Source of the DNA: Azolla caroliniana
Lineage: Eukaryota; Plantae; Polypodiophyta
Length of the DNA: 64,000 bases
Direction of reading: 5' to 3'
NCBI GenBank assembly: GCA_043228905.1
Contig: JBHGNT010000012.1
Coordinates: 17,918,001-17,982,000 of the forward strand
Position 1 is the first letter of the stretch; every line of letters begins with the position of its first letter. The notes below the pieces were generated by a model. The model saw only the letters and a program-made list of their open reading frames with translations, ran no database searches and was not told where the DNA came from. The position numbers and the translations under genes are program-made. This document shows positions 1-64,000 of the stretch, one piece after another.

Positions 1-349
1 CATGCACACACTCGAAAAAGGCGCCAGAATGCACAGACAAAAACCACTGCACGTAGAGACCCTTTACTTTCGCGAACCCAGGAGCACAGAAGCACCAAGA
101 CGCTGCATGATCATCAGACGAGAACCTGCGCACAGAGAACCCCCGCCTTCTGAACTCTCTCTCTCTCTCAATCTCACTCTCATCACCATCCAACCTCGCC
201 ACCGCAATCCGACCTCGACACAAACATGGACCCGCAAACACTGTCGGAAGCCGCCAAGACATGGCTAAAGCAACACGGGCTCGAGGGCTTCTTGATGATG
301 ATGGAAGTACCGCCACACAAAGAAGCCGACAAAGTGATCAAAGAAATCG

Positions 350-937
350 ACACGACTCCTTCCTTACGCACTATGGGCGGACCAAACTACACACAGTTCG
401 GTGATAGGGTTTATGCCGGCAGAGCTGATGTACGGACAGAAGCCGATCATGCCGGTGGAACGGACGGTTTCTTCATGGGCGGCAGTAGATTGGAAGGACG
501 AAATGAGCCGGGAGGAGTTGCTGGCAGCGTGGATTCGGCAACTCGAGCGGAGGCCGGAGGACGTGATACAGGCGAAGGAAAAGCTGCGAGCGGCAAGGGA
601 GCGGAACAAGACCCGGTTCAACCGAACGCACCGGTTGCGACAAAAGAAGATCAAGGAAGGCGACTGGGTCTTGGTATACGACAACAACCTTGACAATCAG
701 CACAAGGCGGTGCGAAAGTTCGCTAGGAGATGGTTCGGGCCCTACACGGTGACGAACGCGAACGACAACGGCGTGTACCACCTTGCGGAACTCAACTGGA
801 CACGGTTAGCGGTGTCGGTGGCTAGAAAGCGGATCAAAGCGTTCAAAAAGCGGTTCGAAGATGAGCCGGAGCCTGCGAGTGGGAGCGACAACGACGATCA
901 GTTCGGGTCCGGCGGAGAATCGGAGAGCAACGAGTGA
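350..937 (+). pseudogene. Ty3/gypsy integrase C-terminal fragment
   Basis: LPYALWADQTTHSSVIGFMPAELMYGQKP (end of integrase core) and RWFGPYTV (GPY/F motif). A purine-rich tract and an LTR follow. Confidence 0.85.
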
Positions 938-1006
938 GGCCGGGTTTCTTCGGTATCTACCCGTCTCTGGCGCATACCGGTGGATGCGCGGTTTGGTGGG
1001 GGTGGA

Positions 1007-1540
1007 TGTCGTGAAGAAAACCGGCCATAGGCGGAATCGGAGAGAAAGAGCATAAACCGGCTCTTACACGGATGGACACGTGACTTGATATTTTGTACAC
1101 GGATCGATGGATGTAAATACTAAGCAACACACATTTATTAGGGGATTGTGCATATCTCTGTCAGGGGGGGACAGGTAATAAAACGAATTGACAGGAGGAT
1201 GGGGATAAAAAAGAGAAGAGAGAGGGGAGAAAGGGTATCGCGCGCTAGGGAGGACGAAGTGCTGCTGCAGATCTGAGTGCCGAGCTCTCTCTTCTCCTCC
1301 GGTCGTCGGTCTCTATGGGTTGGGAGTTCGTCGCCTCTGCTTCGTGGACAACCCGTGCGCTTCCAGTAGAGGCTCTCCCCCTTTGTTTTGTTTCTAGGAG
1401 TCGAGCGTGTGTTGTTTGTGTGTGTGAGTAGGATCCCCGTGTTGGGTCCATCGCCGCCTTGTCGGTTGTAATTGTCAGAGTCGTATTCTCTTGTTATTGT
1501 AATCTCTTGTTACTGAAATCAAGTGATACGTTCCATATCT

Positions 1541-1590
<50 letters not shown>

Positions 1591-1652
1591 CCTCGGTTCA
1601 AGACCCCCGTGGTCCCGCCCCTTTCTCCACGCACGCGCGTAACAACGCGACA
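1007..1652 (+). mobile_element. 3' LTR of a pol-encoding Ty3/gypsy element (same lineage as 36769-42146)
   Basis: Ends TGTCGTGAAG...AACGCGACA, preceded by PPT-like GGTGGGGGTGGA. Internal (CT)n. The last ~50 bp are nearly identical to the LTR ends at 37440 and 42146. Confidence 0.85.
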
Positions 1653-2531
1653 TCGTGCTCCTTGCCCAGTTCGATTCTACACACATCGACTCATCTACTC
1701 ATAAGGCCCATCTCAACTCCTTTGTTGTTGTGACTCTGTCACGTCTTGATGCGTCGGTTCCTCCATGTCAGTGTCAACTTCCGCTGCCTCCTTGTCCGTT
1801 TGACCTTCAGTTGATCCGGCTCCTCCGAATCAAACACCTCTTCCGAATCGGGCGCCTTCGATTCATTCTAGCTCTTGTTTGAATTGGTTGTCTCCAATTC
1901 TTCCTCAATCTTCAAGACCTTTACCACATCAAACCATGTCCAAGTCCTGGCCTTCTTCCTCTGATCGGCTCCGTCCTTCTTGACTCTACCGTCGATGCTT
2001 GTTCTGACTTTATCGAATGTGTTGACATCTTCAATCGACTCGGCTTTCTTTTTCTTCTTCTTGTCTCCCCCTGTTTCTCTGTCTCTTTGTTTGATGCCAT
2101 TACATGTTTTCCCAGTTCCCGTTCTAGTTTCCTCCTTTCTCCCCCTCAAGTGCGACATGTCGAGATGCTAAAGACCAAGCATCACCGAAAAATGTTGCAA
2201 CTTGTCTAGGGCAAGAGGTTGGGTGAAGATATCGATAGTCTGTCGATCCATCGGAACATACACAAGTTCGACTTCACTAGAGAGGACATGCTCACAGACA
2301 AAATGGTAGTGCACCTCAATGTGCTTGCTCCGGGCATGAAAAACGGGGTTCTTCGCCAGTTGGATGCTACTGAGGTTGTCGCGGTAGATCGTTGTCGGAT
2401 CGGACACCTCCAACTGCAAATCCTTTAGAAGCCTCTTGAGCCATATGGCTTCGCATGTCGCGACAACCGCTCCTCGGTACTCGGCCTCGGTGCTTGACAG
2501 TGCCACCGTCGGTTACTTCTTACTACTCTAG
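1653..2531 (-). mobile_element. Ty1/copia remnant (RNase H plus 3' tail), same family as 33590-45130
   Basis: ALSSTEAEYRG...NPVFHARSKHIEVHYHF is nearly identical to the protein encoded at 43820-44150. The LRGR tail and downstream DNA are homologous to 44180-44640. Confidence 0.9.
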
Positions 2532-3090
2532 GCACCCGGAAGGAGTTAACCATGTGGGTAGCTTCAGGGTGTCCTATTAGGTAATCAAATGTGCTTTCCC
2601 CTCCTCCATGTGGGAAAAATGTGAGCTCTTCCGAGCCCAGCCACTTGGCTAACCCATTATATATGATCATTTGGTGTCGACCTCCAAGTTCAAGCAGATG
2701 ATGGCCAAAGCTTGTAGCGTCCGCACCTTGATCTTTTGATGTACGTGTTATGCCTATCGCTAAAGGGTCAACATTCACCATTTCTAGGTTTTTATCCATA
2801 TGAAATATTGTGCATTGTCGAGATTGGGTTCTTGCATTGAAATGTCCTACGAGGAAGACTTCCCCTTGAGAATAATATTGGATTATGTCATCTGATAAAG
2901 GTTCGTATGGCGAAGGCCCACGGGGCGCTTCGTCATCAACTATACTCGCCTCTCCCGCCATATTATACCGAGATCCTTTTGGGGGGGAGTAACAAACGGT
3001 GATAAATATTGCTTGATCCTTGCAAGTGAGGACTTTCACCTACATAAAACGGGCTTCTGGAATTGTCTTTAGTATTTCTATCCTATTATG
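2532..3090 (-). mobile_element. Non-LTR retrotransposon (LINE) APE-endonuclease fragment
   Basis: VCYSPP, VFLVGHFNART (GDFN-like) and STFDYLIG motifs. The listed ORF 2425-3039 is a chimera with the adjacent copia. Confidence 0.7.
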
Positions 3091-3096
3091 TGTCTC

Positions 3097-3690
3097 CGTT
3101 AAGCGTTGGGATAACAACACCACCAGTCACGAATAAGAACGCATCAACAAGGACATAGTACGAAGAGGAAACGGCAAGAGGAAAGGAAAGCAAAGAGACG
3201 GCCAAATGTGAAAGGCCCATACCCTAAACGTGAAAGCTATATATAAACCACACAGTAGTGGCTTTGTGAGGGTTCTCCCATTTGTAAAGATCTCCTATTG
3301 ATTAGAGCTAGAGCTTCCTCTCCTCCTTCTCGTAACCTTTGAGCTTAAGAGAGATTAGTGAAGTGTTGAGTTAGAGAACACTAATCTCTCTCCTTGTTGG
3401 TGCTAGACCGCTTAGCAAAGAGGGTTAATAATAGACATACTCTTTCTTCTTATTGTCTATATCTATTAATCTATTGTCTATGAGAGAGAGCTTGAGAGAG
3501 TGAGAGAGATATCATGCGTAATCATTTACTAATCGTTGAGAGAGTGTGAGGCTCGAAGGTATCCGACAACCATCTCCGCCCGATTCACCATCAAGAGGGT
3601 ATACGACGGTCCGAATCCCACTACGACATTGAGGAGCTTACTCCATCGATACATAGATCCTTAACATCTATTTGACGTCGCTGCCGGGGA
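3097..3690 (+). mobile_element. LTR (~3097-3666) with degenerate Athila/Tat-type primer-binding site
   Basis: Ends (C)GTTAAG...CTTAACA, with an internal TATATAAA. Followed by TGACGTCGCTGCCGGGGA (3673-3690), resembling the tRNA-Asp PBS TGGCGCCGTTGCCGGGGA. Confidence 0.6.
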
Positions 3691-3776
3691 TATGACCGAC
3701 GCTTGAAGCCCATTTTCGAGTAGTCAAAAACTCGGAGGCAAACCACTCAACGAAGGAAGAAATCAAAAGAGAACCA

Positions 3777-3877
3777 CCATTTTCTGTTTTTTCATCATTT
3801 CATAGTTTAATTAAGTTCCATTTTCTGTTTTTTTCATCATTTCATAGTTTAATTAAGTTCCATTTTCTGTTTTTTTT
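3777..3877. repeat. ~42-bp tandem repeat, about 2.5 copies
   Basis: Repeats of CCATTTTCTGTTTTTTTCATCATTTCATAGTTTAATTAAGTT. Confidence 0.85.
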
Positions 3878-3964
3878 ATGATCACTCCACGGGTCATGAA
3901 GCGACTGTTGGCGCCAAAAAGTTTGAATTTCCCACGCAAAGCTCGTCGAAGATTCAACCTTCGA

Positions 3965-4226
3965 TGCGACGAAGGTTCACCCTACGACGAACATTCATCC
4001 TTAGACGAACGTTCACCCTTCGACGAAGCTTCACCCTTCGACGAAGATTCGTCCTTCGACAAAGGTTCGTCCTTCGACGAAGGTTCACCCTTCGACGAAC
4101 ATTCATCCTGCGACGAACATTCACCCTTCGACGAATGTTCACCCTGCGACGAATCTTCATCCTTCGACGAAGATTCATCCTTCGACGAAGATTCACCCTT
4201 CGACGAAGATTCACCCTTCGACGAAC
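3965..4226. repeat. 18-bp minisatellite, about 15 copies
   Basis: Consensus TTCACCCTTCGACGAAGA. Translates as (SPFDEx)n, (RRRFTL)n or (RRRVNL)n depending on frame. Confidence 0.95.
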
Positions 4227-4299
4227 TTATAAAAAAGCTTGACTAGAAAACATGGTCGGATCCTCATGGACAGAAATGTTCTAAACCCGACCCGCACGC

Positions 4300-6043
4300 C
4301 TGGAAGAGTCCACGCAAACCGACCAAACCCACGATGCTGGCCGGCCTAACCCGACTCAGTACCACGGAGGGTGGCTAACTCCGGGGATACTACCAAACAT
4401 GAACCTCCCATCGAGCCCAGGAACTAAAGCACTTCTCAACACACCCCCACTACAGGAGAGCCCAATGGTAGACCCACTCAGCAGTGGGGTATATTGAGGC
4501 GGAAGAAAGAGCGCAAAGCGAACGGTTGCTCGTCACAACCGAACAACTAGAGATGGCCCGGTCTAGAATCCGGTGCCTTGAAAAAGACTTGGATCAGGTC
4601 ACGACAGAGATGGCCAAAATGGCCTTAACGGCAACACAGATCCAACCACCGATGACTCTGGTAAGTGTACAGAATAAAGAAACGGATTGACCTATACATA
4701 CCAATAAGACCCTGGCAACGGAAACCGTTCCGGCGAGAGATGCGGCGCAAGCCCAGGAGCTTGCGGAATTGAGAGATGAACTGGCCGCACAAGAAGCGCT
4801 AAGGAGCCGTGAACGGGAATTGAAGACAGCGGCCGAAGCCGAATTAAAGAAGACTGTTGAGAACCTCCGCCGGGCAGAGGAGAGCCTCCGGAAAGGCCAT
4901 CAAGCGTACGACTGGCTAAAGGAGGAGAAAGACAAAGTGCTGCAGTAAAAGGACAAGCTGCGGAAAACGGCGGAAACGGAGATTGAACGGCTAAAGGAAG
5001 AGCTCCGCCAGCAAAAGGACCGCGAGGACCGGGCACGTCGACAGATCAACGCACGGCTCAAGCAAAAGACAGATGATTTTGAGCACCTGCACCGGGACTA
5101 CAAACGGCTGGAAACGGAGCATAAGGAACGGATGGCCGAGCTTCAGCAGGAGGTTGATCGGGCTACGACGGCGATCGCCAACGAACGTGCGGAAAATACA
5201 AGACGCTTGGACGAGGCGGAGAAGGTCCGGATGGAGCTCCAGAGGCAGCACCAGGAAGATAAAGAGAGAGCGTCAACAGTATTGCAGAAATTACAAAGTA
5301 CATATCAAAGGCAATTGACGCATTACAAGGAGCAAGCGGAAGACAACGTCAAAATCATCAAGCAACTGAAGGAGGAACGGCAAGCGGCGGAAACCAAATC
5401 ACGATTGGGAACGAGCCAGATTCAGTCCATCCTCCGGGCATGGCTGAATCAGACAAAACACTTGATTGATGAAAGCTCCGTAAAATGGTGGACAAAGTGG
5501 GCACAAAACGCGGCGGAACTCCAGTTGTTAGGGGCAGATGTGGCAAACCGGCGGAAGGAAGGAGATGATTGTTATACGTTGACTTCCGAGGACTTCACCG
5601 CCATACGGGATGAGCTGGCCGACGACTTCCAAGTCCTGGCGGATGAACAGCTGGCACAGGTCAGGTAGCTCGTAGCTCAGCTAAACGATAATAGGCTGGA
5701 CGCTCAAATCCAGTTTGAAAGTTACGAGCGGTCCCGGGTTCGGGAAGAAAAAGCACGGGAAGCGGCAACGGTTAACCTTAGTGATGAGGAACCATCGCCG
5801 GCTGAGGGCCAGCCCGGAACCAGTCAACCGGAGACCACTACGACGCAGGGAGCAACGACGGAGACGCCGGTGTCAGAGCAACAAACGGAGGAGCAGCCGC
5901 AGCAGCCATCAACGGACCCGTCGCAGCAGACATCAACAGAGCAACAACAACAACAACAACAACAACAAAAACAACAACCAATTCCAGATGAACCATTGGA
6001 GACTCTCGAACAAAGCATTCTGGATATTTTGGACGAACAATAG
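4300..6043 (+). pseudogene. Disrupted coiled-coil / Gln-rich accessory ORF, probably retroelement-derived
   Basis: Consecutive E/K/R/Q-rich helical ORF pieces (4484-4690, 5132-5668) broken by frameshifts and a TAG at 5666. A (CAA)n tract at ~5941-5979, ending with TAG at 6043. Confidence 0.5.
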
Positions 6044-6097
6044 CAAGGGTCGGTTGTGGATTCGACGTACAAGGTACTGTCCCACGGGCGTGCCATG

Positions 6098-6531
6098 TGT
6101 TACCGGCCGGCAAAGGAGTCCAGAGTGGGAAACAGAGAGTTATTTAAGTAGTAGGAATGTGGTTGTAATTAAGGTACGAGTGTGGACGGACAGACCGGAA
6201 TCGGTATGCCGTTCCGGATTCGGACCGATCCCGAACAGGTGCGGATGGCACCGTTTTGTAATACAGACCGGAAACCTATTTAAAAGGCCGGATACAATGT
6301 AATCAATAGCGGTTAATTAAGAAAGCTTAGCGTTGTTATCTCTCTGTGTTAATTTCCGTTCTGTCTTAATTGTTATATCTTACGCGTGTGATTATGAAAG
6401 ACGATCATGCTAAGTAACTTAATAAAGTCGGATTAAGTGTTGAGTCTAATCTGGTTGCCGTAACACCCTTTGGTGAAGTGTCTTCCGTAGACACCCTGTG
6501 TTAGGCCATTGTCCAGCCCTAAGAGTTAACA
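6098..6531 (+). mobile_element. LTR-like sequence abutting the neighbouring copia gag
   Basis: Ends TGTTAC...TTAACA, with TATA-like CCTATTTAAAAGG at ~6275. Stops exactly where the copia gag homology is cut. Confidence 0.45.
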
Positions 6532-7788
6532 CATATTCTCTCTCCTTCGATGGTTTAGGGCAAGCATTCTTTAAATGACAAGTTTCACCACAATTGTAAC
6601 ATTTTTTATTTTCACTTCCGCTTGAATTTGACACCATTAGTGTTGTTCGTACCCTTGGAAGTCCGATAGTGTTAGAGAGCAGCTTCATTCTACTCTCCTC
6701 TTGTATCATAGTCGAAATTGCCTCATCAAGTGTGGGAATTTCAGCCTTGGCTAGAAGAACTACCCTTCTTTGATCAAACGACGGGTTGAGATGTTTCAAA
6801 AATTGCATGGTTCTTCTTTGAGCAGAAATTTCCTTGCTCTTACATTGAGGATCATTGCACACTGTCACAGGCGAGAAATGATCGTATTCTGCCCATAAAC
6901 GCTCCAGCTCTATGGTATATTCGTGAATCATTCTATCTCCCTGCCAAACGACATCTATCTCTTGCTCGATTTGAAATACTCTCATGTTGTTTCCCCTCCC
7001 AACATATGTTTTTTGCAATTTCTCCCATATCTCCTTCACACTTAAAATTCCATCAACTGTTGTGGCGATTGATGGAATCATGGAGTTGAGAAGCCACGTG
7101 TACAAAGACATGTGGGTAGCTCTCTATGCTTTCCATTCATTGCCTGTTATGACAAGAGGTTCTTTCTCTTCTCCCGTTAGGTAGCCGTCAAGACTTCTCC
7201 CTGCCAAGGCACCTATAATTCGACGCGACCAACTCAAGTATGTGGTTGGTCCATCGAGTTTGAACTCAATCGGGAGGAGTTCAAGTCGGGGTGGTGGTTG
7301 TGTTCCTGTCACACCTCCAGATGCTACAATCTCAGCCTGCTTCATGTATTTCACCAATGTTTTCACCTCATCCTCGTTCAATTTTGAGAACACCTCATCC
7401 ATCTTCTCAACTTGGCCTATCTTTGCTCTCCTCTTCTGACTTCTTTTCTCAAGTCACCTCTCAATCACATAGCAATGTCATCCCAAATGGAAAAAAAATC
7501 CCCCTTTCCTCTCTTGGATGCTAGGACAATATTGTTCCAATCGTTGTCATACCAACAAAAGGGTGGATCTAGGGTTTTGCAGAGGGGCGGATCTACGCTC
7601 TGATACCATAAAGAAAAATGAGAAGGCACATTTGTTTAGTAATATACATTGGTATATCACAACTGGAGGGAGAAAATACAGAGATCGCACATTTTACATG
7701 AGGAGAAAGTTCCTCTTTATAAAAGCCAAGATATGACCCTTGGGCTAACTAGCTATTGGAAATAACTAGCCGTTATAACTTTTAAACA
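6532..7788 (-). mobile_element. Ty1/copia (Ale-like) 5' LTR, PBS and gag, 3'-truncated
   Basis: PBS GCTCTGATACCA (7597-7608; reverse complement of the tRNA-iMet site) and a short ~180-bp LTR. Gag KLDGPTTYLSWSRR and zinc knuckle CYNCGETCHLKNAC. In-frame stop at 7124. Confidence 0.85.
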
Positions 7789-7849
7789 TTCTCAACAATT
7801 GAGACAATAAGTTGAGGATGATAACTATCAATCACATTAATCTTAGCGG

Positions 7850-9200
7850 AGAGTACTTACCCTTGTGTTATTTATGCCAAGTAATTTAGTTAGAGAGATA
7901 ATCATTCTTTAAAAAATGTGCCCATTTTAAAACTAGGCTATATTAGTGAGTCATTACAACCAAGTGATAGTACACGTGTCTCATAATGTTGGGTGTGTGT
8001 TAATGGTGTTGTCTTGGCCACCCTTGCCATTTCTCAAGTGTCACAGCTTGCCATCCTTAAGAGAGTTATGCTCAATATGTAAAATCAATATCCTCATCAC
8101 GTTTCAATGGTTGCACATAAAGAAAACTCGCTAAGTTGTTAGCATTCCATATAAGCCAAAGTTACTTCTTGTTGATGTTCTAACATAAACAAACCAAGTG
8201 CCTTAGTCCCAATTGACAATTCTATTTACAAGACGAGTATATACTAAGCAATGAACAAATGTCAATTCGTACTTTGAAATAAATCATCAACATATATCAA
8301 CTTGAACCAAGGTTTTCAAGGCAATGATCATTGATTGATATAATGACCAAAATATGATCCCAAGAAAACAACGGTGAGATTCAAATGCAAATATGAGTGA
8401 TTGACCCATGAAAATGGTCTACACTAGGCTGTGTGAAATTTGCATTACGTATGTTTATACTATAGGTGTAGTGTTATAGATAGGTAAGTTGTTACACTAC
8501 TAGGACTATGTCTTGGGTTTGAAACCCAATATCTCACCTCTTTGTTACTCCATATATATATCTCTTAATTTACTAGATGCCACTGTGGAATGTAGGGGTT
8601 GAACCCATGATCTCTCTCTCTCTCTCTTGCTCTTTTTGGTAAAAGCACACAATTATATTAATTGTATGTAAAATCCACTTAGTTACAACACTTCTTAGTC
8701 TCCTCTACCTATCATATGCCTATGTAGGGAGAGGGACATTCTGTAATGCTATTAGAAAACCTGAATATGCATTTGAGGAAATGATCCCCACATGTTGTAA
8801 CATCCAAAAATTTCACCTAAAGCCAAAGCAAATTGATCCCAAACTTGCATACTCCTTTCAAGATTTTGTTTTGAGGCTTGTTAAAACATAAAAGAATCAT
8901 TAGCCAATGCTTGTGCCACTAATTGTCCACCAGAAGGAATAGCAATGGTTCATGTTAGATTTCCTATGCTCCGTGAAGACCACCTCAACCAAATATGAAG
9001 ATAGCAAAGATGGAATGATCAACCATTGATGGTTATCCATGCCTTTAGTTAAGATGATGATTATACAGCCTTTGAGGCAAGCATACAACACTTTTTGTGC
9101 AAGAGAACCATGCTTGTGCGACATGCCCTTGTGCCAATTTGAGGTTTGTTCAAACTTTAAGCCAATCATATGATCATACCCTTTGTGTAAAGGGAACATT
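7850..9200 (-). mobile_element. Highly degenerate Ty3/gypsy pol remnants
   Basis: FPLHKGYDHMIGL resembles the LPPHRxYDHxIxL pre-RT motif. Other similarity is fragmentary. Confidence 0.3.
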
Positions 9201-9590
9201 TGGCACCAATGAGACTCATATAAGGTGGTAATAAGTTTTGAGGTTGGTTCGTGTTGGAGCCCAAGGATCCTTTACCCTTGAGTTTTAGGGTACAGATGGT
9301 TGCTAAATTGGAAACAGTTGTGAAGCACACAAGCATAGAAAGTAATACAATAGAGTAACATCCCTCAATGAGTCATTCCTTCTCGGTACCAACATTTGGG
9401 GAATAGTTGTTAAAAAAATGTGTACACTGTTTAGAGTATGAAGTATTCTATATTTTAGAATTGCCATTTTATAATATTTCATGTATTCTAGTTTCTAAGT
9501 ATTCGACATGTCTACGCATTCTACGTATTTAACACGTCTTTATCGTTTCCAAAAGGCTAAAAACTTTAATTTGTCAAAAGTATTTAACAT

Positions 9591-10253
9591 TGTCGCGAAA
9601 ATCCACATGTGCGTGTCAGATAGGACGGGACCACGGGGGTCTTGGACTAGAGAGTGAGATAAAGGGAAAGAATAAGGTTAGGGAGGTTAAGATTAGAGAC
9701 AAGACAAGACAAGATTCATCGAATGGTTATATTACGAAAACACCACATGAATTACAACCATGGCTGCGTAGGCCGAACCAACCCACTATAAGAAACCCTA
9801 ACCGAATAGAAGAAGAAGAATAGTAAAACCCTAAAACCCGAAACCCTAATGGTCTACCCCGAAACAACAAAATGGCGACCCCTTCAAAAGTGACCCCTCA
9901 CTCCCTTTTATAGTACTAAGGGGTGAGGCACATTACAAAAGGAGTGGTCAAATCCCCTTTCTTTCAAAGGAGAATATTTGACCTCGATCTTAGGAGGTGA
10001 GATTGATGGGTCTTAACTCCCTCTCCTCTCACCGACATACTCAATGCCCAATACTCCCTACACTCATACTTCATGTGCCTCCCTCTAGTCTACAAAGTGC
10101 ACATCACCTTTATACCTTTACATCTTACTTTTCCTCTTACATTTGTCTTTTATTCTTATGTTACAATTTTCCTAAGTTTATGTGCAATGTTGCACATCTT
10201 GTTAAATTCCTCCCGCTCGGGTTTTCTCACCATGGCCGAAAATCCTCACGACA
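9591..10253 (-). mobile_element. Solo LTR of the tRNA-Trp gypsy lineage, 4-bp TSD ACAT
   Basis: Minus strand starts TGTCGTGAGGATTTTCGGCCATGG (compare TGTCGTGAAGATTTTCGTCCATAGG at 36769) and ends CGCGACA. ACAT at 9587-9590 and 10254-10257. Confidence 0.85.
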
Positions 10254-10793
10254 ACATATTCTACACATACCTACATATTTAACAAAATTGAACCGAATCA
10301 AACCAATCCTTAAACTAGTTAAGGCCTGGCCGTTTTGGGAACTAGTTTGGCCCAAACCTATTAAGATCTAGATAGCTTGAAATCGATGCAATTTTGGGAC
10401 TTTTCACCCAATCAAATCACTTGTGTCAATACATTGGGAGCATCTAGTAATGTAATAGCTTGTGCTTAAGAAGCATGCTCAACAAAAGGCATGTTTGACA
10501 CAAGGAGGTGATCGATTGTAGCTGCTCATATAAAAATTTAAATGACCTAACTAATTTTAGCCCATTTGGCAAGGCTCATACCGAATTGAACTAATCTCAA
10601 ACTCATTAAGGAAGCTCAAGCCTAAACCAAGTGGAGCCAAACCGCCAAACCATTTAAATGAGTTTAACTGCTCGATTTTAGCTTGAGCCGAGTCATTGCC
10701 AAGTCATACCTTGAATTATGTAATGCCATTGTATCTATTTGTCCTAGACCAAAATGTAAGTGGAAAAGATAGGAAAAAAGAGATTCCCTACCT

Positions 10794-10903
10794 TTTACCT
10801 CGATTTGGTACCGCTCTCGCAACCCGCACCGGAACAGTGCTTTACCCCTAGATGGTCCAGTCAACTACTGCGCCTCAATGCATTTTAGGGAGAACCAACT
10901 AGC
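10794..10903 (-). pseudogene. Plastid 23S rRNA fragment (NUPT)
   Basis: Reverse complement reads GCTAGTTGGTTCTCCCTAAAATGCATTGAGGCGCAGTAGTTGACTGGACCATCTAGGGGTAAAGCACTGTTCCGGTGCGGG...GGTACCAAATCGAGG, recognisable chloroplast rrn23 with substitutions. Confidence 0.85.
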
Positions 10904-12873
10904 CAAAGAAAAAGAGTAGAGCAAATGTGGTGTGACCGAAAGTAAACCACCGTGGTTGGAGAGCTGGAAATCTCCATGCTCTCCGCCCACGAATGACAAA
11001 AGCATCTCTCAATACTGCTAGTTTTTCATCAGAGGCGAGTCTTCCACTTGGCTACTGAGGAAAAAGTAGGGATTGAACGTTTCTTATCGCAACCCTTCTT
11101 CGTAGCAGAAGTACCACCCTTTAATCAAAGCCTTACAACAAACAAAAATAGTGATATCCTATTTTCTATACTAAGAATAACAACACGTCTATATGGCATT
11201 GACAACTAGGTAAGCTTGATAATCACGAGCGTTTTCCACACAAAACATTGATTGGTTGTTCTTAATAAGCAAACTTGTAATTGAATGTTTTTATATCCAA
11301 AAATATATATGCATATGAGTTTTCGCACAATAAGTTGCGAAACTGAGAGGTAATAAATAATATTAACAACAAGATATTACCCAACCACAATGCATTGTGT
11401 CTTAGTCCAAATATTTTATATCCACATTGCCTTCCAATGAGGCAACCTTTCATCTAGGATGCTTTAGTTTGAAATGTCTTAAAATTAGGAGAAAAGAAGC
11501 TACTTGGAACTACCACAATCTACCCTGTCGGCTTTTAGTGTACACCCAAAGGAAAATTTGTTCGTTAGAAGCTATGAATTCAAGAAAAAACAAAAATGCA
11601 TTGCAAAGAAAGAATAGGTTGGTTTCTTTGTTCCTTAGTATCTTAATCTTCCATTGCCCACCATCCTACTTAGATATATAAAATGACGAATTCAATCAAT
11701 CGACCATTTATGGACATCTCGTGCTTGAATATTTAAAGTATATTGTTTGTTTCTAAAGGAATATATTCATGGGTATTTTGGTACAAAGCACATTGTGCTT
11801 TTGTGCATAATAATGTCAACCATTGTGGTCTACATGTGTTCGTAAAACCATTTGAGTTGTTATGTTACAAATTTATACATAATTAAATGATATTTTTCTT
11901 GTCAACCCCCTCCCCATTTCAATTTATTCTACTCAAGGATTTTAAGCTTTAGAATCTCCATTGGTATAACGTGATGTTTGACCACTTATAGGTAGTCGGG
12001 GATGATATTTTACAATTGGAGTATGTGAATCTTACTCCAATAACAATAATTTTACTAAAACACAATTCGAAAACTATTAAAAAATGATCTATTGACCATC
12101 ATTCTTGCTTCAATTACCACCAAATCAAACATGTTTAACCAATAATGAACGTGATGGTGCTCTTGGAAAGACAATCTGATAACAACATGTTGTAGTTAAG
12201 CTCTCATTCAAATTAAAATGGGTGATTCGGGAAAAACTTGGAAATACTACAAAGTAGTTCTTCCTTTATTGCTACGCAGAACAACCCTAAGGTTTTGTCG
12301 ATTGTCAAAGGCTTGCTTCGGTCTTGACTCCTCACTACCAACAACACTTAAGGCAATTACAATTACACTCGCCCCTTTCAAGCAGCAATCGAGACATACG
12401 TTCAAGCTAACGGTTCTCCTTATTTCTAACAGACTTCGCAATCGATGCATATGGTCAAGCGAAGGGTTCTCCTTATTTCGAACAGATTCATTCATCCCGA
12501 ACTATCATTTCATTCTCTGAATGCCTTCGATCAGAATAACGCAGATTAAACTTTTTTTGTTTGTTTTTCTTTCATTCTTCATATTCTCGGTGAGGCCACC
12601 ACACCCGCCTAAGGGTTACAATTTAATTCTTGGGCGAGTCAAGCCCAAGATGTATCTTAGGGGTATTCTGGGAAATAAAGGAAAGATATTCAATAAAGGA
12701 AGATAGAGGGGTATTTCCGTAATTACAGAAAACCACTTACACACAGAAGAAAACTCTGTAAGTCGAGTCTTCAGAAGATCCGCCCATCGCCATCGCCATC
12801 GCCAATCAGAGATCCTCATCTCATCACACCATTTCCCCTTCCTCTGTCTTTTTCAGCACCACAAATTTTCTCC

Positions 12874-15358
12874 ATGGTTTCTCTCTCTCTCTCTCTCTCT
12901 CTCAGATTTCTTTCCCCGTCTGATGTTTTCTTCGCTTTATTTTATGAATCTCTTGTTTTCTTTCTTTTCATGCTCTCTAATCCGTCAATCTCTTCCGCAT
13001 GAGAGACGAATGAGACCTTTACCGATTGGATCCTGTCATCCATCCTTTCTAACGCACATTCTGATTATATCGAGCCAATATTGGGCTATGATTTCTAGAC
13101 TTTTTAGCTCGCTAGCCTTGCAAAATCTATCCCAATTTATGCAATTTGGATGGCTCACTTCAGTTTTTCTCTACCTTCAATCCTGCCTACATCTTGGCAT
13201 TTTAATTATTTGTTTCTTCTGCAAAATCTAGGCAATTTAGTTAGCGTTTCGTGCAAAACCTGGTCAACAATTGATCTGGCAACATCCATCCATTGTATTG
13301 TCTCAGATGTTCCTACTTCTTGCTACCCCAATAGGTTTTTCTTCTATCTATGGATCCGATTAATTCCAAATACTGTCCAAACATTCGTTTCTGTAAAATA
13401 GGAAATCGAGTGTATTGCTGTAATGTTTCTAGATCAATATTATTGCTGAGACGCTAGGCATTTTGGGTAGATAATCTTGCAGAATTAAGCCAAGTTTAGG
13501 CATTCTCATTGGTTGATCATGTCAACAAATATATGCAATATAATATTGCCTTTCTGTGAAGTTGTTTCTGTTCTTCTTGTGTCTGTGGATCTGATTACTT
13601 CCATCAGTAGTAGCAAAAGAAGATGCCATCAATCGCCAAAATTCCATTTGATTTCTTGGTATTTTCTGAATCGAAATTTTCTATAAAGAGAGAAGAATCC
13701 AACAGAAATCGTGGAACTTTTGCCCGATTTTGTAATGAAATCCGAATATGAACACTATTTAGCCTACTTCATGTAACAAAATCGTGGAACTTTTGCCCGA
13801 TTTTTGTAGAGTTAAAATTCCTGGAACATTGGTTTCTGCTTTCTGATGATTGTTTTGTTATGTAAAAATCTTTCTGACATTTAAAGCTTTTGGTTCTTAA
13901 GGTCCATTGCCATGCAAAATGTGAATCAAAATGATATGTGGCCTTTTTTTTTTTTAATTATATGAAATTATATTGACAGGCCAATGCAGCCTCTGGCGTG
14001 GCTGTAGACGATGACTGCAAGATCAAGTTTCTCGACCTAAAGAGCAAGAGATGTTATCGCTACATTATCTACAAGATCGATCCCAAGGCTCAAAAGGTTG
14101 TGATCGAGAAGTTGGGAGGTCCTGCAGAAACTTATGATGCTTTCACGGGGTCTTTGCCGGAGAATGATTGCCGATATGCCATCTATGACTATGAATTTGT
14201 CACTTCAGACAATTGCCAAAAGAGCAAGATCTTCTTTTTCGCCTGGTGCATTCAAAAACCTTCCCATCTCTTGTTAAATGCAAGTCTTCTAAAAAATTCG
14301 ATAATATGTGGTTTTACTTGTAAATTTCGATCGAGAGAGTATGGCGTTTAAATTACAAAAGTTGAGCTGTATGGGTCCATTTTGCATGTAAAAATCATTC
14401 AAGGATACACCATCACATGATTGAGATTGATGTTGGCTGAAGGAAGTGCGGAATTTGAACCATTCCATGAATAAGTTTTACATTATGCGTAATCCGAGTG
14501 GCCCACATTTATTGAGTACAAACAGGTTTCTTGTATGTTGTAATTGAATGTCTCTGCAAACCCAAGTCAATATCTAGTACACCTTCATTGTCTAGTAGTA
14601 AATCAGCCCCATATATGTCAGCCAGACTTCATGTCTTATCATATGAAACTGATTTAGATGTGGTCCATTGTTTTGATTAAAGACTTCACCTCCTTCCTAA
14701 ACCTGTCATTCACCTGAAATAGACTTTGGCATTGGGGGATGGAATGCCCATGCTATCTATCCTTTGGAAACCATATGGGAATTTTAATGCGACTGTTGTA
14801 GCTTGATCCAAAGGCAGCATTTCTGTACTTACATCGGAATTCAAATATTTCTCGCAGCAAATGACTACTCCACAAACCTTCAAACTTCAACTCTTTTTTC
14901 TTTTTGATTGGGTGATAAATGAATGGAGACATGATCCATTCCAGATGTGTCTCAAAAACTTTCTAATATATCTGTCCTGTTTAGAATATGCAGCATATGT
15001 AATCCATATATATTGGTTGCTCTGCTTCTTGTTTATAATACTCCCTTATGTGAACTTATGATCATTGTCCTTAAACTCAACTCTCTCTCTCTCTCTCCCA
15101 CACTTCTATTGGGAAGAATCTCATCGATCCAAATGAATTGATCTTTTTTTGTCTCATGGTTTATATGGGTTCTTTCTAGCAGCAGCTTATTTTCCCTATA
15201 TTTTCCACAGGTCTCCTGATGTCGCACCTGTGAGGGCTAAGATGTTGTATGCAAGCTCCAAGGATCGCTTCAAGCGCGAACTCGATGTCACATATGAAAT
15301 TCAAGCGACCGATCCCACCGAAATTGAAATAAAAAACATCCAAGATCGGGCTCGTTGA
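12874..15358 (+). CDS. ADF: Actin-depolymerizing factor, 138 aa; exons 12874-12876, 13980-14245, 15211-15358
   Basis: Typical plant ADF layout with ATG alone in exon 1 and GT-AG introns. Spliced protein [15 protein letters not shown]...[36 protein letters not shown]...QATDPTE; 417 nt, in frame. Confidence 0.97.
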
Positions 15359-15387
15359 CTCCTCATGAAATTGTCCAACATAACGGC

Positions 15388-15576
15388 ATTATCTGATCAA
15401 CGTATTTATGTATAATTGTTTGATGGCAAACAACTTTTTCATGTTCTCTATTGTTCTACTTAAATGCTTGTCTGGGGTTACAATTATCTGATGTATTTAT
15501 GTAGAATTGTTTGATGACATACAACTTTATTATGTTCCAGATTGTTCTACTTAAATGCTTGTCTGGGGTTACAATT
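15388..15576. repeat. ~95-bp tandem duplication in the ADF 3' region
   Basis: Two copies, each ending ATTGTTCTACTTAAATGCTTGTCTGGGGTTACAATT. Confidence 0.85.
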
Positions 15577-15746
15577 GTGGTCATCAGGTTTTTTGGTTTT
15601 TGTTTGGGATCTGTGTTTTATATGTAACTTCTTCTAGAGCATGTCTTGATGTAGGGTCAAAGGCTTTGCATGTCTTGATGTAATTGAGCATTCTTTAAGA
15701 CCGAACAAGGTAGACCAATGTGAGAGGTTTTGGCACAAATGTTCTA

Positions 15747-15927
15747 TTCTATTAGAACTTTGATCTAAGTGTAGGAGAAATGATTGTTAAAAGCATTCAA
15801 ATGTTCAATGGGAGCAATATCACACTAAGGAAATGGTTCTATTAGAACTTTCATCTTAGTGCAAGACAAATGACTATTAAAGCATTGAAATGATCAATGG
15901 GAGCAATATCAAACTAAGGAAATGGTT
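15747..15927. repeat. ~90-bp tandem duplication
   Basis: Two copies of TTCTATTAGAACTTT...CAATGGGAGCAATATCAxACTAAGGAAATGGTT. Confidence 0.85.
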
Positions 15928-17060
15928 TGAAAAAGGATGTCTCATTTAGAGAACCTCGGTTAAGGTGAAAGTTTGATGTGTAACAAGGTCATTTAGTTTT
16001 CATTGGAAATGTTGAATCGGGTAGTCTTTTGGTCATCTAGCATCAATATGATAGAAACGAGCTTTTGAAGTTCATTTAGCATTCACAAATATGCTAGAAC
16101 AAAGCTACGATAAGTCAATGCCTATCCTTTGATAGTTGTGCTTAAACCAAAGTCCTTCGGGACTAACCTCCTTGCAATAAATTATAACGAAATACGTTGT
16201 TATGCGCATGCGTTGCAATATCGCAAGATTCCAAAAGAAGGATGTGAACGAGACCAAAACAAAGGAAGATGGATTTCGTGGTGTTGTCGATGAAGGTTTA
16301 GATTTGAACAAGTATTTGGCTTGTGTCATGGTTCTCATGATCTCTTATTTTTAGTACGTGTGAATACACTTGCATATGTGCATTCTATGTATTTGACACG
16401 ATGGGTTGTATGTGTGCATCTCTATGTGTAATGTGAGTATTTGTAAATTGTAATATATTGAAGTTCTTACAAGCATGTGTGTAAATTGCACATACACTAG
16501 TGTATGATTTGATGAATATATGAATGAGTATGTGGTTGTGTGTGTGTGAATGTGTGTGTTGTATTTGTGTGTATGTGTATCATTTGGTGTGAATGTGTAT
16601 GTACATCTGTTCTTGTATACCTTTATAAGTATTTATGTGTATGTGTGTGTAAGTATTTACATGTATGTAAAAAGACAACGTTAAACTTTAGAACTTTTGG
16701 TGGATAAGTGCAGTTGAAATATGTAAAAAATAAAATTGTTTGGCTAAAGGGAGGGGAATGTTGGTATGAGTAGGGTCTTTATGGATAGATAGGAACTAGT
16801 GTGAAACCTAAGCTTGGGCTCTAACCTAGGTTCAATTAGCAACGTGCAAGACTTGGTGTCAAGATTGAACACACATATGCCTAGCACCAATTGTTGTTGA
16901 TGTTGTCTTGGTGGGCAACATGCCCATATCCTACTCCTTCATGGCTTCTCCCTTTACTTCTTCAACCAGACTACCTAACTACCTAACATGCCCATATCCT
17001 TTACTTCATGGCTTCTCCCTTTACTTAACTACCTAGACTACTAGGAGGTTAAGTCTCATA

Positions 17061-17198
17061 GTTAGTGTCAAACGCTTGTGTGAGCATTGAAGTACCCCAT
17101 ACTTCTGTCAGTCCGTATGGACTTGTACAAAAGTGTTCACTGAACACATACGTTGTACAGAGTTTCAGAGTTAATTTTTCGAATAGAGTTTATGTTTT

Positions 17199-17262
<64 letters not shown>

Positions 17263-18530
17263 CCGCGTACTGCGTATATTCAAGCTCTCCATTAAACCTG
17301 CGTTTTTGTGTTTCGGTTTTCTATTGCTCCTGCACACTATTCTTTTTCATGGTATTAGAGCGCGAGGGTTGAGAACCTCTGCAACCGACATCAACATCTG
17401 AAGACAAACCCTAAGAACAGAAAGAGAAGTAATGGATAGAGGAATGGCTAGCTCGCTCCCAACGGAGAAGCTCGACAGAAACAACTATGCATCTTGGTCC
17501 TACAAGATGCACCAATACCTGCTCGGGCACGGTTACTAGAGTTATGTCAACGGAGCAAATGACACAACACCCAAATTGACACACAAAGATTTCCCGGTGT
17601 GGGAACAGTCGGCGAGCAGAGTATTGTACTACTTCACGTCTTGTGTGGGCGAACAACTCCTAAGCTACATTCGGGATGCAAAAACGCCAAAAGATTCTTA
17701 GGGAAATCTGAAGAAGATTTTCGCCACAAGCACTACAACCAAGAAGCTTCAACTCCGACAGGAGCTGAGCAACCTACGACAACGCGACTTGTCGGTGGCA
17801 GACTACACCTCAAAAATCAAAGACATCTACGACTCTTTGGCCTCCATCGATGTGAATATCGAAGAAGCCGATATGGTGCAAATCTGTCTCGGAGGTTTGG
17901 CGTCAAAGTTCGGAGCGTTCCGAACTGCTGTGTGTACAAGGGAGAATACGCCGTCATTTTTCAACTTATAGTTGATGCTCCTTGTAGAGGAGAACCACGC
18001 CGATGCGTCAACAAGTACACCCACCGACAACCGGATGTTGTACACGGAGGTAGTTCGGCCCCGTGGGCTTGGTGGATGAGGCGGGTCGGCTCGCAATGGT
18101 AGCGTCCGGCAAGAGCAGGACCGAAGGCACAGAGAACGTGCCAACACTAGTTCCGGACCCTCCACAAGCAGGGGGAGTCAAGGCGGCGCCGGAGGCTGGC
18201 AAGCAAAGGCCGACACAGAATGTTGGTACTGTGGTAAAAAGGGCCATAGAGAAAGCGAGTGCTAGAAGAAGCGTCCTGATTCGGACAGATCCGGATTCGG
18301 TAAGGCCGGCAGAGAGAACCGGCAATACTCGCACTACGCAGAAGGATCGGGAGGATCCAAAACCGGAAAAGCCGGTAAAGAGCCAGCCTTGGTGGTGAAA
18401 CACAAGGCTAACTCGATGAAGAAGACCACTTCCAAATCGGAGGAAGTGTGGTATGTTGATTCCAGTGTGTCGAATCACATGACGAGCCACAAAGAGTGGT
18501 TCTCCTTCTTGAAGAAACCGAAACAACCGG
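17061..18530 (+). mobile_element. Degenerate Ty1/copia 5' part (LTR to 17349, PBS, gag, start of protease), same family as 33590-45130
   Basis: PBS TGGTATTAGAGC at 17350-17361. Gag is collinear with 34076-35160, including CWYCGKKGH and WYVDSSVSNHMT. Cut at 18530 by a gypsy LTR. Confidence 0.9.
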
Positions 18531-19006
18531 TGTCGTAGTGTAATTCCTCCGGATGGGACAAGGAGGACTCGGTAAGGAGACCCGGGAAGAACTGGATCAA
18601 GCAGAACCAGCAAGAACCGGATAAAGAAGGCCGGTGAGACTCTCTCACCGGATGAAGAGACAAATTTATAAATAGGAAAAAAAAGATTGTTACATGCATA
18701 GGGCATGATTGATCAATCTAATATATTTGTGGGATTCACGAGTTTATCATCAAAATTCTCTTTCTTACAATCCAAATATTGATTAAATACACTAAAAACG
18801 TGGGATTCACAAGTTTTATTTCTTACTTCTCTTTCTACTTATTCATAACTAGCCTTATATTGTATTCTTCTTTCTCCTAGTCCAAAACCTCAGTGGTTCC
18901 CACCCGACTCACGCAACGATCCAGAGCCGAAAGGCACGACAAAAGTGGTGAACCCGACGTGAAACCGGGTGGCAAGGAGGTGGAAAATCAATTGGGGGCT
19001 AACAAC

Positions 19007-20107
19007 ATGATGGCGATGTTTGAGCGGATGCTACAAGAACAACGCGCGATGTCGGAGATTGCGGCCGCAGTAGAGCGGCTCGTGCAACGGAACGGGCAAT
19101 TCAACGGGAAAGACGTGTCGCGATATTTGCGAGATTACAAGGCGGAAATGCTACGGTGCGGGATTTCAGAAGGACTGCAAGTGACATCCTTCAACTGGGT
19201 GGTGACCGACGGGCTTCAAGGGAGTATCCACGGGATACGGCAGCAAAATCTGACGTGGGAGGCATTTGAAGAGGCGTTAAAGACCATGTTCACCATCGAG
19301 GACTCCTCCAAGGCAACGAGGAGGGGAATCGAAGATTGGGTGGAAACACCAGATAAGGGGATGAAGGTCCTCGATGTGTTTTCATCATTCGAAATTTGGT
19401 TCGGGAGGTTGTCTGCGAGAGATCAAGCTATCCTCACACAAGACAAAGTGATCATGTTCCTACGAGCCGTGGACATCCGGGACCGAAAAGATCTTGGAGT
19501 GCTTTTGGAGGACACGACCACTAAGAGTGGCCTCACCGAAACATGGGAAAGCGTGTGGGATATCGTCGCACGATACATGAAGAGGGGGCAATGGCTTGGT
19601 AGCGAAGAAAAGAGGGTTTCAGAACCGATTCCGAAACCGAGATCCGGATTGGAAGACCATCGACCGAGGGCTCGGGAGACTACGACCGAGAAGGGAATCG
19701 ATGCAACCACGGTGGAGCAGTTGCTGAAAGAAATGGAGAATCTGAAAATCACGATGGTAAAGAAGTCGGATGACCGTCCCACAAGCTCCAAGTATATGGA
19801 CCGTCGGTGCATATGGTGTGATAGCACCGAACATGATCGGAGGGATTGCGACAAGCACAAGGAGGCGTTACGACGGGTTCTTATCTACTACGACGGAAAT
19901 CGGATCCATTCGATGGACTCTCGGAATCCACTCCGACCGAACTTCTGGAAAGGCGGCATGAAGAAGGTCCTTGAGGAGGAAATAGTGGCGAAAAGCAATT
20001 ATGCGACAACTAAGGAAATACGTGTCGGGGAGTCATTAGGAGCAAAGGCATCTTTTTGGCCGGAAGTGCTAGGAAACCCTGAGAAAACCGATTCCAATGA
20101 TATTTGA
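19007..20107 (+). CDS. Gag of the Trp-primed gypsy element
   Basis: FNGKDVSRYLRDYKAEM capsid-like region and CIWCDSTEHDRRDC zinc knuckle. Homologous to the N-terminus of ORF 37483-41463. Confidence 0.8.
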   Translation: MMAMFERMLQEQRAMSEIAAAVERLVQRNGQFNGKDVSRYLRDYKAEMLRCGISEGLQVTSFNWVVTDGLQGSIHGIRQQNLTWEAFEEALKTMFTIEDSSKATRRGIEDWVETPDKGMKVLDVFSSFEIWFGRLSARDQAILTQDKVIMFLRAVDIRDRKDLGVLLEDTTTKSGLTETWESVWDIVARYMKRGQWLGSEEKRVSEPIPKPRSGLEDHRPRARETTTEKGIDATTVEQLLKEMENLKITMVKKSDDRPTSSKYMDRRCIWCDSTEHDRRDCDKHKEALRRVLIYYDGNRIHSMDSRNPLRPNFWKGGMKKVLEEEIVAKSNYATTKEIRVGESLGAKASFWPEVLGNPEKTDSNDI

Positions 20108-20545
20108 AGCACCGCGAAAGGCATCCGAGAAGCTATGGGATGGGAGTGTCCCATTGATAAGAATAGTGTACACACCACCCTATGCCAATTGCATGAAGTG
20201 TATGTAGACGAGAAACGACGACGCACGGATGATGCAGTCAAACCATCAAAGACACCGGAAAGCTGGAACTCCAGAGGGAAGGGAAAAGAAAAGACGATTC
20301 CGGCATTCCCACACAGGAAGAAAACTTTCAGAGCAAAACAAGTACGAATTGGTCCGGATGGGGCATCTACGTAAACGGCTGTAACCGGAGGAAAGAAGAA
20401 AGAATACCGAAAAGTAGAGGATAAGTTACGGTCGGCATCAATAATAAAAGAAGATGAAGAAATCGTGGGGGTAATCGAAGAAGTGTTCTCTGGGAGCACG
20501 TTACAATGGCTTGAAGAGCTTGTGGAGGATAAAAGCCAAGGAGAC

Positions 20546-20665
20546 TGTCATGAACAATACTGAGATAGAGAAGGAATTAGTACTAAACGAAGGATTAGTA
20601 CTATGAGAGGTGTGGAACTTCTTCGAGAGAAGGAAGAAGTGAGCGAGATAGAGAGAAAGAGAGAG

Positions 20666-20706
<41 letters not shown>

Positions 20707-23700
20707 TGATAAGAAAGATATGTATTATATGAAGAGAATATACAATGGTGGCTAAAAGGCTTAAGACTGGTGTTGAACCAATTTGGTTCAACATAATGCC
20801 TAGTGCCCTCTTTTATAGTGTTTTCAGGAGTAATCCTGAAGCTTCTAGAATGTTCCAGAGAAATCTGGAATATACACTAATTTCCTATAATAAAATGTAA
20901 ATGAAAATAATATCCTACGTGTTACAATAGATGATCTAATGGTCAAGAGCTCGACTCATATAACCTAAGGTCATGGGTTCGAGTCTCGCCATATCATGAC
21001 ACTATCCCCCCTTTAAAACGACGAGTGTCAAGAGTCGTCTTGGATTGAGGACCTGGTTTGTGTGGATATTGACGATGGAAGTCTTCAAGAAAAGCACGAG
21101 CATTGGTCACATTCTCGATCGGTTCCCAAGTACGTTCGCTGGGGCTATAGCCTAGCCAATCGACTAGATAATAGAGCTTGTTGCGAACAATCTTGGAATC
21201 AAGGATGGCGGCAACCTCGTACTCCGGCCCATCTTCAAGCTCGGTCGGGGGTGGAGGTTGGATAAGACGTCCTGGGATGGTGCTCTCGTGGTAGAGTTCG
21301 AGGAGAGAACTATGAAACACCAGATGTATCCGAAGTTGAGGAGGTAGATCGAGACGAAAAGCGACATCATTAATCTGTCCAATAATACGGAAAGGACCTA
21401 ATTGCCGATAATCTAACTTCTCACATGGACGAGTAGTCTTGATGTGTCGTCATAGCAGCCACACCCGATCTCCAATATTAAAACTGGATGGAAGTCGATG
21501 ACGATCCGCGTAGACCTTGTGTGTTTGTTAAGCTTGCTGGAGATGAGTAGATAAATCCGCTTGTATCTTGCGTAACTGCTCCAAACGATCCTCCGCGCAC
21601 GGATTTGTGGACACCTCTGGGGTTTCAAGTAATCTCCACCAGGGGTGACATCCCGTATAAGCATAAAATGGCGTGACTTTAGTGGATGCGTGGATAGAGT
21701 TGTTATAGGAAAATTCGGCGAAGTGGAGAATATCTGCCCAGTCATCTTGATGATAGCTGAGAAAGCACCGCAGATATTGCTCCAACGTTTGATTTGTTCG
21801 TTCAGCTTGGACGTCGGTTTGTGGGTGGTAGCCAGAGGAGAGGTTACAAGTGACCTTGAGCATGTTAAAAAGGTGCTTCCAGAATTTTGACACGAACTGG
21901 GGTCCACAGTCACTGATGATACTATCGGGAAGTCCATGATGCCGACATACTTCACGCATAACAATTTCGGCAGTGTCTTCACTAGAGATCTCCTTAGTAC
22001 ATGGCAAGAAATGAGCCATCTTCGTATATCGATCGACCACCGTTAGAATCGCATTGAACCCCTTAGAGATTGGAAGATTTGTGATGAAGTCTAGGGCAAT
22101 GGATTGCCACGGCTTGCTTGGAATTGGTAATGGTTCTAATAAACCATATGGATGATGCCTTGGCATTTTCGCTCTGCAACATGTATCACAAGTCCGAACA
22201 AAATCCTTGACAAATTGTCGGATACAGGGCCACCAGAATGTTCGTTGTACTAAATGTAATGTTTTAGTACTATCAAAATGCCCAGCTATATATGTGTCAT
22301 GACAGTTTTGTACTACTTGAAGGCGGCAAGAACCATTAGGAACATACAAAAGTTCTTTAAAGAAGAGCAATCCATCATGGTATTTGAATTGCCGATAGTC
22401 TGTACCTGGTGGTTGCGACTGTGAACACGACGCTCGAGAGGGATCAATTTGTGCTAGTATAGCTTGGGCGAACGCATCTGTCTTCAAGTCTTCACGTATG
22501 GTATCGATAACGCGTGAATCCATAGGCATGTCAAAGATCTGTGTTGCTTGTAGTAGTGCCGGTCCCAAGATGACTTGTTTTTGGTTATCGAAAGCTGGCT
22601 CGCCGAGACAGGGTGCTAGATACGAACGCCGTGATAATGCATCTGCCTTCCCTTGGTGCCTCCCCGGACGATATGTAATTCTGAAGTCAAAACGCGTGAG
22701 GAAGTGGGCCCACCGAGCTTGACGTCGATTCAACACACGAGCATCCTGAAAGTAGGCAAGATTCTTGTGGTCACTAAATACGGTGACTGGATGAGAGGAT
22801 CCCTCCAGAAAATGCCTCCATTGCATAAAAGAATCCACTATTGCCAATAGCTCCTTATCATCAATTTCGTAGTTGATTTCGGCGGCGTCAAACTTGCGTG
22901 AGTGAAAAGCCACAGGATGTAGCTTCTCATCATTCCCCTGTTGTGATAGAATGCTCCCTAATGCAAAATCCGATGCGTCAGCTTCGATAATGAATGGTTT
23001 TTCCGGATTGACATGAGCTAGTATTGGAGCCGATGTAAATGCCTTTTTAAGACTCTCGAAAGCCATGTCCGTTTCTTCAGACCAGATGAACGGTTGTCCC
23101 TTCCTGGTAAGTTGTGTGAGAGGTAGAACGATCTTTGAGTAATCTTGTATGAACTTCCGGTAAAAATTGGCAAAGCCTAAGAAGCATTGCACATCCCGCA
23201 CCGAACGCGGAGTCTGCCATTCTACCACCGTTTTGACCTTAGCTGGGTCAGTGGAGATGCCTTCTGATGAAATGATGTAGCCGAGAAATTCCACTTGGTT
23301 GCACCCGAAACTACATTTTTCCAGCTTTGCATACAGACCATGTTCTTGAAGTCGTTTTAGTACTAATAGTACATGAGAATCATGTTCTTCTTGGGTCTTT
23401 GAATAAACCAGTAGATCATCCAAATAGATGATCAAACAATCATCCAATAGATCTCGGAATATATCATTAGCCATGTGTTGGAAGACTGTCGGCGCATTAG
23501 TGAGGCCGAACGGCATGACCGTATACTCGAAGTGCCCATATCTGGTGCGAAACGCAGTCTTCCATTAGTCTCCTGGTCGGATCCGTACGAGGTTATATGC
23601 TCCCCGTAAGTCGATCTTCGTGAAGAACGTGGCACCATTGATCCGTTCTAAAAGACTTGAGATAAGGGGAAGAGCATACCTATTCCTGATTGTAACCTTA

Positions 23701-25782
23701 TTCAAGCCACGGTAATCTACAACGAGACGAAGCGATCCATCTTTTTATTTGACGAAGAAAATGGGCGCGCCGGCTGGAGATTTCGAATGCCGAATGAAAC
23801 CCTTTTCCAAATTCTCCTCTATATAGGCCTGAAGGACTTCCAGCTCGGTTGGTGACAAATTGTAGATCGGTCCCCATGGCGGCTCTTTTCCCAGTTGTAA
23901 ATCGATGGGGCAATCGTACGGTCGATGATGAGGAAGTGTGTTGGCTTGTACTTTATCGAACACGTCAGCGTAATGACGATACTTCTCGGGAAGTTGAACG
24001 GTGGATTCTTCTTTAGTGGTGCTGGAGGGGTTTACTGATATTGCAAAGAGGAACATTTCCTCCTTGCGCCCTTCTTTACACAACTGACGTAGCGAAATGG
24101 TTGCCATCTTCTGAGTTGACCCTTGGGTTTGTCGACACCGGATTTCTCTTGTTCTCTAATCTATGTCTGGGTTATGTAACTCGAACCATGGTAATCCTAA
24201 AACTATAGGATGTTCTGGGATACTAATAATATTAAATGATACTACACATGCTAAGTTATCTAGGACAATATTAATGGGCTCTAACTCTTCTATGATATTT
24301 CCGGAAGCAATGGGACGTCCATCAATGACTACTACAGAGGCTGGACACTGGAGTTTTCTTAGGGATATCTTATGAGCTTGAGCAAATTTCTTATCCATAA
24401 AGCAAGAGTTAGCTCCAGAATCTAGGAGTGCTAGGACATGTACTGGAGGGGTACTTTTAGTACTAACTATTACTTGGGCTACGAACACATCACTAACTTG
24501 CTTAGAGGGAATGGAACCACTAATGGGCTGCACAGATCTAGGGCTGTCCAACCAAACGGCTCCTATTTTGGCTGGACTTAGTCGTTTAACTCTTCTTCTA
24601 ACTGACTAAGGACATCAAATTTGTTTGCTAGATCTGGGATATTAGTACTATTAGTACTATTAGGACTATCAGATATCCCTACTGAAATAGGCTCGGATTT
24701 AGTACAATTAGAACTAGCGACTATTTGGTTTACTTGTCTTCTTGGCCTATGGGGGCAATTTATTGCGATATGTCCTGGTCCACCGCAGTAAAGACATAGT
24801 CGATTTGTACGACGTCGCTTCTTTTCTTCTTCGGATAATGGCCCTCAACGACGTGTAGTGTCAATCTCCATCGGAGTCGGAGTATTCGCTGGAGGCGCAT
24901 TATATGACTCCCTCGGAAAAGGTCTTGCTACCACTGAGGCGTAGGTGGGCTCTGATCTTGCCCTCGGCATCTGTAGTTGTCGTTCCGAACGTCGCTCAAA
25001 GAGGCGGTTGTCACATCTCACCGCGCGACTGATTGCTTCTGTTAAGGACTTTGGCTCTTCGGGGAAGGTCAATAGTAAATCCTTGACGTCGTTGCGTAAA
25101 CCATAACGGAATTGCTCCATCAACGCTTGATCATCCCAAGGGATATCGGCGGCGAGTAGGCGAAAATCTGCAGCGTATGCGGAGGCTGGACGGTCACCTT
25201 GGCGTAATCGCCGGATTTTGTTGATTGCGGTCCTGATGCTGTCAGTATCTCCGAAACATGCTTTAAACTCACCTAGAAACTCTTCAAAATTGTTGAGTAA
25301 CGGAGATTCCTTTTCTAATAGTGGAGCGAACCATGACAACGTTGAGCCACTTAACAAAGTGCCTACTAAACCCACTTGTGATGCATCGGTGGGATATCGG
25401 GAAGGATGCATTTGAATAACTAATCGTACCTGGTTAAGGAACCCTCTAAACTGCGATCGCGTTCCATCGAACTTCGTGGGAAGGCCAATCTTGGGTTCTT
25501 TATGAATCCCTTGTGTTCCGGGCCCTTGTTGTTGCATCGCTACGATGGTTGCTTCGAGTTGTTGCACGCGTAACGCAAGTTCCCCATGTTGTTGTTGCGT
25601 TTGTTGCTTTTCTAAGGAGATTTGCTGAAGATCCCCCAGCAACCGTTGGTTTTCTTGTTCCAAAGCATGGAACTTCTCCTTCAAGCATTGAAATTCCGAG
25701 AAAACAGATTGATATTCTTCAGTCTTAAGCCTTTTAGCCACCATTGTATATTCTCTTCATATAATACATATCTTTCTTATCA

Positions 25783-25821
<39 letters not shown>

Positions 25822-26172
25822 CTCTCTCTTTCTCTCTGTCTCGCTCACTTCTTCCTTCTCTCGAAGAAGTTCCACACCTCTCATAGTACTAATCCTTCGT
25901 TTAGTACTAATTCCTTCTCTGTCTCAGTACTGTTCATGACAGTTTCAACCAATTTGGTTCAACATAATGCCTAGTGCCCTCTTTTATAGTGTTTTCAGGA
26001 GTAATCCTAAAGCTTCTAGAATGTTCCAGAGAAATCTGGAATATACACTAATTTCCTATAATAAAATGTAAATGAAAATAATATCCTACGTGTTACAATA
26101 GATGATCAAATGGTCAAGAGCTCGACCCATATAACCTAAGGTCATGGGTTCGAGTCTCGCCATATCATGACA
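20546..26172 (-). mobile_element. Chromovirus (Tcn1-like Ty3/gypsy) with gag-PR-RT-RH-IN-chromodomain; TSD GAGAC
   Basis: Termini TGTCATGA...TCATGACA; GAGAC at 20541-20545 and 26173-26177. Intact LTR 20546-21001 with PPT next to 21002. Motifs [33 protein letters not shown] and EYEVAAILDSK...YLVDWLGY...TWEP. Several stops. Confidence 0.95.
20994..21320 (-). pseudogene. Integrase C-terminal chromodomain
   Basis: Aromatic-cage type chromodomain: Y-E-V...YYLVDWLGYSPSERTWEP. Confidence 0.9.
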
Positions 26173-26377
26173 GAGACCGAGTAGTCCCGGTGGAATCGGT
26201 CGAGATGTACGAGATCATTGCGAAAATGCGGCCGGATGCGCTCTGCAAAAAAGAAGCAATGGTAAGGACGAAATACAAGACCATGGAGAAGAAAGTGAAA
26301 CCGGCCGCAGGACCGTTACCACCGATAGCGAGCAAAAGAGGAAAGAAGTCTCGGGACATCTGACACTTCGGAAGTCC

Positions 26378-27362
26378 GTGGATATCGGACATGCCTTCAC
26401 GGATGAGACCTGGAAGAAACTTCAAATCGATGGAGGTGGTTTCCTTTTACAAAATGAAGAAGAAAGATTCCATGGGATGTTGGAACAACATGGAAAAGCA
26501 TTTGCATTCACATTAAAGGAGATAGGGTGCGTTGATTCGAAGATAGTGGAGCCAATGGTGATCTTCACAATTGACCATGTGCCGTGGAACCTGAAGCCGA
26601 TTCTGGTGCCGTGGGCGCATATTCCCAAAATCATCGACTTGCTCAAGGAGAAGGTGGTGACGGGGATTCTAGAGTCATCAAACGCTCTGTACTCAAATCG
26701 ATGGTTTATGGTTCCGAAGAACAATGGGTCACTCCGATTTATCCAAGACTTGCAACCGGTGAACAAGGTCACGATCTGGAACTCCGGAGTCGGTCCGATA
26801 ATGGACGAATTTGTGGAAGCATTTGCCGGTCATGCGATATACTCCATCGGAGACCTATACTCAGGGTATGACCAATTCCAACTAGTAGTGGAGAGTCGAG
26901 ACATCACTACCATGCGGACACCGATAGGATTAGTCCGAATGTGCACACTACCACAAGGAGCGACAAACTCGGTTGCACATATGATGAACACGATGAACAA
27001 GGTGCTTCGAGATTGCATTCCGGAGATAACGATGCCGTTCCTAGATGACATTTCGATGAAAGGATGCGCGGTAGAAGAAAAAGATGAAACTATGGATGAT
27101 CGGGGATGCCGAAAGTTCGTAGTCAACCATGTTCGTGATTGCAAGAAAGTGCTTCGAAAATTGGAAGATGTACACCTAACACTTTCCGGGGAGAAATCAA
27201 CATTCGGGCAAGAAGAGATATTGGTAGTCGGGCATCTATGTGGGCCCTACGGCCGAAGACCGTCACCAACCAAGATTGATGCGATTCAAGCTATGAGAGA
27301 AGTATGTGAGTCACAATCCGAAGTCCAAAGGTTTCTTGGAGCGTGTGCATTCTATCTTGTAT
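26378..27362 (+). pseudogene. Gypsy reverse transcriptase, truncated
   Basis: LRFIQDLQPVNKVT, DLYSGYDQF, LPQGATNS and PFLDD motifs. Homology ends at FLGACAFY. Confidence 0.9.
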
Positions 27363-28190
27363 GGATTTGGCGTAGGACCAAACTTGAATTCTAGCCTCTA
27401 AAAATTCCATTTGGATTGTCATAGGAGTGGCTCGGTAGTAATAACCCTAGAACTTCTTGGTGGATGGGGAAATGGGATTTTTATAGTTACTACTCAACTA
27501 ATGTGGTCCATATGTTACTTAAAATTGCACCAACACACATTTGACAATTCCCAAAACAAGTAAATTTTAGAGAAATAACTTAAACTAAATATTGACAACA
27601 CTTATAACTCATGTGGATTACAATGGGGTTTTGGGAAAACAGACGAATTTTACATTGGATTTTCCGTAATTAACCCTTCACATAGGGTGAGAAGAGATTT
27701 GATAAGGAAGAGCATAGGGGGGATATCCTTGAGTTTCAACTTTACGAGTCTACGATTGACGACTTCGTTGTAGCCCTTGTGGTTTACTAACCCACGAAAC
27801 TTTGTTTGTTGACAAAGATTGGCGTTTAAATCCCCAAAACCAATGAGCCCCAATTTGAGCTCTCTTGTACATTATATAGATGCTATAGAGCTCTCTTGCC
27901 AAATAAAAATAGTATTATCTCTTTCTAAGTCAATCACGGTTGATTTCTCTCTCTTTTTTTCTTCTTTTTTTATTTATTTATCAAAACTATCATCCATTGG
28001 TTTTTTTTTTTTCCAAAATGAAGCTACTTTCCCATTAGTTAGGAAGGATTATTACATAGAGAGTCTACAAGGAGACTTATACACACATCGGGGAGTCTAC
28101 CTCCGATCAAGTAAAAGAAGATCAGCCTACTTACAATGCCTTGCGGCCTAACTTAATGTAAGAAGCTACCTATATCTAAGGCGATGGCCT

Positions 28191-31100
28191 TCAATGTTGC
28201 CTAGTACGAGTCGGCTCTTGGGTCCTACAACGAAGAGAGGGTGGCAGGTGAGTAGGAAACAACCAGCATGGGAGCCGGTAATTCCACCTCAGGCCACTCT
28301 CGCCTTGCATCACCATAGGTGTGTTCCTCCATTTCTGCCAAAAGCGCAACCGGGCAGAGATCACGTCGTTGGAGTGGCTGCAAATCTCTTCCAGTTGCCC
28401 TCGTAGGCAGCTGATAATCGTGAACCATATGTCCATGATCACTTCCTCCGGGGGCCGTACCGTACCTTGGAAAACCTTGAGGCAACGCGCTTTCCATATG
28501 TACCACAAGGTGAAACCTGCAATCAGCATCCAGATTTCTGGAAACCTAGGGGATGCGGGCTGCAAGCCTCTTTCGAAATGGATCTTGACGATTTTGCCTC
28601 TCGTGCATACATAGCACCAACTATCCGCATTGACGGTGTCCGTCCACCCTCCGACCGAGTGACCAATCCATGCCGCAGCGCTCCACGAGGCTGTTCCTTC
28701 AACTTCACATGCCGCAAGGAGGCGAGTCACTCTATCCCAGATCTTTTGAGCTTGAGGGCAATCCCACAGACAATGTCTCAGAGTCTCAATAGGTCGAGAG
28801 CACAGTGGGCAGCCTAACGGGCCGCCGCATTTACCTAGCCATTCACCAATGGGCACCACATTGTGACCGATCTACCACCAAAAGAGCTTGATCTTTTCAG
28901 GCATGTGGAGGCACCAGAGACCTTTCCAAAAGGTAATGAGCGCCTCATCGGGGATGCCCAATGTTCGCCAACCATTGCGAAGGGGGTTGCCCAGTTGCAG
29001 CTGCAAAGTCCGACCCAATTTAGTGGTGTAATCGAAGAAGTGATGGAGTCTATCATCATGTTTCCATTTGAAATCCCCTAGGTCCCAATCCAGATCGACA
29101 AGGGGGCGACAGCCATATACCCTTAACCTCCAATGGGGTTCCACCTTAGCTACATCCGGGTCTGTCTTCCAGATGTTGTCAACCCGTGCCACCACTCGGA
29201 TTGGGTGCCAAGAGCCCCTGCTCTGACTGTCCCCAAAAACTGTATCTCTCCCCGATCCTCTCACACCCTTTAGCGACTTGACCATTCCAACCTCGTCAAA
29301 GAGACCGAACCATGTAGGTTCTCTCGCCTCCCCCATCGGAACCCTGTCAACTGCCTCAGCTATCAGTCTCCGCATTTTCGTAGCTCCCTTGAGGGGAGGG
29401 AAAAGGTCCTCTTGGGCTCTTCCTAAAACAGCCATACGTCTCCAATCGTCTATAGATAGGAGGCATGTTTGTGCCAACTTTCCCCATGCTAGGCCCTTAA
29501 GTTGCGCTAGCATCGTGTCGTCACTTGTTCGCACGTGAGGATTCCAGAATAGTGGTTGTCTAGTCCATTCAGTCAATGTCTCCGGGGTGTGTTTGACCAA
29601 ATGTTGTCGTAGATGGCACCATGCCCGCAAGATGGAGTTCGCGACCCTGTCCTCCGGATGGCAAGCTAGCTTGGGTGGGACTCCGCTCGTGCAGCACCAA
29701 TTCAAGGAGTCGGGCCAAGGCCTACCATACTTGGGAGTCCCTGCTTGCAGCCTGTTGCGAAGAAGTACCTTCCAGCACCCCTTACCTGGCAAGAGGCAGC
29801 GAACCACCATTTTAGCCATCAATGAACGACTTTGCATTAAGGGGTCTATGAGGCCAAGCCCCCCTTTGGCCCGCGGTTGCGTTAACCAACACCATGACAC
29901 TCTGGCAGCAGCCCTTGGGTTGTCCTTACCTGACCATATAAACCCCCTGATGGCAGCCTTAATCGCGTGCAGACCTGTAGGGTCCATAATCCAGCAGGAG
30001 ACTGAGTGCCACATGGTAGCAAGCAACACTTGGTTCGCAACAAGGACCCTACCAGCGAAGGATAGTTTAGATCTACTCCATTGGGTCAACTTCCTGTTTA
30101 TTTTGGCTTGTACGTGGGCCAATTGCGCTCCCTTGGGGATTGACCTCCCCATCGTAAATCCAAGGTACTTGAACGTCGTCCCATTAGGGACCCACATAAA
30201 ATCGGCATGGGGTTGCCATCTTGGTTTCTCTTGTTCGCTGAACCATAGGCCTTGGGTTTTATTCCAATTGATCTTGGCACCAGCCGCCTGACAAAAGTCC
30301 TCAACAAGATGTTCAGCCCGCTGCAGATTCTCCTCATCACCTTGCAAGAAAAGAACTGTATCGTCGGCATATTCAGATAACAACAAATCTTCAGTCGCAT
30401 TGGGGATGGGCAATCCCCGCAGCCCGCTGGTTGGTGCTTGTAAGTAGGCGGAGAAAGCCTCGGTTACAAAGAGATAGAGATATGGGGCTAGGGGACAACC
30501 TTGCCTCACTGAGCGTTGTAGTTGGAAGGCGGGTCCCCTAGAACCAGCCAACAGCACGCTACTCGTAGCTATCCGGTAGAGTGCAGAAGTGCAATTCCTC
30601 CATTTTTGAGGTAGGCCCAAAGCTCGCATCACATTTTCCAAAAAGGGCCATAACAACTGGTCGTAGGCCTTCTCGAAGTCTAACATCAGAATAGCCGAGC
30701 TCGATACGGAGCGGCCGGCCAATGCCATAGCTTCCCAAAGAAGCACCACATTATCAAAAATACACCTGTTCTTGGCAAATCCAGTTTGATTGTCATGTAT
30801 GATGTCTGGTAAGAAGCTTGCTAACCGTTGAGCTAGGACTTTAGCGAGTATCTTGAGCAAGGATCGTGATTGGACGCCACTGGCGCAACTCTAGGCTTCG
30901 CTCTGACACTTTGGGGATGAGATATATCAGCCCCTCAGCCAAACCAATTGGCATCTTTCCTGAGGACCAAATCTCTTGAACTCCGGCTTCCAAAGACGGG
31001 ATGACACATTCCCAATGAATCTCGAAGAAATCTCGTGAGAGACCATCGGGGCCGGGGCATGCACCCCTTCGCAATCCCCTAAGCGCCTCCGAGAGTTCTA

Positions 31101-32496
31101 AACAAGAGATGGGGCTATCGAGCACAACTTCCATCGCCTGGGTTACCTTGGGGTGAATGCAAGACATCACTCGATCAGCCAGCTCCGTGTGTTGCCTCAC
31201 TTGCATAGGTGCGAGGAGGTCACGATAGTATTGTGTTGCCATTTCCAGAATCTCAGTCTTGTCCTCCGTTATCGAGCCGTCTGGTTTTCGCAACCCTTGT
31301 ATACGTCCACCACCACCCTTGGGTGCCTTGTAGTGAAAGAAATGTTGGTTGACCTTGTCGTCTTTTCTAGCCCACCATGCTGCATTTCTTCGAAACAACA
31401 TTCGGTTCTTCTCCAAAGTCCTTTCCTGTACCTTCATCTTTGCTTCCTCCAACTTAGCTCTAGACCAAGTGCAACCAGGGTCTACCTGTAGCAGCCGTTG
31501 CACTGCCGCAACGGCCTTCCTTAATTTTGTTTCAATGGCTCTAACCTGTTGGAGGGCGCGCTTGGTCTCCTGTTGTAAGAAGGAGGAGGAGAGGGCCAAT
31601 TTTTTTTGCAAATCTTCGCTGGCTGATTCACTGCCCGTGGTGTCCTGCCATATACTTTGTAAACCGGCCTTCACCTCTTCACTCTTCATGATCTTTGTGG
31701 GGATCTTCACATTGAGACTGCCCTTGCTATCGTTGGGTGGGTAAAGGTCTAGTCTCACCGGTTGATGATCTGAAAAGGTAAGACCTGCCAAGATAGCAAA
31801 GGCGCCCCCAAGCTCTTCGAGGGATGAGCTGATGTATATGCGATCAAGTCGTGCAAGACTACCGCCCCTAGCATTCCCGGCGGCTCTGGAAAAATGCAGT
31901 GAATGTGAGCTTCTCCTAAGGGAAGATCCCCATGTATCCTTCACCCCGATTTTGCCAATTAGGAAAGCCCATGAATCCAGCTCCGCACCATAAATAGGCC
32001 TCTGGGTCCCTCCTTTCCTATCTCCCAGGTGTTCAGTCATGTTGAAATCACCTACCATTACCCAAGCCTCGACATCAGGTAATGTTATCGCTAGCATCCT
32101 CCAAAAGATTGCTCTCTCGGGGGCTGAGTTAGGGGCATAAATGTTTAGCACCCCAACCTGTAGGTGATTCCATTTCAGAAGCACGTATAAGGCCCGACCC
32201 TCCACCAATGTGCCAGATTATGTTACTTCGTATCGGGCCTTATCGCTGATCGAGATGCAGACCCCTCCTCTTCGGTGGAGGTCACCTTGTGCAGCTGACC
32301 ACCATATGGTCCACCCACCCGACAGGGGGTTTACTAAGCTCTGAGTTCGCTCTTGCGAGAGGTGGTGTTCCTGCAAAAGCAATATGTCAATATGCCCCCC
32401 TATATTAAGGGGATTCAGCTCCTCCTGAAGTCTTCGGCACTCTTGGTGTTGTCGGCCTCCACCAAGGCCCTGTACATTCCACGTTAGGATCCTCAT
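28191..32496 (-). pseudogene. LINE ORF2 (APE endonuclease, RT, zf-RVT), with about 3 disruptions
   Basis: TWNVQG, LLQEH, GDFN, RLDRIY and SDH (endonuclease); QGCPLAPYLY and YADD (RT); CPLCSRPIETLRHCLWDC. Breaks near 32218, 30850 and 28870. Confidence 0.93.
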
Positions 32497-35400
32497 CCGA
32501 AAGCGGTGACGTTGACGCCCATGTTCGGGCTGATCCCCATGTTAAGGGGCAACCTAACACCTATTTCAAGGGGTATGGTCTCCACAGCAGGCTTCAAATC
32601 CCCTACGAGATTCTCAGCCGGTCATTCCCGACCCGCTTCAAATAGATCCCGCGATACATTTGTGCTCCGAAGCGGTGGCACCTCTTGCATCCCTCTATCT
32701 AAGAGAGGCGTCGCCAAACCAGGTGTTGGTCGGCCTATCTTACCCTTTCCCTTGTACTTGAGCTTGCCCGTCCGGATCCACGATTTCACTAATCTGAGGC
32801 CACTACCACCTTCACGTTCCAACGGGAGGGGGGGGTTTGCCAACTTCTCATCCGGGGTGGATGGTACGAGTTGGGGTTGCATCTCCATCGGGGTAGAGAA
32901 CACAAGTTCAAGCTCTCGTGGGGCAAGGCATGAGGAGTCGCATGGGGACAACATTGCTGCCAGCGCTTCTAGGTCGCCATCCCCTAACCCTTGAAGAGGT
33001 GTAAATTTGTTGGTAGCTCTCACCTGTAGGTCGGGTGCATCAACACTCCCGGAGAGGATCTTTACCCGTTTCAAGGGTTGCTCATCCGCGCTTTCTGGTG
33101 ACAAGGTAGAGGGACTTCTTTCAAAGGGGTGGTCACGAAAAAGGGTGGAAGAGGATGCACCTAGGCCTCCAAGTTTCCCCTTCTTCTTAACGGGTATCCA
33201 AGGAGCCTCGTCACCCTTGGTTGGCCCGACTTTGCCCGAGGGTCGAGGTCCCGAGCTTCCCTTTCCAATCTTGCGAGGACACACCTTAGCTAGGTGTCTT
33301 GTCTGTTTGCAAATGAAACACTGCCCCGGAAGTCCCTCGTAAACCACTTTCACCACTGTGAGACCTAGCTCCTCAGAGTAGAGTCTAATCCTTGATGGAA
33401 GTCCTTGGAGGGAAGGCACCAAGATGCGCAACTTGGGCACCTCCGCAACTGTGTCTGCCATTGACACTTTTTGAGGACATATCATCCCTATTTCTTCGCC
33501 AAAAAGAGGGAGCAGATGGCACAAATGAGGAGGGAGGCCGGGAAATGTTGCGTTGATCACCATAGGGTTGTTGAGTTTCCGTAACTCTTTGTTGAGAGAC
33601 AAGCTCAACATCGGCCGGATCGGCTGAAGAAGCCGAGGACCGGATCGGTTGGACCAATCGGTTAGGCCGAGTGCGTAAACCGGGAGGCCGTTAGGAAAGA
33701 TATTCCGTGAGGAATATATTTGGGAGTTAGTGTAGGAGCTCTTAATGAGCATTGAAGTACTGTCAGTACTTTTGTCGGTCCTTCTAGGACTTGTATAAAA
33801 GTGTTCATTGAACACACATATGTATAGAGTGTGGTGAATAGAGATTGTTGTTGTTGAATATAGTTCGTGTGTTTTCTCTCTCTCTCTCTCTCACTCTCTC
33901 TGTCTCTCCCGCATATACTGCGTAAGCTCAAGCTCTCCATTGACCCTGAGTTTTCTTCCTCCTGTTCGGTCTTCACACTTGCTTCCGCACGTTACTTTTC
34001 ACATGGTATCAGAGCGCGAGGGTTGAGAACCTCTCTGCAGCCGACACAGCTTGACGAAGAAGAACAAGAAGAACGATGGATAGAAGCATGGCGAGCTCGC
34101 TTCCAACAGAGAAGCTCAACAGAACCAACTATGCGTCTTGGTCCTACAAGATGCACCAGTACCTGCTCGGGCACGGCTACTGGAGTTATGTCGAAGGAGC
34201 TAATGACGCGGCACCCGAATCGACACACAAAGACTTCCTGTCGTGGGAGCAATCGGCAAGCAGGGTATTATACTGCTTCGCGTCGTATGTGGGCGAACAA
34301 CTATTGAGCTATGTTCGGGATGCAAAGACGCCGAAGGGTGCGTGGGAAAATCTGAAGAAGATTTTTGTCGTGAGCACCACAGCCAAGAAGCTTTAGCTCC
34401 GACAGGAGTTGAGCAACCTACGACAACGCGACTTGTCGGTGGCGGACTATACCTTGAAGATCAAGGATATCTGCGACTCCCTCGCCTCCATAGAGGTGAA
34501 CATCGAGGAGAGCGAGATGGTCCAGATCTGTCTTGGAGGTTTGGCGTCGAAGTTCGGAGCGTTCCGAACGGCTGTGTGTACCCGGGAGAATACGTTGTCC
34601 TTTTTCGACTTACAGTCAATGCTCCTGGTAGAGGAGAACCACGCGAGTGCGTCTACAAGCACGCACACCGACAGCAAAATGTTGTACACAGAGGGAGATA
34701 GGCCCCGTGGACGTGGAGGACGAGGCGAGTCGGCGCGCAATGGAGGTGGCCGACGAGATCAAAGAAGAAGGCACCTAAGTGATGCCGATAGCAACTCCGG
34801 ACCCTCCGGAAACAGGGGGAGTCAAAGCGATGAGAACCGGCAAGGGAAGGCCATCGCGGAGTGCTGGTACTGTGGCAAGAAAGGCCACAAGGAAAGTGAG
34901 TGCTGGAAGAAGCGCGCCGATTCGGAGAGAACCGGTTCCGGAAACGGCTCCAGACATACCGACAAGGGAAATCGGCAGCGATCGCACTACGCCGAAGACT
35001 CCGGGAGAGCCGGAGAAGGGTCTGCCTTCGTGACGAGACACGAAGCAAACTCAATAAAACAGACCACCCCGAGATCGAACGAGGTGTGGTACGTAGACTC
35101 CAGAGCGTCAAACCACATGACGAGCCATAAGGAGTGGTTCTCGTACCTTGAAAAACCAATACAACCTGGAGTAGTCGCAACTGGAGACGACACTCCGCAT
35201 CCAATCGCGAATGTCGGAGAAGTTCCCCTTAGCCATGTTGGGCAGAAAGGGAAACTCATGAACGTGTTGCACGTTCTGACAATCACGAAGAACTTGGTCT
35301 CGGTCGGACAGATCGTCAACCAAGGGATGGAGGTTCGGTTTACACACCTCGGGTGCTTCATTGAGGAAGAAGGCCATGTGATTGCGCAAGGGCACAGAGA

Positions 35401-37444
35401 CGGGAGGATGTTCATCCTCGACTCCACTGACGGCGGCACCGCAATGTTCGCGAAGGGACAAAAATCCGAGTCGAACATCGACTTGTGGCACAAGCGGATA
35501 GGCCACGTCAACTACCAGCGGCTTCAAGATCTGCAAACGAAACAGGTAGTGTTCGGATTGCCCAAATTTAGTGGCCGAAAGGAAAAAATTTGTGAAGCCT
35601 GTCAGCTCGGGAAGCAACACCGACTTCCCTTCCCCAACGAGCGAAAGCGGAGCCGGAACAAGCTCGACCTTATACACTCCGATGTATGGGGGCCGGCACA
35701 AAACGTTAGTCTTGGCGGGAGCCGATTTTCGTCTCCTTCATTGACGACCACACGCAGCACACGTGGATCTACCTCATTGAGAGGAAGAGCGAAGTCTTCG
35801 ACTGTTTCCGGGACCTCAAAGGGTTCGTGGAAACGGAAACGGGACGAAAGATCAAGTGCATGCGGTTGGATGGCGGGAAAGAGTACTTTTCTGGTCAATT
35901 CAACGGTTATCTACAACAAATGGGAATTCGGCACGAATTCAGTTGTAGATACACGCCAGAGCAGAATGGCGTGGCCGAGAGGAAGAATCGGTCAATTGTG
36001 GAAGCGGCACGGGCAATGTTGGAGGAGAAGAGCTTGCCCAAGTTCTATTGGGCCGAGGCGGTAAGGACCGCGGTATACATCCAGAACCGGATTGAAGACA
36101 AAGTGTCGGCGCACGAGCTATATTTCGGAACGAAGCCGAACTTGCGACACTTGAGGGTGTTTGGTAGCATTGCGTATGTGCATGTACCGAAGGAGAAAAG
36201 GAGGAAGCTGGACGCAAAGGCCGAGAAATGCATCTTGGTCGGTTACTCGGACGAGCAGAAGGGTTATAAGTGCTGTAACCCTCGCACCAAACAAGCGCGT
36301 GTTAGCCGCGACGTTGTGGTTGACGAGCCCGCGTCCTGGTACCAGCCCCCGACTCCGAACCCCGACTCCAATCCGTGTTCTGACGATGAGGTCAGCGAGG
36401 CCGAGATGCCTCCGGATGAGCCCGAAATCGAGACCTGCGAAGAGAGTCTGATTTCACTCCACTTAAGTGGACCGATTGGACGACTGAGTCGGTACGATCA
36501 GTCCGATGAAGAGCCGGCGAGTAGTGGAGACTCGGCCGTGCATTCCCCGCGTAGGAAGCCGAGGAGACGGCTTACGCGCAAAGAGAAAGGGAAGAAGAAG
36601 GTGTCGAATTCCGGCACGGATAAGAACAAGTCAAACCGACGTGAGTCCGACTCCGAGGGAACCGGTGACGGGTCTTTAAAGATGAAGACCGCATCGACCG
36701 AGAAGGCCTCGACATCGGCTAATGTGAGACTACACCGATCTACCCGCCAGAAGAATCCAGTTTTGCGGTGTCGTGAAGATTTTCGTCCATAGGCGGAAAA
36801 CCGAGCGAAGCAAGCAAACCCGCGATGTGCAACGTTGCACATCAACATGTTGTATTTCTATTTATCGATAGTGATAAGTGTGGTGCTAGAAATGCACCTT
36901 AGGATTTGTAAAGTGTAAAGGTGATGTGCTTTTGCGCGCACATCCACGTGAGAAAGAGAGATAGGTACATAGTAGTTCGTGTAGAGGTGGGAGTTAAGAC
37001 CCATCCTTCCCACCTCCCCTAAAATCAAGGGAAATATCCCCATTGATTGAAAGGGGATATTTTGTAGCACCTTTATGTAACGGTCTTCCCTCCTTGTGCT
37101 ATAAAGGGAGAGGAAGAGCACCATTGTGGGGGTTGCCTATTTTGAGTGCGAAAGGTATACCACATAGGACGAGCGTTAGGTTTAGGGTTTCTTTCTTCTT
37201 CGTCGGATTAGGGTTTCGGGTTTATCATAGTCGTTCGGTGCGGCCTACGCGGCCGCCATTTTGTAATCGGTTTTCGGTTCTAATATATCTTGTTAGCATT
37301 TTGCCTCCATCTTCCTCTTGTTCATTCTTTCTCTTCTTGTGCTAAGCTCCATTCCGAAGTCCTACTCCTTCCCCCCTTCTCCTTAGTCCAAGACCCCCGT
37401 GGTTCCGCCCTTCTCCACGCACGCGCGTAACAACGCGACATCTT

Positions 37445-37462
37445 TGGTGAACCCGACGTGAA
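37445..37462 (+). promoter_or_regulatory. Primer-binding site complementary to cytosolic tRNA-Trp
   Basis: TGGTGAACCCGACGTGAA is the reverse complement of the plant tRNA-Trp 3' end TTCACGTCGGGTTCACCA. An identical site lies at 18946. Confidence 0.88.
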
Positions 37463-37482
37463 AGGCGGCAAGGGAGAAAGAG

Positions 37483-40400
37483 ATGGAAGAAGGCTTCGAC
37501 TCCGAGGAGATGTTGGCAAAGATCTTGATGGACGCCGGACGGAAGAGGGCGAGGCGAGAGGCGGCTCAACAAGCGGTCGAAAGGGTGGTCCGTCTAGTCG
37601 GCCGGTTCGATGGGAAGGAGGTCCCAAAATTTTTGAGAGCCTACGATGCGGAAATGACGGGGATGGGCGTGGACGAAGCGACGAGGCCAGAGTTCTTTCG
37701 TCGAGCGGCGGCCGCATCAAAGTACGAGGAGGTCAAGGAGCTCCAAGAAGCTCACGAATCGTGGGAGTCCTTTGAAGGGGCTCTAATGGAGGCATACGGG
37801 TGCGCGGAATCGGAGGTAAGAGGTCGGCGAGAATTCGATCGGTGGGTGGCGTCGGCGAGGCGCCATCGGAGCGCAATAAAGGCATTCCGAGAGTTCGAGC
37901 GTCGTTTCTCTCAACTCTCGGAGTGGGAACGAAGATCGGTGGGGGCGGACAAAGTCCTCCTATTTTTGAAGACGGTCCATCATGAGGAGAGGATGGACAT
38001 CATGATCGAGCTTCAAGACGATTATGGGGCGCATGGTCTCACCGAGGAGTGGCCCGAAGTAGAACGGGTGTGCCGACAACATGATAAGAGGTGGTCGGCC
38101 ACAACACGACCCGCGAGCGGCGGAGAAGAGAGGGCGGTGGGCGGCTACACACCACCGCCGGAAGAGAGCTCGATGCACGACCAACCGGAGGAGTACGACT
38201 TCGAGGCGTTGGTATGGGAGGCGTGCGGGCTCGTAATGGCGAAAATCGAAGCCGAAGAATGGCTTATTGCGGGGTCGGGCCCGAGCGGATCGGAGGACGC
38301 GGAGGAAGGAGCTTCCTCACACATGGAGGACGGGGCCTATGCGGAGGCCGAAAGAGAATGGTACATCGGTACCACGGGAGAGGGTGCGGAGCGAGCCGCC
38401 CTCTCGACATGGGGGAAAAGAACGACCGAGGACGAGGTCGGGGACGGTGAGGCGGCGATCGCCGATTCGAGCGGACATGGCGGATTCGGGACATGGTGGC
38501 CCGAATCATCGAGTACGGAGGAGACAAGCGGCGGTACCGCAACCTTCCACGCACCGGTTCAAGAGACCCCGGCGGCCGGCCCGAGCGCCCACGTGAGACC
38601 GAGGGAAAAGAACGGTGGCGGCAGCAAGGCGGGCAACCGAGACAACGGTAAGGAGACCGCGGAAGAGGCGGCGGCGAGCATAACCGATGCTTGCATATAT
38701 GGAGGCGGGGTAGCCACGGACAACGACGTTCGAGCGGAGGTGGCTACGGACATTACATCGACGAGCGGCGGTCACGCGACCTTACACGCGTCATTCCTAG
38801 AGATCACGGCGGCCGGCCCGAGTGCCCGCGTAAGACCTATGGTGAAAGGCGGTGGCGGTGGCAAGGCGGGCGACCACGGTGTCGACACGAGAGAAGGTGC
38901 GGGGCAAGCGACCGTCTCATCTCGGGGAAAAAGAACGGCCATGGACGAGGCCGATATCTACGGAGCGATGGACGCCACTTCGAGAGTGGGCGGAAGTTTC
39001 GGGACGCGGTTGCCCGAAACGTTCTACGAGGATTTCGCGAGCATACTCGAGGCTTGCGAAATGGAGGAGGAAGAGGAGACGAGCGTCGGTGTCGCGACCT
39101 TCCACACACCGGCCCTAGAGGCTTCGGCGGTCGGCCCGAGTGCCGGCACGAGACCTAGAGCTACGGACGGTGGCGGCGGCAAGGCGGACAACCGAGATAA
39201 GGACGAGTCCGGCGAAGAAGAGGCGGCGGCAAGCATACTCGATGCTTGCGAAACCGAAGACGGGGTAGCCACGGACGACGATGTCCGAATGGAGGTGGCT
39301 ACGGACGAGAGGAGTGGTGGTGTCGCAACCTTCCACACACCGGTCCTAGAGACTCCGGCACCCGGCCCGAGTGCCGGCACGAGACCTAGAACGACGGGCG
39401 GTGGCGGCGGCAAGGCGGGCAAACAAAATGATGCGGAGAACGGCGAAGAAGAGGTGGTGGCAAGCATACTAGAGGCTTACGGAATCGGAGATGGGGGAGC
39501 CGCGGACAACGACGTCCGAACGAAAGCGGCTACGGAGACAACAAGCGGCGGTGCCGGGTCCTTACCCACACCAATCCTAGAGGCTCCAATGGCCGGCCCG
39601 AGTGCCGGCATGAGGCTTAGTGCGACGGGAGGTGACGGCGGCAAGGTGGGCAACGAAAACGAGAAGGAAGATTGGAGCGGACGGAGGCAAGACCCCTTGA
39701 CACCGGGGCCGGAGACTTCGGCGGTTGTGCTCGAATGCCAACGTGAGACCGGAGAGATGGGCGGTGACCGTGAGGAGGTGAGGCCCGGAGAGAGCGCATA
39801 CGAAGACGAGTATGCGGGGCCCGGAATGGGCGTATACGGTGGGTCCGGCGGAGAGGACCGGAGCGGAAACGAGGAGAGAGTCGGGAACCGACCCGACCGG
39901 AATACGGCACGGAAGAAGAAGAGAGTAAGGGCCGGCGAACCGGGCCCAAACCGAAGGAAGCCGGCGAGACCGATTGGCCGGTTACGGTTACGGTTACGGT
40001 TACGTTGGGAGCCGGTAAGCGCGAGATGGAGGCTAACCGGGCACGACGACCATGGTTCGGGGGAAAAACGGAAACAAACGAGACCCTCCATACCCACTCT
40101 AGAGACTACGGCGGTTGCGGATCAACATAAGACCGGAGAAACGGCGGGTGGCGGCGAGGAGTCGGAGGCCGGAGCGTACGAGGTTGCCGGAACGGATATC
40201 CGGTACGAGATGGTGGACGGGTGGGTCCAAGACGGCGAGCCCGTGTCGGAACGGGCTACGGCGACAAAGGAGGAGAAGACCGACACGGAGGTCGGGTCTA
40301 CGACGGAAGAGCGAGACGAGATGCATGCAATACGGCCGATGGAGGGCCAAGACACATGCATGCCTACGAAGGAGCCACATCGTGCGACCGAAGGTGACGG

Positions 40401-41463
40401 TCGGATCACGCCTTCGAGAGGCGAATACGAGGAGGAAGGCGACGACGACGAGACCTGGCACGATGCTAGGGAAGATTGGTGGGAAGAGGTGGCCTACGGA
40501 GAGGCTAAGACCGGCGGCCACGAAGATAAGGCCCGAGAGGGATCCTCTACACCGGCTATAGAGACTCCGGCGGTCGGCGCGAGTGCCGACGTGAGACCAA
40601 GAGTGGCGGACGGTGGCGGCGAGGGGACGAAGGCCACAACGGATGAAGGCACCGAGAGAGGCATACGGGAGGTCGCGGAGAACGAAGATGTATGCCCCCA
40701 AAAGAACGAACACAACATCACGAAGGATGTGTACGGTCGAGCGGGCCAAGAGGGCCAAGAGGGTGTTCCTCCGAGCGAAACGGAGGTCGGGGAAGAAGGG
40801 TACCTTTCCGAAAGGGTACGCGAAGAGGAGCGGAATGCGAAACGTGCAATGCGGCCGCATGAGGGCCAAGCAACGAGCACGGGAACGATGGTATGCTCTA
40901 CGGCGAGAGAGCACGGCAAGCAAAGGGAAGGCGAAAAATGCGTGATGGGGTCATCGAAGGACCGAAGCACGAGCACGCATTCGGAGGACGACACCGACGT
41001 ACGGGGAAAGCCTACGGAAGGCAAGCGCGGAGCGAGAAGAGTCGGCACGACGAGGTGCGCGGCACGAAAAAGGCGGATCCGGAGGATATACGAGGCGGAC
41101 AAAGGGTCGGCAACGGCGTTCGGGAGGACCGATCGGGGAAGAAAGCGCGGGCATCGGAAACGGCGGTCCGGATGTAGACGGTGGTTCGAGGAATCACGGT
41201 GGACGTGGCGGATCGGGTGGAGGCAACGACTCGGCGAACGTCGTCAAGTGTGGCGGATCGGATGGAGCCGACGGTTCGAGACCATTCGGCGGAGATGGTG
41301 GGCCGGAAGGCGACGGTGGTTCGTGTGGACGGGGTGGACTTGCTCGAAGTGGAAGACGAAGCCGGGCAAGCCCACGAGGTTGTCAAGGGCTCGGTTGGCC
41401 GCCTTGGCCGAAAATCTCGCGTTTTGTTCCCCTTTTGGCACATACCGGTGGATGTGCGGTTAG
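37483..41463 (+). CDS. 1326-aa Gag-like protein with long acidic Gly/Ala/Thr-rich tandem repeats
   Basis: Uninterrupted ORF from just after the PBS to the PPT. The N-terminal ~200 aa align with Gag 19007-20107. Repeat unit of about 77 aa. Confidence 0.8.
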   Translation: MEEGFDSEEMLAKILMDAGRKRARREAAQQAVERVVRLVGRFDGKEVPKFLRAYDAEMTGMGVDEATRPEFFRRAAAASKYEEVKELQEAHESWESFEGALMEAYGCAESEVRGRREFDRWVASARRHRSAIKAFREFERRFSQLSEWERRSVGADKVLLFLKTVHHEERMDIMIELQDDYGAHGLTEEWPEVERVCRQHDKRWSATTRPASGGEERAVGGYTPPPEESSMHDQPEEYDFEALVWEACGLVMAKIEAEEWLIAGSGPSGSEDAEEGASSHMEDGAYAEAEREWYIGTTGEGAERAALSTWGKRTTEDEVGDGEAAIADSSGHGGFGTWWPESSSTEETSGGTATFHAPVQETPAAGPSAHVRPREKNGGGSKAGNRDNGKETAEEAAASITDACIYGGGVATDNDVRAEVATDITSTSGGHATLHASFLEITAAGPSARVRPMVKGGGGGKAGDHGVDTREGAGQATVSSRGKRTAMDEADIYGAMDATSRVGGSFGTRLPETFYEDFASILEACEMEEEEETSVGVATFHTPALEASAVGPSAGTRPRATDGGGGKADNRDKDESGEEEAAASILDACETEDGVATDDDVRMEVATDERSGGVATFHTPVLETPAPGPSAGTRPRTTGGGGGKAGKQNDAENGEEEVVASILEAYGIGDGGAADNDVRTKAATETTSGGAGSLPTPILEAPMAGPSAGMRLSATGGDGGKVGNENEKEDWSGRRQDPLTPGPETSAVVLECQRETGEMGGDREEVRPGESAYEDEYAGPGMGVYGGSGGEDRSGNEERVGNRPDRNTARKKKRVRAGEPGPNRRKPARPIGRLRLRLRLRWEPVSARWRLTGHDDHGSGEKRKQTRPSIPTLETTAVADQHKTGETAGGGEESEAGAYEVAGTDIRYEMVDGWVQDGEPVSERATATKEEKTDTEVGSTTEERDEMHAIRPMEGQDTCMPTKEPHRATEGDGRITPSRGEYEEEGDDDETWHDAREDWWEEVAYGEAKTGGHEDKAREGSSTPAIETPAVGASADVRPRVADGGGEGTKATTDEGTERGIREVAENEDVCPQKNEHNITKDVYGRAGQEGQEGVPPSETEVGEEGYLSERVREEERNAKRAMRPHEGQATSTGTMVCSTAREHGKQREGEKCVMGSSKDRSTSTHSEDDTDVRGKPTEGKRGARRVGTTRCAARKRRIRRIYEADKGSATAFGRTDRGRKRGHRKRRSGCRRWFEESRWTWRIGWRQRLGERRQVWRIGWSRRFETIRRRWWAGRRRWFVWTGWTCSKWKTKPGKPTRLSRARLAALAENLAFCSPFGTYRWMCG

Positions 41464-42455
41464 GTGGGGGCGGATGTCGTGAAGATTTTCGTCCATAGGC
41501 GGAAAACCGAGCGAAGCAAGCAAACCCGCGATGTGCAACGTTGCACATCAACATGTTGTATTTCTATTTATCGATAGTGATAAGTGTGGTGCTAGAAATG
41601 CACCTTAGGATTTGTAAAGTGTAAAGGTGATGTGCTTTTGCGCGCACATCCACGTGAGAGAGAGAGATAGGTACATAGTAGTTCGTGTAGAGGTGGGAGT
41701 TAAGACCCATCCTTCCCACCTCCCCTAAAATCAAGGGAAATATCCCCATTGATTGAAAGGGGATATTTTGTAGCACCTTTATGTAACGGTCTTCCCTCCT
41801 TGTGCTATAAAGGGAGAGGAAGAGCACCATTGTGGGGGTTGCCTATTTTGAGTGCGAAAGGTATACCACATAGGACGAGCGTTAGGTTTAGGGTTTCTTT
41901 CTTCTTCGTCGGATTAGGGTTTCGGGTTTATCATAGTCGTTCGGTGCGGCCTACGCGGCCGCCATTTTGTAATCGGTTTTCGGTTCTAATATATCTTGTT
42001 AGCATTTTGCCTCCATCTTCCTCTTGTTCATTCTTTCTCTTCTTGTGCTAAGCTCCATTCCGAAGTCCTACTCCTTCCCCCCTTCTCCTTAGTCCAAGAC
42101 CCCCGTGGTTCCGCCCTTCTCCACGCACGCGCGTAACAACGCGACAGCGGTTCGGATACAACGAGTACATGGCGCATCATTATGCGTACATGACTCGTGT
42201 AGCGGAAGTGCGTGAGCCGGAGAGCTACGCAAAAGCGGCTAAAGACGCGAATTGGCATGCCGCGATGGAGGAAGAGATGCACGCATTGGCGGAGAACGAG
42301 ACCTAGGACCTGGTTGACGCACCAACAGGGGTAAAACCGATCAGGTGTAGGTGGGTGTACAAGGTCAAGTACAACACTGATGGCTCGGTCAACCGGTACA
42401 AGGCTCGGCTAGTGGCAAAGGGCTACGCGCAGAAACACGGCATCGACTACGATGA

Positions 42456-43308
42456 GACATTTGCGCCGGTCGCGAAAATGACGACCGTCCGTGTTTTGCT
42501 CGCAGTAGCCGCGGCCAAGGGGTGGCACCTACATCAAATGGATGTAAAGAATGCGTTCCTGCAAGGTGACCTTGAGGAACAGGTGTACATGGTACAGCCC
42601 CCCGGATTTCATTCTGGAACGAACTCCTCGGCAATATGCCGACTGAAGAAGTCCCTTTACGGACTGAAGCAAGCCCCGCGTGCCTGGAACGCGAAGATCA
42701 CGCAACAACTGCGTCGGATGGGCTTCGTCACGTCAAAATCGGACTCTTCCCTGTTCATCCAGAAAGGTCGACTTGGACCGGTTAGTATTTTACTATATGT
42801 TGATGACTTGGTCAGCACCGGCGCCGATCTACGTGAAATCGACCGCGTGAAGCTCCAACTTGCGGCATCGTTCACGGCATCGTTCGACATTTGCGCCGGT
42901 CGCGAAAATGACAACCATCCGTGTTTTGCTCGCAGTAGCCGCGGCCAAGGGGTGGCACCTACATCAAATGGATGTAAAGAATGCGTTCCTGCAAGGTGAC
43001 CTTGAGGAACAGGTGTACATGGTACAGCCCCCCGGATTTCATTCTGGAACGAACTCCTCGGCAATATGCCGACCGAAGAAGTCCCTTTACGGACTGAAGC
43101 AAGCCCCGCGTGCCTGGAACGCGAAGATCACGCAACAACTGCGTTGGATGGGCTTCGTCACGTCAAAATCGGACTCTTCCCTGTTCATCCGGAAAGGTCG
43201 ACTTGGACCGGTTAGTATTTTACTATATGTTGATGACTTGGTCAGCACCGGCGCCGATCTACGTGAAATCGACCGCGTGAAGCTCCAACTTGCGGCATCG
43301 TTTGACAT
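42456..43308 (+). repeat. 430-bp-period tandem duplication inside the copia RT
   Basis: GACATTTGCGCCGGT... starts at 42456 and again at 42886. About 6 transitions between the copies. Confidence 0.95.
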
Positions 43309-45867
43309 GAAGGATCTGGGGAACCTTCATTACTTCCTCGGGATCGAAGTGATCCGTACCCCCGAAGGCATATTGATCAGCCAACGTCATTACGTGCTGG
43401 GTATGCTCTTCAAACTCGGGATGGCCGACTGTAAGTCCGTCTCAATTCCTCTAGACAGAACCGTCAAGCTTCGTCCCGATACGGGAAAGGTATGCGACCC
43501 GAAGAGGTTCCGACAAATTGTTGGAAGCCTCATATACTTGACCATCACCCGACCCGACCTCAGTTATCCGGTCGGAGTGATCAGTCAATTCATGGCGCGA
43601 CCTACCGAGGAGCACCTTCAGTGTGCGCAACGCATACTTCGGTATGTCAACGGCACTAAGGACCAGGGACTGCTATATCAGACTGGTGCAGCCGCGCAGT
43701 TAGTCGGCTACACCGATGTTGATTGGGCTGGCAACGCCGCCGATCGTCGATCCACGTTCGGATACGCGTTCTCCCTCAGGAGTGCCGCGATCGCGTGGAG
43801 CAATAAGAAGCAGCCGACATTTGCACTGTCGAGCACCAAAGCTGAGTACCGAGGAGCGGTTGTCGCGACATGCGAAGCCATATGGTTGAAGCGGCTCCTT
43901 AAGGATCTGCAGGTGGAGGTGTCCGATCCAACGACGATCTACTGCGACAACCTCAGTAGCATCCAGCTCGCGAAAAACCCTGTTTTCCACGCACAGACCA
44001 AGCACATTGAGGTGCACTACCATTTCGTCTGTGAGCGTGTCCTTTCCGGTGAAGTCGAACTTCAGTACGTTCCGACGGATCGGCAGACTGCCAACATCTT
44101 CACCAAGCCTCTTGGTCTGGACAAGTTGCGGCAATTCTCAGGTGCACTCGGATTGCGTCACCTCGACGTGCCGAACTTGAGGGGGAGAACAGTCCCGAAC
44201 GACCAAGCAAGGCAGCATGAAAGGAGCGGAGACCGAGACACCGAGTCGGTTGACTCGGTTGTCGAGTTCGACTTCGGATCGGCTAAAGAAGCCGAGGGCG
44301 GACCCGTGGAAAAGTCCGGAAGCGGACAAAAGGGGAGCAATCGAAGGAGAGAGCCGAAGCCAACCACGCATGGGGAAGATGATGCCACCAAGGGCGAGAA
44401 GACCGAAGACGAGTTGGAGACAGCCAACTCGGACGAGAGCGAAAACCGATCGGAGGTAGCCGAGTCGGTTCGGATGGTTGATTCAGATACGCTGAATCAA
44501 CCGAGGCCCAAGGGGAAGAAAAGGCAGCAGGAGAAGCGTCAACACCGCAACAGCAAAAGAGCTGATAAGGGCCACATGAGCAGACAAGCCGACTGGAAGG
44601 GTCGAAGCGCGCGGTGTCGAACAGGTCGAGGAGCGCGAGCGAGGCGTGAAGCCAGGAGGAACCAGAGCTGTGAGCCCGGAGATCCCGAACAGCCTCAAGT
44701 TGAGCTTGAGGGGGAGTGTTGAGAGACAAGCTCAACATCGGCCGGATCGGCTGAAGAAGCCAAGGACCGGATCGGTTGGACCGATCGGTTAGGCCGAGTG
44801 CATAAACCAGGAGGCCGTTAGGAAAGATATTCCATGAGGAATATATTTGGGAGTTAGTGTAGGAGCTCTTAATGAGCATTGAAGTACTGTCAGTACTTCT
44901 GTCGGTCCTTCTAGGACTTGTATAAAAGTGTTCATTGAACACACATATGTATAGAGTGTGGTGAATAGAGATTGTTGCTGTTGAATATAGTTCGTGTGTT
45001 TTCTCTCTCTCTCTCTCTCACTCTCTCTGTCTCTCCCGCATATACTGCGTAAGCTCAAGCTCTCCATTGAACCTGAGTTTTCTTCCTCCTGTTCGGTCTT
45101 CACACTTGCTTCCGCACGTTACTTTTCACACTCTTCAATCGGATTGAACCCTGGTGACCATGGCTGAAGCAACACCTTGCCGTACTTTAGTTCGAGTACC
45201 TTGAGCTCGACCAGTGGTTGCGCCAGCAAGCCATTACCTAATTCGATGTGGAAGAAGTTTTTCCCTAAACCCCTGACACTCTTGATCACAGCCATGTTCT
45301 CCATCACAGCCACCTGGAACATGTCCCGAACCATTCCCTGACTTGGTCTACCTGCCAAAAACCTACATATGAAGGAGGTACGCCGTAGACGTTCGATTTC
45401 CTCCAATAAGAAACGGTTGGCCTCAGGGGACAACGTAATGTCGAGATCTGAACCACCTTCTTCATCGAGCAAACGGGTCGTTGGTGGAAGCACGATTCCT
45501 CCCTCCATAGCGAGTTATGTGTCTTGTGAGGCTATCTATGTAGGTCTTCCCCTCCCCCTTTGTTTTGTGTGTTTTTTAATTAATTAATTAATGTACGTTT
45601 TCTGGTTGGGGGATGGAGGGAGGATTGTGGGTGTGGGAGTACCTGGACAACAGCTGGCGTTGTGCTCCTGCTCCTGCTCTGGTGGACAGCGCGCGCGTTC
45701 TTCATCCTGCACCTGCACCTGCACCTGCGCCTACTCCTGTTCGCCCTGTCTGCGCGCCCTGTTCTGCTACTCCCACTCCACGCTCTGCTGTTGCTCGCGC
45801 TCCCGCATATCATCCATCGGTATTAAAATTAAAGTGGACAATATTCAAGATAATCCAATATTACAAT

Positions 45868-45990
45868 TGTAGTCAATATTTCTAGGTAAAGATAAATAAT
45901 ATTTCTAACCAATCTTATTCATGTTGAATGACTGTAGTCAATATTTCTAGGTAAAGATAAATAATCTTTCTAACCAATCTTATTCATGTT
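45868..45990. repeat. ~65-bp tandem duplication
   Basis: Two copies of TGTAGTCAATATTTCTAGGTAAAGATAAATAAT.TTTCTAACCAATCTTATTCATGTT. Confidence 0.85.
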
Positions 45991-46913
45991 CGGCATATCC
46001 AAGAAAAGTGTTTCATCGAACAGTCCCGTTCTTTCAATCTCAGCATGCATCTGTTGATTTCTCTTACAAACATGCACTTGCCATTATCCTTGCATTGGTG
46101 CCGGATTTCGGGGGGAAAGTATCTTGAAGCACCCTCATTTACCACACACTTTTGTCACAAGAGTGATTAGTTGTTGTCATTTGAGCTAACTTTTGACATT
46201 GTTTTAATCTACTTCTTCTCAAAAAAATTCCTATGATTACTTCGACTAGAATAGCGGATGATTGTAAAACTTAACTTTTCCACATCCCCCCCCCCTTCCC
46301 CTTTAAACGCGCCATATCAGCGCGACGTCTTTTTCATGAGCATGGTAACGTGTTATAACTATAAGTTAGAAGTAAATCACAAAAGTTGAAATGTAATATG
46401 CGCTTATTTTTATTTAAACAAAAACGTTAAGCTATTTTGTAACAATAATGATAAATGACAAATATTTTTCATCGTCAAAGTAGTTTTACAAAACAATTTA
46501 AAGTGGGCTCAAGGACAAAAATATTAACAACAATCGAGTATTGTTACATGCCACATACAAACCTTTCGTATTTGGTGCAAACCCTAATCTATTCCTATCC
46601 AATTCGAAGTGCTACACAGATTCAACTTCGCTTTCTCTTACAAAATTGTTTCTCTTATTTGCATGTTTCCTCGAGGCATCAAATTGTTGGGAGAGCCCAC
46701 GACATTATTAAGTGTTACAATATTTGTATTAAGTCATGCCCTTTTCCAAGTACAAAGGGATAATCAAGGGAACCAAATTTAGTGTATTTATCATTTTTAT
46801 CACTTATGTTCAAGTAAAGGAAACATTGTGTGCCTTGCACTCTTCTCCTTCAACAATAATGAGTTTGAAATTAATTCAACATTTTGTTTTGTTAATTCAA
46901 TTACCTGCATTAG

Positions 46914-49020
46914 TCGTATTTTGCAAGAGATCCAATGCCATGATCAATTGGCACAAATCCAGCGCAATATGGCATTCTCATGAAACACGTCAGGTGTGGC
47001 ACCCACATCCCACTTTCAAATGGATCAATCTAGGAGCGAGCACCAAATATTAGGGCTTCCAAATTGGTTTCAACATACCGTCGAAGACTATGATTGCACC
47101 TATTATCCATTCCATTCGACAAAAACTGATACATTAGAGTTCGAAAAAACTGTCGCTAGCGGGTCGTATCATAGTGGCAAACCAGGTACTACTCGCAACA
47201 GCATGGTACAAGCTATCTTGTTGGACAATCTCCAAGGAAAGTATACATCAGATTCAACGACTAGTCTGCAACTACATTTGGTCTGGTATGGAAGACCATG
47301 TAACTCACGTCAAGGTGGCGTGGTCTATACTCACAGCACCTAAGTCAAGAGGGGGATTGGGTCTTATTGATCCCCTTTCACAATCAAAAGCCTTACTTGC
47401 CAAATTTGTGGTGTGAGGACTCCAACCTGGAAATGACTGTTGGAAAATGCTACTGCGGTTACGTTTCGCTTACTTTAGGCCAAGAAAAGGGGTCAATTGG
47501 GCCCCCCAAACGGGATGGATTCTAAACATGGATCTCAAACCTAGGTTCTCCCGCCAATTGGAGGATAGATACAGTGCATCCATGTGGAAGGCATGGTGTG
47601 ACATTAGACGAGGGCTCAAGTGCGATCAACCGAGTTCCGAACCTGCCTGGCTCAGTCAACGTATCCTATGGAACCCATGTATCAAGGATGAATCTAATCA
47701 ACTATTGGGATCACGTAAGGAGTTGTCATGGGGATACATTGTAGAAGGTCCAAGAAAAAGTATAGAATGTTGGCGACGGTTTATGTCACTGTCACTACAA
47801 GATCAAGCCAACATACTCCATGGAATTAGGGGCGGATGGACTATGAGATCAGAAATCATTAACGCTCTACTGATTAGGGAAACTACTACTCAAAGGACGA
47901 CAATGGAGAAAGGGATAGGCCACGAGGAGGGATCTCTGATCCCAAGAGGTAGGGGAACACCAGACAAGATCAAAGGCTTTGAATTGCGAGACACTGAGAC
48001 ACCAACACAGAATAAGGCAATTCGAGTACTCACATATACTGGTCATAAATGGATTGTAGATCCTGATCCGCTCAAAGTACAACCCGATTGGCACATATGT
48101 ACTCATGAAAACACATGGCTATGTAAGGTAAGTTGGGACCCTTTGCAATGGACAGGGCGGGATCCTTACGCGGGGCAAGGAAGCAAACCCATCTCTTTCT
48201 TCCAATTCACAACGAGATTGGGTCGCCATATTCTAGCTGCTCAAACCGCCCGAGAGCCGATTGTTGTGGAGATTTGGCACACATTTCAAGTTCCTCCCAC
48301 AATTATCACCAAGTTTTTACCACGTTCCAATGGCTATTAATACATAAGTCCCTACCGGTGGGAGCATGGCTTTGTGGGAACCTTAGCTCTCCTAATTGTG
48401 TAGAGTGCCCACATGTAGTAGAAACAATACAACACACTTTGTGGGACAGCCCAACGTCCCATCGAATATGGCGGGGGGGTGGCCACTTGTTGCAATTATG
48501 CCAGGTGCAAGGCTCCATCAAGTGGGGAATATATATGTTGGCTATCATGGCAGACCCCAGTTGACATATACGAGCATCAGGAGGAGGGGATGAATTTGGT
48601 GATAAAAGCACAAGAGGTTTCTTTCTCCACCAGCGACAATGTCCACTCAACTCCTCTTAATGACAAAGCTCAAGCTGTGTTAGAATTGATTAGCCCAATA
48701 ACTCTTTGGATTCTATGAAAACAACGGTGTAGACGAGTCTTCTCCAACCAAACCGCGCATCCAACAAGGCTACTGCAAGAGATATGGAGTGAAATTGTAG
48801 CCACTCTAAAGAGCCAATATGATGGCCTCAAGGGCGGCTCCGATGGAGTTGAAAGACAACGAATAGCCTTCATCCAACAATGGTTGTCCTCTCCCTTCTT
48901 GAGTTAGCGGGCATCCACATAAGATGGAACTATCGCGTCCCTACAGGGATTTATACATAATCGTCTCATTTGTAAAACTTTATAACTAATGGAAGGAGTG
49001 TTTTTTTTTGGAAAAAATAA
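46914..49020 (+). mobile_element. 5'-truncated LINE related to 28001-45807
   Basis: ANQVLLATAW and GGLGLIDPLSQSKALLAK homology, A-rich tail. TSD AATTACCTGCATTAG (46899-46913) / AATTACTTGCATTAG (49021-49035). Confidence 0.9.
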
Positions 49021-49837
49021 AATTACTTGCATTAGAATGTTGTTGATTCTTTTCATGAATTTGAATTTTAAAGAGCACTACATCAATGATAGAGGAAGCA
49101 AAATATAGCCATCATTTTAAATATATCAAATGTGGTGAATTTGGGTCATTGGCTTTGCATTACATTAATGAAATGAAAGTTCGACAACAGAGAGTAAGTT
49201 ACACTTGCTTATGAGATTATTGAGAAAATACATTACAATGATAATGATGAAGAATAAACTTTTACCACACCAATGTTACAAATCTACTACATTTTCCATC
49301 TTCATAATGTTTTAAAATTGCATAAACTAATGAGACCTCCTCTTCTCACCCATGCCATTATGTCATTTGCCAATATATATTTGTGAAACTCTTGTTGATT
49401 GTGGTTATATATGAACTTATGAATCTAATCTTTTTACATTATGTTGTTGATTAGTTTTAAGAGCAACAACACGAAATATTAGTTTTGATCTATTTTGCGA
49501 TACATATACTAATCATTATTATTTTCGGACATGTTTTTGAGCCAACATTAAAGACTCTAAGGTACGCTATAATTATCTATATATATTAAAATATTCAATA
49601 TCTTAGTTAGTGGCCATGGTTTTGAAGGTGAACTAGTAAAAGGGATGTGCTATATATCATTCTAGAAAAAGGGATTGCATTTATTTGTCCATAAGGAACT
49701 TTTGTAATTGTACACAATTTAATTTAATGCAATAATGGACTTAACGTGAAATTGTGGGTGTTCTCCTGTTTTTGTGACTTGTTGCTAGGAAGCAACTTGA
49801 TCAAACTGGATTTGTTTCTAATTTATAAGTAGCTTCT

Positions 49838-50089
49838 TTATTTTTATTTTTTCCAAAATAAAACTCCTTCCGTTAGTTATAAAATTTTACAGACAAGATG
49901 ATTATGTACAAATCCCTGTAGGGACGCGATAGTTCCATCTTATGTGGATGCCCGCTGACTCAAGAAAGGGAGAGGATGACCATTGTTGGATGAAGGCTAT
50001 TCGTTGTCTTTCAACTCCATCGGAGTTGTCCTTGAGGCCATCATATTGGCGCTTTAGAGTGGCTACAATTTCACTCCATATCTCTTGCA
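49838..50089 (-). mobile_element. Short 3'-end copy of the same LINE subfamily
   Basis: Reverse complement of ~48775-49020, including the tail. Confidence 0.88.
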
Positions 50090-53000
50090 TTTATTATATC
50101 ACAAAGCAAATTAATATCATCATTTTCAAACTTTAAACCAACATGTATTTTGTATGACAATTTCAATTGAACTTCTATCTGATTGTAATTTATAATGTCT
50201 TATAATTATTCATGCATAAGAGGAAGAGTCAACATATCTTAAGCATGTGCCTCACAAGCCTCTCCATTCCTCCCAAGTCCATGTACACGATCTCAGTGGG
50301 AAGTGTGTCAATGTCACAGTTCACTGGTATTGGGAGTGTGTCGGTCTCAAGAAGTACAAGCACGACGAGGTTTGTATCTTGATTTCAAAGAAAGTTTAAC
50401 AATAAAAAAACATTAGAAATTTGGACATGTTCACTTTTGGAATTATGCGAAGAGATATTAAGAGTTTGATATTCAACGCTATAGAGAAGTGGTGGTGTAA
50501 GTCATCCATTATTGTACAAAATGTATTATTTCTTGTTGTTAGCACTTGGTTTGGTGCTATTGACAATTTTGTCTTGTTATATTACACATTGAAAAAGTTT
50601 CCAAGACCATATCGATAAGAAGTTGCACGTCTTTGAAATTATGCGAGTCAAAACAACACTATATTGTTTTTATATACCAAAAGCATGATCATGACATTCC
50701 CAATGGTTACCTCTTCCATGCCTTTAGTTATATGAACTTGTGAACCATTGTGTATGTGACATACACATAATCCAAAGAGAGTTGGTGAGATTTGCTTGAC
50801 ATGACTCATGCCTGTGAAAATTCTTCATGATCTCACTATCGAAAACTAGTATCTATGGAGAAGAATTCATGAATAAATAGTTTCTTTGTCTAGTCAAACT
50901 TTAAATGTCCTAGTGTATGTAGACTTGTAACATTCCTCCTATTCACTTGATGTGTTATACTTCAAAGATTTATTTGTCGAGTCAACCAACTAAAAACTTC
51001 TAAAGACATCTCTCCCATAGTAATACATACACGAGAGTCGATAAATCAATTTCTCATCAATATGAGACATTGGAGCCCTTGCATACCTTTCCAAAACCAC
51101 TCACAATGAGCCACATCAAAATCTCCCTTAATTTCAAAAGTCAAAAGAGTGAGATGTGATGGGAAATGGCGACTTGATGTTTGCACAATCTTGCCAAACA
51201 ATTCAATTTACTTTCTAGTGTGTTACAAATCCACAAACATTTTCAATATAAGACCAAATATAGTTACTAGAGTAAGTAATTAATTGCTTCTTTACAAGTT
51301 ACACTATTCACGTCTCACCCTCGAAACCATGAGGCATGAGATGTAGAAGGGCACTAGTTAAACAAATAAGAGTCCATGTAATCCATTATAGCTTTCTTAG
51401 TATTCTCCCTATATATTTCTTCAAGTTCTATTATAGGATAAATTTGTGTATCCCGTGAAACTCTTGGCCATCATAATGCAATTATCGTTCTCTATTTGTT
51501 TCCCTCGTATAAGGATCAAACCACTATTTGAATGAGCATGATAAAGGTCATTTCTCATGAAGGGAGTTCATGTGTCAAAAAAAACATCGATGATCATCCT
51601 AAAGTTCATTGTATGTTTGGTTGAGGCTCCATTCAAAGAATAAAATGCGAGGTCATAAAGATTTTCATCCTTGTCGTTCCAACACTAAGATGGTACCAAC
51701 GTTTCTCAACTATGACTTCAAACATCCAACACATTATACTACAACTCCTTCACATCAATCAAATAAGTACGAATATAAGTTCTTAGGAGTTTTGCAACTC
51801 CTAGAATTTATAGGCCTTTCAACTACAATGTAGAAACAAATCCCGAATGTCATTTAGGTAGAAGCAAAGGGCAATGTTACAATGGGCAAGGAACCAGTAT
51901 GAACCTCTTTTGAGGATAGGGTTAAACCCCTAGTAATTTCTCAAATGTTTTTGCTACACTGCCTTTTGCGTGATTAATTTTTCATGGAGGTTGAAAATAA
52001 ATCATTGCAAGAACAACATTTATGAGCAAAATTCTATATTAATACGCCTTGAAATAGATAATATTGTTTTTCTAATAGTCTATTAAGATATGTTTTTTCA
52101 AATATTTGAGCACTTAATCTTTTACTGTACAAATTATTTTTTGAACACATATATCTACGAATATCTTGCTAATTGAATGGTCCTCTAAGAAAGTGGACAC
52201 CGGAAGAATTTCACAAACAAGTAGTATTCTTAGATCACCGTATTCAAAGAGGGTGGGGTTGGGTGGCAGTTGAGTAAGACTACATAGTCGATACTTCAAG
52301 GATGTCTTCACACTAGGGTATCTTTTCTATGAGACGATATACACTTTGACTTCTTTGTTGATTTTGACTTATGTCTCAAGGGAACATCTTCACCTACTTA
52401 ATAACACACATTGTTGGCGGTCTAGCATGATATGAAGTTGCAAAAACTATAATGAAGCAACCACATTGTTTTAATTTTTAAGGGCGACTAACCATAAAGC
52501 CAAGCAACTATATGACTAATACATTCAACATATTTTTTGCACCAATCTTGTGTAATTGCCATTATTCTAATCTCATATAGATAATTGGGTTTGAAAATAA
52601 AATATACTCTATATATAGTAAGCCATTGGTTGGGAAACCAATCAAGAGAATTATCTCCATCTCCAAAAAGAAGGAATCACACATTCCTTCACTATTATCT
52701 TTCTTAATACAGTCACTTGGATTGCCTTGGCACCCAATGGTACAATGATTCATTGTAATCAAGCAAGCTTAATATGTTGAACATCAAGCTTAAAATTAGG
52801 GAGGAAAATAATATGCTGAATATAAATAGATATGTATGAACCTAGCCCAAATCAGCAGGGTGAAGAAAATGGCAAAACCCCCATTATTAGAATGGGACCT
52901 TTTTCAGGATGGCAAAACATAGTCCCTCTTACAAGGTATTGGAATGCCCCATGTGGGGTGCTAAAAATAGTCACAGTGACATAATATAGTGAGACGTGGA

Positions 53001-54600
53001 GCCTTCAAGGAATAAGTATTTATAGTTACTTTATTAATTTGGAATGAACATTGTTACAAATTAAAATAGCATTGGAATTCATTATAGAGGACACAATTAT
53101 CCTTGATTGTAACATATTAGATTGGATCATGTGGAAAGGATGACCTCAATACAAACAACATAATTAACTTATAGACACAACTTACGACAGTTTTAGTAAT
53201 TAAGTCTACCCACAATACTTAGAGAGTGAAGAATAGAAGAGCAAACAAAGACAATGAAATGTCAAATCAAATATTGGGCTCAACACAAATGGTAACACAA
53301 ACGAGGATCTCACTAACCAATTATTATATTAGAGTCTTTATATCACATAGTCCAATAACACAAAAGCATGTGAGGTGACTAAAATACACATACATTTTTG
53401 TCGAAGGATTAAAATAGAGGGGCGTTTCTTGGTTTGCAAATGAGATTGGTTTAGGGTTCGATTGCAAGGCTCAAGGATGGATACAAGGGAGTGATGATGT
53501 GAAAGCGGGGATGATCGAAATATGGGTTGTACGAATCGACATTGAAGTTTGACTAGTGGAGTATATTCTAGTTATCCATCTTGTTGATACCAATAGTTGT
53601 GTTGCAAAAGGTAAAAGCTATGCATTTTGGCCAACAACAAATGTAGGGAGAACCAATCACAATAGTCGTTGCCATGCTCAAGGCATATTATTGTTTCTCT
53701 CAATGTGTGCTTTCCGTAGAAGCAACTTTTAATTCATCTCCTCACAACCATCGATATTATTCAACTCATAATACCTAGCCCAAACAACCCAAGGCCATGG
53801 TATCCTAAACCCAAAGGGCTTGTGTCATAAAACTTTGTAAAACATATAAATAGTCCAATAAGGTTGCGTCAGGTTGCATGATTGTTGAGGTGTGATTATT
53901 CGTGATCTGACAGATTTCACGAGATACAAGTAATTTAAAACACTCGCTCCTCTAGATCAATAGTTTGTAAGTGGGGAAACATTCACAATGAGGACAAAAA
54001 GTGAGGCAAATCCATGATATCAGGGCAAAGTGCCGGTCGGTCGGGTCAAGTGTGTTACAATATAGTGAGGAGTTATCATAAGAGTGAGTGATGATCATAA
54101 CTCATAAGAGGACTTCAGATATAATAAAACCCATCTCAATGTTATGCACTAAACAAAGAACTTGTTATGTGATCATGTGATACATGATGAAGATGCTTTG
54201 TGGGTCATATTGTGGTTTGACTTAAAATTAGTGTTGTGAAGCTTTTGGCTTTGAGTGTGAGATGCTGCTCTGTGTCTTTCTTTGTTAAATTACAAAAGTG
54301 TCCTCTCTCCTTTCAAAGTTTAGAAATTTTAATTCTAATTTAATGCTTAAACTTCTTGATAAAAAAATTTGGATTTTTATCTTGCAAGTTTATTTATTTA
54401 TTTTCAGATTTTTTTACCATTCAATTTTCATTGCAGTCAATTAATTAAAATTTCTATTTTCTATTCTTTTGTTTTATGTTTTCAATTTTTTGCAGTTTTT
54501 TCTTTTTTATTACACACACACAACATATGTATATATATCTTTTTTATATCTAATGTTCATTTGTTGTATTTATTACAAATATTTATTTATTTTTCTTCTT

Positions 54601-54825
54601 TATTATTATTATTATTATTATTTAAAAATGGTATTATTATTTAGATTTTATTTATTTATTTATTTTTTTATTATTTAAAAATGGTATTATTATTTAGATT
54701 TTTTTTATTTTTTTATTTTTTTATTATTTAAAAATGGTATTATTATTTAGATTTTATTTATTTATTTATTTATTTATTATTTAAAAATGGTATTATTATT
54801 TAGATTTTATTTATTTATTTATTAT
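54601..54825. repeat. AT-rich ~50-bp tandem repeat, 4 copies
   Basis: Unit TTATTATTTAAAAATGGTATTATTATTTAGATTTT(ATTT)n. Confidence 0.85.
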
Positions 54826-54912
54826 ATAGCCCAAGGAATTTTAAGTCAACTAGACTTGTGCCCTCTCTTCACTTCTCAGATTTTATTCCATTCTCCAACC
54901 AACTAATTCTTT

Positions 54913-55195
54913 CTTAATCACTTTCCTTAATCACTCTGCTAAACATCATTTTTCTAACTGACTCTCCTTCCTCAATTTTCCTAATCACTTTCCTTAATCA
55001 CTTGCCTCCATCATTTGCCTTAATCACTTCCATTTGATCACTTTCCTTTTATCACTTTCCTTTGATCATTTTCCTTCATCCCCTTCCTTAATCACTATCC
55101 TTAATCACTATCCTTAATCACTTCCCTTAATAACTTCCCTTTGATCATTTTCCTTCATCGCCTTGCTTAATCACTTTCTTTAATCACTGTCCTTC
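54913..55195. repeat. ~13-bp minisatellite (CCTTAATCACTTT) upstream of the DUF688-motif ORF
   Basis: Many degenerate copies of TTAATCACTTTCC / TTGATCATTTTCC. Confidence 0.8.
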
Positions 55196-55518
55196 ATCAT
55201 CATCATCATCATCATTTTCCCTCTTGTCTTCACTTCACCTCCTCTTAATAAATCTTATTTTCATGACTCATCAATCGCCATCACCACCATTTGATTGATC
55301 TAAATGAGCCCCTAGTAATAAAAACTCTGTGTTTTAATCCATCACAGGTTTCTCCAATTACTTATGCAAAACCTATGCTATTTTATTGCGTTGCTAATCA
55401 GTTACAAATTACTTCTTCTACTTAATTATGGTTGTGCTAATTTCGCTAATCGAATAAATTATTTATTTACTTAGTTATCGGATTGATTTATTTTGGATTC
55501 AATTCAAATCACTAAGCC

Positions 55519-57639
55519 ATGGAATTGGAGTCTGCTCATTACAACTACATTTCTGACGAACCTAGCTGCGATTTAAGAAGAAACAGAGGAAGAAGAAGAA
55601 GGAGCGGATTGAATATTCCTGCACCAGCAGCCGCTTGTGAATATTCTGGTGTGCCTTTCCGATGGGAGGAATCTCCAGGGAGGCCCATCATCATGGATAA
55701 AAAGAATATTCTTCAATCGGATGAGGAAGCGTATGAATCTAATCCGAAAATTAATCATGTGAAACTCTGGAGTAGCTGCCCTAATGCATCTAATTCTGCT
55801 GCCCTAAATTTGCCGCCTAAGCTTCAATATCAATATAATTGCTACCACAATAATAGCCAATCATTATATCATTCTAATTTAAACCCAAAACATTTGGATA
55901 CTAAACTCTTTGCCCCACAAATTTCGGATGAATCTAAACTAAATCGCTCACAACTGGATCATACACTCATAATGAGCCCAAGATCAAATATGCTTGACAG
56001 GAGTGTGAAGAATCATTCTTCCAAGATTTCAGACCTATGCCAATCACAGATTAAATGTTCAGGATACAAATATCATCATCATCAGAATATACTTCAGATT
56101 CCTCTGAATCCATCCCACGACAGAATCAATGGAATTGATGATGACAAGGGGCATGGTGTTTATCATGATAGATTCTTCTTCAATGGCAAATTGAGCACTA
56201 GCCTTGACATGAAGCTTATGAGGTGCTTTCATGCTAGTTCAATACTAGATTCATGGAATCTGATTAATGGCACCCATAATAATCATGATGTTAGTACTAA
56301 TGATGGTGGAGAATCTAATTTGCAATATAATCATCATGAGCAATTGGAATCTAGTCTATTAATGATGGATCGTGACGACGATGATGACGATCAATACGCG
56401 CCACCATCTCCATGGATTTTAGGGTTTAGTCCCAACATAACTAGCAATACTAATCATGATAATGCCGGTTGTATTAACCTAATGGGCATGATTAAGAAGA
56501 ACAAGAACAAGATCAAGATCAAGGAGAAGAAGAACCAAATGCTAACCAATCATCACTCATATGTGAAGATCACTAATAAAGTCTTGAGGTTGGCCACATT
56601 GGTGAAGATGAAGTCTATGTTGGGCAAGCTCATTGATACTAAAGGGAGAATGAAGAGTAGTAGTTCATGGTATGGCCAAGGTCATGACCATAACAACATT
56701 TGGTCACCCACCTTGGCCACTTACCTATACAACCAACAGAAGGAATTACTTACAACATTTAAAGCCCGTGGACCCGAAGAATTGAAAGTGTCCAAATCTA
56801 ATGGTGAACCGTACACAAGGTGTGGAACGAACTTAGGGTACGTCAAATCAAGCCCCGACACGAATGGATGTCACAACTTAGGTCCATCGGGCCAACATCA
56901 GCTCCTCAAGTCTCCTTCTAGAGATATTGAGGTTGCTAGATCAAAGAGTCGCGTCGAAACCAAGCCTACCAATGGTGACCCCACCCATGGAAAGCCTTTA
57001 CATCAATCACGCGAGACCATAGTAACCAAGTCGAAGATTAATGGTGAGTGTGATTATAATGCTCCTTTAAATGATTTATTGACCGATGAGAATGTGGAAA
57101 CCAAATCCAATGATGTTGCTTTCAACAAATTGCTTGAGAATGTGGAAACCAAGTCCAATGATGTTGAATATGGTTACAAGATTTCTTCAAATATTGGAAA
57201 TGAGACCAAACCGCTGAAGAAATTTGAAACCCCTCAGAGGACGATGGATATCATTGATGATATTGAAACTCATGTAAATGTATCTAAAGGTGAACATAGT
57301 ACACATGGGTGGAAATCAAACATGAGTCAAGCTAGAGCTCAATATTCAAGCCTAGCCAACAACCCTAACTATAACTTCTCATTGGGAGCCGGAGATAGCC
57401 ATGGATTGGAGAATGCTGCAAACGAATCAAAGAGTGGGATACAAACCTTGGTCAATAACAACAATACCAATGAGCATCAATATTGTTTACCTCTTAATCT
57501 AAGGCATGGTGAGCGCTTGATACCAAAGGACAATTCGGAGAGTGATGGGCCAAGTGACAATATTATGGCTACAAGAGGTGACCTCAAGAACGTAACAAGT
57601 TCTCAAAAAGAAACACGTGACATGGTCAAGGAATACTAG
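55519..57639 (+). CDS. Single-exon 706-aa protein with N-terminal DUF688-like motif
   Basis: 2.1-kb open frame in AT-rich DNA with good ATG context (AAGCCATGG). SGVPFRWEESPGRP and LNLPPKL motifs; the rest is N/H/S-rich. Confidence 0.7.
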   Translation: MELESAHYNYISDEPSCDLRRNRGRRRRSGLNIPAPAAACEYSGVPFRWEESPGRPIIMDKKNILQSDEEAYESNPKINHVKLWSSCPNASNSAALNLPPKLQYQYNCYHNNSQSLYHSNLNPKHLDTKLFAPQISDESKLNRSQLDHTLIMSPRSNMLDRSVKNHSSKISDLCQSQIKCSGYKYHHHQNILQIPLNPSHDRINGIDDDKGHGVYHDRFFFNGKLSTSLDMKLMRCFHASSILDSWNLINGTHNNHDVSTNDGGESNLQYNHHEQLESSLLMMDRDDDDDDQYAPPSPWILGFSPNITSNTNHDNAGCINLMGMIKKNKNKIKIKEKKNQMLTNHHSYVKITNKVLRLATLVKMKSMLGKLIDTKGRMKSSSSWYGQGHDHNNIWSPTLATYLYNQQKELLTTFKARGPEELKVSKSNGEPYTRCGTNLGYVKSSPDTNGCHNLGPSGQHQLLKSPSRDIEVARSKSRVETKPTNGDPTHGKPLHQSRETIVTKSKINGECDYNAPLNDLLTDENVETKSNDVAFNKLLENVETKSNDVEYGYKISSNIGNETKPLKKFETPQRTMDIIDDIETHVNVSKGEHSTHGWKSNMSQARAQYSSLANNPNYNFSLGAGDSHGLENAANESKSGIQTLVNNNNTNEHQYCLPLNLRHGERLIPKDNSESDGPSDNIMATRGDLKNVTSSQKETRDMVKEY

Positions 57640-58577
57640 GGATAAACATATTGGTAAGTGTTGTCTCATTCCTTTTTTATTGTCAAAACCTTGTCTTGCA
57701 TTTCATGTGGTCCATACAAAAGGACAACATATAAATAAATGAAAACTTACCCATGCATATAACACTTGATTCTTAATAGAGAAGCCATTGTTTTCATCAT
57801 AGTTGCATTTTATCAATACATGTATCCAATAAATTACCACGGACAAATATGTACTATCAATATCCATGGTTTTAATCATGTTTCCATATATGCTACTAAA
57901 GGGTATTATATATGGTAGTAACTTTTGGGGTATCTATGAAACTTTGGTCAATTCGTGCCATTGGAGTTTCAAAGTTTGTTGGGTGTTGTATACCGAGACC
58001 TCTTGACCATGGTGAGATGAGAAGAAATTGACTTGGCCAATATGTAAAGGATTTCAAAAAGAGAATTTAAAGTGTTGGGTCAAAAGAGCATATACATACA
58101 TACATAAAATGGACCATTAACATGTAACTATGAAATGTCTCATTAGAAAACCATGTTAAAAAGAGAGGCTTCAGTAAAACATTTCATGTATTGATGTTAA
58201 ATATGTGTCTTATATTGTAAATAAATTGTTTCATTAATTCTTTTGCCCTATTGGGAAGCCATTGTAATATCTGTTGACATCTAAGTGATAGATCATATAC
58301 ATATGCATACACTAACACTTTGAGATGTTGTGAATGTAGGTAGCAACAAACAAGCTTGCATATTGTTGTTTCTTCATCATAAGTCAACAAGTTCAAATAT
58401 GTATATGTATGTATAAGCATTGTATTCAAAAGATTTAGCTTTTCCACATTAGCTTGTGCCATAAACCTAGTCAAGTTACGAGATCAAGTACTTGGTGTGA
58501 ACCTATATGCAAGTACACTAGACAAGCATTCATTCCTATCTCATTAGCTTGTTTAGTCACTCAATGTATGTATTGGG

Positions 58578-58625
<48 letters not shown>

Positions 58626-60076
58626 TCTTGTAATATTTGTTATTTTTACTTTCATATTGTATATAGCTTTTCCAAATGCACCCGTGACCTCACCATTTCG
58701 ATGAAGAATATGAGTGAGAGTACAATGCCTTTTATTGCTGTGGCTAAACATACACAAACTAGGAGGCAATTGAGAATGTGTATTGGAATTTCAAAAAGTA
58801 TGCTTGGTCATAATTTTCAATGAGTTTTCCTAATAATAACACTTCTGTATTAAATCCTTTGCAATTTGAAAATAAGCATTTTCAATTGAAATAATGAAAT
58901 CCTTGATTTCGTAATTATGCTTCTGAGCCATTCATTTTGCTCTTGATTCAAAGCTTAATTTGCTAATTAACATGCAAATCAATATAATTACAGAGCTTCT
59001 GATTCATGTAAAGCAACCATAGTTTTGGTGCGATTACTGAAGCCAATAACACTGGTTCAATACACTGATTCAGCAATGCGGCATTAATTTAGGAGACGTG
59101 TAGAATTGAACCCATCACGTTGTGTTGATAATCCACGACCTTGTTGTCATTATCATCAGTTCCCATTTTGTCTTGGCTGAAACATTGATTACCATGCTAC
59201 ACAACAGAATTATGTGGACAGCTCAGTTATATCCAGTCTTTCAGCAATCATACGATCAATCCATGTTCTTTTCCACTACTTATGGGTGTTGATGAGGGAA
59301 ATTCCGGAAATATTTGAGAATTCTTCCCTAGAACTGACGAAGCGCACAAAACATTCTGTGGCAGATTGAGTTGCAACTTTCTTTGCTTGGTGTTGACTCT
59401 CATACCTGTATCACTAAGTCTCTTCAAGCCAAATCTTGTCCATTCTTCTAATTTAGTGTGTCAACTGCAATTATTATAACATCTCTGAACACTCTCATCA
59501 CTTGCATATGAGCGTGTACCCTTCATATGTCTCTGACATGCATATGAAATAGTTAGTCAAGCATGGTTCATGCAATAATAGACCTTGGGTCTGCATGCGC
59601 TGACTTTGGTTTAGGATCGTGGTAATTGGCACAGAATTGATATAAGGTAGTATGCTAACTCCAATAAATACATATACACCATATGATCTTGCACAGATTT
59701 TATTTTATTTTATTCTTCCAAAAAGATCTTGCACAGATTTAATCCACTTACATTGTTTATAGAAGTGGTTAATTGTCTTCAATGAAAACAGATTATGATA
59801 TTGACAAAAAAAGTTGGTGCGTTCGCAGTTAGGGAAGTACAGTACAAATTACAAACACTACTGATTCTCGGCTTCAAATTTGGGCACAAGTGTCCATTTA
59901 AATTTAAGAAAGAGTAATTACAGAGGTCATATGTTATGACCAATAATGCTGGTTTTCTTTTTCTCTTATTTTTGGGGCCAGGGAAGGGGGGGGGGGAAGA
60001 TATTCATGGTGTGATAGATACATGGTAGAGTGAAATCCTCACATGAAATCAAGATACCACTAGTTTAACATATGCT

Positions 60077-62886
60077 TCATTCAGAGGCAGATGCAATTTG
60101 TTTTAAATTTGGCATCATACTTTGTAATTGTTCTCGTTTTTCTTCTACTCTAGATGAAGTGCAATCTGTTCCCTGATAAAGAAATAACAGTCGGATTTCA
60201 GAGAATATGTTCAAACAATATTAAAAGACGTCTAGAAAAAGAGAGAAAAATTGAATACTCAACAACACAGTAAATATAAAATTTGGCTAGAGAAGGCTAC
60301 ATACCAACAATATCAAGGGAAATTATTGGAAAATACACACACAGCGTGCACCTCATATCACCATGTGATGCTGATACTAGTAATTTACGTTCTTTACTGA
60401 TAACTGCAAGTCATTTGACATCGTGATTTGTGTATGTTCAATAGAGGCCTTGCTACAGGGTCTCTTAGAGACGTCAAGTTTGTGCACAATTCCACAATCT
60501 GGAGGATATCATCCAGCTAGAAAGTATATGATTATATGATTCATCACATGTTTGTAAAACTTTATGGGTCATGCTTGAGACAGTTGGGCACTTCTGCTGA
60601 GACGGAGGGCTACAAGCTCTAAATATCCAAGATTCAGCCATACCTTCATGATTAATAGATCATATTTTCATCATTCATGCTAACTACCGGATAGACCATA
60701 CCCAGTAGCAAGAAAGCGACTCCTTCAAAAAACTTACAGGCAGTCACATCCAAGATAGCATGGGTCAAGTCTGAGGGTCTGCAAAGTGACTTTGTTAGAC
60801 CCTTATGTGAAGCAAGATTGATGGTTATGCCCCTACAGGTCTCAATTAAACTAAATCTCTTACACAACGCACTCCTCTACAGGTGGTGCTAATGCAATTA
60901 AAATTCCTAGTAAATGCTCTACATGTTATGCCAGCAGAACAAAATCTGTCATATTATGCACATGTCTACCAGTGCTAATGAAACAAACCTCTTAAGCATT
61001 CCCAGTAGCAACTTGATTTTATAGGAGAAAGAAAGGGAGAAAGAAATATTCACAATACAGACCCCAGGAGTTGAGGTTGAGAGCATCGAAAGTAGCGCGA
61101 CAGTACTAATTTGGTAATTCGATAAAGTCTTGTAAGCTTCATCTGGGATTCGATTCTGTGTGGAAGTACCATAACATTAGTGTGCCATATTAAGAGTAAT
61201 ATTAATCATATTGCTATCACAAATACCTTTAAGTGGTTGATAGCCGCCAAAATAGTCCTTCCAGGAGCTTGCAATGCTTTATTAAATACCTTCACAAATG
61301 ATGACTCAAAAAAAAAGTTAAGCTTTTCAGTATTGAAAACATGTCATAGAATCTTATTTTCCTTTACCTGTGCAAACAGCAATGCAACAACTTTAGGTAA
61401 AAGGGCTACTGGATCATCCTCTTTCTCAATCTCTGAGCAGAGTCCCTTCAACAAGAAAACAAAACAATGGCATCACACGGCCATGGCAGCTGTGTATCAT
61501 ATCATGTTAAACTGTGTACCTTCTTATATGATGAAAGAAGGGCCTTTTCTGACTTTTTGTCCAGCAATTTCAAGCGCAAACCACTAGTTTTAGAGGAAAC
61601 ACGTGCATGTTACACTAAAATTTTCCTGAAAAAAATCATTTTCTATGCAAAACTAGAAAAAATACCATTCTTCAGCTACATCTTGCAAAGCCGTATCAAA
61701 TTCTGCAACATTCTTCACAGAGAAAAAATAAGTGAGATCTTTAAACCAATCAATTTACATGAATTTCCTCACAAAAACTCAACACTTATAATGAATGTGG
61801 TTGCTTCTTTTCAACACCAGTATCTACTAAACAAAAAGATGTGCTTTAATAAAGGATGAGAATTTTAGCACTATATTGGACAGGATGAAAACAATTAATC
61901 ATGGTAAATTCCTCGATATAATATACCTTGCCATCTAGTACCTCCACCATTTTTATACACTTTGTTGATAAAGAACCCTTACAACCTTTAGCCTGAAAGA
62001 AAAATAACCTATTTCATCCATGTAAAATTGCATCATCTTATAATGTGGCCTATTTTTCAAAGAAAAGAAAATTACCAGAACAAGCTTTTGAGGAGTACTT
62101 AAGGGAACTGCAGTGCTCGGGAAGTTCGTGCAAGTATCCCCATTCTCCAATCTCTTCTCAAATTCCTAATCATCATTACAAAAAACAAGCAAACTTTCAC
62201 CCTATCGATTAAATTCGAGTAAAATAGTACACAGATATATTGGACTTGATAGAAGAGTCTCTGCAGGGGAAAATAGCTTTTATAGGTGAAAAGAAAGCAT
62301 TCTTTCCCTCAGCAAAATTCATTCTTGAGATTCACGTCAATACTCTTTAGAAAGGGGATAGACAGATGCATTTGATACTAAAATTCATTCTTCAGACCTT
62401 GTTTGTATGAAGAACAACATTTTAGCTTACTTGAGTATACAATATTGCATCCACAAGTTCTGATGCTGTTGTCCTCAGTAGATGTCTGTGTAGAGCAGGC
62501 TGTAAATAGCAAACAGAAAAAAAAGCAATGGCATAACTTAGACATTGAAATCTTTGTAGTAAGATTATCTTTAAGAAAAACATTACCAAAGAAATATTGT
62601 CATCATCAAATATATCCAAAGCTTTAGTGAAGAGCTGCAAATTTGCATATAGCTGCCATAGACAAAGATGTTCAGTTGACCAGATGCAATAGGAAATTGT
62701 TGATGCTCATTCAGGAAAATTCTTCTAAGACCTCGTCAATTGTTTTCTGCAGGTTCTCTGCACGTTGACGCCGCTCTTCAGCTGCAGCTGTGAAGGAAGC
62801 TTGTTTGACTTTTTCCCAAGTAGAAACAAGTACAGGTTTAAGGTGAGCTGCAATGGCCTTTGATAATGCTCCTTCACCATCATCAT
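60077..62886 (-). CDS. UFL1: E3 UFM1-protein ligase 1, 3' part; exons 62886-62732, 62652-62587, 62499-62431, 62165-62076, 61992-61927, 61712-61666, 61583-61520, 61445-61368, 61289-61227, 61155-61063, 60172-60077
   Basis: All introns are GT-AG and phase-consistent. Spliced peptide includes NLQLFTKALDIFDDD, LHRHLLRTTA, LDKKSEKALL, DPVALLPKVVALLF, NKALQAPGR, EAYKTLSNYQ and DCTSSR, matching the plant UFL1 C-terminus. Confidence 0.92.
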
Positions 62887-64000
62887 CTACAAAAGTTAGC
62901 ATGTATTACACAGGAAAAATATTAATATCATTATTTTCGTTGTTCATAAAAAACAATAAAGCTTAACTGTTCCTTTCCTGAGGGCAACACCAATGATCAG
63001 GCATCAAATACAATTGCTGATTATTCATAATTCATGATTATATTTGAAGCCATTTTTAGTCTTAGGATGCCAACATAGAACACAGTTTTTCTTCCATTTT
63101 TTCTTTTGTTGATCAATGGCGAGGGTCAGATCTCAAAAACTAAACCTCTTCATGGAAAATGAGAGAAAACCAAGAATGGATAGTTCAATTTAGTTTTTTA
63201 TTCTGTAAAGATGCCTGAATAAACAACTCCATCTGGTCATAATATGAAGAAATTCATGATTCCAATAACATCTGGTCATGTAGATATTATGATTGATCTA
63301 TATATATATATATATATATATTATGACATTAAACCACAACATAATACACATATCACATATTTAAAACATAATATCTTTAAGTTTCCACAAATTGAAATAT
63401 TATCCGGAGTAAAGACTTAACACTGTTGAACTAGTGATTATAGATAGACAAAAATAGACAGATCAAAATTCAATTATCCTGGACGGGGAATTCAATCAAC
63501 ATAGACAGGGAATCAGAAATTTTGCAAGGAAGAGAAGCAACAGTAAAGGCAGGAAGGCAATACCAGTAGAATGGCAAGGGAAATCGTAATTTTCAAAAGG
63601 GCTACATTCATACCGCTTACCATGCAGGAAACACTGTTCCCCGCATTATGCTAGCAAGTCACAAAACTTTGATAGATGACATAGTAGGGAAACGTTCATT
63701 TGACTTAACTAGTACATTAGTAGGGAAATGTTCATTTGACGTGAAAACTGAGAAACAATTAGGACAAAGAAAGAAAGAAAGAAAGATATATAACAATTAG
63801 AACAAAGAGATGAATATCAATAATGTCCTGGAACTCAAAGAGGTTATTATAGCTATGAACTTCCCTATCCTTCAAGGCATCGTTAGAATGCGAAAAAAGA
63901 TAGGAAAAGTATGACTGGAGCCCAAAGTCTAACTGGAAAAAAAATATAACAAATTGCTCAAGAGTTAAATCCATGCAACCAAATAGCAAAGAGAGATTTG

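Follow-up and report, generated by a model that had tools for sequence, protein, structure and literature searches.

The locus raises the question of how an LTR retrotransposon without any pol gene spreads, and why its interior is kept as one uninterrupted reading frame. We consider it quite probable that the element belongs to a non-autonomous Ty3/Gypsy family which encodes a constrained capsid Gag, carries a tail held open by selection, and exploits a helper Pol through shared cis signals. All coordinates refer to the window, i.e. the whole 64,000-nucleotide stretch of DNA that was analysed.

Structure and insertion site of the element

The element comprises 5,378 bp (36769-42146), and its two LTRs differ at a single position (A/G). 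The features that define it and its surroundings are the following.

36765-36768, no strand: left TSD GCGG, identical to the four bases at 42147-42150
36769-37440, + strand: 5' LTR, 672 bp, TG..CA, one mismatch in the alignment with the 3' LTR
37445-37462, + strand: PBS of the tRNA-Trp type, TGGTGAACCCGACGTGA(A), 4 nt after the 5' LTR, with an identical 17-mer at 18946
37483-41463, + strand: single ORF of 1326 aa filling the whole interior, its start being the first AUG in the predicted transcript (context GAGATGG)
41435-41474, + strand: 40-nt pre-LTR block, containing the G-rich PPT core (41462-41474) and the ORF stop
41475-42146, + strand: 3' LTR, 672 bp, TG..CA, one mismatch in the alignment with the 5' LTR
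42147-42150, no strand: right TSD GCGG, identical to the four bases at 36765-36768
33590-45016, + strand: older Copia hosting the insertion, recognised by its Pfam domains, with LTR repeats 98% identical

With TG..CA direct repeats, a TSD, a PBS and a PPT, the element has the structure that defines an LTR retrotransposon. The PBS beside the 5' LTR and the G-rich tract beside the 3' LTR are both present and both conserved across the family. The PBS, which we take to be of the tRNA-Trp type from the 3' end of plant tRNA-Trp, has the same sequence in every family member fetched and in the autonomous element L017, and its 17-mer gave two matches where 0.11 were expected. A TATAAA is found at position 332 of the 5' LTR (37100-37105), and no ATG occurs between it and the start of the ORF.

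The insertion point lies inside the older Copia, between integrase and RT. Pfam identifies gag, pre-integrase and SH3 domains upstream of the insertion and RVT_2 downstream, and the Copia frame resumes across the element. The window copy was inserted into this Copia very recently. The 672-bp LTRs with one mismatch, the PBS, the PPT and the 4-bp TSD had all been placed here by the initial annotation and were confirmed at those places; its description of a young, pol-less and non-autonomous LTR element also holds, with a single LTR mismatch and no pol found in any frame. A domesticated single-copy Gag host gene is ruled out by the LTRs, the TSD and the many diverged copies with LTRs of their own.

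A capsid domain followed by a long tail predicted to be disordered

The stop codon of the ORF (TAG, 41461-41463) falls at the PPT core. The second-longest ORF of the interior has 274 aa, in agreement with the earlier claim of one intact 1326-aa frame ending at the PPT with no other frame above about 275 aa. A Pfam search with the 1326-aa ORF and the ten longest off-frame ORFs matched no family, and tblastn with the Pol of a related autonomous element gave no match inside the element, with no pol remnant in any frame. Profile searches likewise found none of the degenerate pol domains that the initial annotation had envisaged as a possible objection. The CCHC zinc knuckle, present in the neighbouring Gag and in ORF1 of L017, is absent from the 1326-aa ORF. 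Five regions can be distinguished within it.

37483-38127, + strand: Gag capsid-like domain, aa 1-215, all-helical and two-lobed (Gag homology, dN/dS, AF2)
38128-38472, + strand: post-capsid segment, aa 216-330, conserved across subfamilies (dN/dS 0.41-0.79)
38518-39655, + strand: tandem repeats in frame, each unit 231-237 nt (77-79 aa) long, five cores being recognisable at 38523-39655 (repeat analysis)
39883-40182, + strand: basic patch, aa 801-900, net charge +11, with Lys/Arg runs (charge profile)
41083-41382, + strand: Arg/Trp-rich basic C-terminal region, aa 1201-1300, net charge +26 (charge profile, motif comparison)

Judged by homology and substitution pattern, residues 1-215 form a genuine capsid domain of Gag, and purifying selection acts on it. 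The N-terminus matches the neighbouring Gag (18893-20104) with 30% identity over 228 aa (E 2e-27), which bears out the match of about 200 aa noticed earlier, with the quoted motifs in place, and it also matches L017 ORF1 (E 2e-23). Its identity to the Gag of autonomous Ty3/Gypsy elements is 30-32%, and just 30-35% to the nearest autonomous Gag found. A Gag profile search returned 770 matches, the long ones having the arrangement Gag, DUF4100 and PR. For aa 1-215, dN/dS is 0.34-0.41 against 1.1-1.8 off-frame, and third positions change twice as often. Conservation is strongest in the C-lobe (dN/dS 0.12-0.32), the values for the N-lobe being 0.19-0.48. In the AF2 model, which has 11 helices (pLDDT 79), the fold looks CA-like: the top Foldseek matches are the dArc, Copia, Ty3, PNMA2, PEG10 and HIV capsids, metavirus ORF1 and caulimovirus coat proteins, all with E above 0.05 and a whole-chain TM of at most 0.3.

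The tail, of about 1,000-1,100 aa, is predicted to be disordered (mean pLDDT 31.7), its sole predicted helix (aa 240-258) lying in the post-capsid segment. This segment aligns with P0007 up to about aa 325 (44% identity). A profile comparison between the tail and the C-terminal half of autonomous ORF1 showed no similarity. The tail grew by in-frame duplication of 77-aa units, the number of which varies among copies through in-frame indels of 231, 240, 279 and 459 nt; indels in the ORF between copies are multiples of 3 or are compensated locally. The initial annotation had described the tail as acidic, disordered-looking repeats replacing the zinc knuckle and pol. The disorder and the lack of knuckle and pol were borne out, but clear tandem units make up only about one third of the tail, and the acidic stretches (aa 200-800 and 900-1100) are accompanied by the two basic regions listed above. 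The T content of the tail is only 11-12%, and its richness in Arg, Gly and Glu is what purine-rich DNA gives in any frame.

Short motifs of the tail are conserved across subfamilies. In the Arg/Trp-rich end, a 45-nt motif repeated at 41194-41283 encodes W-R/W-I-G-W and is found in nearly all subfamilies. As this motif is conserved equally at all codon positions (dN/dS of the Arg/Trp end 0.6-1.5), a role at the nucleotide level would explain its conservation as well as a role of the protein.

The pol-less family and its autonomous relatives

Family members were collected from ENA and JGI metagenome contigs, mostly metagenome assemblies, which collapse repeats. The family proliferates to tens of copies per subfamily. 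The Gags of the pol-less elements form one clade (support 100/99) with at least six subfamilies. Their ORFs range from 618 to 1518 aa, forms of 618-719 aa coexisting with long ones, and the short basal forms already have the tail motifs. In every subfamily, the ORF either stops about 0-125 nt short of the 3' LTR or extends some 90 nt inside the LTR. The family is thus an old and diversified group of non-autonomous ('semi-autonomous') Ty3/Gypsy elements that have lost protease, RT, RNase H and integrase. An old member and pieces of two autonomous relatives are present in the window itself.

9591-10253, − strand: old solo LTR of the family, CpG-decayed, with a 4-bp TSD ATGT (LTR match)
353-1654, + strand: autonomous relative of which the window edge leaves only the 3' end, with 69% aa identity to residues 962-1147 of L017 ORF2; pol C-terminus at 353-901, pre-LTR/PPT block at 968-1006, LTR at 1007-1654
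18531-20308, + strand: 5' part of the neighbouring autonomous relative; LTR at 18531-18941, PBS at 18946, Gag with CCHC at 18998-20308
26175-27367, + strand: RT belonging to this neighbouring relative, with 71% aa identity to residues 143-489 of L017 ORF2

Between the Gag and the RT of the neighbouring relative lies a nested − strand Gypsy (about 20541-26172), which is flanked by repeats. In the autonomous clade, ORF1 comprises Gag, CCHC, DUF4100 and protease, and ORF2 comprises RT, RNase H and integrase. RVT_1, RNase H and integrase occur in the Ty3/Gypsy order in L017 ORF2 and in a contig of GCA_015689235.1, the young element itself being without pol.

Trans-mobilisation by these autonomous relatives is likely, since they carry the same PBS, U5 end, LTR tips and 40-nt block. 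Pol-less and autonomous elements have in common a PBS of 17-18 nt, a 4-nt spacer and the motif at the end of U5. The LTR start TGTCGTGAAG, the LTR end ..CGCGACA and the 40-nt pre-LTR block are 84-91% identical between the two groups; the block is 84-89% identical to window positions 968-1006 and to L017 5996-6035, and the LTR tips and PPT block of the relative at 353-1654 are 87-91% identical to those of the young element. Beyond the tips and the last 65 nt or so, the element's LTR shows no alignment to those of the autonomous copies, so promoters are not shared.

Selection on the reading frame

Selection keeps the frame open in the lineages that continue to proliferate. The tail has no stop in frame against 19-22 in the other + frames, 2000 dinucleotide shuffles of the tail gave 30.8±5.1 stops (minimum 15), and simulated neutral divergence gave 12-19 new stops per pair, with P(0)=0 in 1000 runs. 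Eleven of the 14 long copies, in at least six subfamilies, have an open ORF; in the other three it is broken. The ORF is intact in contigs with a coverage of 36-59x, and fragments at 1-6x carry stops. These observations make it hardly credible that composition left the frame open by accident in an interior that is non-coding, purine-rich and T-poor, like that of a LARD. Such an origin would fit the low T content of the tail and its dN/dS, close to that of off-frame controls, but it is refuted by the shuffles, by the neutral simulation and by the short forms, which are AT-richer (T 18%, A 32-34%) and still show 0 stops against 22-29 off-frame; moreover, at least six diverged subfamilies are all open.

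With respect to the amino acids themselves, the tail of the window subfamily shows no constraint by dN/dS against off-frame controls (0.80-0.97 vs 0.68-1.0), with 0.161/0.161/0.160 changes per codon position. In the short subfamilies, constraint on the tail is modest (0.49 vs 0.72-0.78). The initial annotation had proposed that common stops or frameshifts in other copies, with dN/dS near 1, would reduce the frame to a by-product of T-poor composition. The near-neutral dN/dS of the window subfamily goes in that direction, but stops and frameshifts are rare among the proliferating lineages and the composition does not account for the open frame.

Possible roles of the open frame

The protein may be a packaging adaptor, or its translation may shield the RNA. 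Under the non-autonomous Ty3/Gypsy reading that we prefer, RNA would be made from the 5' LTR and translated from the first AUG, and a helper Pol recognising the common cis signals would reverse-transcribe and integrate it. Our best guess, a tentative one, is that the protein acts as a packaging adaptor or capsid subunit which the element encodes for itself. Lattices of Gag would be entered through the capsid domain, chiefly through its better conserved C-lobe; the basic Arg/Trp-rich end would bind RNA and substitute for the lost zinc knuckle; and the acidic disordered middle would serve as a tether for which length and composition count but sequence does not. A sequence-free tether of this kind would explain why stops and frameshifts are selected against when the residues are not under selection. 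In three high-coverage subfamilies, Gag aa 27-108 are missing and the ORF is nevertheless kept, which means that an intact capsid N-lobe is not required for spread. Co-assembly with a helper is uncertain, because the nearest autonomous Gag is so distant in sequence.

It is possible, if somewhat unlikely, that the frame is open for residue-independent reasons, either the protection of RNA by translation as far as the PPT or an adaptor with a length- and charge-dependent tether; either one, if true, would be an undescribed constraint or hijacking strategy for LTR elements. Long 3' UTRs trigger NMD in plants. An RNA shield, in which ribosomes have to translate the interior up to its 3' end and the tail protein is incidental, is in our opinion unlikely as the explanation. 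If translation stopped early, more than 3 kb of 3' UTR would follow, and nonsense-mediated decay or a comparable surveillance could act on the genomic RNA, so that in-frame gain or loss of repeats would be tolerated and out-of-frame changes purged. This agrees with a tail that evolves like off-frame controls and yet acquires no stops, with the position of the ORF end in every subfamily, with the multiple-of-3 or compensated indels, and with a frame kept even where the capsid N-lobe is missing. However, it leaves the existence and expansion of the tail unexplained, because deleting the tail would serve equally and short forms (618-719 aa) occur alongside long ones. The tails of the short forms also show some amino-acid constraint, short peptide motifs persist, and even with the stop at the PPT a 3' UTR (U3+R) of about 500 nt would remain, as estimated from the TATA at 332.

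The better conserved C-lobe and the natural N-lobe-deleted forms would also suit an interfering Gag that enters helper particles by its C-lobe and poisons their assembly, a dominant-negative form of copy-number control comparable to Ty1 p22/p18, and a long acidic extension within the particle could compete with nucleic acid. We regard this role, which the initial annotation had raised as an alternative, as very unlikely: the family reaches tens of copies per subfamily while relying on the same helpers, a protein blocking helper particles would block its own spread, and its identity to helper Gags is only 30-35%. A host gene captured by transduplication, with a tail still performing its original function, would explain why the tail has no similarity to the interior of autonomous elements. 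It is highly improbable, as the tail, when searched against 5.8 billion proteins, retrieved only members of the pol-less family, no Pfam domain is present, disorder is predicted throughout, and tail motifs are found already in the short basal forms.

Comparison with known elements

The interpretation given in the initial annotation is partly supported overall. Its statement that the architecture was not recognisable does not stand, as Gag-encoding non-autonomous elements are already known, TR-GAG (PMC4350172) and wheat RLG_Quinta (PMC11302176) being the closest. TR-GAG elements have LTRs, a PBS, a PPT, a TSD and a single Gag-only ORF, and are considered still active despite having no enzymes (Chaparro et al. 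2015; PMC4350172). The element shares all of this structure, including a single ORF with a Gag domain and no enzymatic domains. In contrast to TR-GAGs, which are smaller than 4 kb and whose ORF is essentially a GAG precursor (PMC4350172), it measures 5,378 bp, in a family with interiors of about 1.9-4.6 kb, and about four fifths of its ORF is not Gag. It resembles LARDs in exceeding 4 kb, lacking pol, having a conserved interior and being, probably, mobilised in trans. LARDs have a large non-coding interior, whereas the interior here is an ORF maintained by selection against stops and including a constrained Gag domain.

Ty1 p22/p18 and other restriction factors derived from Gag are shortened products which autonomous elements encode and which keep copy number down. 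The likeness lies in a family-encoded Gag fragment centred on the capsid C-lobe, N-lobe-deleted forms existing here as well. The protein described here is, in contrast, the full product of a separate and proliferating non-autonomous lineage.

RLG_Quinta of wheat is a non-autonomous Ty3/Gypsy element with one ORF, which codes for GAG plus a domain whose function is unknown, without RT and INT; its partner was identified through an identical PBS together with LTR termini and a PPT that are conserved, and its lineage is old, with subfamilies and recombination (PMC11302176). A GAG with an extra part, the lack of RT and INT, a partner with the same PBS, termini and PPT, subfamilies and recombination were all found here. 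Among the features used to pair partners in that study (PMC11302176), the identical PBS, the LTR termini and the PPT are shared with the autonomous relatives, and the LTR-internal regulatory sequence is not. Compared with RLG_Quinta, the present family has no zinc knuckle, a Gag 30-35% identical to that of any partner found, and unshared LTR interiors. Its extra part, of about 1,100 aa, is repeat-expanded, predicted to be fully disordered and nearly free of amino-acid constraint. Finally, the ORF extends as far as the PPT, the TSD has 4 bp, the PBS is of the tRNA-Trp type, and the host is not a grass.

Structure, age and genomic setting of the element

The element at 36769-42146 is firmly supported as a recent insertion belonging to an old Gag-encoding, pol-less family of Ty3/Gypsy type, whose members probably depend on autonomous relatives; its 1326-aa ORF is equally firmly supported as real and maintained. 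The following features, described in the initial annotation, were recovered:

36769-37440 and 41475-42146, LTR pair, 672 bp each, TG..CA, with a single difference between them
GCGG on either flank of the element, 4-bp TSD
PBS of 17-18 nt, beginning 4 nt past the 5' LTR
37483-41463, single 1326-aa ORF beginning 21 nt past the PBS, with its TAG within a G-rich tract adjoining the 3' LTR

The second-longest ORF of the interior has 274 aa, as expected from the earlier reading. The leader contains no ATG from the TATA box of the LTR to the start of the ORF, the context of which is GAGATGG. With borrowed plant-like substitution rates, one LTR difference per 672 bp would correspond to an insertion age of roughly 0.05-0.1 Myr. 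The element is nested in an older Copia, of which the integrase-side and RT-side frames are in register after discounting 5,378+4 bases, as checked by frame arithmetic and by separate translation of each side, unjoined. The RT region of this host Copia carries a 430-bp tandem duplication (42456-43185, copies 99% identical), which explains its two overlapping RVT_2 ORFs.

The flanks have 34-37% GC. Fungal RIP was rejected as the source of these AT-rich flanks, since their TpG/CpA excess and CpG o/e of 0.35-0.5 are the signature of CpG-methylation decay. A solo LTR of the family is present at 9591-10253 (-), with the 4-bp TSD ATGT and 71-76% identity to the young LTR; its divergence and its location in CpG-depleted DNA indicate a long residence of the family in this genome. 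No Rfam families or tRNA genes were found within the window, no part of which looks human. Two other features were observed:

3931-4272, minisatellite of 18-nt units, at least 13 copies
55519-57639 (+), intact 706-aa ORF in DNA of 30-38% GC, without a Pfam match or a homologue in a search of 5.8 billion proteins

The N-terminus of the 706-aa ORF exhibits a V-P-F-x-W-E-E-x-P-G-R-P motif, which occurs in land-plant proteins. Together with the 2008-era UniParc identifiers of two Gag relatives, this motif hints weakly at a land-plant host, perhaps a bryophyte.

Autonomous relatives and shared cis signals

Two autonomous relatives are found in the window, and a complete one lies on the metagenome contig L017:

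353-1654, 3' end of an autonomous relative
18531-20308 and 26175-27367, interrupted autonomous relative (the neighbour)

In L017, ORF1 (709 aa) comprises Gag, a CCHC knuckle and DUF4100, and ORF2 (1147 aa) comprises RT, RNase H and integrase. The neighbour carries the CCHC knuckle and a PBS identical to that of the element, and its RT, beyond a nested minus-strand Gypsy, is 71% identical to the L017 pol. This nested Gypsy (20541-26172, -) belongs to a different lineage, its pol being only 22-23% identical to that of the family, and its boundaries carry direct (20773/25944) as well as inverted (20541-20769 vs 25946-25720) repeats, an unusual combination.

The PBS is identical in the pol-less and autonomous elements and follows the LTR at the same distance of 4 nt; they also share a conserved U5 end of about 65 nt and LTRs that start with TGTCGTGAAG and end with ..CGCGACA. 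The 40-nt block before the 3' LTR is 84-89% identical between them, and the TSDs are of 4 bp in both family cases that are readable. These shared signals suggest that the element is probably mobilised by autonomous relatives. The LTR interiors are not shared between the element and these relatives, and the nearest autonomous Gag found is only 30-35% identical to that of the element, with no closer autonomous partner found; the true helper may therefore be unsampled. The sequence on contig L008, considered as a closer autonomous partner (47% identity), is in fact a pol-less variant with a frameshift.

The N-terminal Gag capsid domain

The relationship of the N-terminus to the neighbouring Gag, noticed initially from the sequence alone, was borne out by alignment: the ORF of the neighbour at 18893-20104 matches residues 1-228 of the element with 30% identity (E 2e-27), and the L017 Gag matches its N-terminus with 32% identity (E 2e-23). 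A profile of the Gag domain, run against 1.8 billion cluster representatives, retrieved 770 proteins, of which the long ones are Gag-DUF4100-protease ORF1s. The AlphaFold model of the domain exhibits 11 helices in two lobes (pLDDT 79). Its top structural matches are the dArc, Copia, Ty3, PNMA2, PEG10 C-lobe and HIV capsids, a metavirus ORF1 and caulimovirus coat proteins, none of them significant by itself (every E>0.05); at the sequence level, the Gag profile had no match in the PDB better than E 0.33.

The Gag domain is under purifying selection. In DNA-level alignments, its dN/dS is 0.34-0.41 in frame vs 1.1-1.8 in the two off-frames, and changes at third codon positions are twice as frequent as those at the first and second. 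Constraint is somewhat stronger on the C-lobe (0.12-0.32) than on the N-lobe (0.19-0.48). In three high-coverage subfamilies, an in-frame 228-nt deletion has removed residues 27-108, which make up most of the capsid N-lobe, and the long ORF is kept; the remaining C-lobe is still constrained in these forms:

L003 / P0005
L010 / P0004
L017 6908-10060

A 4007-aa predicted protein on a 38.8-kb JGI contig (P0128) has 20 separate stretches that match the Gag profile at positions 80-119, and may have arisen as a tandem array of part of the family Gag.

An open and disordered tail

With regard to the tail of about 1,100 aa, the initial annotation had considered that the frame might be open merely through T-poor composition. 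The T content is indeed 11-12%, but a chance ORF is ruled out by three comparisons. The tail has no in-frame stop, vs 19-22 in the other plus-strand frames and 30.8±5.1 (minimum 15) in 2000 dinucleotide-preserving shuffles. When neutral divergence was simulated starting from the window copy, using the distances (17-29%) and the substitution spectrum that are observed, each comparison gained 12-19 in-frame stops and not one of 1000 runs ended with zero, whereas the observed number is zero. Finally, the AT-richer short forms of the family have no tail stops vs 22-29 off-frame.

Pfam gave nothing for the ORF, whether whole or in three pieces. No degenerate pol domains were found either, in agreement with the earlier description: the 10 longest off-frame ORFs gave no Pfam match, and tblastn with related pol found none. 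An origin from the C-terminal half of the autonomous ORF1 (NC/DUF4100/PR) or from any other part of the window was rejected: tblastn of the tail against the autonomous interiors and the rest of the window gave no match, and hhalign with the ORF1 half gave a probability of 0.1%. Host-gene capture was likewise rejected, since a search of 5.8 billion proteins gave only pol-less family members.

The suspected disorder of the tail is supported by the AlphaFold prediction (mean pLDDT 31.7), with the sole exception of a helix at ORF residues 240-258. The tail is acidic, as proposed, over most of its length, but not in a basic patch at aa 801-900 or in the Arg/Trp-rich end at aa 1201-1300 (net +26). 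Clear tandem units of 231-237 nt each are present at 38518-39655. At 38083-38472 (aa 201-330), the window copy differs from that on contig L001 by 12-14%, vs only 1-3% elsewhere, which suggests a recombinant patch exchanged between subfamilies.

Related copies

Related copies were gathered by protein searches of public assemblies and by a Gag-domain scan blind to the state of the tail; all are from metagenome contigs of two ENA studies and one JGI sample.

ORF lengths of related copies, measured from the first ATG after the PBS
L027a: 618 aa
L027b: 721 aa
L010: 895 aa
L017b: 1051 aa
L003: 1188 aa
L030b: 1226 aa
L001 and L004: 1419 aa each
L002: 1518 aa
L029a: open over all 1095 aa available

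The ORF ends from about 125 nt before the 3' LTR to about 90 nt inside it. Stops or frameshifts would, according to the initial annotation, be common in the tails of other copies if the frame were open only through its composition; three long copies are broken (L029b, L030a and L008), and 11 of 14 are open. Ten short low-coverage contigs (1-6x) have stops within Gag, and intact forms lie on contigs of 12-59x. This pattern is as expected if single old copies decay and multiplying lineages stay intact. In the tree, the Gags of the pol-less elements group together as a single clade (100/99 support) with a long stem, in which the short forms are basal.

Family members form LTR-interior-LTR-interior chains on contigs L017 (1-11723), L027 (1-5560), L029 and L030. 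L017 carries an autonomous element followed by a pol-less one, and L027 and L030 carry two or three consecutive pol-less interiors. These chains may represent genuine tandem LTR-retrotransposon structures, which are described as common in plants (PMC11899658), or may have arisen where the assembler passed from one copy to another via shared LTRs.

Selection on the tail

In the large forms, about 1,000 codons are strongly selected to stay open, with no detectable selection on residues. Between the window copy and L003, tail differences per codon position are 0.161/0.161/0.160. A dN/dS near 1, combined with broken tails, had been put forward as evidence against the interpretation; the tails of the window subfamily gave 0.80-0.97, inside the off-frame range of 0.68-1.0, and carry no amino-acid signal. 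The repeat region alone gives a faint signal (0.65-0.73 vs 0.91-0.96), the two short forms, compared with each other, show modest tail constraint (0.49 vs 0.72-0.78), and a few short tail motifs recur in different subfamilies. Indels in the first two thirds of the ORF are all multiples of three, including those of 228, 231, 240, 279 and 459 nt; in the last third, non-triplet indels are present and locally compensated.

At the DNA level, conservation is highest over the last ~600 nt. Here, close to the 3' end of the interior, almost every subfamily has two to three repeats of a 45-nt unit with TGG(C/T)GGATCGGATGG (41194-41283), and the autonomous relatives have no comparable region between pol and the PPT. 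The unit reads W-R/W-I-G-W, and its third codon positions are conserved equally, which makes selection on the protein inseparable from selection on the nucleotides. Folding z-scores gave no support for a structured RNA in the conserved 3' part (0.01) or in the leader (+1.9).

Readings of the open frame

Of three readings of the open frame, we rank highest a self-made capsid subunit or packaging adaptor. The capsid lobe would dock into Gag lattices, the Arg/Trp-rich end would take over RNA holding from the zinc knuckle that was lost, and the disordered middle would act only as a tether. This reading is favoured by the constraint on the short forms and by the peptide motifs that recur. In the reading that we rank second, translation to the end of the interior would protect the RNA from long-3' UTR surveillance, the protein being incidental; it is favoured by the forms lacking Gag residues 27-108 and by the conservation of third positions in the C-terminal motif. 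The adaptor and the translational protection are compatible with each other. Interference of the protein with helper particles is ranked third.

Within a single ORF of this family, a constrained capsid domain stands in unusually clean contrast to a tail that, in the large forms, is kept open with no detectable selection on its residues. A need for translation can thus be distinguished from a need for this particular protein, and the question can be tested by experiment. There is also a twofold warning for annotation: ORFs of this kind will be annotated as giant orphan proteins, and a near-neutral dN/dS alone does not show that a frame is meaningless.

Comparison with known elements

Gag-encoding non-autonomous LTR elements are increasingly viewed as a major, under-annotated component of plant-type genomes. 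The element is of the same kind as TR-GAGs, the Gag-only non-autonomous elements, but exceeds their size definition of under 4 kb (PMC4350172). In Triticeae, "semi-autonomous" GAG-encoding families are described, among which RLG_Quinta has an ORF comprising GAG plus a domain whose function is unknown, and is paired in wheat with RLG_Cereba on the basis of shared cis signals (PMC11302176). The cis signals of the element agree with those used for this pairing, except for shared LTR interiors. According to a 2026 survey, the categories of such elements blur into one another (PMC13570524). The element differs from the known Gag-encoding elements in the size, repeat growth and predicted disorder of its non-Gag part, in the loss of the zinc knuckle, and in an ORF that spans the whole interior, and its family splits selection for openness from selection on sequence.
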